DNA of 39,105 nucleotides, taken from contig JADGBV010000002.1 in assembly GCA_015231345.1 (NCBI GenBank), forward strand, positions 1 to 39,105, written 5' to 3'. Within the stretch, counting starts at the first letter, position 1, and every line of letters starts with the position of its first letter. Source of the DNA: Planctomycetota bacterium. GTDB lineage: Bacteria; Planctomycetota; JADGBV01. Below the pieces are notes generated by a model. The model did not search any database. It was not told where the DNA came from and worked only from the letters and a program-made list of their open reading frames with translations. This document shows, in pieces, positions 1-39,105 of the stretch. A program made the translations under genes and the position numbers.

Positions 1-2
1 TT

Positions 3-104
3 GCCTCTAACCCTTGTTTGTACGATTCAGTTAAAGATGTGCTTAAGGGTGTCAAAGTACAATTCGAAAGCGATACTCAAAAAGGTAAGGGGGTTCAATC
101 ATGA
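3..104 (+). CDS. 3' end of an upstream CDS (partial, product unknown)
   Basis: Open frame from the window edge (ASNPCLYDSVKDVLKGVKVQFESDTQKGKGVQS*). Its TGA overlaps the yjbQ ATG (ATGA at 101-104), typical of translational coupling. Confidence 0.45.
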   Translation, partial: ASNPCLYDSVKDVLKGVKVQFESDTQKGKGVQS

Positions 105-529
105 GCTGGTTTCAAAAGAGTATTTCTATAGCGCCCAAAAGTAGAGGTTTTCACTTGGTGACTTCTGAGTTTCTTGCTCAAGTGTCAGAGATAGGAAAGT
201 ATAAAGTAGGCCTGATCCATATTATGATTCAGCATACATCTGCTTCAATTACAATAAATGAAAATGCAGACCCAGATGTTCGAGTTGATTTTGAAAGTCA
301 TTTTCGCCATACTGTTCCGGATAATGCATCTTACTATATACACACATATGAAGGGAGTGATGATATGCCTGCTCATTTAAAATCGTCCCTTTTGGGTTGT
401 GAAATGACTCTTCCTATAGCTGATGGTTGTCTTCGCTTAGGAACCTGGCAGGGGATCTATCTTTGCGAGCATCGTATTTCGGCGGGCTCAAGAAAATTGA
501 TCGTAACCCTACAAGGTGAGTGCTATTGA
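101..529 (+). CDS. yjbQ: YjbQ/UPF0047 family protein (secondary thiamine-phosphate synthase)
   Basis: Motifs QHTSASITINENADPDVR, HTYEGSDDMPAHLKS and LGTWQGIYLCEHR; 142 aa. Confidence 0.93.
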   Translation: MSWFQKSISIAPKSRGFHLVTSEFLAQVSEIGKYKVGLIHIMIQHTSASITINENADPDVRVDFESHFRHTVPDNASYYIHTYEGSDDMPAHLKSSLLGCEMTLPIADGCLRLGTWQGIYLCEHRISAGSRKLIVTLQGECY

Positions 530-674
530 AACACTGCTTTATAAAGCTAAGTGTTTATGATTCAGTTGTTAAAGCGAATAGGTCAAGTCTCATTTAAACT
601 CATATAAAAAAAATCATTGATTTGATTTGAGCATAGCATAGAATGGGGTGCTCTAACCTCTTCGAGGTCGATCT

Positions 675-1868
675 ATGACGACTCTGAATAATTTTAGGGG
701 AAAAGTGAAAAAATATCACATTCACTCTTCCTATTGCAGTAGACTGATATTGTCCACCATACTTCTTGCCTGCACTGTGTTTGATTTGAGTGCTGAAAAT
801 GGTGTGTGTGGTGATGAAATTCTTATTGGGCAATCTTGTGCGTTGAGTGGGCCTGCTCAAGCTTTAGGTCAGGGTATGAAAGTTGGCCTTAATGCGTGTT
901 TTTCTGAAATAAATGATGCTGGCGGTATTAAAGGAAAAAAAATAAAACTCATTAGTATGGATGATGGTTACGAGCCTGATAAGGCTATTGCGAATACACG
1001 AAAACTAATAGAAACTGATAAAGTGTTCTTGCTAATTGGTGAAGTTGGTACGCCAACCTCTAAAGCTGTTGTTCCATTGAGTGAAGAAGCTGGAGTGCCT
1101 TTTATAGGCCCTTTTACTGGCGCAGGATTTTTGCGTGACCCCGCGAAGAAAATCCTTAATGTGCGTGGGAGTTATGATCAAGAAATGGAACGTTTAGCAC
1201 AGTACTTGGTCGACGAAAAGAAACTTAGTAAAGTCGCCTGTTTTTATCAGAACGATGGCTATGGCAAAGTAGGTTTGTCTGGTATTACGAAAGCTTTGAA
1301 AAGTCGGAATCTTGAGTTGGTTGCAACAGGAACCTATGAGAGAAATACAACGGCTGTAAAAGGTGGTTTGCTAAAAATCAGGAAAGCAAAACCTGATGCA
1401 GTGGTGATGGTTGGGGCTTATAAGCCTTGTTCAGCATTCATTAAGGTGGCTAAAAAAGCTGGCTTAAAGAAAACTATTTTTTGCAATATTTCATTTGTAG
1501 GCACCAAAGCTCTTCATGCTGATTTGGGTTCTGCTGGCGAAGGGTGTATTATTTCTCAAGTGGTTAATTATCCTTGGGATGACTCTTTGGCTTTGCATAA
1601 AGACTATCATGGTGCTTTGAAAAAGTATGCTCCTGACCAAGAAGTTGGTTTTGTTTCTCTCGAAGGTTATATGGTGGGAAAATTGTTCACTATGGTCGCT
1701 AGTCAAGTAGAAGGTGACTTAACCCGAAAAAGCTTTATGGCAACGGCTGAAAAAGTTGGTGTGTTTGATTTGGGCGGAGTGAAGCTTGAATACAGTTCTA
1801 GTGACCACCAAGGTATGGATGAGATTTTTCTTACTGTCATAAAAGATGGTAAGATAGTCCCTTTGTAG
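675..1868 (+). CDS. Periplasmic ligand-binding protein, LivJ/branched-chain amino acid (Peripla_BP_6) type; GTG at 705 is a plausible alternative start
   Basis: Signal peptide, then IGQSCALSGPAQALG, GGIKGKKIKLISMDDGYEP, GTPTS and FYQNDGYG, typical of type I periplasmic binding proteins. Confidence 0.88.
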   Translation: MTTLNNFRGKVKKYHIHSSYCSRLILSTILLACTVFDLSAENGVCGDEILIGQSCALSGPAQALGQGMKVGLNACFSEINDAGGIKGKKIKLISMDDGYEPDKAIANTRKLIETDKVFLLIGEVGTPTSKAVVPLSEEAGVPFIGPFTGAGFLRDPAKKILNVRGSYDQEMERLAQYLVDEKKLSKVACFYQNDGYGKVGLSGITKALKSRNLELVATGTYERNTTAVKGGLLKIRKAKPDAVVMVGAYKPCSAFIKVAKKAGLKKTIFCNISFVGTKALHADLGSAGEGCIISQVVNYPWDDSLALHKDYHGALKKYAPDQEVGFVSLEGYMVGKLFTMVASQVEGDLTRKSFMATAEKVGVFDLGGVKLEYSSSDHQGMDEIFLTVIKDGKIVPL

Positions 1869-1883
1869 ATCGTACAGTTTTAT

Positions 1884-1906
1884 AAGCTCCTGCTCTGCAG
1901 GAGCTT
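1884..1906 (+). terminator. Intergenic hairpin (terminator or mRNA-stabilising stem)
   Basis: AAGCTCCTGC-TCT-GCAGGAGCTT, a perfect 10-bp stem followed by GTTT, between the binding-protein and MCP genes. Confidence 0.5.
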
Positions 1907-1924
1907 GTTTCATAGGAATAAGAT

Positions 1925-4318
1925 ATGTCGCTTAAAGTTCGTCTCCTCCTTGGTTTTTTACTGTGCGCGGTGTTGGCCGTCTGTGCAGTAGGTGTTGGTG
2001 TCTACTCACTTCATGAAGTGAATAGTAACTTCTCGAAGACAGCCTCTCAGGTTCAGGGGACTTTAGAGTCACAAGGCTCATTGGGTCACCGTGTTAGTCT
2101 TCTCCGGAGTAGTATGGATGGGATACGCGAGGCTGAAAAAGAAGAGGCTCTTAATGAGGAACTTGAAGAAGCGAAGAGTGCTTCTCAAAATTCACCCGAG
2201 AGTGATATTGAACTATGGCAGAGTATTGTCGGTGAGCTTGCACCCATGCAGGCAGAAAGAATATCTGCCATAAGCTCTCAAGAGCAGGCTTTAGAGAATG
2301 CTCGAGTCGCAAGAGAAGGCATCGCAAGTGTTTCCAAAAATGCTGAAAAAGTACGTCAGCAAATTATGGCTGAAGTCAAATCGTTGGCGACAGAAGTTAC
2401 GGCCATTGCTGATACCGTTGATTTTAATTCCATATTGGCCATGGAGGATTCTTTTGAAGGGATTCTTGAAAGTGCGAAGGTGGAAGGTTATAAAATTGCT
2501 GAAGTGATGAAAGGTCACACAGGGGGAGGGAATATCACAGAAATTGAACTCAGGCAGACTCTAGAGGGCCTTATTTCAAGTTTTGATGCGAAACAGAAAG
2601 CGTCCAGCAAAGCCTTAAGTCAATCTATAGAGAAAGCTCAAGATATAATCTCAACTGCTTCAGATTCCTCAAAAAGCACATCGACTTTGATGAGTCATAG
2701 TAAAGAATTGCGTACTTTGGCTCTGGAATGTTTATTGGCAACTGATCCGTCTATGGTGGATTATTCTAAAAATCCCATGTCGACTCTTTTGGAAGATATT
2801 AAAGGAGGGGTCTCTAGCTTGGAAGAAGATGAGAATACCCTGAATGTATTAAAGATCCTTAAGGCAATGCCGCCTCTTTTTGAGGATATGCGTACGACTC
2901 GTAAGCAAGCCATAAGCAAAGAGGAGAATCGCGATCAGGCTCAGAAGGCTTTAGTGGAAGCTCGTCAGCTTACAAATGACGTCGAGAATAAAATGTCTCT
3001 TGTGGTGTCTTCAATTCGCGAGCAGTTAGAGGACAGTGAGAATGATTTGGCTTTGATGGTAAAAGATACTCAACAAACAACCAGTACTAATTTATCTTCT
3101 GTGTCCGATTTTGTTTCACAATGGATTGATCGTCTCTATGGTATTGGAATCGTGGCTTTTCTTGTTGCTCTTGTCTTAGGTGTTATTTCAGCTAGTGCCG
3201 TATCAAAGCCTTTACATCAATGTGTAGGGATGCTTAAAGATATTAGTCAGGGAGACGGCGATCTCACCAAACGACTGGATATTAAAGCGAAGCATGAAAT
3301 TGGCATTTTAGCCAATCACTTCAATACCTTTACGGATACGATTCATAATATTGTCAAGAATGTCTTTGATTGTTGCACTGAGCTTGCGAGTGCTTCAGAT
3401 GGCTTAAGTAAGTCGGCAAAAGAGATGACTTCAGATGCTCAAGGAATGAGTGAGAGAACAGGAAGTGTGGCATCAGTTATCACAGAAATGAATATGAATT
3501 TTACCACAATATCATCTGCTAGTGAAGAAATGTCCGTTAATCTGAATAATGTTTCTTCTGCAACGACAGAAATTGCCGATTCAATGAAAAATGTCACCAA
3601 GGCTGTTGAGGAGTTGAGTCAATCTTCTGAAAATATATCTAAAGACTGTGTATCTGGTTCAAGTCAAGCTGGAGATGCTCAAAAGAATGCTAAAGTATCA
3701 AGCGATATTATGAGCCGCTTAAGTGAGGCATCAGGTAATATAGGCGCTGTTGTGGATACCATTAAAGATATTGCTGATAAGACAAACTTGTTGGCATTGA
3801 ATGCGACGATCGAGGCCGCTTCTGCTGGTGATGCCGGTAAGGGCTTTGCTGTGGTGGCAGGTGAAATAAAAGAACTTTCCAGGCAGACCGCTTCGGCAAC
3901 AGAGGAGATAGCGAAGTTGATCGAAAATGTAAAAGAGAGCTCAGAAGAGGCCGTCGGAGCCTCTCAAGAAATTTCAAAAACCATTGATGGTCTTCACTCT
4001 ACAGTAGAGACGATTTCCTCTTCAGTGCATCAGATGTCTACTACGACAGAAGGGGTAACAACGAATGTGGAAATGGCCTCTCAGAAAATTAATGATGTTG
4101 CTAATAATATCCAAGAAGCTTCTTCGGGAGTGAATGAAATTGCAGCAAATATCCAAGAAGGTTCCAAAGCAATTGGAGAGATTGACGAAAATATACAAGG
4201 CGTGAATACGTTGGCGCAAAAAAATGCTCAAGGGTCGAGTGCTACAGCAGAGGCTGCCGGTAAAATTTCTGATACAACGATGAATTTAAAAGGTCTTGTG
4301 GGTCGTTTTAAATTGTGA
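1925..4318 (+). CDS. Methyl-accepting chemotaxis protein (TM1, large helical periplasmic domain, TM2, HAMP, signalling domain)
   Basis: HAMP-like [27 protein letters not shown]; hairpin tip [37 protein letters not shown]. Confidence 0.96.
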
Positions 4319-4460
4319 TTTCTGTTTCTCTATTCGTATCGTTGATCTTCCAGTCTCATTAAGATAGTCATGTGTTTATTAAGCTAGGAGCCTTGCTTCT
4401 ATTCTAGATTCTTGCTCAGGCGTAGTATACGCTTCTGATTTCCTTGATGATTAAGATAAA

Positions 4461-5141
4461 ATGGATCCTAGAGAAGCTATTATTTGGTATGCTGTCTTTG
4501 TTTTCTCAGCCACTCTTCACGAGGCTGCACACGCCTATTTTGCTAAAAAAGGCGGTGATTTAACGGCCTATCTGGGAGGGCAAGTCTCCCTTGATCCTCT
4601 GCCGCATATGAGAAGAGAGCCAGTTGGCATGGTGATTTTGCCTTTGGTTTCGCTATACTTTATGGGGTGGCCCATTGGTTTTGCGTCCGCACCTTATAAT
4701 TTGCAATGGGCGTATGATAATCATAGGAAGGCAGCTAAAATGGCTCTCGCTGGGCCCATGTCTAATTTATGCATGGTGGTGCTGTCTGTTATTCTGATGA
4801 AAATAGGCTTATCGATGGGCTATTTTGTGCCTCCAGAAGCCAAAAGATTGGCGCAGTTAGTTACGGGAGCCGAGACAGGGGTGGCAGTTAATATTAGTAT
4901 ATTGCTAAGCACTTTCTGCTCTCTGAACCTGGTGCTTACTATTCTTAATCTCATTCCTCTGCCTCCTCTTGATGGCAGTGAAATTATTTCTTTTTTTCTG
5001 ACGAAAGCTCAAGCTCGAAAATACAAGGACTTTATGCATCGGCCAGGCCTAAGCCTGATGGGGATGTTTATTGCTTGGAATGTTTTCCCAGCTTTATTCG
5101 GCCCTGCCATTAACGTCGTTTTGCAGCTTATTTATAGTTAG
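4461..5141 (+). CDS. Site-2 protease family (M50) membrane metalloprotease
   Basis: HEAAH zinc motif, ALAGP and NLIPLPPLDG motifs; several hydrophobic segments. Confidence 0.92.
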   Translation: MDPREAIIWYAVFVFSATLHEAAHAYFAKKGGDLTAYLGGQVSLDPLPHMRREPVGMVILPLVSLYFMGWPIGFASAPYNLQWAYDNHRKAAKMALAGPMSNLCMVVLSVILMKIGLSMGYFVPPEAKRLAQLVTGAETGVAVNISILLSTFCSLNLVLTILNLIPLPPLDGSEIISFFLTKAQARKYKDFMHRPGLSLMGMFIAWNVFPALFGPAINVVLQLIYS

Positions 5142-5172
5142 TCGCATTAACAGCCCTGCTTCCCAAAGCAAA

Positions 5173-6006
5173 CTATTTATCAGCTTCGCCTTTAGACTCG
5201 CCTGCAGTTATATGCTTGAAAAGCATAGAAATAGGATTTAAGTTCCCTGGAATTGTTTTGGCTAAGCCGCGGCTATCCACTTCAGTCATGGTAATAACTT
5301 CGGGTAATAATACCTTCCCAACCTCTTTATACTTAATAGAAATATTGCGGTAGTGCGGAACCTTATGGCGAAATTGCACCATTTGCAGCTCAGAAAAATA
5401 ATGCCTATCAGCGATAGTATGAGAGATGAAGTTGATTTGTGTTTCGGTCTCATCATCGTGTACTGTAAGTGAGCGTAACTTCCCCTTCATATCCATTTCG
5501 AATGCTACAAATGAGGGGCGGTCTAGCCTTTTGTCAGGCTTTGCTTGTTTTCGGTCTTTAAACTGGAACTCTGTGGATGTCGGTTTGACGACAATTTTAG
5601 AGTGAAAATCCTCTTTATGCTCAGCTACTTTTTTAAGCCGAAAAAGGGGGTCATTATCGAGGACTTCTTGGTAGGCTTTTTTGAAATCATTTTCGATTTC
5701 GAAAAAATATTGTCTTACAAAATCCTTAAGGGGCTCACTTTTTCCGATAAGTTCTATCTGGCAAGATTGCCGACTAGCCGTAAATTTGATGTTGACCTTT
5801 TCGAATAATTGACGGTAAAATCTAGGCAGTACTCTTTCAAATTCAGGAAAATGAAGAGTTCCGACAAGTTTTGTTTCCCCATGAATGATGGGGTCATATT
5901 GGGATAATGCTGCTTGTAAATCTTTGAATGTTGCAGCACATGCGCTTTGACATAAAACTGCCAAGCAGAGAAGTGTTAGGCAGCGCTTCATTCTGAACAA
6001 CTGCAT
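5173..6006 (-). CDS. Hypothetical exported protein
   Basis: 277-aa ORF with signal-peptide-like N-terminus (MKRCLTLLCLAVLCQSACA), 12 nt downstream of flgM; no family recognised. Confidence 0.7.
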   Translation of the reverse strand: MQLFRMKRCLTLLCLAVLCQSACAATFKDLQAALSQYDPIIHGETKLVGTLHFPEFERVLPRFYRQLFEKVNIKFTASRQSCQIELIGKSEPLKDFVRQYFFEIENDFKKAYQEVLDNDPLFRLKKVAEHKEDFHSKIVVKPTSTEFQFKDRKQAKPDKRLDRPSFVAFEMDMKGKLRSLTVHDDETETQINFISHTIADRHYFSELQMVQFRHKVPHYRNISIKYKEVGKVLLPEVITMTEVDSRGLAKTIPGNLNPISMLFKHITAGESKGEADK

Positions 6007-6018
6007 TGAAAGTCTTAT

Positions 6019-6288
6019 TTAAAGCAGAGAAGAGAGTTTTTCCACAACGCTTTGAATGCGTTGTTCTGTAAAATAACTTCCGGACTCAAGCTCTCGCTTA
6101 ACTTCATCGATAAGATCTTGTCGACTAGGGTCAATATCAGCAAGCTTTTCTTTAAGCTCGCCTAAATTTGGCCCGGAAAAACTATCAGTTTCAAGCTCTG
6201 AAGACTCTTTCGTCTCCGAGTGCGCTGGGCGCCCTGACCTTCTTGAAGGGTCTTGGGGGGGTATGCCGTTGTATGATCCGATTTCCAT
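6019..6288 (-). CDS. flgM: Anti-sigma-28 factor FlgM family protein
   Basis: 89 aa with a disordered N-half and C-terminal RQDLIDEVKRELESGSY...IQSVVEKL resembling the FlgM sigma-binding helices; sigma28-like promoter directly upstream. Confidence 0.8.
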   Translation of the reverse strand: MEIGSYNGIPPQDPSRRSGRPAHSETKESSELETDSFSGPNLGELKEKLADIDPSRQDLIDEVKRELESGSYFTEQRIQSVVEKLSSLL

Positions 6289-6315
6289 GCCGAGAATTTA
6301 TTAGATTCAGTAATT

Positions 6316-6344
6316 AAATCGGCAGGAAAAAAGGGAATCTTTAG
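6316..6344 (-). promoter_or_regulatory. Sigma-28 (FliA)-type promoter of flgM
   Basis: Minus strand reads CTAAAG-N15-GCCGATTT, ending 27 nt before the flgM ATG; close to the TAAA-N15/16-GCCGATAA consensus. Confidence 0.75.
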
Positions 6345-6349
6345 AGAAA

Positions 6350-6823
6350 TTATACTTTAATTTTCTCGTCCATTTCTTGGACAGTATCGACCATTTCTTC
6401 TTCATTTGTTGCATTTCGAAGAAATTTGCAGAAAAATTCATCGCGTAGAGCTGTGCTGATGAATGTAAGTGCTTTAAGGTGATCTGTAGCGTTTTTATCG
6501 GGGGATAAAAGCATAAAAAAGAGAAAAACTGGTTCCCCATCTAAAGCGCCAAAAGTGACGCCTTTATCTGAGCGGCCAATGCAAAGCAGTGGTTTTTCGA
6601 TTGAAAGATGTTTGGTGTGGGGAACGGCGATTCCGTTGCCCACTCCTGTAGATCCCAGCTCTTCGCGACTAATGAGCTTCTCCAAAATTTCATCGTAGGT
6701 TCCGTCCTGGAGAAGGCCATTTCCCTGAATATGATTCAGGATTTCGGAAAGGGCTTCATCTCGAGTACCGGCTTCTAATTTGTAGATGATTGAGTTTTTG
6801 GCTAAAAGCTCTGAAAATGACAT
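6350..6823 (-). CDS. ptsN: PTS IIA component, nitrogen-regulatory/fructose-type
   Basis: REELGSTGVGNGIAVPH (phospho-His), FGALDGEPV and HLKAL; adjacent to hpf. Confidence 0.88.
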   Translation of the reverse strand: MSFSELLAKNSIIYKLEAGTRDEALSEILNHIQGNGLLQDGTYDEILEKLISREELGSTGVGNGIAVPHTKHLSIEKPLLCIGRSDKGVTFGALDGEPVFLFFMLLSPDKNATDHLKALTFISTALRDEFFCKFLRNATNEEEMVDTVQEMDEKIKV

Positions 6824-6855
6824 GGATTGCTCCGAATGTGAGTGAAAAATAAATC

Positions 6856-7152
6856 CTAGCGGTGGTGATCGTTTCGTTTGCCCATTAATTTTGAGACTAG
6901 ATTATCTAATTTTGATATGGCTACATCGCAAGCACCTGCATTAGAGGTTGCTTCCGCTTTGGCCACGAGAGGGTTTGAGTGCGCAACATGTAAGATGAGC
7001 TCAATGCCGTGTCGATCACCTTCGACATTTACAATGGCGTCAACTTTGGTAAGTCCTTGAACTTTTCTTTCGTACTTAGCAAGTTTCTCGCTGATAAGCT
7101 TCTTCTCACCATCCCTTAAATTGGTGTGTCTTCCAGAAATGACAATTTGCAT
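6856..7152 (-). CDS. hpf: Ribosome hibernation promoting factor HPF/RaiA (short form)
   Basis: MQIVISGRH start, 98 aa, sigma54-modulation/S30EA pattern; upstream of ptsN as is canonical. Confidence 0.85.
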   Translation of the reverse strand: MQIVISGRHTNLRDGEKKLISEKLAKYERKVQGLTKVDAIVNVEGDRHGIELILHVAHSNPLVAKAEATSNAGACDVAISKLDNLVSKLMGKRNDHHR

Positions 7153-7224
7153 ATTGTTTTTAGTCCTTAGTTGTAGGGATAATAGAATATGATACGCGAT
7201 TAACGAAAAATGAAATAGGGTTCC

Positions 7225-8535
7225 TTAGGTTTTTATAAAAGCTCGGTAAATGGCATTGATGGCCTTGTTGAAATCGGGCTCTTCAACGCCTAAAATGATG
7301 TTTAATTCGCTGGCGCCTTGGTCGATGAGGCGAATATTGATGCCTTCATCTGATAATGATCTGAAGACTGTCGCGGCAATGCCGGGGTGATAAGCCATGC
7401 CTGCACCTACAACAGCAATAAGGGCAATGCCTTCGTAAGTTGCGAGGTCGTCTACTTTTAAGGTTTGCTCAATTTCGCTAAGAACTTTCTTTCGTTTGGC
7501 GTCAAAAGCTTTCTGTCTAACTATGACTGAAACCGTGTCAATACCTGATGGTAAATGTTCTATGCTGAGCCCATTACTCTCGAAAATTTCTAATAATCGC
7601 CTGATGAAGCCGACTTCTTTATTCATGAGGATTTTCTGCATGAAGACAGCATCAAAGCCTTTTTTTCCAGCTAAACCAACAATGGGTGTGGCTCGGTGTT
7701 TCACTTTGCCAACGATGGATGTGCCTGCGTCGTCAGGTGAATTGGTGTTTTTTATGTGTACGGGGATATTTAGCCCTTTTACAGGGAAAATTGCTTCATC
7801 GTGAAGAACGTGAGCGCCCATGTAGCTGAGCTCGCGAAGTTCTGTGTAGCTCACCTCTGAAATGGGTTCTGGATTGGGCACAATACGTGGGTCAGCCATA
7901 AGGAGGCCACTGACATCGGTCCAGTTTTCGTAGACGTCTGCTTCCACTGCGCGGGCAATAATAGCTCCACTGATATCGGAGCCGCCACGGCTGAATGTTT
8001 TGACTTTGCCTGTAGGGTCAGAGCCATAAAAACCGGGAATGACACAGCGACCATTATTGTTGAGTGCTTTGGCGACTGCTGGATATGTTAGCTCTTCGTT
8101 AAGGCTGCCATCTTGGTCGATGGTGATGACCTGTGCTGGGTCGATAAATGTGGCTCCCAATAGTTCGGCGATAAGCTTGCCATTAAGGTATTCGCCCCTG
8201 CTGGCAGCATAATCTGAGCTTTCTGTGCTGAGTTGTTTCTCGATTTCTTTGAGTTCAGGGCCTAAGTCGTAATCGAGCTTTAAGTCTTTGCTGATTTCTT
8301 GGTAGCGTTTATTGATGACCTCAAGAATGGAGCCTGTGTCCATTTTGTTTTGGGCTGTTTCCCATGCCAAAAGGAGGAGGTCAGTGATTTTTTGATCATC
8401 ATCGGACCTTTTGCCTGGAGCACTAACAACGATATATTGTCTGGCTGGATCTGAGTCAACAATAGCCTTGACCTTTAAAATCTGCGAGGCGTCAGCAACA
8501 GATGACCCTCCAAATTTACAGGCAATTGTTTTCAT
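7225..8535 (-). CDS. lysC: Aspartate kinase (monofunctional, two ACT domains)
   Basis: KFGGSSVAD, VVSAPGKR, TFSRGGSDISG, ENWTDVSG and ELSYMGA motifs. Confidence 0.93.
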   Translation of the reverse strand: MKTIACKFGGSSVADASQILKVKAIVDSDPARQYIVVSAPGKRSDDDQKITDLLLLAWETAQNKMDTGSILEVINKRYQEISKDLKLDYDLGPELKEIEKQLSTESSDYAASRGEYLNGKLIAELLGATFIDPAQVITIDQDGSLNEELTYPAVAKALNNNGRCVIPGFYGSDPTGKVKTFSRGGSDISGAIIARAVEADVYENWTDVSGLLMADPRIVPNPEPISEVSYTELRELSYMGAHVLHDEAIFPVKGLNIPVHIKNTNSPDDAGTSIVGKVKHRATPIVGLAGKKGFDAVFMQKILMNKEVGFIRRLLEIFESNGLSIEHLPSGIDTVSVIVRQKAFDAKRKKVLSEIEQTLKVDDLATYEGIALIAVVGAGMAYHPGIAATVFRSLSDEGINIRLIDQGASELNIILGVEEPDFNKAINAIYRAFIKT

Positions 8536-8637
8536 CTCGGCTTAGGTTGACCTATGGCATGCGTAGAGTGCCGGGCATGCTATGGAGACCAAGTTTTTGG
8601 CAAGAGTGGCTAAATTTTGTTGGGACTATGATGAAAT

Positions 8638-9477
8638 TTAGCGGTGATAATAGCCAGATGGCATGGGTCTGCCCTTTTTTCCTTTCTTGAAGGAGCTTGG
8701 CTTAATCTTGCTTTCTTCTTTGCTTGCTGAGTCTAAACTGCTAGCTAAATCGTAGGCTATAACATCGAGGAAGCCTTGTTTGGTTCGCAGGAATCTTTCT
8801 TTGCCCCAGCCATAATCCTGAGAATCATGTGTTTTGAGGTAGTGATTGAGTTTTTGTGAGAAAATACTGCTGCTGCCATCGTAAAAAGCACTTTTATTCC
8901 AAAGCTGCCTAAAAAATGTAGGGTTGTAATTGTTTAAGGGGACTCCGGAGTGAGCTAGGCTCGATATTTCTGTTGCAGTGGCAAAGCGGTCTAAGCGTGT
9001 GAGGTAAAAACGCATAGAAAGAGAGAGTTTTGGTGGGTAGTACATATTGTACTGTTTAATGACACCAAAAACGAGCGCATCAACATCCAGAAGATTACCG
9101 ATCTCTTTTAAGTCATCCTGGCGCGTGATATTATAGCTTGTTCCCTCTAGTTGATCTAAAGCTTGTCTGGGATAGAGCACTGAATTAAAAGTCTCAGAGC
9201 CAACCAGGTGATTGGCGAAAGCTTCTGCTGTGTTATTAAGGTCGATAATATCGACGTTGTGATCTAATTCGTTTGTTCGGTCAATAAAAGGTAAAATGGC
9301 GATGTCTTTAATTTGCGACATCACTTCATGTTCAGGCAGCTGGCTAACATCTACCTGCTCAACCTTTTTGGGTTGCCAGACAGTGCCATCGTAAGGGTGT
9401 TGTCGCTTATCTCTGCAAGAAGATAAAGTTAAGCTGAGCAGAAGGGCACCTGCGATGAAACTGCCTTTTTTAATCAC
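8638..9477 (-). CDS. Lipoprotein with probable CsgG/LpoB/TolB-N-like alpha/beta domain
   Basis: Lipobox LTLSS-C; IAILPFIDRT and EIGNLLDVDALVFGVI are patterns of the TolB_N/CsgG-like fold (inference). Confidence 0.6.
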   Translation of the reverse strand: MIKKGSFIAGALLLSLTLSSCRDKRQHPYDGTVWQPKKVEQVDVSQLPEHEVMSQIKDIAILPFIDRTNELDHNVDIIDLNNTAEAFANHLVGSETFNSVLYPRQALDQLEGTSYNITRQDDLKEIGNLLDVDALVFGVIKQYNMYYPPKLSLSMRFYLTRLDRFATATEISSLAHSGVPLNNYNPTFFRQLWNKSAFYDGSSSIFSQKLNHYLKTHDSQDYGWGKERFLRTKQGFLDVIAYDLASSLDSASKEESKIKPSSFKKGKKGRPMPSGYYHR

Positions 9478-9503
9478 GAATCAATCTTGATAAAATTTAA
9501 ATA

Positions 9504-10604
9504 TTAGAGCTCCATGCCTGGAAGGCCGGATTCTAGTGTGTCTGGGTGGTAGGGATCCATGTCGCGAGGCTTAATGCTCCAGATATTCTGGAAACCGTTT
9601 TGCATTGAAACATAAAAGACTCTGCCATCTTTTGCCCAGATTGGGTTCCAATCAGGAGCGCCATCATTAGTAAGACGGATTAAGTGTGTGCCATCCACTG
9701 AAATAGTAAAGATGTCATCACCAGCGTAAGCGCCATTTTCGTAAATACTTTTATTGATAGCGCCAAAAATAATTTTTCGGCCATCGGGGCTCCAGTTTGG
9801 AGTGACAGCTGCCCAGTTATTATTTGAAATGATTTCGCTGATATTTTCTGTGCGTAAGTCGAGTAGCCAAATGGAGAACCACTGAGGAGATCGAGATCTT
9901 GGTCTTTGAAAGACTAATTTCGTGCCATCAGGTGAAAATTTTGGGAAAAGACCTGGTCCGTAAATTTTCTCTTGCTGAGTTTTGAGGTTCATGGTCGCTA
10001 TTTCCCAGTGAGATTTGCGCGGGATCCATGTGACGTAGGTGATGTGTCTGCCATCTGGGCTATAACATGGCTGCTCGTTAATGCGGCCATTGCTGACGAT
10101 TTCAGTTTCGATAGAGCCACTGTGGAGGAAAGACGTTTCGTAAATATTCCATTTGCCTTCTTTATTAGAAGCGTAAATGACACGGCTTCCATCGGGGCTC
10201 AGCTGCGGTTGTTTTTCGCTAGCGTATGGAGTGTGCGTGACTTGAGTGACAACTTTGCTGTTGGCGTCTTTAATAAAGACATCTGAGGTTTCAGAGATAC
10301 GTGTGGAGGCAAAAAGAATTCTTTTGCCATCACTTGTAATGAAGGGGTCAAAGTCTTTGCCCACTTCGGAAAAGGTATGCCTGACTTGTTCGCTATATAC
10401 GTCACCAGCCGGGGTAGGGCTTGGGTTTCCGTATAAATCAGGGCGAACCCCTGGGCCTCGGTCAGCTTCTGTAGGATTGGTGTCCTGTGTGACTTGGCAG
10501 CCGGAAAAAAATGTGGGAAGCAATGCCAACCCCGCGGCACATAATAGTTTGCGTCCGTACAAAACAGGTCTCCTGTAGATGATTAAGTTGAGAATTTTCG
10601 CCAA
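9504..10604 (-). CDS. TolB-like WD40/PD40 beta-propeller lipoprotein
   Basis: Repeated P-x-[FWY]SPDG units (PQLSPDG, PCYSPDG, PKFSPDG, PNWSPDG, PIWAKDG); lipobox FFSG-C; exact start uncertain. Confidence 0.85.
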   Translation of the reverse strand: MAKILNLIIYRRPVLYGRKLLCAAGLALLPTFFSGCQVTQDTNPTEADRGPGVRPDLYGNPSPTPAGDVYSEQVRHTFSEVGKDFDPFITSDGKRILFASTRISETSDVFIKDANSKVVTQVTHTPYASEKQPQLSPDGSRVIYASNKEGKWNIYETSFLHSGSIETEIVSNGRINEQPCYSPDGRHITYVTWIPRKSHWEIATMNLKTQQEKIYGPGLFPKFSPDGTKLVFQRPRSRSPQWFSIWLLDLRTENISEIISNNNWAAVTPNWSPDGRKIIFGAINKSIYENGAYAGDDIFTISVDGTHLIRLTNDGAPDWNPIWAKDGRVFYVSMQNGFQNIWSIKPRDMDPYHPDTLESGLPGMEL

Positions 10605-10759
10605 TTCTATAAGCCGATGTCAGATTCAAAGTATTTTAAAGGGAACTATTTGGTTTTTTTTTATTTGTGTTCTGTGGTTTAGAAAATGGCGAGGAATAAA
10701 AAGGGAAATCCCAGATGTGTGTTTGGGTGATTTGAATTGATAAGTCGAGAAATTTGAGC

Positions 10760-11797
10760 TTATAAATCGAGAAGGTAGAGAGGCCCTTCAAGCATGAAAG
10801 GAGCTGTGCTGCCTATTAAAGGGATGCTCGGGGAGGCGTTGAATCCTTCGAACATTTCCATCCATTCGGGTTTTTGCTTGTAGCGCTTGATATCGCACTC
10901 TAGGTTGATGCGTTTTCGAAGAGCTTCGTAGCAATCTTCGATACTGCCGATTTCGTCGATGAGTCCAAACTTTTTCGCTTTGTCCGCAAGAAAGAAAGAG
11001 CCTTGAAGGTTCACTATGTCCTCTTTGTTGACTCGCTCGCCTCTTCCACTGACCACAATATCAACAAAACGATCGAAAAGTCCATCGATGGTGTCTTGGA
11101 GGAGCTTGTCTTCTTCTGGACTTGTATCGCGCATGCCACTGCCCATATCTTTTAGTTTTCCTGATTGGTAGTTCCTGCTTTCGACGCCAATTTTATCCAT
11201 CAGATTTTTGACTTTGAGTCCTCCCATAATAACCCCAATGCTTCCTGTGATGCAGGTTGGTGAGGCATAAATTATATCTGACCCTGCTGAGCAGTAGACT
11301 CCCCCGCTTGCGGCCATGCTTTCATAAAAAGAAAAAATGGGGATGTTTTTTCTTTTTTTAAAGCGTTCAAGAATCTGATACATGCGATCGCAAGCGCTCA
11401 CCTCGCCGCCGGGGCTATTAATGCGTAGCAGGATTGCAGCGACTTGAGGGTCCTCTTCGGCAACATCGAGATCAGATAAGAATCTGTCGTAAGCACTTTT
11501 CTGCTGCTCAAATAAGTCTTTTGGAGCTTTTCTGGTGATGATGCCATCTACGGGAATTTCTAAGATGATTTGCTTGAGTGGGTTTGATGATGCGCTGCCT
11601 TCATCGATGATGGTTGTATTTTGCTTTTTATTGATTTTTGGCGCGTTGGCTGCGCCAATAATTGTCAGTGCAATAAGAGGTATGAAGAGGCACATGAAAA
11701 GGATGAGGTTGCTGAGTTGCCATAGAAAAATAATGCGTATGGCTTTGCCAATTGATTCGAGCATGGTTGATTGGTTGGAATATGATATAAAAACCAT
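10760..11797 (-). CDS. sppA: Signal peptide peptidase SppA (S49, 36K type)
   Basis: LRINSPGG, MAASGGVY, ITGSIGVI and SGKLKD; N-terminal TM segment. Confidence 0.92.
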   Translation of the reverse strand: MVFISYSNQSTMLESIGKAIRIIFLWQLSNLILFMCLFIPLIALTIIGAANAPKINKKQNTTIIDEGSASSNPLKQIILEIPVDGIITRKAPKDLFEQQKSAYDRFLSDLDVAEEDPQVAAILLRINSPGGEVSACDRMYQILERFKKRKNIPIFSFYESMAASGGVYCSAGSDIIYASPTCITGSIGVIMGGLKVKNLMDKIGVESRNYQSGKLKDMGSGMRDTSPEEDKLLQDTIDGLFDRFVDIVVSGRGERVNKEDIVNLQGSFFLADKAKKFGLIDEIGSIEDCYEALRKRINLECDIKRYKQKPEWMEMFEGFNASPSIPLIGSTAPFMLEGPLYLLDL

Positions 11798-11853
11798 ACC
11801 TTATGTCAGGTCATAGGCTGGCAAGAGGCGGGACTTGATTGGGCGAGACTCTT

Positions 11854-12339
11854 TTATAGGTCTTTGTTGTCGAGGTGGGCTTGCTTTATGGCCTTGGGTA
11901 AAGTGGCCCAGCTGTTTCCTAGCCAAAAAGCATCTCTTTCGTGTTGCGTGATATTCTTTGGGAGTTTATGCGCTCTGGCGAGCAGATTCGCCTGGTCTTT
12001 GCCGAAGCCCGGTAGCCAAGCTAAATGCACTGGGCAGCTCAGTGTTGATCTACAGACTCCGTAGATCATACCTTTGGCTATATTGAGCTTCTGGGCAGAG
12101 GCGTGAGAGCTGTTGTTGTTGCGTGCGAAAAAACGAGTATGCTCTATAATGATCTCAGAGGCCTCAGGGTACTTTCTTAGCTCATCCTGAAGCTCCATAA
12201 AAAGAGCGTTTAATTTTGCTAAAGTATTTCCTTTGAGCGCCTTTTTGGGAGTGATATGCCTTGAGCTCACGAAGCTTCCGTCAGATTTTAAGGAAGCAAA
12301 ACCAATGTGGTTTATGGATGGATCTATGGCTATGATCAA
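11854..12339 (-). CDS. RuvC-like Holliday-junction resolvase (RNase H fold), divergent
   Basis: IIAIDP (D6), IIIE (E66) and HERDA (H133/D136) mirror the RuvC catalytic tetrad; 161 aa. Confidence 0.65.
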   Translation of the reverse strand: MIIAIDPSINHIGFASLKSDGSFVSSRHITPKKALKGNTLAKLNALFMELQDELRKYPEASEIIIEHTRFFARNNNSSHASAQKLNIAKGMIYGVCRSTLSCPVHLAWLPGFGKDQANLLARAHKLPKNITQHERDAFWLGNSWATLPKAIKQAHLDNKDL

Positions 12340-12369
12340 AATGTCTTCGGCCAGGGATCCGAATGAAAG

Positions 12370-12443
12370 CGAGGATGAACGGGCTCGAACCGTCGACCTC
12401 CAGCGTGACAGGCTGGCGCTCTAACCAACTGAGCTACATCCCC
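12370..12443 (-). tRNA. tRNA-Asp(GTC); CCA not encoded
   Basis: Minus strand GGGGATGTAGCTCAGTTGGTTAGAGCGCCAGCCTGTCACGCTGGAGGTCGACGGTTCGAGCCCGTTCATCCTCG: full cloverleaf, anticodon GTC, T-loop GTTCGAG, discriminator G. Confidence 0.97.
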
Positions 12444-12449
12444 TGGATG

Positions 12450-12482
12450 CGCGGTATTGTTAAGCGGGACCCGTTTTGTCAA
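12450..12482 (-). promoter_or_regulatory. Possible sigma70 promoter of tRNA-Asp
   Basis: Perfect TTGACA at 12482-12477, a weak -10 (AACAAT/CAATAC) and a GC-rich CCGCGC discriminator before the tRNA. Confidence 0.4.
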
Positions 12483-12491
12483 GAGTCCCCC

Positions 12492-13124
12492 TTATATTTT
12501 TTTTGGCGATGTGACCCACTGGCAAATGGGGCATTTCTTTGCGTCATGTTGTCGGGCTGGACAGTATTCACGGCCAAAGTAAATAATTTGCAAATGAAGT
12601 TTTTCCCATTTAGATTCAGGAAAGCATTTTTTAAAATCCTTTTCAGTTTGCACGACATTGCTGCCCTTGCTCAGTTTCCATCTATGCATTAGGCGATGGA
12701 TATGGGTGTCGATGGGGGCGGTGGGGATTTGAAATGCGTGGGATAATACAACTGAAGCTGTTTTGTGCCCTACGCCAGGCAATTCTTCTAGCTCCTCAAA
12801 TGTTTGTGGAACTATGCTATTGTGCTTCTCTACAAGAATTTCGCTTAATTTGAGGATGTTTTTGGCCTTAGAAGGAGCGAGTCCGCAGCTCTTAATGGCT
12901 CCTAGGATTTCGCTCACTTCTAATTGACTCATTTTCTGCGGGGTATCGGCTAAAGCAAATAGGCCTGGTGTGACTATATTGACCCGTTTATCAGTGCACT
13001 GAGCACTTAATAGTACTGCAATAAGTAGTGTGTAGGGGTCTTGGTGGTCCAGAGGAATAGGGGGCTCGGGGTAGAGTTCTTCCAATATGCCAATGATTTT
13101 ATTGATGCGTTCTTGCTTTTTCAT
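12492..13124 (-). CDS. nth: Endonuclease III
   Basis: LLIAVLLSAQCTD, HhH LPGVGHKTA, IDTHIHR and Fe-S motif C-X8-C-X2-C region GREYCPARQHDAKKCPIC (His in place of the second Cys). Confidence 0.95.
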   Translation of the reverse strand: MKKQERINKIIGILEELYPEPPIPLDHQDPYTLLIAVLLSAQCTDKRVNIVTPGLFALADTPQKMSQLEVSEILGAIKSCGLAPSKAKNILKLSEILVEKHNSIVPQTFEELEELPGVGHKTASVVLSHAFQIPTAPIDTHIHRLMHRWKLSKGSNVVQTEKDFKKCFPESKWEKLHLQIIYFGREYCPARQHDAKKCPICQWVTSPKKI

Positions 13125-13211
13125 GTTATGTTGAGTGACTCTTGGCTAAGCTTATTGCTCTTCATGGTATGTTAAGTGATCTTAGCTGTGCCTTCTTGCC
13201 TATTCATGGTA

Positions 13212-14189
13212 TTAGTTGCGCCTTCTTTTTTTCTCGTCATCCATTTTAAATTTGCGGTAGTGATGGCGAAAGGAATCGAAACTCATGTCGAGGCTTGTGG
13301 CGCTTAGTGTTTGTTTCCAGTCATTCTTCACCAAGGTCTCTAAAATCAATTGGCGTTTATAGCCTTCGACTCTATCGTGGAAGCTGCCCACTTCCAACTC
13401 TTCGTTGACGCCTTGGATTTCAGGAGGTAAATCCGCTGGGCTAATGAGCTGACCACTGGGCCCAAGGTATAAGCGCTCGATGACATTTTTGAATTCTCTT
13501 AAATTCCCAGGCCAGTGATAGTCTACAAGCTGATCAATGCTATCGCGCTGAAATTTCTTTTGGGGAAGATCGGGTATTTCGACCTGTAGCTTTTGTACCA
13601 TAAAAGCGATTAGAGCTGGGATTTCATCTCTTCTTTGCCTGAGAGGTGGCATCGTTAGGGAGGCAAAACTGATGCGGTCGAGCAAGTCAGCTCTAAAATT
13701 CTGCTCTGCTGACATATCTTCCAATGGTGCATTAGTGGCGGAAATAAACCTTACATCTACTGTGATTTTATCCCTGCCTCCCACGCGTTCGAACTCTTGA
13801 TATTCGATAACGCGTAGAATGTTCTCCTGAAACTCCACAGGCATGTTGCCTATTTCGTCAAGAAAGAGAGTGCCTCCATGGGCTTGCTCCAGGCGGCCAA
13901 TTCGTCGGCTATCAGCTCCCGTAAAAGCCCCTCTTTCGTGGCCATAGAGTTCGGCACTTAAAAGCTCTTTTTGAAAGGCCGCACAGTTGATGGTGATAAA
14001 GGGCTTGTCCCTGCGTGGACTGTGGTGATGGATATAGCGGGCTAATAACTCTTTCCCCGTTCCCCTTTCACCCCTGATTAAAATAGCGCGGTTAAAAGCG
14101 GCAAAACGTCGAGCTGATTCTAATAGAGTAAGAATGCTTTCGCCTTTGGCCAGGCCTTGAAATCCTTCACTTAGGTTTTCGCTGCTCAT
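13212..14189 (-). CDS. pspF: Sigma54-dependent activator without N-terminal regulatory domain, PspF-like
   Basis: GERGTGKE Walker [42 protein letters not shown] and a C-terminal HTH; 325 aa. Confidence 0.8.
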
Positions 14190-14220
14190 GATGCGTGCAA
14201 AAATGCCGAGCTAGTTGGGC

Positions 14221-14667
14221 TTAGGGATTTTTATCCAGAATATCGACAGTTTGTTTTTTGGCCGAGTTGGCAATTTTCATGGCTTTGAGATTCGCTTCAT
14301 AAGACCTTGAAGCTTCAAGCATATGGACCATTTCACGCGGCATCTGAACATTGGGCTCAAAACGGTAGCCTTTTTCGTCCGATTCGGGGTGCTTGGGATC
14401 GTAAATTCGGTTCAGAGGCGCTTGGTTGTTTTGAATAGAATGAACAAGTACGCCTTGTTCATCTGGTTTATTTGGATTGATTTGTTGACTTTGAAAAAGG
14501 ACCTCTTTTCTGAGGTAAGGCGCAAATTCACCTTTCGCATTGCGTGTGGTGTGAATATTGGCCATGTTATTGGCAATGACATCCATGCGTATTCTTTGAG
14601 CAGCCAAGGCTGTAGCTGTGGTGCTAATAGGCTCGGATTTCACTAAATATGGTGGCAGGATCTTCAT
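14221..14667 (-). CDS. flgC: Flagellar basal-body rod protein FlgC
   Basis: AQRIRMDVIANNMAN, PYLRKEV, YDPKHP and PNV...EMVHMLEASRSYEAN. Confidence 0.93.
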   Translation of the reverse strand: MKILPPYLVKSEPISTTATALAAQRIRMDVIANNMANIHTTRNAKGEFAPYLRKEVLFQSQQINPNKPDEQGVLVHSIQNNQAPLNRIYDPKHPESDEKGYRFEPNVQMPREMVHMLEASRSYEANLKAMKIANSAKKQTVDILDKNP

Positions 14668-14725
14668 GGTTAACTATTATGCCCACAGCCCTAACAAGGC
14701 AAGGGCAATACACAAGGAGTTTTTT

Positions 14726-15631
14726 ATGAAAATTGCAGTTTTAGCTGGGGGCATTAGCCCAGAAAGAGAAGTGTCTTTAAGATCGGGTAAAGCTTGCTTT
14801 GATGCTTTAAAGCGCTTAAACCAAGAAGCTGTATTTATTGATTTTCAAGGAAGAGAACAACTTAATGAGCTATTAACATTTTCTCCGGACTTAGCTTTGC
14901 TGACAACTCATGGCTGCGGTGGCGAGGACGGTGCTATTCAGGGTATGCTAGATTGGCTGCAAATTCCCTATACGGGCTCCGGCTTAGCAGCCTCTGCTCT
15001 GTGCATGGACAAATATTTAAGTAAACTGATTTACAGGGAAACTAAGCTGAGAACAGCTCCTTTTTGTTTATATGAATCAGACTTAAATTTTCAGGCTCTC
15101 TGCGATGCGTGGTCTTGCTCGGCGCTTTTTATCAAACCTCGTTGGGGTGGAAGTAGTATTGGTGCTAAAAAAATCAATTCAGCTGAGGAGTTTTCAGAAC
15201 TCAAGATAGAAAAAGGCCAAGCCTTGCTGGAAGCTTTTGTCGCAGGACGAGAAATAACTGTTGGTTATTTGCAGCAGGGAGAAGGGTGGACTGTTTTGCC
15301 AGCCCTGGAATTGAGGTCAAAAAATGAGTTCTATGACTATGAAGCGAAATACACTAAAGGAATGACTGAATTTATATTGCCGGCCCCACTCGAGGCCATG
15401 CAGAAACAGGAAATTGAAGACGCGGGACTCAAAGCCATAGAGGCATGTGGTGTGAGTGCCTATTGCCGGGTTGATTTTCTGCTGAATGAAGAAGGTGCTC
15501 ATATTATGGAAATTAATACTTTGCCCGGAATGACAGAAACATCTGACTTGCCAGCGCAGGCAAAGCATGTGGGCATGAGCTTTGATGAATTAGTGAATTG
15601 TTTGGTTAAGAGTGCTGATGGAGGCGAATGA
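14726..15631 (+). CDS. ddl: D-alanine--D-alanine ligase
   Basis: Start moved to ATG 14726 (AAGGAG RBS); IAVLAGGISPEREVSLRSG, HGCGGEDG, GSSIG, FYDYEAKY and EINTLPGMT. Confidence 0.95.
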   Translation: MKIAVLAGGISPEREVSLRSGKACFDALKRLNQEAVFIDFQGREQLNELLTFSPDLALLTTHGCGGEDGAIQGMLDWLQIPYTGSGLAASALCMDKYLSKLIYRETKLRTAPFCLYESDLNFQALCDAWSCSALFIKPRWGGSSIGAKKINSAEEFSELKIEKGQALLEAFVAGREITVGYLQQGEGWTVLPALELRSKNEFYDYEAKYTKGMTEFILPAPLEAMQKQEIEDAGLKAIEACGVSAYCRVDFLLNEEGAHIMEINTLPGMTETSDLPAQAKHVGMSFDELVNCLVKSADGGE

Positions 15632-16083
15632 AAATGAATAATGATGCTAATAATATAAAGTGTATTGCTAAGTGCACTTCGATGAAGACTATTGCTAGGT
15701 ACACTTCACTCACTCTCCTTTTTGTTCTTCTCTCTCAGTCTAGCCAGAGCTTAGCACTCTTCGCGGAGGATTCTAGGAAAAGCTCAGTTAAACATCAGAC
15801 ATTGTACGAGGAAAAACTCTATGCCCTAGATATACTACGCGCAAAAGACTTAACCAGCGCCTGGGAGAGTTTGGTCAAGCATAAAGACAGAGACCATTAT
15901 ATAAGGGCTGTCTTTAAAAGCCCTCGCCGTGAAGTGCAAAAGCATGAACTGACTTTGCTAGAAAGACATGGCGCCTTAGTAAACCTCAAGTTCGTGGAGC
16001 TTGACGAAGACGACGAGTGGAAGATGTTAAGTATACGTGCTTCAGAGCTCGTTCAGCTGGAGCTCATTAAAAGACCGTGGTGA
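15628..16083 (+). CDS. Hypothetical exported protein (start 15628 or 15682)
   Basis: ATGA overlap with the ddl stop; hydrophobic signal-like segment LTLLFVLLSQSSQSLA. Confidence 0.6.
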   Translation: MKMNNDANNIKCIAKCTSMKTIARYTSLTLLFVLLSQSSQSLALFAEDSRKSSVKHQTLYEEKLYALDILRAKDLTSAWESLVKHKDRDHYIRAVFKSPRREVQKHELTLLERHGALVNLKFVELDEDDEWKMLSIRASELVQLELIKRPW

Positions 16084-16140
16084 TGATCCTTGGGGTGAAA
16101 ATAATCAGATAGCCTAAGGGTATACTGAGAATTACGAAAT

Positions 16141-17406
16141 TTATAAACTATCCTGCCCTGTATTATCAAGCACACTTTGCCAAAGTAATCCAGAGGGGTC
16201 AATTTTCTTGCGATCTTTAATGGCTCCTTCAATAGGAATGTGCACATAATGCCCACCCCAGAAACTAATAAGCATTTTGGTGCGTCCAGCCATGGCTGCG
16301 TGCACAGCGTGTTCTGCTAATTGAAAACAATAGCGTGAGTCATTGGCATTTGCGGGTGCACTACGAATAATATATGAGGGATCGATGTAGATTAAGCGAA
16401 CAGGCTCCCCTTTATTCTCGAAGTGTTCTGTTATAGAACCCTTCAGGAAAGTTCCAATATCACCGAACTTCTTGTTCCCAGAGGCATCCTGAGCGCCGTC
16501 TAATTCAAAATACTCCTGGCCAGCACCTTCTGCAACGACAATAACTACATGTGAGCTGTTTTTCAGCCGTTGGTCAATCATATGGTAGAGATTTTCAAGG
16601 CTAAGGGGAACCTCAGGAGTGAGAAGGATATTAACATCACTTGAGGCTAGTGTTGCATTAGCTGCAATAAAACCCGAATCCCTGCCCATTAGTTTTACTA
16701 GGCCAATACCTCTAAATGATGCTTTCGCTTCTTGATGAGCACATTTAATGGGGGTTTGACTCATTTCAACGGCCGTTTCAAAACCAAAAGTACGATCAAC
16801 CATTTTAATATCGTTATCGATGGTTTTGGGGATTCCGATAACCGATATGGGCAGATTTCTTTTCTCAATTTCTTCAGCAATTTCGAGAGAGCCACGTTGA
16901 GTTCCATCCCCTCCCAGAGCAAAAAGTATATTGATGTTATTGGCTTCTAGGTAATCAACGGTTTCGGGAACGGGCTGACTTCCCCTTGATGATCCCAAAA
17001 TCGAGCCGCCTTTTTGGTGAATGCCTTCAACAAATGAAGGAGTGAGCTCAAGGGGAGTGTGCCCATATGAAGGAATAAAGCCTTGATACCCGTATCTCAT
17101 TCCAAGAATACGCCTAATCTTGTATCGGTACCAAAGCACCATGGTCACCCCACGTATTACATCATTAAGTCCCGGGCACAATCCACCACAGGTAACAATG
17201 GCTGCCGTTGTTTCTTCCGGGTTAAAAAATAGTTTTTCGCGTGGCCCTGCTAGTTCAAATGAAGGCGGTGTGCTTCCCTCAAAATTCTTATGCTCCTTTA
17301 TCGTATTATGAACCAAGACTCCGTCAGAATTATCGACAAAAGTAGACGAACTGAGCGGTGAAGGAGTTGAGCAGGGGCCAAGGGTGCTGACACTGTACTT
17401 GTTCAT
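16141..17406 (-). CDS. pfkA: 6-phosphofructokinase, PPi-PFK-like clade, probably ATP-dependent
   Basis: VTCGGLCPGLNDVIR, GGSILGSSRG, GGDGT (G at the donor-specificity site), PKTIDND and MGRDSGFIA. Confidence 0.92.
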   Translation of the reverse strand: MNKYSVSTLGPCSTPSPLSSSTFVDNSDGVLVHNTIKEHKNFEGSTPPSFELAGPREKLFFNPEETTAAIVTCGGLCPGLNDVIRGVTMVLWYRYKIRRILGMRYGYQGFIPSYGHTPLELTPSFVEGIHQKGGSILGSSRGSQPVPETVDYLEANNINILFALGGDGTQRGSLEIAEEIEKRNLPISVIGIPKTIDNDIKMVDRTFGFETAVEMSQTPIKCAHQEAKASFRGIGLVKLMGRDSGFIAANATLASSDVNILLTPEVPLSLENLYHMIDQRLKNSSHVVIVVAEGAGQEYFELDGAQDASGNKKFGDIGTFLKGSITEHFENKGEPVRLIYIDPSYIIRSAPANANDSRYCFQLAEHAVHAAMAGRTKMLISFWGGHYVHIPIEGAIKDRKKIDPSGLLWQSVLDNTGQDSL

Positions 17407-17570
17407 ATGGCTAAGATTTTAAACACAAAGAAGAAACTATATAGCTTTCTTTTGAGTCGCAATCTGCTTCAAGAAAGAATAAGTGCCTTGAGTATAGGCT
17501 TAGAACTTAGAGGAAACGAATAGGCCTTTCTGCATTTGGCGGAACATAGAAAGTCCTATTCGATTTCAAT

Positions 17571-19805
17571 TTACAATCCAGTTTCCTTAAACTCAACTGC
17601 ATCAATATTAAAACCAGCACCATTAACGACTTCCAGTCTCAATATTTTATTGTTTCCACCTTCTACTGTTACATTTGGAAAAGTCACAATCCCTTGTTTC
17701 CCCCAGTTTCCTTGGTGAGTCAGTCCATCAATCACGGCAAGAACTTCACCGTCGAGGCTGACTTGTAAGGCCCCAGGGGTAGAAACGGCACAAAAATATA
17801 AGAAGTCAATATCATATATGCCTGCAGTGACGTTAACCGTATATTCTAACCACTCACCTTTCTTTAGATAGCCAACATTATAACCATTGCTTCCTTTATT
17901 CTTTTTTGTCACATCAACCATATCCTCAGGGCGAAAAGCACCATCTCCGCTCCTTTTATTATCGTCATTAAAAGCGAAGTCTTGACCTCCCTCATCATAA
18001 TGCTCACCTTCAATGAGGCCAGGAATGGTCATAGCGTTACCGCCAAATGGAGTTTGTTCAGGAGCAGGAGGAACACTTTTATGAATATCAAGCCCATAGA
18101 GCTCCACTGGTCCAATAACTGAAGCCAAAGAGATATCAAGCTGTCCGTCAGTTACACTGGTCGAAAAAGTTTCAATAAGTTCTGTGTCTTTGCCTGCTTT
18201 TGCATAAATATCAAAATTGCTACCAACCTGAACTCCTTCAACATCTATGTTGAATACACGTTCACCTACGTTATTATATTTGGTTTCAGCAAAATATAGA
18301 TTCACATCATAATCTCCATTCACTACAGGAACATGATAATCAAAAGCCGTTTTCCTGCGACAGGTACTATACAACTCCATGCCAGTAGTGCCTTCAATAA
18401 TTATTTTATTGCTTCGAGCATCTCCTCCTGCATAAAACCTATCAGGGGAAAACTCCATGCCCGTATCGGATGTAATGGCAGAACCACCACAATTTGCCTT
18501 AAACTTTTCTAGCTTGCTACTCGCTTTAATCTCATCAAGAGCATTTTTTAGTAATTCATAAGAGGCTAATTCGTCTGCAGCTAAGGACTCAATAGCAAGA
18601 GGACTTTTCTCTTTTGGATCGTTAATGATATCGTAAAAATTCCCTGTAATGTAGAGCTTATGCCTTTTATTTCGAGTATGCTGTTTTGCATTGGCATAAT
18701 TGGCAAATTTAGAATACCAGCAATAAATAAAATCCTTTGGATTGCCAATTTCTCCTTTAAGCTGAGGAAGAAAACTGACTCCCTCAATTTCAAGATCAGT
18801 AGGAATAGAAGCATTAGCGACTTCGCAAATGGTTGGCAAAACATCACTAAAGTCAATAAGGTCAAAACATTCGCTGTCTGGCATCACCATTCCATCCCAA
18901 CGAGAAATAAAAGGAACATGAGTCCCATTGTCTTTGGTTTTAGCTTTGCCGCCTTGGTAGGAAGCACCACGAAATTGAGAGGTGATTCCTTCAGATGTTC
19001 CATTATCGCCAGTGAAAATAATAATTGTATTTTCAGCAAGACCAAGTTCTTCTACTTTGGCCACAACTTTTCCTACCATTTTATCCATATAGGCAATCAT
19101 ATCAGCAAAATAGACTTTTTCGCCTTTGCCAAGCTCCCCCTGATAAGTTGGATCCCATTCTTCTGAATCAGGGGTTGGAGTCCATGGAGTATGAGGGAGC
19201 AACATGGGGTAATAGGCAAAAAAAGGAACATCTTTATTCTCTTCGATGAAGTCACAAATAAAGTCACTCACTACATCTGGTCCGTATTCGCCATCATTAA
19301 ACTTATTCACAACTCCATTGTATTCAAGAGTAGGGTTGGAGTACCTAGTGTCGTGTCCATCATTATATGTTGCTCCTAGGGATTGTTGCCATAAGCATGA
19401 CTGTTCAAAACCAAAATGTTGAGCAGAATCACTATCGCTTCCTAATTGCCATTTTCCAGCAATGGCAGTTTTATATCCAGCATTTTTAAAAAGGGTTCCA
19501 AAGCTCACCTGACTTCTGTCAAGATTTCCAAATTTATAGTAATTTGTAGCATTAGATTTGCCAGTCATAATTTTTACACGAGAGGGCGTGCAGACGGGCT
19601 GGGCATGAACATGCTCAAAACGCATTCCATGCGAGGCAAGTTGATTAATATGAGGGGTTTGATAAGATGTGCCGCCGTAAGTTTCAATACATTCATAGCC
19701 TAGATCATCAGCCATAATAAGAACGACATTAGGTCTTTCAGCTGCTAACAAAGGCTGCAGTAAATACAGTAAAGGCAGAAGTGGACTAAGGTATTTTAAA
19801 ATCAT
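17571..19805 (-). CDS. Exported S1 sulfatase (type A) + malectin domain + C-terminal CBM6
   Basis: PNVVLIMADDLG, CTPSR, GKWQLG; malectin NCGG...LYFAE...GERVFNI; CBM6 IPGLIEGEHYDEGG...GEWLEYTV. Confidence 0.92.
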   Translation of the reverse strand: MILKYLSPLLPLLYLLQPLLAAERPNVVLIMADDLGYECIETYGGTSYQTPHINQLASHGMRFEHVHAQPVCTPSRVKIMTGKSNATNYYKFGNLDRSQVSFGTLFKNAGYKTAIAGKWQLGSDSDSAQHFGFEQSCLWQQSLGATYNDGHDTRYSNPTLEYNGVVNKFNDGEYGPDVVSDFICDFIEENKDVPFFAYYPMLLPHTPWTPTPDSEEWDPTYQGELGKGEKVYFADMIAYMDKMVGKVVAKVEELGLAENTIIIFTGDNGTSEGITSQFRGASYQGGKAKTKDNGTHVPFISRWDGMVMPDSECFDLIDFSDVLPTICEVANASIPTDLEIEGVSFLPQLKGEIGNPKDFIYCWYSKFANYANAKQHTRNKRHKLYITGNFYDIINDPKEKSPLAIESLAADELASYELLKNALDEIKASSKLEKFKANCGGSAITSDTGMEFSPDRFYAGGDARSNKIIIEGTTGMELYSTCRRKTAFDYHVPVVNGDYDVNLYFAETKYNNVGERVFNIDVEGVQVGSNFDIYAKAGKDTELIETFSTSVTDGQLDISLASVIGPVELYGLDIHKSVPPAPEQTPFGGNAMTIPGLIEGEHYDEGGQDFAFNDDNKRSGDGAFRPEDMVDVTKKNKGSNGYNVGYLKKGEWLEYTVNVTAGIYDIDFLYFCAVSTPGALQVSLDGEVLAVIDGLTHQGNWGKQGIVTFPNVTVEGGNNKILRLEVVNGAGFNIDAVEFKETGL

Positions 19806-19887
19806 TATAATTCCTTTCTTAAAAGAGTTTAAAAAATGATAATAATTAATGAATATACCTTTAAAATAACCCGAAAAATTTCAAAAA

Positions 19888-19911
19888 CAATATGGTCGTT
19901 TGTCCATAATT
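19888..19911. promoter_or_regulatory. Palindromic operator, copy 1
   Basis: CAATATGG-TCGTTTGT-CCATAATT, 83 nt from the 19805 start codon. Confidence 0.8.
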
Positions 19912-19922
19912 TCAGATATAAT

Positions 19923-21383
19923 TTACCTAACTAAAGCTTTTTCAGTTTCAATGGGATCTTCATCCCCCAATTCTGCCAAACGTTTCTTTAATTGAGCCTT
20001 CATTTTTTGAACCACACCTGCATATTCTGGGTTAAGAATTTCATTCTTGAGCTCATAGGGGTCGTTCTCGCGGTTATAGAATTCAAATTCAGGTCGGTGA
20101 TGTAGCTTATGAACCAAGTCTTTTGCATTATCGCTCGTGTTGGCTAATTTTACCCATGACGACCCTATATCATTTCTTGAAGAATCCTCTCCACTAAGTC
20201 TTTTTAGGGCCAATGAGAGAGTTAAGTTAGAAGTGATTCTTTTATAGTTAGGGTTATAGATTAAAGAGAAAGACTTATCGCGAATCACTCGTATAGGGAA
20301 TATGCGCTCATTATTATGAATAATATTGCAGTTAGTGAAAGCTCCGTAGACATACTGATGGACATCCTCAGACTTTCCTTCTAATAACTTCATAAAACTC
20401 TTACCATCACAGTCCCCTTCTGATAGTTTTCCCCCTGCTATCTCAACTAGAGTTGGAGTGATATCTGCAATGGAAATAAGTTCATCAATTTTGGACCCTG
20501 GCTGAATAAGCTCAGGGCAATGTGCCACCAAACCAGTGTGTAGGCCGTTATCATAACAGGTCCATTTAGCAAAGGGAAGTTGAGTTCCCTGTTCACTACA
20601 TACGATAAAAATCGTTTTACGCCAAAGCCCGCGACTTTCAAGCTCGATTCGAACCCTGCCTACCAATGTGTCAAAATTGGAAATTTCGGCGTAGTACCTT
20701 CTCATATTTTCACGTAAGATGGGAGTGTCTAGCCAGTAAGGTGGCACCTCAAGTTTTGAGGCGTCATACATAGAGGAATCCCCAGTTGTAAAAGGTGCGT
20801 GTGAATCATGAGAGGCGATAAAAAGGCAAAAAGGAGAATTGTCTTCAGCACAAGAATCCATGAAATTATTCGCAGCATTCATAAACTCATCATTTTCACC
20901 GTTATTATATTTTGTGGTTCTTTCAGTTTTATTCTTATTAGCTTTGAAACGTTCAAAGGGATATGCTTGTTTTGGCCCAATATGTCCTTTGCCAATTAAA
21001 GCTGTACGGTAACCCAAAGGTTTAAGGTAGTGAGCGATACTTTTAGTATCAGGAGTCGAAGAAGAATGGTTAGCTAGGGTGGTTGTACGCCAAGGAGTTC
21101 TTCCGGAATACAGTTCTTGTCGAAAAGGTGCACACATGGCCACTGTGCAATAGGCATTCTTAAAAATGACTCCTTGGTGAGCAAGTTTGTCTATATTGGG
21201 AGTTTTACAGTCCTTGCCTCCGTAAGCCCCCCAGGTATCACGGCTCATATCATCAGCCAACAGAAATACAATATTGGGCTTCTCTGCGCCATACACGGGG
21301 GCAAGCAAAATAAGGCCGAGAATAAAAATAAATAATCTAAATAACATCATAAATGATACGCTAAAAAATAAGATGATTGTCAT
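19923..21383 (-). CDS. Exported S1 sulfatase (type B, N-sulfoglucosamine sulfohydrolase-like); start probably 21383 or 21350, not 21440
   Basis: PNIVFLLADD, MCAPFRQELYSGR, GKGHIG, PPYWLDTP; signal peptide. The ORF-track start at 21440 lies inside the operator. Confidence 0.9.
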   Translation of the reverse strand: MTIILFFSVSFMMLFRLFIFILGLILLAPVYGAEKPNIVFLLADDMSRDTWGAYGGKDCKTPNIDKLAHQGVIFKNAYCTVAMCAPFRQELYSGRTPWRTTTLANHSSSTPDTKSIAHYLKPLGYRTALIGKGHIGPKQAYPFERFKANKNKTERTTKYNNGENDEFMNAANNFMDSCAEDNSPFCLFIASHDSHAPFTTGDSSMYDASKLEVPPYWLDTPILRENMRRYYAEISNFDTLVGRVRIELESRGLWRKTIFIVCSEQGTQLPFAKWTCYDNGLHTGLVAHCPELIQPGSKIDELISIADITPTLVEIAGGKLSEGDCDGKSFMKLLEGKSEDVHQYVYGAFTNCNIIHNNERIFPIRVIRDKSFSLIYNPNYKRITSNLTLSLALKRLSGEDSSRNDIGSSWVKLANTSDNAKDLVHKLHHRPEFEFYNRENDPYELKNEILNPEYAGVVQKMKAQLKKRLAELGDEDPIETEKALVR

Positions 21384-21437
21384 GATAATATAATCCTGAA
21401 AATCATACATACAGGCTATTGTAAAAATACATGTAAT

Positions 21438-21461
21438 CAATATGGTCGTTTAGCCATATTG
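21438..21461. promoter_or_regulatory. Palindromic operator, copy 2
   Basis: CAATATGG-TCGTTTAG-CCATATTG, perfect 8-bp arms. Confidence 0.85.
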
Positions 21462-21463
21462 CA

Positions 21464-21491
21464 GGTTCACTGGGAGTATTCCCAATGAACC
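21464..21491. terminator. Intergenic hairpin
   Basis: GGTTCACTGGGA-GTAT-TCCCAATGAACC; 12-bp stem with one G-U pair on the minus-strand RNA. Confidence 0.5.
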
Positions 21492-21497
21492 ATAATG

Positions 21498-21551
21498 ACT
21501 GCCACCCAAGTCTACAAAGCGAATAAGGCCTGTAATTTACTGGGTGACAGT
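21498..21551 (-). terminator. Long 3' hairpin, copy 1
   Basis: ACTGCCACCCA...TGGGTGACAGT outer stem, 24 nt downstream of the 1631-aa gene. Confidence 0.55.
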
Positions 21552-21575
21552 AATCGATAATTTAGAAGGAATCCA

Positions 21576-23123
21576 TCAATAGATGACTTCAAACTTGTTC
21601 AAGTTCCACCCTCCACCTGTAGCTTCAATACGCAAGGTATATTCACCGGCAGGCAGGTCGATATAGTGACTCACTGTGCCCCAGGTCTGCCAACCGCCGG
21701 TTGGAGGCCCATCAATACTACCAAGTACAGTTGTGCCAGACATCAGGTTTAATTGAATATTCTGTTGATTAGCGGCATATCGGTAGTCGATACGGTACTG
21801 ACCAGCAAGATCTACGCGAATGGAGTATTCCATCCAGTCACCGGGATCTATCCAACCGATATTTTTTCCTCCGCCTTCATCCTTACAGTTGTTGTTGATT
21901 CCTATTCCGTTCATGGCATTGTAGTTTTCTGCTTCGAATAAGGAAGGAGTCATCGGTGGAGGAGGAATATTGCTGTTATCTTCAACGATTTCAAACCAGT
22001 TGAAATTCCAGCCTCCAGCGTTTGCCTCTATGCGTAAAGTCAGTTCGCCGGCAGGCAGTTGTACATAGTGACTTACCGTATCCCAGGTTTGCCAGCCACC
22101 TGTTGGAGGACCGTCAATACTCCCCAGGACTGTTGAGCCTGACATCAGGTTTAATTGAATATTATTTTGATTGGCAGCATATCGGTAATCGATACGGTAT
22201 TCTCTAGCAACATCAACTCGAACTGAATATTCCATCCAATCTCCATTGCTTATCCAGCCAACATTTTGTCCGCCGTCAATATCCTGACAGTTGCTGGTGA
22301 GAATCCCGTTCATGGCATCATAATTTTCTGCCTCAATTTTAGCAGGAACTGCTCGTGGTGCTTCAGATATTTCAAGCCAGTTCAGGTTCCAGCCACCACC
22401 CGTAGCCTCGATACGCAAAGTATATTCACCAGCTGGCAAGCTAACATAGTGACTTGCCGTATCCCAGGTTTGCCAACCACCGGTTGGGGTGCTGTCAACA
22501 CTGCCGAGCAAGGTCGTTCCGGACAATAGATTCAGCTGTATATTATTTTGCTTGGCAGCGTATCGGTAGTCAATGCGATAATCGCCAGCAAGGTCAACTC
22601 GGATAGAATACTCCATCCAATCGCCAGCACCAATCCAACCAACATTTTGTCCGCCGCCAATGTCTTGGCAGTTATTGGTAAGAATGCCGCTCATTGTATC
22701 AAAATCCTCCGCTTCAATTTTAGCAGGAACTAGAGGAGCCGCTGCATTTTCATTAACAAATTCAAGCCAATTGAAGTTCCAATTAGCTCCGGTGGCCTCG
22801 ATGCGAAGAGTGTGATCGCCAGCTGGTAAGTCAACATAATGACTCACGGTTTGCCAGGACTGCTTACCACCAGTTGCAGGGCTATCAATACTGCCTAGGA
22901 TGGAAGCCCCCAATTTCAAGTCAAACAAGATATTCTCTTCTAGAGAAGCCACTCTATAGTCAACACGGTACTGAGTAGGAATATCAACACGAATAACGTA
23001 TTCAAGCCAATCGCCGGCATCAATCTTATCAACATTTTTCCCGCCATTAGCATCCATGCATCTTTTATTGATGCCCATTCCACTCATTCCTAGGTAATCT
23101 TCCGCTTCAATTTTAGCAGGGAC
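21576..23123 (-). repeat. Intragenic tandem CBM6-coding repeats (4 units, about 381-393 bp)
   Basis: VPAKIEAE units start at 23123, 22730 and 22349, with a final PSLFEAE unit; recurring near-identical DNA such as GCATATCGGTA[AG]TCGATACG. Confidence 0.9.
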
Positions 23124-26100
23124 AGGAATGGGGTCGTAGGTGCATTCTACAGAGTAGATACTCTCCTCGCCGTTCAAATCAACTGCTGTAACCGCAAAAA
23201 AGTAACTATTGTTTATCAGGTCAAGTTCACTGATTGTGCTGCTTGTAACTCCAGCTGGCACCATGACCTTATTCTGATATTGGTATTGCTGAGGAAAAAA
23301 TTGAATATCTCGTGACTCCGTACCCCAGTAGACATAATAATGAGAGAGGTCTGTATCGTCTACCTCATCCCAGCTGACTGTGTTGGTGTCAGACTCAAAG
23401 ATTGGATTCTCTGGCTGAACGATGACAAAACACCTCTCTAGACTATTATTGCTAATATCAAGAGTAAGCACATCTATATCGTTCTGAAGCTCTGTCACAA
23501 TGGCTTGATTGTTTCCGGCTACATCATTCTCTTCGCTAATGTCTGTCGCCAAATCATAAAGTTCGAAAGTGTCACCATTTAGGTTCAGCTTCCATTTCTT
23601 ATTGTCAATATTCTTCCTAACCCCAGCAATTTTGGTGTTATTAGGTTTAACGTAGAAGAAACTTCTATCTGTCGATTCTAATGAAGGATTTTGCAAAAAT
23701 GGCAATAAGTTAATGCCGTCAATAACTCTGTCTTGCGGCAGCTCTATTTCATTTATGGCAGCAAAGGTGGGCAGTAAATCAATGGTGGATGTGATTTCAT
23801 CGGACACTGAACCAGCTGGTATCATATTCGGCCATTGCATGACACACGGCACCCTCTGTCCGCCTTCCCATGTTGAGAATTTCCCATCTCGTAGGGGGAA
23901 TGCTTTTCCGGCACTATCACCCTTGGAGAGCCATGGACCGTTATCGGAAGTAAAAACTACGAGCGTATTGTCCTCCAGTCCATTTTCTCTAAGAGTCCGT
24001 AACACTTCTCCCACACCCCAATCAATTTCCGTAATAATATCACCATAACGGTAATTCTTGGAACTGTACCGATCGGATGTGTTCTTGAACTCGTCCCTGC
24101 AATAAAGAGGGATATGAGGCATGGAGTGAGCTAAATAGAGAAAGAATGGTTTCCCTTCTTGTTTGCTTTGCTCAATAAAAGCCTGAGCTTCATTTGTATA
24201 CTTTTGTGTAAGATAGACCTGATCTACCGGCTGCTCAATAACTTCCGTATTACGGAATAGAGGAGTGCTTTTTCCGTTAAGTACATAGCCTCCCATGTCA
24301 TTGCTATATGGGACTCCATAGTAATAATCAAAGCCATTGTTTGTTGGTAGAAATTTGGGATGATCACCTAAATGCCATTTACCAATAGCAGCAGTATTAT
24401 AGCCTTTCGTTTTGAGCATATCTGCAACGGTGACTTCCTCTGGGGCGAAACCTTTGGCTGACTGAGGAAAAATAACGTTGGTTAAGCTCGACCTGGCAGG
24501 GTAACGACCGGTCAGCAGTGCTGCCCTTGAAGGTGTGCACACACTCGAGGCTACATAAAATTCGGATAATTTTACACCCTTATCTGCGATAGAATCAATA
24601 TTGGGTGTTTCAATTTTTTCATAACCCTGCTCGTCATTTGGGGTCCAAAAACATCCGACATCGTCATAGCCTTGGTCATCAGTAAAAATAACAACAATAT
24701 TAGGCTCAGCGGGTGGCTCAGGGGGATGACTAATGTTAATAGCAAAAAGTTCAACGGTATCCACAACCGCTGTAAAGGATATTTCAAGTTTGTTGTCCGT
24801 TACAGTTGTCGAAAATGTTTCAATACACTCTGTTTCTTTGGGTACTTTTGCCAAGATATCATAATTTGTCGCTACAGAAAGGCCTTCGATGTCGATATTA
24901 AAAACTCGATCGCCAATATTGTTATGTTTTGTCTCGGCAAAGAATAACTCTACATTATACTCACCGTTTGCCATGGGAATGAAATAACTAAGATCAGATC
25001 CCTTTCGGCTTCCAGTATACAATTCTGCATTAGCAGTACCGGCAATTGTTTTACTATTTGTCGGTGTATTTCCGCCATCGTAAAACCTGTCAGGGGCAAA
25101 TGTAATGCCACTATCAGACTCAACAACAGAACCACCACAGTTAATAGAGAATTGTTCGACTTGGCTTTCAAGAATTATATCGTTGAGAGCATCATTTAAC
25201 ATGGTGTATGAGGCTTGTTCTGCGAGATCTAGAGAATTGATATCAAGAGGTGTTTTTTCATTTGGGTCAGCAACAACATCATAAAAATTACCCGTTATAT
25301 ATAGCCTGTGTGTTTTGTTTCTAGTATACTGTTTGGCACTGTCGTATACGGCAAATTTAGAATACCAGCCATAAATCCAATCCTTTGGCGTGCCCTCTTC
25401 CCCTTTTAACTGAGGAAGGAAACTGATGCCATCAATTTCAACATCAGTAGATAGTGGGACATCACCAGCTTCACAAATCGTTGGTAAAATATCGCCAAAG
25501 TCAATCAGATCAAAACACTCGCTGTCTGGATTGATCACACCATCCCAACGAGCTACAAAAGGAACGTGCGTTCCTCTATCTTTTGTAAATGACTTACCGC
25601 CTTGATAAGGCTGACCTCTATATTGGGAGGTGATTCCCAGTGCGGTCCCATTATCACCAGTAAAGATGATTAATGTATTTTCCCCTAAGCCTAGTTCTTC
25701 TACTTTGGCAACGACTTTACCAACCATCTTATCCATATAGGCCACCATATCTTCAAAGTAGATCTTATCACCACCTGCTTGAACAATTTCATTAACCTGG
25801 CCCCACTCCTCAGAATCCGGTGTCGGAACAAAAGGGCTGTGGGGAAGCATCATAGGGTAGTAAGCAAAAAAGGGTACATCCTGATTTTCTTCAATAAAAT
25901 CACAAATATAGTCATTGACGATATCTGGGCCGTACTCACCACTCGTGTAATCAACGAGACCTGCATCATGATATTGCAGGAGGGGATTAGGGTACCTGTT
26001 GTCTTGGCCACCATATGTTGCTCCACGGGACTGTTGCCATAAGCAAGATTGATCAAAGCCGAAATGCTGAGGAGAGTCTTCTTCGGATCCCAGTTGCCAC

Positions 26101-26471
26101 TTCCCAGCAATCGCTGTTTTATAGCCGGCATTTTTGAAAAGTGTTCCAAAACTGACCTGACTTCTTTCAAGCGATCCGAATTTATAGTAATTTTTACGGT
26201 TAGAAATACCGGTCATGATTTTAACACGAGATGGCGTGCAAATCGGTTGAGCGTAGCAGTTCTCAAAGCGCATTCCTTGAGTCGCAAGAGTATCGATATA
26301 TGGGGTCTGGTAGGACTCTCCGCCATACTTTGTAATGCATTCTATGCCCAGATCATCGGCCATAATCAATATGACGTTTGGCTTTGATGTATTGGCAAAC
26401 GATACATGAGATTGGATTGTTATGAGTGCGCAGAGCATCCATACTATTGGTTTGAAATGATGAATTATCAT
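21576..26471 (-). CDS. Multidomain bi-sulfatase: S1 type A + malectin + S1 type C + FN3-like + 4x CBM6
   Basis: Two complete sulfatase signatures (MADDLG...ICTPSR; FTDDQG...VCTPSRAALLTGR); malectin LFFAE...GDRVFNI; FN3-like VSWD...YYVYWG...YFFAVTAVD; four [IF]EAE[DN][YF]...GDW[LM]EY...WQ[TS]W...NW/NK repeats. Confidence 0.93.
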   Translation of the reverse strand: MIIHHFKPIVWMLCALITIQSHVSFANTSKPNVILIMADDLGIECITKYGGESYQTPYIDTLATQGMRFENCYAQPICTPSRVKIMTGISNRKNYYKFGSLERSQVSFGTLFKNAGYKTAIAGKWQLGSEEDSPQHFGFDQSCLWQQSRGATYGGQDNRYPNPLLQYHDAGLVDYTSGEYGPDIVNDYICDFIEENQDVPFFAYYPMMLPHSPFVPTPDSEEWGQVNEIVQAGGDKIYFEDMVAYMDKMVGKVVAKVEELGLGENTLIIFTGDNGTALGITSQYRGQPYQGGKSFTKDRGTHVPFVARWDGVINPDSECFDLIDFGDILPTICEAGDVPLSTDVEIDGISFLPQLKGEEGTPKDWIYGWYSKFAVYDSAKQYTRNKTHRLYITGNFYDVVADPNEKTPLDINSLDLAEQASYTMLNDALNDIILESQVEQFSINCGGSVVESDSGITFAPDRFYDGGNTPTNSKTIAGTANAELYTGSRKGSDLSYFIPMANGEYNVELFFAETKHNNIGDRVFNIDIEGLSVATNYDILAKVPKETECIETFSTTVTDNKLEISFTAVVDTVELFAINISHPPEPPAEPNIVVIFTDDQGYDDVGCFWTPNDEQGYEKIETPNIDSIADKGVKLSEFYVASSVCTPSRAALLTGRYPARSSLTNVIFPQSAKGFAPEEVTVADMLKTKGYNTAAIGKWHLGDHPKFLPTNNGFDYYYGVPYSNDMGGYVLNGKSTPLFRNTEVIEQPVDQVYLTQKYTNEAQAFIEQSKQEGKPFFLYLAHSMPHIPLYCRDEFKNTSDRYSSKNYRYGDIITEIDWGVGEVLRTLRENGLEDNTLVVFTSDNGPWLSKGDSAGKAFPLRDGKFSTWEGGQRVPCVMQWPNMIPAGSVSDEITSTIDLLPTFAAINEIELPQDRVIDGINLLPFLQNPSLESTDRSFFYVKPNNTKIAGVRKNIDNKKWKLNLNGDTFELYDLATDISEENDVAGNNQAIVTELQNDIDVLTLDISNNSLERCFVIVQPENPIFESDTNTVSWDEVDDTDLSHYYVYWGTESRDIQFFPQQYQYQNKVMVPAGVTSSTISELDLINNSYFFAVTAVDLNGEESIYSVECTYDPIPVPAKIEAEDYLGMSGMGINKRCMDANGGKNVDKIDAGDWLEYVIRVDIPTQYRVDYRVASLEENILFDLKLGASILGSIDSPATGGKQSWQTVSHYVDLPAGDHTLRIEATGANWNFNWLEFVNENAAAPLVPAKIEAEDFDTMSGILTNNCQDIGGGQNVGWIGAGDWMEYSIRVDLAGDYRIDYRYAAKQNNIQLNLLSGTTLLGSVDSTPTGGWQTWDTASHYVSLPAGEYTLRIEATGGGWNLNWLEISEAPRAVPAKIEAENYDAMNGILTSNCQDIDGGQNVGWISNGDWMEYSVRVDVAREYRIDYRYAANQNNIQLNLMSGSTVLGSIDGPPTGGWQTWDTVSHYVQLPAGELTLRIEANAGGWNFNWFEIVEDNSNIPPPPMTPSLFEAENYNAMNGIGINNNCKDEGGGKNIGWIDPGDWMEYSIRVDLAGQYRIDYRYAANQQNIQLNLMSGTTVLGSIDGPPTGGWQTWGTVSHYIDLPAGEYTLRIEATGGGWNLNKFEVIY

Positions 26472-26546
26472 TTAACTATTCTCCTTAAAAGATTCCATAA
26501 GAACTAAAAATAAGTTGAAGTCTTTTTAACGGGAGACAAACATGCG

Positions 26547-26570
26547 CAATATGGTCGTTTAGCCAAACTA
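26547..26570. promoter_or_regulatory. Palindromic operator, copy 3
   Basis: CAATATGG-TCGTTTAG-CCAAACTA, 76 nt from the 26471 start; first 19 nt identical to copy 2. Confidence 0.75.
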
Positions 26571-26678
26571 TGATTGTGAGGACTAATCTAATAGATACCT
26601 TGTTTTGAGTCAAGAGATGTCTATGTTTATTTTATGCTTTGATCAGCAGGCTCAATGCTTGGATAAACTGTAGCCTCC

Positions 26679-26741
26679 AAAAAAAATGCCACCCAAGGAT
26701 AGCCAGATCCGAACACGGCATCTGCTATTTGGGTGACAGTA
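26679..26741 (-). terminator. Long 3' hairpin, copy 2, with U-tract (rho-independent terminator)
   Basis: Minus strand TACTGTCACCCAAATAGCAGATGCCGTGTTCGGATCTGGCTATCCTTGGGTGGCATTTTTTTT. Confidence 0.7.
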
Positions 26742-26752
26742 TTTACTATATT

Positions 26753-26796
26753 GCCTTTTTGAAAGTTAAGCTGGGGAAGCTACCTTTCAAAAAGGC
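26753..26796. terminator. Intergenic hairpin
   Basis: GCCTTTTTGAAAG...CTTTCAAAAAGGC, perfect 13-bp arms just after the 1042-aa gene stop. Confidence 0.55.
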
Positions 26797-26823
26797 TAAT
26801 TCTTGTGACTTTGCTGAGCTAAC

Positions 26824-27978
26824 TCAATAGATCACTTTAAACCAGTTCAAGTTCCACCCTGCTCCAAGTGCTTCTATGCGCAAGGTGTGTTCGCCGGCTG
26901 GTAAGTCGATATATTGACTCACCGTATTCCATGTCTGCCAGCCACCGGTTGGAAGAGCGTCAATAGTGCCTAGAACTGTAGTGCCTGATATGAGATTAAA
27001 TTGCGCATTTTGACTATTCGCAGCATATCGGTAATCGATACGATATTCTCCGGCAACATCTACTACAATGTCGTATTCCATCCAGTCACCGGCATTGACC
27101 CAGCCAATATTCTTCCCACCGTCAATATCCTTGCAATTGTTATTGATTCCCACTCCGCTCATTGCCTTGTAATCTTCTGCTTCAAACAGAGAAGGAGTTA
27201 TTGGTGGCGGAGGTGTATTGCTGTCATCCTCGACGATTTCAAACCAGTTCAGATTCCAGCCCCCACCTACGACCTCAATGTGCAAGCTTATCTCACCAGC
27301 GGGCAAGGTTACAAAATGACTAGCCGTATCCCATATTTGCCAGCCACCGGTTGGGGCGGCGTCAATATTTCCAATAACTGTCGTTCCATACATCAGGTTA
27401 AGTCGCATATTATTTTTGTTAGCAGCATATCGGTAGTCGATACGAAACTCTCCTGCATGTTTGACTCGAATATTGTATTTCATCCAATCACCGGTATTTA
27501 TCGAACTAACCTTTTGCCCGCCGTCAATATCATCAGCTCCACTGATGATAACACCGCTCATTGTGTCGTAATTTTCGGCTTCAATTTTAGCTGGAACGGC
27601 CTCTGCGACCTCAACTACTTTAAACCAGTTTAGGTTCCAGCCTCCACCGTTTGCCTCTATGCGCAAGGTAGATTCTCCTGCAGGCAAAGCTACATAGTGA
27701 CTTGCCGTATTCCAGATTTGCCAACCACCGGTTGGGGCGGCGTCAAGACTTCCGAGTACCGTTGACCCTGATATGAGGTCCAGTTTTATGTTCTTTTGGT
27801 TAGCAGCATATCGGTAGTCGATGCGATACTCCTTAGCATAATTCACTTTAATGGTATATTCCATCCAGTCTCCGGCATCTACCCAGCCGATATTTTCTCC
27901 ACCATCAATGTCCTTACAACTGCTGGTTAGAATGCCGCTCATTGCTTCATAATTCTCAGCTTCAACAGTAAAAGGGAA
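26824..27978 (-). repeat. 3x CBM6-coding cassette, colinear with 21576-22730
   Basis: Both cassettes are 1155 bp with an internal unit start at the same offset (773 bp from the stop end), the same Pro-rich linker and a VIY* ending. Confidence 0.85.
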
Positions 27979-29952
27979 AGAAATTTTCTCTTCTATCGTG
28001 ATGCTTACTGTAGCTAGTTCAGAGTCCAGTTCGCCGTCATTCACCATAAAAGAGAACTCATCGCTGCCGGAATAGTCTGCATTTGGAGTGTATGTTAATG
28101 TTGGTGGATCCCCAGAGAGAACTCCATGAGCTGGAGTGGAAACAAGGATGTAAGTCATTTTGTTGCTGTCAACGTCACTGCTGGTTAACTCAATGATTTC
28201 CGGAGAGCTCCCTAAGATTGATATATTTTGTTCTTCAGCAACAGGAGCGTCGTTAACGCTTTTTACTTTGATGCTCACGGGAGCTACGTATAACATATCA
28301 CCATTACTATCTTTTGCTTCATATTCAAAAGAATCTTCACCAACGAAATTGTTATAGGGAGTGTAAGTCAAGTTGGGAGCCTCCCCTGATAAATTGCCCG
28401 ATGAAGGTTGTGACAATACTGTAAAAGTCCACCCTGTGCTATCGACAAGTTCATTTTCATTATCGAGCATGCCAAGAGTAATGCTTTTTGCAATATCTTC
28501 CTTGAGTTTAACGCGAACTTCTCCTGTTTCTCGACTGCGAATTGCCATCTCTGTTGCGATGGGATCTGAATCATTCAATTCAGCTAAGCGAACGAAAAGT
28601 TGTTGTTTTAATTCATTCACAGTGTCTGCATACAAAGGATTATCTATCTCATTTGTAAGTTCATATGGGTCATTTTCCAGGTCGTAAAGTTCAAACTCCG
28701 GTCGGTGGTGAAGTTTGTAAACTAAAGCCTCTTCTCTCTCAGTTTTAACAGGTAATATGGCCCATGAAGCTGCAGTATTAGGATTCTTAGGGATTTTGCC
28801 ATCATCAAGATAGTTAAGGGCGCCCCCAATGATTTGATTTGATGTACGCTCTGTATAATTAGCGTTGTAAATGAGAGAAAATGATTTATTACGAATAACA
28901 CGGATAGGGAAAACTCTGTTATCGTTTCCCGAAATATTACAGTTAGTAAAGGCTCCATACACATAATCATTAATGACTTGCTCCTCTCCCTTCATCATAT
29001 TCAGGAAGCTTTTTCCGTCACAGTCAATGGTTTCTACTGATCCGCCTGCAGCCTCAACTAATGTAGGTGTAATGTCAGTGATAGCAACTAGTTCATCTGA
29101 AACAGTCCCTGGTTGTGTTACACCAGACCAGTGAGCGATCAAACCGCTACGCAAACCATTCTCATAACAGGTCCATTTGGCGAAAGGAAGAGCTGTTCCT
29201 TGCTCTCCACAAACCATGAAAATTGTGTTTTCCCAAAGGTTTCGATTTTCTAGTTCAGCTCGAACTCGTCCAACCAACTCATCGAAGTTAGTGATTTCGG
29301 CGTAGTAATTGACCATTTCTGCACGGGTTTCTGGTGTGTCTACCCAGTAAGGAGGAACAATTAATTCCTCAGCATTATAAGCCGAAGGATCACCATCTTT
29401 GTATGGAAGGTGTGCATCATGAGATCCAATAAATAGACAGAATGGCTTTTCTTCGCCTTCAGCGGTGCATGAATCAAAAAGCTGAGAGGCTGCATCTAAA
29501 AATTTATCATTATCATCTGAAAGCTCACTACTTCCACTAATTTTTGTGAAGGGGTAAGAATCAGATGGGCCTACGTGACTTTTTCCTGTCAAAGCGACTT
29601 CATATCCCAAATCTTGGAGATAGTGAGCGATACTTTTGGTTCCTTCCGCAGAGTGGGAGTGATTGGATAACGTTCCGGTACGCCATGGTGTGCGTCCGCT
29701 GTAGAGTTCCTGTCTGTAAGGTGCACACATGGCAGTTGTGCAATATGCACGATCAAATTTCAGGCCATCATCTGCAAGTCTATCGATATTAGGCGTTTTG
29801 CAGTTAACGCCTCCATATGCTCCCCAGGTATCGCGGTTAATGTCGTCGCCAAGAACAAATACAATATTTGGTTGATACGCTGCTACAGTGGATGGTGCAC
29901 CTATAACAGCTCCCAGCATAAATAAAAATTTTACAAAACACTTAACATTCAT
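26824..29952 (-). CDS. Exported S1 sulfatase (type B) + two Ig-like/cadherin-like repeats + 3x CBM6
   Basis: PNIVFVLGDD, MCAPYRQELYSGR; LTYTP...G[ES]D[SE]F repeats and VNDAPVA; three CBM6 units. Confidence 0.92.
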   Translation of the reverse strand: MNVKCFVKFLFMLGAVIGAPSTVAAYQPNIVFVLGDDINRDTWGAYGGVNCKTPNIDRLADDGLKFDRAYCTTAMCAPYRQELYSGRTPWRTGTLSNHSHSAEGTKSIAHYLQDLGYEVALTGKSHVGPSDSYPFTKISGSSELSDDNDKFLDAASQLFDSCTAEGEEKPFCLFIGSHDAHLPYKDGDPSAYNAEELIVPPYWVDTPETRAEMVNYYAEITNFDELVGRVRAELENRNLWENTIFMVCGEQGTALPFAKWTCYENGLRSGLIAHWSGVTQPGTVSDELVAITDITPTLVEAAGGSVETIDCDGKSFLNMMKGEEQVINDYVYGAFTNCNISGNDNRVFPIRVIRNKSFSLIYNANYTERTSNQIIGGALNYLDDGKIPKNPNTAASWAILPVKTEREEALVYKLHHRPEFELYDLENDPYELTNEIDNPLYADTVNELKQQLFVRLAELNDSDPIATEMAIRSRETGEVRVKLKEDIAKSITLGMLDNENELVDSTGWTFTVLSQPSSGNLSGEAPNLTYTPYNNFVGEDSFEYEAKDSNGDMLYVAPVSIKVKSVNDAPVAEEQNISILGSSPEIIELTSSDVDSNKMTYILVSTPAHGVLSGDPPTLTYTPNADYSGSDEFSFMVNDGELDSELATVSITIEEKISFPFTVEAENYEAMSGILTSSCKDIDGGENIGWVDAGDWMEYTIKVNYAKEYRIDYRYAANQKNIKLDLISGSTVLGSLDAAPTGGWQIWNTASHYVALPAGESTLRIEANGGGWNLNWFKVVEVAEAVPAKIEAENYDTMSGVIISGADDIDGGQKVSSINTGDWMKYNIRVKHAGEFRIDYRYAANKNNMRLNLMYGTTVIGNIDAAPTGGWQIWDTASHFVTLPAGEISLHIEVVGGGWNLNWFEIVEDDSNTPPPPITPSLFEAEDYKAMSGVGINNNCKDIDGGKNIGWVNAGDWMEYDIVVDVAGEYRIDYRYAANSQNAQFNLISGTTVLGTIDALPTGGWQTWNTVSQYIDLPAGEHTLRIEALGAGWNLNWFKVIY

Positions 29953-30007
29953 AATACTTTTCCTCCATAATATAAAAATATTATACTAGAGGTCATTGGA
30001 GACTTTT

Positions 30008-30031
30008 CAATATGGCTATTCAGCCATATAG
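30008..30031. promoter_or_regulatory. Palindromic operator, copy 4
   Basis: CAATATGG-CTATTCAG-CCATATAG, 56 nt from the 29952 start. Confidence 0.8.
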
Positions 30032-30119
30032 TTATCCGTTTAACTACCTTTAATGCGGATTACTATCTTGTTTGATGCTGTGTCTGCTATTCTGCCAACC
30101 ACAGCATTCTATTAGCCGG

Positions 30120-31538
30120 TTATTTTTTATATGTGTTATGGAAATCTTCAAGGACTTCAGCCTCGTGCTCTTCCATTTTTTTGCTTAAGTGCATTGCGAT
30201 TTCCTTTTTCTCTTCAATCAGATTACGGCTTTCGGAAATATCGCTTTCTAGGTTATGCAGTTCACTTATATCTTTATGGGTTCTGAGTTTCCATTTGCCG
30301 TAGCGGACAGCTTCCACCTTTTTGCCTCTCCAGTAGTACAAGTATTCGTGGGGAGTCTTGGCTCCATTCTTGCCAGCCATCAGGTCGAAAATATTTTTGC
30401 CATCTATGGTGCGATCAACAGGGACCGTACAGTCAGCAAGAGTTGCTATGGTTGGTAGTAAATCCATAGTTGAACTGATTTCGCTACAAACTTTACCGGC
30501 TGGGATTTGGCCTGGCCAACGCATGAGACAGGGTACACGTTGTCCACCTTCCAAGGTATTGAACTTGTATCCTCTTAATGGTTTGGCGCACCCGCCTTTT
30601 TTGCCTAGATTCCAAGGGCCATTGTCGGAAGTGTAAATAAGTAGGGTGTTTTCGTCGAGTTGATTTTCTTTGAGGGCTTTCATTAAACGGCCTACGTTGA
30701 AATCGATTTCTTCGACCGTATCACCGTAAGGTCCCTGTTCACTTTTGCCTCTGAATTTCTCAGTGGCATAAAGGGGAATGTGAGGCATGGTGTGGGCCAG
30801 ATAGAGGAAGAAGGGTTTATTCTTATTGTTTTCGATAAAGCGTATGGCTTCATCGGTGTAGCGTTTGGTGAGAGTGCTTTGATCTGCTGGAAATTCGATG
30901 ACTTCTTCATTCCTCATAAGGGGTGAGCGACGCTTGTTTTCACCCTTGTTTGGGTAGTAAATGCCCTGATTGATTTTTTCTATGCTTGCTCCATCTCTAA
31001 GATTAACATCTTTGGAGAGGGTTGGGTTTTTAAAGAGGCTCATGTCATTGCTGTAGGGGATACCGAAATAACTATCGAAGCCATGTTGTGTGGGTAGGTA
31101 TTCTTTCTTATGGCCGATGTGCCACTTACCGACACATGCGGTGGCATATCCTTTTTGCTTAAGTAATTCTGCTATGGTGATTTCATTTTGGGGAAGCCCA
31201 TTCGTGCTTGTAGGAAAGAGAACGCCGGTAATACTGGTTCTTTGGGGGTATCGTCCGGTGAGTAGGGAGGCTCGTGAGGGAGAGCAGACCGAATTGGCCG
31301 AATAAAAATCGGTAAAGCGAGTGCCTTCTTTTGCAATTTTATCGAGATTGGGTGTCTTAATATTAGGAGAACCAAAAGAGCCTAAATCTTGGTAGCCTTG
31401 GTCATCAGTAAAAATAATAATGACATTGGGTTGGTCTGCTTTTGCTGTGCCAATTTGCGCGAAGCTGATGCCAGCAAGTAGAATGAGAAAGGCGGATTGT
31501 AGCTTGCTGCAGATGAATTTTAGCTTGTTTTTAGGCAT
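30120..31538 (-). CDS. Exported S1 sulfatase (type C, arylsulfatase-A-like); start moved to 31538
   Basis: GGGAG RBS before MPKNK; PNVIIIFTDDQG, VCSPSRASLLTGR, GKWHIG, GIPYSNDM, SDNGPW. Confidence 0.92.
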   Translation of the reverse strand: MPKNKLKFICSKLQSAFLILLAGISFAQIGTAKADQPNVIIIFTDDQGYQDLGSFGSPNIKTPNLDKIAKEGTRFTDFYSANSVCSPSRASLLTGRYPQRTSITGVLFPTSTNGLPQNEITIAELLKQKGYATACVGKWHIGHKKEYLPTQHGFDSYFGIPYSNDMSLFKNPTLSKDVNLRDGASIEKINQGIYYPNKGENKRRSPLMRNEEVIEFPADQSTLTKRYTDEAIRFIENNKNKPFFLYLAHTMPHIPLYATEKFRGKSEQGPYGDTVEEIDFNVGRLMKALKENQLDENTLLIYTSDNGPWNLGKKGGCAKPLRGYKFNTLEGGQRVPCLMRWPGQIPAGKVCSEISSTMDLLPTIATLADCTVPVDRTIDGKNIFDLMAGKNGAKTPHEYLYYWRGKKVEAVRYGKWKLRTHKDISELHNLESDISESRNLIEEKKEIAMHLSKKMEEHEAEVLEDFHNTYKK

Positions 31539-31720
31539 TTTGGGGCTCCCAGTATGATATAAATTTACTGTCTTATACGCTGTTTCTAGAGATTCTGGAC
31601 AAAAAAAACTGAACATGAGAAATTTACCTCTCTTTTCAGTTTGCTTGCATTTTTTGGCATTTAAGAGTTTTGCTGCGTTATTGACCTATTCCTGGTAGGA
31701 AAGGACTTAGATCGCCATGA

Positions 31721-33151
31721 TTACTTCTTTACTTTCCTTCCTTGCGGACGGTTTGGATTTAATAATTCAAGTGCCTTCTTTAAGCGATTGGCAATTTCAG
31801 GGTATTTGTCTATGATATTCTTGCTCTCACCAATATCTTCTTTCAAGTTATAGAGAGATGGACTATTTGTGTCTCTTTGAGTCTTCTTTGTTACAAATTT
31901 CTCTACTTTATGATATTTCCAATCACCACTTCGAACAGCCCTTTGGCCATAGAAGAAATATTTATGAGGAGAAACAGCATCTTTGACTCCCATGAGTAAA
32001 TCCAAGATATTCTGTCCATCTAGTGCCATTTCTGGTAAATTTGCACCTGCAATTTGAGCAATAGTTGGATACAAATCCATGGAAGTTGCTATTTCATTGC
32101 AAATACTTCCTGCGGGAATCTTATTGGGCCATCGAACGATGGCGGGGACTCGTTGTCCTCCTTCAAAATTTGTCATTTTTCCTTCAAACAAAGGAAGTGC
32201 ACTTCCACCATTTTTGCCTTTAATCAACCAGGGGCCATTATCAGAGCTAAATATGACGATGGTGTCATCTGCTATTCCAAGCTCATCTAGGTGATCCAGA
32301 ATACGGCCGACATTGTAGTCTATTTCTTCTATGACATCGCCGTACAAACCACGTTGGCTTTTGCCCTTGAAATCTGGAGATGCAAAGAGAGGAGTGTGGG
32401 GCATGGAGTTAGCCAAGTAGAGAAAAAATGGATTTTTCTCTTTTACAGACTCAGAGATAAAAGTAATACTTTCGGAGGCAAATCTTTTAGTGATGGTTGA
32501 CTGGTCTGCAGGAAACTCGATCACTTCTTGGTTTTGCATCAGAGGGACCTTGTTATTAAAATTCTTAAGAGCTTTCTTGTCAGTTTTCAGAGCAGCAAAG
32601 GCTTTTTGCAATATTTCCTCCGACATGCCTTCACGCCATAGACAATCCTCTGCATATTTCGAAATGCGCGAGGGAGACATATCATTACTATAGGGGATAC
32701 CATAATATGAATCAAAACCTTGATTGGTTGGTAAAAATTTCACATCATCACCCAAATGCCATTTTCCTACAGCTTTAGTCTTATAGCCCACTGTTTTGAG
32801 AGTTTCGGCGATGGTCACATGCGCAGGGTTTAAGCCATTATTGCCCTTATTTGGAAAGAAAACGCCACCTACACCTACTCGTTGAGGGTAACACCCAGTG
32901 AGAAGAGCAGCCCGGGAAGGAGAGCATACGGAAGAGGCAACGTAGAAATCTGTAAATTTCATTCCCTCTTTGGCCATTTGATCCACTCGAGGTGTTTTGA
33001 TATCGGGAGAACCATAACATCCCAAGTCCTGATAGCCTTGGTCATCATTAAAAATAATGATGACGTTCGGCTGAATATCCCCATATGCTAATAATGAAGA
33101 CAGGCATAAAATAAGAATTGTTATCTGCTTGATGCTCTTTGATGTATGCAT
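31721..33151 (-). CDS. Exported S1 sulfatase (type C, arylsulfatase-A-like)
   Basis: PNVIIIFNDDQG, VCSPSRAALLTG, GKWHLG, GIPYSNDM, SDNGPW; signal peptide. Confidence 0.93.
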   Translation of the reverse strand: MHTSKSIKQITILILCLSSLLAYGDIQPNVIIIFNDDQGYQDLGCYGSPDIKTPRVDQMAKEGMKFTDFYVASSVCSPSRAALLTGCYPQRVGVGGVFFPNKGNNGLNPAHVTIAETLKTVGYKTKAVGKWHLGDDVKFLPTNQGFDSYYGIPYSNDMSPSRISKYAEDCLWREGMSEEILQKAFAALKTDKKALKNFNNKVPLMQNQEVIEFPADQSTITKRFASESITFISESVKEKNPFFLYLANSMPHTPLFASPDFKGKSQRGLYGDVIEEIDYNVGRILDHLDELGIADDTIVIFSSDNGPWLIKGKNGGSALPLFEGKMTNFEGGQRVPAIVRWPNKIPAGSICNEIATSMDLYPTIAQIAGANLPEMALDGQNILDLLMGVKDAVSPHKYFFYGQRAVRSGDWKYHKVEKFVTKKTQRDTNSPSLYNLKEDIGESKNIIDKYPEIANRLKKALELLNPNRPQGRKVKK

Positions 33152-33250
33152 GGGCTTTTTTATCCTATGATAAATACGGGGAAGGGGATTAGTCTAGAAA
33201 TGAACTCAACTTGTTTTGTCTTCATAGCTTATGTTGTATTTATCCATTAG

Positions 33251-33274
33251 CAATATGGTCAATTGGCCATATTG
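33251..33274. promoter_or_regulatory. Palindromic operator, copy 5 (between the sulfatase array and the two-component operon)
   Basis: CAATATGGTCAATTGGCCATATTG; 11 of 12 base pairs symmetric. Confidence 0.85.
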
Positions 33275-33428
33275 ATTTAAAGTGCATAATTTCATATATT
33301 AAAGCATGAGCAGAAGGATAATACTATAAGAAACAATCTCCCTGTCTCAAGAATTATATTTCGCTTTTTTTCATTTTTCATTATTATAATCTCATCTTTC
33401 TTATCCACAGCCCCTTCTTGATGGTGTT

Positions 33429-35381
33429 TTGAAAACGTCCACTTACATAGCCGGTCTTTCTACTTTATTCATTCTATGTGCCTTGGCACTGTATTGCCTC
33501 AAGTTTATAACACACTCCACAACCTCTCTTAAGCAGAGTATAGATATTATTCAGAGCGAGCTCGAGCAATTACCTCACGAAAGTCAGAACCACATACCCT
33601 GGACACTGGGGTACCGTAGTCTATCAGCCCCCACACCTGATAAATCCAATATTATTGAAATTACTTTCGCTAAAAAAGCTAAAGTTGATCTTATAGCCAT
33701 TATGCCGGCAACTTATACTACCAACGGAAGAAACCTCATGTCTTTTGGTTTTCCCGAAAATTTCATTCTCGAAGGCATTTGTGATGATGGAAGTACGACA
33801 TTAATCGCTGATTATGGCACAAGTCTCTACCCTACACCCGGGATAGAACCCCAATTATTCCCATGTTCTCGTGCAAAAATGATAAGTGGTTTGCGCTTAA
33901 CAGTCACCCACTACCCCAAGAATCCTACTTGGTGGGACTCTTCTCACGTCCTTGCTCTCAGTGAAATATATGCCTTTGAAGGCGAATGGAATGTTAGTCT
34001 AAATGGTGAAGTTAAGGCCAGCACGAGTAACGACTTCTACTATGTCTGGTCAGAGAAGTGTTTGGTGGACGGTTTTTCGATTTTTTCTCCCATTAATATA
34101 AAGTCCTTTTCTCCTCTAGGCAGCTCATTTACCCATAAAGAGACCTGCAAGTATATTTTCGATTATGGAAATGAAGTTGAAATTGACGAAATGAGATTAT
34201 GGCCTGTTATTCATTCCCTTCAGCATAATTACCCACCTGCGAGTGGCTTGGGTTTTCCTCTTGAATTTTCTCTGGAAGCATCAAGTTCAATTGATTTTAA
34301 CGATGCTCAAGTCATCTATGAAAGCCCAGAAAATTTCCCTAAACCAGGGGCGAACCCCTATATGTGTAAAGTCAAACCTACTGAAGCCAGGTATTATAGG
34401 TTGAACTTATCAGAAGGACTTATTGATCACCGAAGTGGATTTAAGAAAATAGAACTTGCAGAAGCTCAGCTGCTTCAGAAAGGAAAAGTGATGATCACAG
34501 ACTCTGAGGTACAAATGATAGCCGAAAATAAGAACAGAAAGAATATCAAAAGACAATATGCTGCAAATTTAACGGATGGTTATAGCAATGGCGGAATCAT
34601 TTTGCCACTAAGACTCTGGGTAGAGCAATTCACTCGACGAGTCCAACTTAAGAAACAAATGGGGAAACTGCAATTGGACTTACAATTGGCCCAAAGACAA
34701 GAGCGCGAACGTCTTCTATTCAGCATCATTGTTAGTATTACTCTTATTACCATTTTAATACTCGCTATCTGGCTGGTGCGATTGATTGCTGCTAGACAGT
34801 GGACTCAAATGCGCGAGCAAATAGCCAATGATCTTCATGATGAAATAGGCGCAAATATGAGCAGTGTAGCTCACTCCACTGAGCTGGTTCTTGAAAGTGT
34901 GACGCCTACCAAAAAGATACATGAACTTCTCAGTAATGTTATTCAAACAGCAAGGACCACTGCACAGCAAACGCGACAAATTATCCGTTTTCTCGAAAAA
35001 GATAACAAGAATAGTGATTTTATCGATGACCTAAAGCAAATATCTCCGCAGATTCTTGGGACTATCCCTAGTCACTTCTCCTTGCATGATACAAAATCCT
35101 TCAACTCACTTAGTATAAAAGCCCAATGGCATTTACTGCTTTTCTATAAAGAAGCATTAAATAATATCATAAAGCATGCCAAGTCCGAGAATGTAACAAT
35201 TACGACTAAAGCCGTTAAATCTCACCTTCAGATGACTGTTTCGGATGATGGCTGTGGCCTTCCAGATCCGGCACCTTCTTTACTTCATCTTGAAAAGAGG
35301 GCAAATGAGCTTAAAGGAAGACTTCAAATTGAAAGTCAACCTGGTCAGGGAACTCAAATCACTTTACTCTTTTCTCCTTAA
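33429..35381 (+). CDS. Membrane sensor histidine kinase (HisKA_3/NarX-like) with tandem discoidin/galactose-binding-like periplasmic domains
   Basis: TM1; FP..F.LE and ARYYRL...ELAE beta-sandwich patterns; coiled coil; TM2; IANDLHDEIG H-box, EALNNIIKHA, DDGCG, GQGT. TTG start. Confidence 0.88.
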   Translation: MKTSTYIAGLSTLFILCALALYCLKFITHSTTSLKQSIDIIQSELEQLPHESQNHIPWTLGYRSLSAPTPDKSNIIEITFAKKAKVDLIAIMPATYTTNGRNLMSFGFPENFILEGICDDGSTTLIADYGTSLYPTPGIEPQLFPCSRAKMISGLRLTVTHYPKNPTWWDSSHVLALSEIYAFEGEWNVSLNGEVKASTSNDFYYVWSEKCLVDGFSIFSPINIKSFSPLGSSFTHKETCKYIFDYGNEVEIDEMRLWPVIHSLQHNYPPASGLGFPLEFSLEASSSIDFNDAQVIYESPENFPKPGANPYMCKVKPTEARYYRLNLSEGLIDHRSGFKKIELAEAQLLQKGKVMITDSEVQMIAENKNRKNIKRQYAANLTDGYSNGGIILPLRLWVEQFTRRVQLKKQMGKLQLDLQLAQRQERERLLFSIIVSITLITILILAIWLVRLIAARQWTQMREQIANDLHDEIGANMSSVAHSTELVLESVTPTKKIHELLSNVIQTARTTAQQTRQIIRFLEKDNKNSDFIDDLKQISPQILGTIPSHFSLHDTKSFNSLSIKAQWHLLLFYKEALNNIIKHAKSENVTITTKAVKSHLQMTVSDDGCGLPDPAPSLLHLEKRANELKGRLQIESQPGQGTQITLLFSP

Positions 35382-35390
35382 ACTTATAGC

Positions 35391-36035
35391 ATGAGTGATC
35401 TTATCCGTATCATCATCGTTGAGGACAATGCTGCATACGCCAAATCCTTGCAAGACATTATCGAGCTTACAGATACTCTGACGTATATCCAGCATTATAG
35501 CAAGGGCGAGGACTGCCTTAAAGATTTACAAAGTGAGCACCCTCCTCAAGCAGATATTATTTTATTAGATTTGCATCTTCCTGGAAATAATGGACTTACC
35601 TTTGTACCAAGTTTTCAGCGATACGCGCCAAACTCACGCATTCTTGTATTAACACAGAACGATGATTATCATACCACTTTGGAAGCTATACGCCTTGGCG
35701 TATCTGGATACATACTTAAAGATGCCAAGTTGGATGAAATAAGAACAGCGATTCGCGATGTTCACCAGGGAGGCTGTGTGCTTGATCCGCAATTATCCAG
35801 GTTTGTTCTGAAAACCCTCACAAGCATACCAACTGAAAAGGAGAATCCTTTAAGTAAGCGTGAGGTGGAAGTGCTGGAGCTTTTAGCAATGGGCTATGTC
35901 AAAAAGGAGGTCGCTTCACAACTCGACCTAAGTTATCGAGCTGTAGCTCTGTATACCGAAAATATCTATAAAAAACTCCAAGTGCCAAATGTCGCTGCAG
36001 CCATTGCAACTGCGATACGTAAAGGGTTAATTTGA
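35391..36035 (+). CDS. NarL/FixJ (LuxR-HTH) response regulator
   Basis: IIIVEDN, ILLDLHLPG, GYILK and LSKREVEVLELLAMG...IYKKLQV. Confidence 0.95.
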   Translation: MSDLIRIIIVEDNAAYAKSLQDIIELTDTLTYIQHYSKGEDCLKDLQSEHPPQADIILLDLHLPGNNGLTFVPSFQRYAPNSRILVLTQNDDYHTTLEAIRLGVSGYILKDAKLDEIRTAIRDVHQGGCVLDPQLSRFVLKTLTSIPTEKENPLSKREVEVLELLAMGYVKKEVASQLDLSYRAVALYTENIYKKLQVPNVAAAIATAIRKGLI

Positions 36036-36076
36036 TTGAGTGTCATAATGAAAATAAATTGCCTGAAAAAAAATCT

Positions 36077-36135
36077 GCCACAGAGCTCACAGAGAACTCA
36101 GAGAAAAGCTCTGAGGCCTCTGTGAGCTCTGTGGC
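36077..36135. repeat. REP-like palindrome built of 9-nt CACAGAG units
   Basis: GCCACAGAGCTCACAGAG-AA-CTCAGAG-AAAAG-CTCTGAG-GC-CTCTGTGAGCTCTGTGGC: perfect 18-bp plus 7-bp inverted arms. Confidence 0.8.
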
Positions 36136-36270
36136 TAAAGAGATATAAGCCTAGTATGATTCATGTGCAATGATGAAAAATTTCCTGAGTTAAAAAATAA
36201 GATGTCCATAGCAAGTCTTAAAAACGTATATGAAGTCATGATCACGCTTTTGTGTTATATTTAAATTTTC

Positions 36271-37086
36271 ATGAATCATAAATTCTCTCTTATTGAACTA
36301 CTGATTGTGATGGCCATCTTGGCAATCCTTTCATCCTTGCTATCTCAATCATTATCAACAATGAATTACAAGGCAAAAGCTATTGTCTGCACCCAAAAGG
36401 AACACTCCATAAGCGGTGCAATGTCCATGTTTGCTAATGATAATGAAGACCGAATCCCTTCTTCCATTAAAGAACTGACCGAAAACGATGTGACATCTAA
36501 GTGGTTTTCATGGGATGATCGCCTGTTTTTCTATGATGGCCGGGAGGTTGATGCAAAAACATATGGCAACTCATGGGTAAAATATGATCAGTCGAATGCT
36601 GACTTTCATCAATTATACGCATGCCCTATGGACCCGTCATATGAATTCGTAAACGCAGGAGGAAACCCGATTTGTCGTCGATCATATGCTGTTAATGCTG
36701 GAAAAGAGGAGGTTAACAATATGAGCAAGAAAAGGGGGGTAGTGAAAAGTCTATGGAATACAGATAAGTATATAGAAGGATGGTCTATGGAATTCAGCCA
36801 AATATCCGATCCTTCAGACTCGATTCTACTGATTGAACGGAATGACCCCCAGAAATTCCTAGGCTCAAGTTGGGGAGATACTATCGCAGCTAACGAGCTT
36901 CGCGATGGGAGTATCTCTTTAAATCCTCTAAAACATGGCATACCTTACGAGCTCAACTTCGCCATGTGCGATGGAAGTGTAAGGTTCATGAGCTTTTCGG
37001 ATACCAATGGTAGCAGGAGTGATATAAATATGCTTGATTCTGGCTCAAATGATTTTAAGGAAACGATGTGGGATTGCAGGGATTAG
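36271..37086 (+). CDS. Prepilin-type N-terminal methylation domain protein with H-X9-DG-like C-terminal motif (DUF1559-like)
   Basis: K-FSLIELLIVMAILAIL; C..KE..I..A..MF; YACP; SYAVN; KH...NFAMCDGSV. Confidence 0.85.
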   Translation: MNHKFSLIELLIVMAILAILSSLLSQSLSTMNYKAKAIVCTQKEHSISGAMSMFANDNEDRIPSSIKELTENDVTSKWFSWDDRLFFYDGREVDAKTYGNSWVKYDQSNADFHQLYACPMDPSYEFVNAGGNPICRRSYAVNAGKEEVNNMSKKRGVVKSLWNTDKYIEGWSMEFSQISDPSDSILLIERNDPQKFLGSSWGDTIAANELRDGSISLNPLKHGIPYELNFAMCDGSVRFMSFSDTNGSRSDINMLDSGSNDFKETMWDCRD

Positions 37087-37165
37087 GGTCGGTACTTGAA
37101 CGGACCTAATTTATGATTCTCGCTTTAACTTTTTTCCCGTGGCGTCAATACCTAAGGAAGGCACT

Positions 37166-39105
37166 ATGAGCGCGGAAAAGTTTCAAGTCATCTGCCCGAA
37201 CTGTCAAAAGGCTCATTCCGTTGGCCAAGAATTCATAGGCCGAGTAGCCAACTGCAATGCATGCAATACTTCATTTGAACTGAGACTCAAGAAAAAAACT
37301 AAGGATTCTGAGAGGACAAAGCAAAAGGGAAAAAAGCTTGGTTCGCTAAGGTCAAATATAGCGACTGAACAGCAGGCCAAACAGCAGACTAGAAAACGAA
37401 GGCCACAAGGTCGCCCTAGAGATCAAGAATCAAAAGCATCGATGTACCTAGTCATTGCATTTGGGCTTTTGTTATTGGTCGCTGGGGCTGCATACTTGTT
37501 ATCCTCTAGAGATACAGAATCGGAACCTAAAGGTGAAGCTCTCTCTGAGATAAATCAGGAGACTCGGGAGCCAATAACTGCATCAGATGGTGACAGGTCT
37601 TCCCGACTTGGCCAAGAGCCTGAGTGCCAGGCCTCAGATTATCAGCCCTCAGAGCAACAGCCCCTCTCAACCTCAGTGGATCATGTGATAAGAGATGCAA
37701 GGGATACAAGCAAGCCTGAACATAGCTTAGCAAAATCCCCTAGTGCCTATAGCACCGAAAAGAGTGCAATTCTTAAGCTAGATATCTGGGCCCCCGCAGG
37801 AGCTTACGATGAAAGTAGCGAGGCAGGAATCGACACCTTGAAAGCTAAAGGAAGCTATTGGCTCAAATACACCGATTTTGACTTTGGAGAAGGCGCCACC
37901 TACTTTGAAATTGAAATGATGTCCTTAGCTGAAGTCGATTTTGAGATCCGCTTGGGCTCCCCCGAAGGCACTACAATTGCGAGTTATGCATTAGATAAAT
38001 CCAAGAAATGGATTTTACAGCAAGGGCCTCTTAGCCAAAAAATACAGGGAATCCAAGATCTATACTTTGTATTTGAACGCAAGAAAGGAATGTACTACGG
38101 CGTAAGAGACTTCATCTTCAGAAGCGTGGGGCCTGGTTTAAAGCAGCCTTTATCAAAATTTAACACACGGGATTTCGACAGAGAATCCCACCCCGGTAAG
38201 GCACCCATTCAAGCAGGCAAAACGACTCTAGAAGGCATCAAAGATGCTTCCTGGGTCGCATTCTCAAACTTTGATTTTGGCACCAAGTCTAATCATATAG
38301 CTGTAGAAGCAGCTTCTCCCTTTTCTGGAGGGAGAATTGAAGTTATACTAGACTCACTGGAAAGTAAGCCTATTGCTCTCATTGACGTGCAGCATACAGG
38401 GTCGAGGACTCTTTTCTTTCAATACAAGGCTCATTTTGCCAGTAGCGTTGCAGGAAAGCATACGCTATATCTCAAATTTGTGGATTCTTTCAACAATCCC
38501 GAGATGTTCATAACCAGAAACCTGATCGTGTCATATAAAGCCCCAATCGTAAGGGATCAACTCCACCGCAAAGGTCAACTTCATGTTTATCATTCCGTTC
38601 CGGAACTCCCCCCCTCTCCTTACTATAGTTTTAGCATACAAAAGGTTAGCAAACTCGATAACAATAATCCATCCCAAGCTAGCAACTGGGAAAAACCATT
38701 CGCTTGGTTTACGAAATGCAGGACTGATTTAGGAAAAGCTTACTTTGATGGTGCCGTAGGAGACTGGAGTGCGACCTATTGTAATTTTGAATTGGGGCCA
38801 GAGACCCCGGTGGTTATAAAAATCAAAAGACTCAACAAGAAAGGTGCCCCTTCTGGCCCGATAAAATCAGTATCGGCCCGCCCTGTACGCCATATCAAAT
38901 CCTGCGAAATTATCAATGGAGATGTCTATATAACGATGGACAAGCCAGCCTTACTTGTTGTGGATATCGATGGACAAATGGACTCACGAGACGCTCCCCG
39001 AAACTTACAATCCCGCAAGGGACGGGCTGATGCCACCCCTTTTGATAATGAAATGGAAGGAGTCCATAGCATCACAATATTTGCCAATCCTTTTATCGAC
39101 GATAA
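37166..39105 (+). CDS. Partial CDS running off the window: Zn-ribbon + TM + 2x CBM6-like + start of a GH49/GH28-like glycosidase
   Basis: Absent from the ORF track (no stop in the window). My translation from ATG 37166 (AAGGAAGG RBS): CPNC...CNAC, TM MYLVIAFGLLLLVAGAAYLL, WLKYTDFDFG and WVAFSNFDFG (CBM6-like), WSATYCNFE, VHSITIFANPF. Confidence 0.8.
   Translation, partial: MSAEKFQVICPNCQKAHSVGQEFIGRVANCNACNTSFELRLKKKTKDSERTKQKGKKLGSLRSNIATEQQAKQQTRKRRPQGRPRDQESKASMYLVIAFGLLLLVAGAAYLLSSRDTESEPKGEALSEINQETREPITASDGDRSSRLGQEPECQASDYQPSEQQPLSTSVDHVIRDARDTSKPEHSLAKSPSAYSTEKSAILKLDIWAPAGAYDESSEAGIDTLKAKGSYWLKYTDFDFGEGATYFEIEMMSLAEVDFEIRLGSPEGTTIASYALDKSKKWILQQGPLSQKIQGIQDLYFVFERKKGMYYGVRDFIFRSVGPGLKQPLSKFNTRDFDRESHPGKAPIQAGKTTLEGIKDASWVAFSNFDFGTKSNHIAVEAASPFSGGRIEVILDSLESKPIALIDVQHTGSRTLFFQYKAHFASSVAGKHTLYLKFVDSFNNPEMFITRNLIVSYKAPIVRDQLHRKGQLHVYHSVPELPPSPYYSFSIQKVSKLDNNNPSQASNWEKPFAWFTKCRTDLGKAYFDGAVGDWSATYCNFELGPETPVVIKIKRLNKKGAPSGPIKSVSARPVRHIKSCEIINGDVYITMDKPALLVVDIDGQMDSRDAPRNLQSRKGRADATPFDNEMEGVHSITIFANPFIDD

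What the first reader, a model, noticed from the sequence alone, without database searches (positions are those of the whole stretch)
19888..33274. Five-copy palindromic operator CAATATGG-N8-CCATATTG defining a sulfatase regulon
Seen: copies at 19888, 21438, 26547, 30008 and 33251, each intergenic and about 55-100 nt upstream of a sulfatase start. The gene-proximal arm (CAATATGG on +) is invariant in all five while the distal arm varies, and flanking sequence is not conserved. The most symmetric copy lies between the array and the divergent two-component operon. I do not recognise the motif from known regulons. Inference: the genes are individually promoted yet co-controlled by one dimeric factor, most simply the neighbouring NarL/LuxR regulator.
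Basis: partly seen in the sequence, partly recalled or inferred. Interest (0 to 1): 0.85.

Follow-up and report, generated by a model that had tools for sequence, protein, structure and literature searches.

The report
Regulator box upstream of sulfatase genes
A 24-base palindrome placed just before each of five sulfatase transcription units is most likely the docking site of the neighbouring two-component response regulator, and the same box travels with the same regulator in other marine sugar-degrading bacteria.

Summary
Five copies of CAATATGG-N8-CCATATTG (0-3 mismatches) lie at 19888, 21438, 26547, 30008 and 33251 (shuffles give a mean of 0.19). Each is intergenic, 54-99 nt before a minus-strand sulfatase ATG, and the flanks are unrelated. 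In the 4.1-Mb assembly these are the only strong sites.

A matrix built from the five window sites alone finds the same box just upstream of orthologues of the adjacent kinase/NarL-type regulator pair in 8 of 18 loci. In one complete Coraliomargarita-labelled chromosome, 17 boxes lie within 72 kb around that pair, ahead of fucosidase, sulfatase and PEP-CTERM genes. Both arms change together (TATGG/CCATA to CACGG/CCGTG; 33 of 34 sites), in step with the regulator's recognition helix.

The gene-proximal arm is probably invariant because its last TTG serves as the -35 element. A TAnnnT lies 16-19 nt further on, which puts the box centre near -44, as at an activator-dependent promoter.

I found no published description in six searches. 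I rate it a new member of a known kind. No transcript or binding data exist.

The parts
19888..19911 (-). Box A, upstream of sulfatase/malectin/CBM6 gene 17571-19805
   Evidence: 2 mismatches. Matrix score 24.5. 82 nt to the ATG.
21438..21461 (-). Box B, upstream of sulfatase gene 19923-21383
   Evidence: 0 mismatches. Score 25.7. 54 nt to the ATG at 21383.
26547..26570 (-). Box C, upstream of the 1631-aa double-sulfatase/CBM6 gene 21576-26471
   Evidence: 3 mismatches, all in the distal arm. Score 25.7. 75 nt to the ATG.
30008..30031 (-). Box D, upstream of sulfatase/Big_9/CBM6 gene 26824-29952
   Evidence: 1 mismatch. Score 23.5. The generic promoter scan finds TTGAAA-16-TAGTAT at 30010..29983, starting in the box.
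33251..33274 (.). Box F, in the divergent region between sulfatase operon 31721-33151/30120-31616 and the kinase-regulator operon; possibly bidirectional
   Evidence: 0 mismatches. Scores 29.3 and 29.9 on the two strands. The + strand scan finds TTGATT-17-TATATT at 33272..33300, facing the kinase gene.
19863..19868 (-). Predicted -10 (TATTTT) of promoter A; -35 = TTGTTT at 19890..19885
   Evidence: fixed offset +20 after the box. Inferred; there are no transcript data.
21413..21418 (-). Predicted -10 (TAGCCT) of promoter B
   Evidence: Inferred.
26523..26528 (-). Possible -10 (TAAAAA, offset +19) of promoter C; the weakest of the five
   Evidence: Does not fit TAnnnT. Inferred.
29983..29988 (-). 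Predicted -10 (TAGTAT) of promoter D
33226..33231 (-). Predicted -10 (TAAGCT) of promoter F
   Evidence: Inferred.
17571..33151 (-). Six sulfatase genes in five predicted transcription units (17571-19805, 19923-21383, 21576-26471, 26824-29952, 30120-31616 with 31721-33151)
   Evidence: Pfam Sulfatase E 1e-37 to 1e-107, plus CBM6/CBM35, malectin and Big_9 domains. Nearest solved relatives are S1-family sulfatases.
33429..35381 (+). Sensor histidine kinase: about 400-aa periplasmic part, one membrane-spanning stretch on each side, HisKA_3 + HATPase_c core
   Evidence: DesK-like core. Periplasmic part: discoidin/F5-8 type C as a lead only.
35391..36035 (+). NarL-family response regulator (receiver + GerE/LuxR-type helix-turn-helix), the proposed box-binding protein
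   Evidence: Closest solved structure is NarL 1a04, E 3.7e-21.
21500..21549 (-). Hairpin TGTCACCCA..TGGGTGGCA after gene 21576-26471, a likely transcript end
   Evidence: only two such elements in the genome, both in this locus.
26687..26738 (-). Same hairpin after gene 26824-29952, followed by a T run

Best explanation
The box is the binding site of a dimer of the adjacent NarL-family response regulator (35391-36035). Its partner kinase (33429-35381) has a large periplasmic sensor, possibly carbohydrate-binding.

The protein-recognised part is a 14-18 bp dyad (ideal TATGGTCAATTGACCATA). On the gene side it runs straight into TTG, which serves as the -35 element of a weak sigma-70-type promoter. 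A TAnnnT -10 follows after a 16-19 nt spacer. The box centre therefore sits near -44, and the phosphorylated regulator activates each sulfatase transcription unit separately, as LuxR/TraR or NarL do at promoters where the site overlaps the -35.

At 33251 both arms end in TTG, so that site may also drive the kinase-regulator operon.

Shown: presence, position and uniqueness of the boxes; conservation next to orthologous regulator pairs; arm-arm and arm-helix covariation; fixed distance to a -10-like hexamer.

Inferred: binding by this regulator, activation rather than repression, the transcription starts, and the signal.
For: (1) Five sites against 0.19 expected. They are the only sites scoring 23.5 or more in the 4.14-Mb assembly; the next scores 18.7 and lies inside an ORF.

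(2) A matrix from the window sites alone was scanned over 77 kinase-homologue loci. Of the 12 best distinct sites, 10 are intergenic inside orthologue loci: 7 directly before the kinase gene and 3 before PEP-CTERM genes. The other 2 are inside ORFs.

(3) In the 450 nt before the kinase gene, 8 of 18 orthologue loci (35% identity or more) reach a region-corrected p below 0.01, against 0 of 8 paralogue loci. Every one of the eight hits has the conserved arm facing away from the kinase gene.

(4) In the complete chromosome G041, all 14 strand-matches of a degenerate pattern fall within 424-496 kb around the kinase gene, and the reversed control gives 0. The matrix finds 17 sites there. By my ORF calls, 12 lie 40-114 nt before a + strand ORF and 5 lie farther away or elsewhere. 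Target genes include GH29 and GH95 fucosidases, sulfatases and PEP-CTERM proteins.

(5) A second multi-site genome, G415, has 7 sites before sulfatase and glycosidase genes. No site of that genome was used to design the pattern.

(6) Dyad covariation: positions 6/19 read T:A in 15 sites and C:G in 18, with 1 exception; positions 8/17 are complementary in 34 of 34.

(7) The recognition helix tracks the box. ATGG boxes go with ..AVA(L/Q).. in 7 loci, ACGG with ..RT(V/I)(A/S)Q.. in 3, and ATAG with ..GSVA.. in 2. These residues align with the NarL recognition helix.

(8) TAnnnT occurs at offset +20 in 7 of 18 sites. It occurs at +20 to +23 in 13 of 17 G041 sites, against a background of 0.018 per offset. 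Positions 1-3 (CAA, which read TTG in the gene's sense) are conserved only on the gene side.
Against: There are no binding, expression or transcription-start data; no RNA run was listed.

Ten of 18 orthologue loci miss the threshold before the kinase gene. L012 and L026 carry a variant box that I recognise by eye; L011 has only 102 nt of upstream sequence; L007, L013, L016, L018 and L021 show nothing. The genome holding L016 has no pattern match at all.

In 400 genomes sampled from the window's own phylum, the degenerate pattern is at chance level: 47 hits against about 54 reversed-control hits by my hand tally. None of the 47 lies within about 6 kb of a kinase or regulator homologue, so the pattern alone is not diagnostic.

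The helix-box correlation rests on few lineages, and these may simply be clades. Promoter C lacks a TAnnnT at the expected place. A site overlapping the -35 element is also where repressors bind.

Gene calls in the other genomes are my own simple ORF calls, so distances to start codons are approximate.
Confidence: 0.7

Rival explanations
1. Same protein and same box, but the regulator represses. Bound over the -35 element it blocks RNA polymerase, and signal-dependent release induces the sulfatases.
For: The box overlaps the predicted -35 element, a classic operator position. Promoter D has a fair sigma-70 match by itself, 9 of 12.
Against: Four of the five window promoters fall below the generic 9-of-12 promoter threshold and keep only TTG of the -35 hexamer. 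That is typical of activator-dependent promoters. The strict phasing between box and -10 in two independent data sets is needed for activation by contact with polymerase, but not for simple occlusion. From general knowledge, two-component regulators of catabolic clusters usually activate.
Confidence: 0.15
2. The box is real but is bound by another, unidentified transcription factor encoded elsewhere. The co-location with this kinase-regulator pair would then be a by-product of shared gene clusters.
For: There is no direct binding evidence. In G041 the boxes extend up to about 40 kb from the regulator gene, and that region contains genes I did not annotate.
Against: The kinase-regulator pair is the only gene pair common to the box-bearing loci, whose other genes differ. 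Box variants follow the recognition helix of this regulator. Paralogous pairs carry a different conserved upstream box.
Confidence: 0.08
3. The element is not a transcription-factor site. It is instead a promoter for an alternative sigma factor (sigma-54 or ECF), an RNA or DNA hairpin, or a small mobile repeat.
For: It is a palindrome that could fold. A sigma-54 activator gene lies in the window at 13212-14189.
Against: In my reading of the sequences, the GG and the terminal TTG(C) are 17 nt apart, not the 12 nt of sigma-54 promoters (that spacing is recalled). Sigma factors read asymmetric elements, whereas here both arms co-vary. In many orthologues the distal outer arm is lost, so no hairpin can form, yet the box persists. 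The spacer is conserved (AATTGA-like), which a hairpin loop would not require. The flanks are unrelated, and there are no copies elsewhere in the genome.
Confidence: 0.03

Closest known systems
lux-box / tra-box type sites of LuxR-family activators (LuxR, TraR) at promoters where the site overlaps the -35 element
   Same: An 18-20 bp dyad read by a dimer with a GerE/LuxR-type helix-turn-helix. The predicted centre is near -44, abutting or overlapping a weak -35 element, with one site per promoter. The positions of the lux and tra boxes are recalled from the literature, not from a call.
   Different: The protein here is a phosphorylation-controlled response regulator with a receiver domain, not an autoinducer-binding LuxR. 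The box sequence is unrelated to those boxes.
NarL/NarP, DesR, VraR/LiaR and RcsB: NarL-family response regulators and their inverted-repeat sites
   Same: Same protein architecture, and these are the best sequence matches among solved structures (NarL E 3.7e-21, DesR, VraR). The kinase has the matching HisKA_3/DesK-type core. All bind inverted repeats as dimers.
   Different: The box does not resemble the NarL heptamer 7-2-7 arrangement (consensus recalled). The sensor is a roughly 400-aa periplasmic domain with no Pfam family of its own. The targets are glycan-degrading genes.
Regulators of Bacteroidota polysaccharide utilisation loci (hybrid two-component systems, SusR, ECF sigma/anti-sigma pairs)
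   Same: Functionally analogous: a locally encoded sensor switches on an adjacent cluster of glycan-degrading genes. Comparative regulon reconstruction of this kind has been done for Bacteroides (PMC3878776; I saw the search listing and abstract only).
   Different: This is a classical two-protein system rather than a hybrid kinase with an AraC output. The host belongs to the PVC group. There is one box per transcription unit rather than one operon promoter.
Co-location of HisKA_3 kinases and response regulators with sulfatases in Pontiella agarivorans
   Same: The paper notes that PF07730/PF02518 kinases and PF00072 regulators lie near sulfatases and glycoside hydrolases (PMC10880615; passages read).
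   Different: The passages containing my search terms describe no DNA motif, no promoter and no regulon.

Membership tests
Binding site of a NarL/FixJ-family (GerE-type HTH) response regulator | A regulator with a receiver domain plus GerE/LuxR-type HTH is encoded at the locus, with a cognate HisKA_3 kinase | tested here: met
   Pfam Response_reg 6e-21, GerE 7.9e-15, HisKA_3 2.2e-08, HATPase_c 5.4e-10. Closest solved structures are NarL, DesR and VraR.
Binding site of a NarL/FixJ-family (GerE-type HTH) response regulator | Dyad-symmetric site with both half-sites under the same constraint | tested here: met
   Mirror positions 6/19 are complementary in 33 of 34 sites in two states, 8/17 in 34 of 34, and 7/18 in 29 of 34.
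Binding site of a NarL/FixJ-family (GerE-type HTH) response regulator | The site co-occurs with orthologues of the regulator in other genomes | tested here: met
   8 of 18 orthologue loci at corrected p below 0.01 with a window-only matrix, against 0 of 8 paralogue loci. Clustering around the regulator gene in G041.
Binding site of a NarL/FixJ-family (GerE-type HTH) response regulator | Direct, phosphorylation-dependent binding of the regulator to the site | not testable with these tools
   Needs a gel shift, footprint or DAP-seq.
Activator site overlapping the -35 element (class II-like, as for the lux box) | Site centred about 41-45 nt upstream of the transcription start | tested here: inconclusive
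   A centre near -44 is predicted from the -10-like hexamers at a fixed offset. No transcription start is known, and no RNA run was listed.
Quorum-sensing LuxR proteins | N-terminal autoinducer-binding domain | tested here: not met
   The N-terminal half is a receiver domain. The alignment keeps the acidic and Lys residues invariant (D60, K110).
NarL heptamer (7-2-7) sites | Inverted TACYYMT heptamers separated by 2 bp (consensus recalled) | tested here: not met
   The column counts of 18 sites give CAAYAYGGYCAATYRACC, with no such heptamer.
Sigma-54 promoter | GG and GC elements 12 nt apart (recalled) | tested here: not met
   In the site sequences the invariant GG and the terminal TTG(C) are 17 nt apart.
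Dispersed repeat (REP/MITE-like) | Many copies with conserved flanks or ends, at unrelated sites | tested here: not met
   The flanks are unrelated. There is no further strong copy in the 4.14 Mb.

The most novel reading that the evidence does not exclude
The kinase, the regulator and their -35-fused box may form a portable 'one box per promoter' switch for sulfated-glycan degradation in the PVC group.

In a Coraliomargarita-labelled chromosome the box precedes 17 promoters across 72 kb of fucosidase, sulfatase and surface-protein genes. Here it sits in a genome whose housekeeping gene looks planctomycetal, while 0 of 400 sampled genomes of that phylum carry the kinase orthologue. The module, together with box-bearing promoters, may therefore have crossed phyla.

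The helix-to-box pairing (A/L with T:A, T/Q with C:G, G-S with ATAG) would amount to a readable specificity code.
Probability: 0.3. Interest if true: 0.7.

Novelty: new member of a known kind. Interest (0 to 1): 0.55.

Why it matters
Verrucomicrobiota, Kiritimatiellia and Planctomycetota are major degraders of sulfated algal glycans such as fucoidan. In six literature searches I found no described regulator binding site for their degradation clusters.

A recognisable box tied to a specific sensor pair would have several uses:
- It allows regulons to be read from genomes and metagenome bins. It marks which sulfatases, glycosidases and unknown surface proteins are switched on together.
- It gives a direct handle for experiments, such as reporter fusions and DAP-seq.
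- It offers a natural test case of co-evolution between a recognition helix and its site.

Tried and rejected
**Counting ATGG-N8-CCAT.** Simple counts over all 77 loci showed no excess over other spacer lengths. A position matrix was needed.

**Exact pattern in relatives.** The exact pattern ATATGG-N8-CCATAT in 40 relatives gave only two stray hits. The one same-family genome lacks the kinase with this query.

**Blind association test.** I fetched about 6 kb on either side of all 47 pattern hits from the 400-genome sample. None had a kinase or regulator homologue nearby. The sample held no kinase orthologue at E 1e-90 or better. The test therefore had no power, and those hits are best read as chance, matching the reversed control (the control total of about 54 is my hand tally of the table).

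**Paralogous kinases.** Four paralogous kinases in this genome showed no repeated perfect palindromes nearby.

**False positives.** Two matrix hits in G412 contig C97 lie inside a 2123-aa ORF and are coding repeats.

**Expression.** No RNA holder was listed.

**Structure of the sensor.** Profile search of solved structures matched only the kinase core. Pfam gave one weak F5/8 type C hit among 20 orthologues. The protein atlas gave discoidin-like clusters at 0.85, a lead only.

**Substrate.** The sulfatase substrate could not be inferred from solved relatives.

**Closed or unseen sources.** I did not request the supplements of the papers; they may hold regulator or transcriptome tables that bear on novelty.
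Full report
**1. The observation**

The pattern CAATATGG-N8-CCATATTG, with up to three mismatches, occurs exactly five times in the window: at 19888, 21438, 26547, 30008 and 33251. Shuffles give a mean of 0.19, and none of 100 reaches five. The left arm alone occurs eight times against 1.75 expected.

The six genes between 17571 and 33151 all lie on the minus strand and all carry Pfam Sulfatase domains. Several also have CBM6/CBM35, malectin or Ig-like domains, and the 1631-aa protein has two sulfatase domains.

Each box is intergenic. The gap from its gene-proximal end to the ATG is 82, 54, 75, 55 and 99 nt. The gene at 30120-31616 has no box and is separated by 104 nt from the gene upstream, so I read those two as one unit. 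An alignment of the five upstream regions conserves nothing but the box.

The window is contig C222 of a 4.14-Mb, 588-contig assembly rated 69% complete. In that assembly the five sites score 23.5 or more with a position matrix. The next best site scores 18.7, and the nine next candidates I checked all lie inside ORFs. So the element is real, far beyond chance, and confined to this locus in the assembled part of the genome.

**2. The neighbours**

Divergent from the last sulfatase gene lies a 650-aa histidine kinase with a HisKA_3/HATPase core like DesK. Its periplasmic part of about 400 residues is bracketed by hydrophobic stretches. Next comes a 214-aa response regulator with a receiver domain and a GerE/LuxR-type helix-turn-helix. 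The regulator's closest solved relative is NarL.

The periplasmic part has no Pfam family of its own. One of 20 orthologues gives a weak F5/8 type C hit, more distant homologues carry that family, and the protein atlas points the same way at a score that is only a lead. A carbohydrate-binding sensor is therefore plausible but not shown.

**3. Comparison with other genomes**

The kinase has full-length homologues at 38-47% identity in records labelled Luteolibacter, Akkermansiaceae, Coraliomargarita, Haloferula and Pontiella. I fetched 77 loci around such homologues. In many of them the pair lies divergent from sulfatase genes.

Reading the regions upstream of the kinase genes showed the same box in locus after locus. 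To avoid circularity I built a matrix from the five window sites only and scanned all 77 loci. Of the 12 best distinct sites, 10 are intergenic within orthologue loci. Seven of these lie directly before the kinase gene and three before small PEP-CTERM genes. The other two lie inside ORFs.

In the 450 nt before the kinase gene, 8 of 18 orthologue loci reach a region-corrected p below 0.01, and none of 8 paralogue loci does. In all eight, the arm that is invariant in the window points away from the kinase gene, towards the divergent gene.

Against this, five orthologue loci show nothing there. One has too little upstream sequence. Two carry a variant that the window matrix scores poorly.

**4. 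Whole-genome checks**

A degenerate 19-letter pattern matched 14 times (counting strands) in the complete 3.06-Mb chromosome that holds locus L026. All 14 fall between 424 and 496 kb around the kinase gene, and the reversed control gives none.

The matrix finds 17 sites there. By my ORF calls, 12 lie 40-114 nt before a + strand ORF. The other five lie farther from the next called ORF, inside a called ORF, or possibly facing a minus-strand gene. The genes behind the sites include a GH29 fucosidase, an operon with a GH95, two sulfatases, four PEP-CTERM proteins, oxidoreductase and isomerase-like genes, and three surface proteins of 1819-2712 aa.

Ten further orthologue-bearing genomes all have at least one match and no control match. 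The pattern was designed from sites in most of them, so only the extra sites count as new evidence. The clearest case is G415, none of whose sites was used in the design. It has seven sites on three contigs, ahead of sulfatase, melibiase-like and GH42-like genes.

By contrast, in 400 genomes sampled from the window's own phylum the pattern is at background. There are 47 hits in 43 genomes, against about 54 reversed-control hits by my tally. None of the 47 lies near a kinase or regulator homologue, and none of the 400 genomes has the kinase orthologue. The box is therefore not a general feature of these genomes, and a single match means nothing on its own. Clusters of matches next to the regulator pair are what carry the signal.

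**5. Anatomy of the box**

Column counts over 18 sites show conservation of positions 1-19 (CAAYAYGGYCAATYRACC, then A or G) and little beyond. Over 34 sites the mirror positions behave as a dyad from about 4/21 to 12/13:
- Positions 8/17 are complementary in 34 of 34.
- Positions 6/19 are complementary in 33 of 34, with two states (T:A 15, C:G 18).
- Positions 7/18 are complementary in 29 of 34.

Positions 1-3 have no conserved mirror. A change on one arm matched by the complementary change on the other is what a symmetric dimer imposes.

The box variants also follow the regulator:
- Loci with ATGG arms have ..AVA(L/Q)YT.. in the recognition helix (7 loci).
- Loci with ACGG arms have ..RT(V/I)(A/S)Q.. 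(3 loci).
- Loci with ATAG arms have ..GSVA.. (2 loci).

These residues align with the NarL recognition helix. That the aligned NarL residues touch bases is recalled from the literature. The groups may be clades, so this is supportive rather than decisive.

**6. Why the gene-proximal arm is invariant**

Read in the sense of the regulated gene, the box ends in TATTG. A TAnnnT hexamer begins exactly 20 nt after the box in 7 of 18 sites, four of them in the window. It begins 20-23 nt after the box in 13 of 17 sites of G041, where the background is 0.018 per offset. There it is often preceded by TG one base upstream, as in extended -10 elements.

Taking the terminal TTG as the start of the -35 hexamer gives spacers of 16-19 nt. 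The generic promoter scan independently reports TTGAAA-16-TAGTAT starting in box D, and TTGATT-17-TATATT starting in the other arm of box F and facing the kinase gene. The other window promoters fall below that scan's threshold.

The box centre would then lie near -44, touching the -35 element of a weak promoter. That is the arrangement of activators which contact RNA polymerase from a site overlapping the -35. This step is inferred, since no transcript data exist. Promoter C fits least well.

**7. Rivals**

Repression from the same site cannot be excluded, and I give it 0.15. Another, unknown protein is unlikely given points 3-5. A sigma-54 or ECF promoter, a hairpin or a mobile repeat fails on spacing, symmetry, loss of the distal arm in orthologues, unrelated flanks and copy number.

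**8. Known or new**

Six full-text searches found no description of this box or of a regulon for this sensor pair. One paper notes only that such kinases and regulators lie near sulfatases in Pontiella agarivorans (PMC10880615; passages read). In a paper on fucoidan breakdown in Planctomycetota, a term search found no occurrence of 'histidine kinase', 'two-component', 'promoter', 'binding motif' or 'PEP-CTERM' (PMC11685898). I did not see the supplements.

The kind of thing, a response-regulator box at activator-dependent promoters, is well known. The member, its host group and its reach are new.

**9. A side result**

The window's aspartokinase has its nearest named relatives in Planctomycetes and Phycisphaeraceae records, at 55-58% identity. 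Yet the kinase orthologues are in Verrucomicrobiota-type records, and none was found in 400 genomes of the window's phylum. The module may have crossed phyla with its box intact. This rests on one housekeeping gene and on source labels, and I did not build trees.

**10. Verdict**

The mechanism is refined to an activator box fused to the -35 element. Confidence is 0.7 for the whole statement. It is higher (about 0.9) that this is a protein-binding regulatory site, and about 0.8 that the adjacent regulator is the protein.

Noticed in passing
window 21500-21549 and 26687-26738 (minus strand): Two hairpin elements of about 50 nt share the same stem (TGTCACCCA ... TGGGTGGCA) and follow the stop codons of genes 21576-26471 and 26824-29952. 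They are the only two in the genome. They are probably transcript ends and fit separate transcription of each gene.
   Followed up: partly
window 7225-8535 and the whole genome: The aspartokinase's nearest named relatives are Planctomycetes/Phycisphaeraceae records (55-58% identity). The kinase of this locus has orthologues only in Verrucomicrobiota-type records and in 0 of 400 sampled genomes of the window's own phylum. This is a candidate cross-phylum transfer of the sensor pair together with its box.
   Followed up: partly
L010 8905-9765, L016 8584-9297, L026 2605-3273 and 4059-4808, L031 2822-3550; G041 461940-462689, 463475-464143, 467195-467800, 474028-474714: Small PEP-CTERM proteins (about 200-290 aa) recur in these loci. 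Most of them sit directly behind a box; L016 has no box. They have no other Pfam family and might be surface glycan-binding components.
   Followed up: partly
L023, L024, L025, L027, upstream of the kinase gene: A paralogous group of kinase-regulator pairs (30-33% identity) carries a different conserved upstream box (ACCCACA..TGTG/GTAGGT-like) and a different recognition helix (..HT(I/V)..). Each subfamily may therefore have its own box.
   Followed up: no
G000 contigs C416, C110, C575, C144: Four more kinases of the same overall build (23-28% identity) occur in this genome. A quick search found no repeated perfect palindromes near them.
   Followed up: partly
window 36271-37086 and 37139-39103: Downstream of the regulator lie a protein with a prepilin-type N-terminal methylation motif and a CBM6 protein that runs off the window. 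Neither has a box. In L015 an N_methyl protein lies divergently next to the kinase gene, on the side the box faces.
   Followed up: no
G041 477138 and 483515; 433220 and 435610; 461813 and 463357: Pairs of box-bearing promoters in the Coraliomargarita-labelled chromosome are near-identical over 60 nt or more downstream. Some promoters there arose by duplication and are not independent data points.
   Followed up: no
window 13212-14189: A sigma-54 interaction-domain protein of only 325 aa has no receiver or DNA-binding domain detected by Pfam. It appears unrelated to the box.
   Followed up: no
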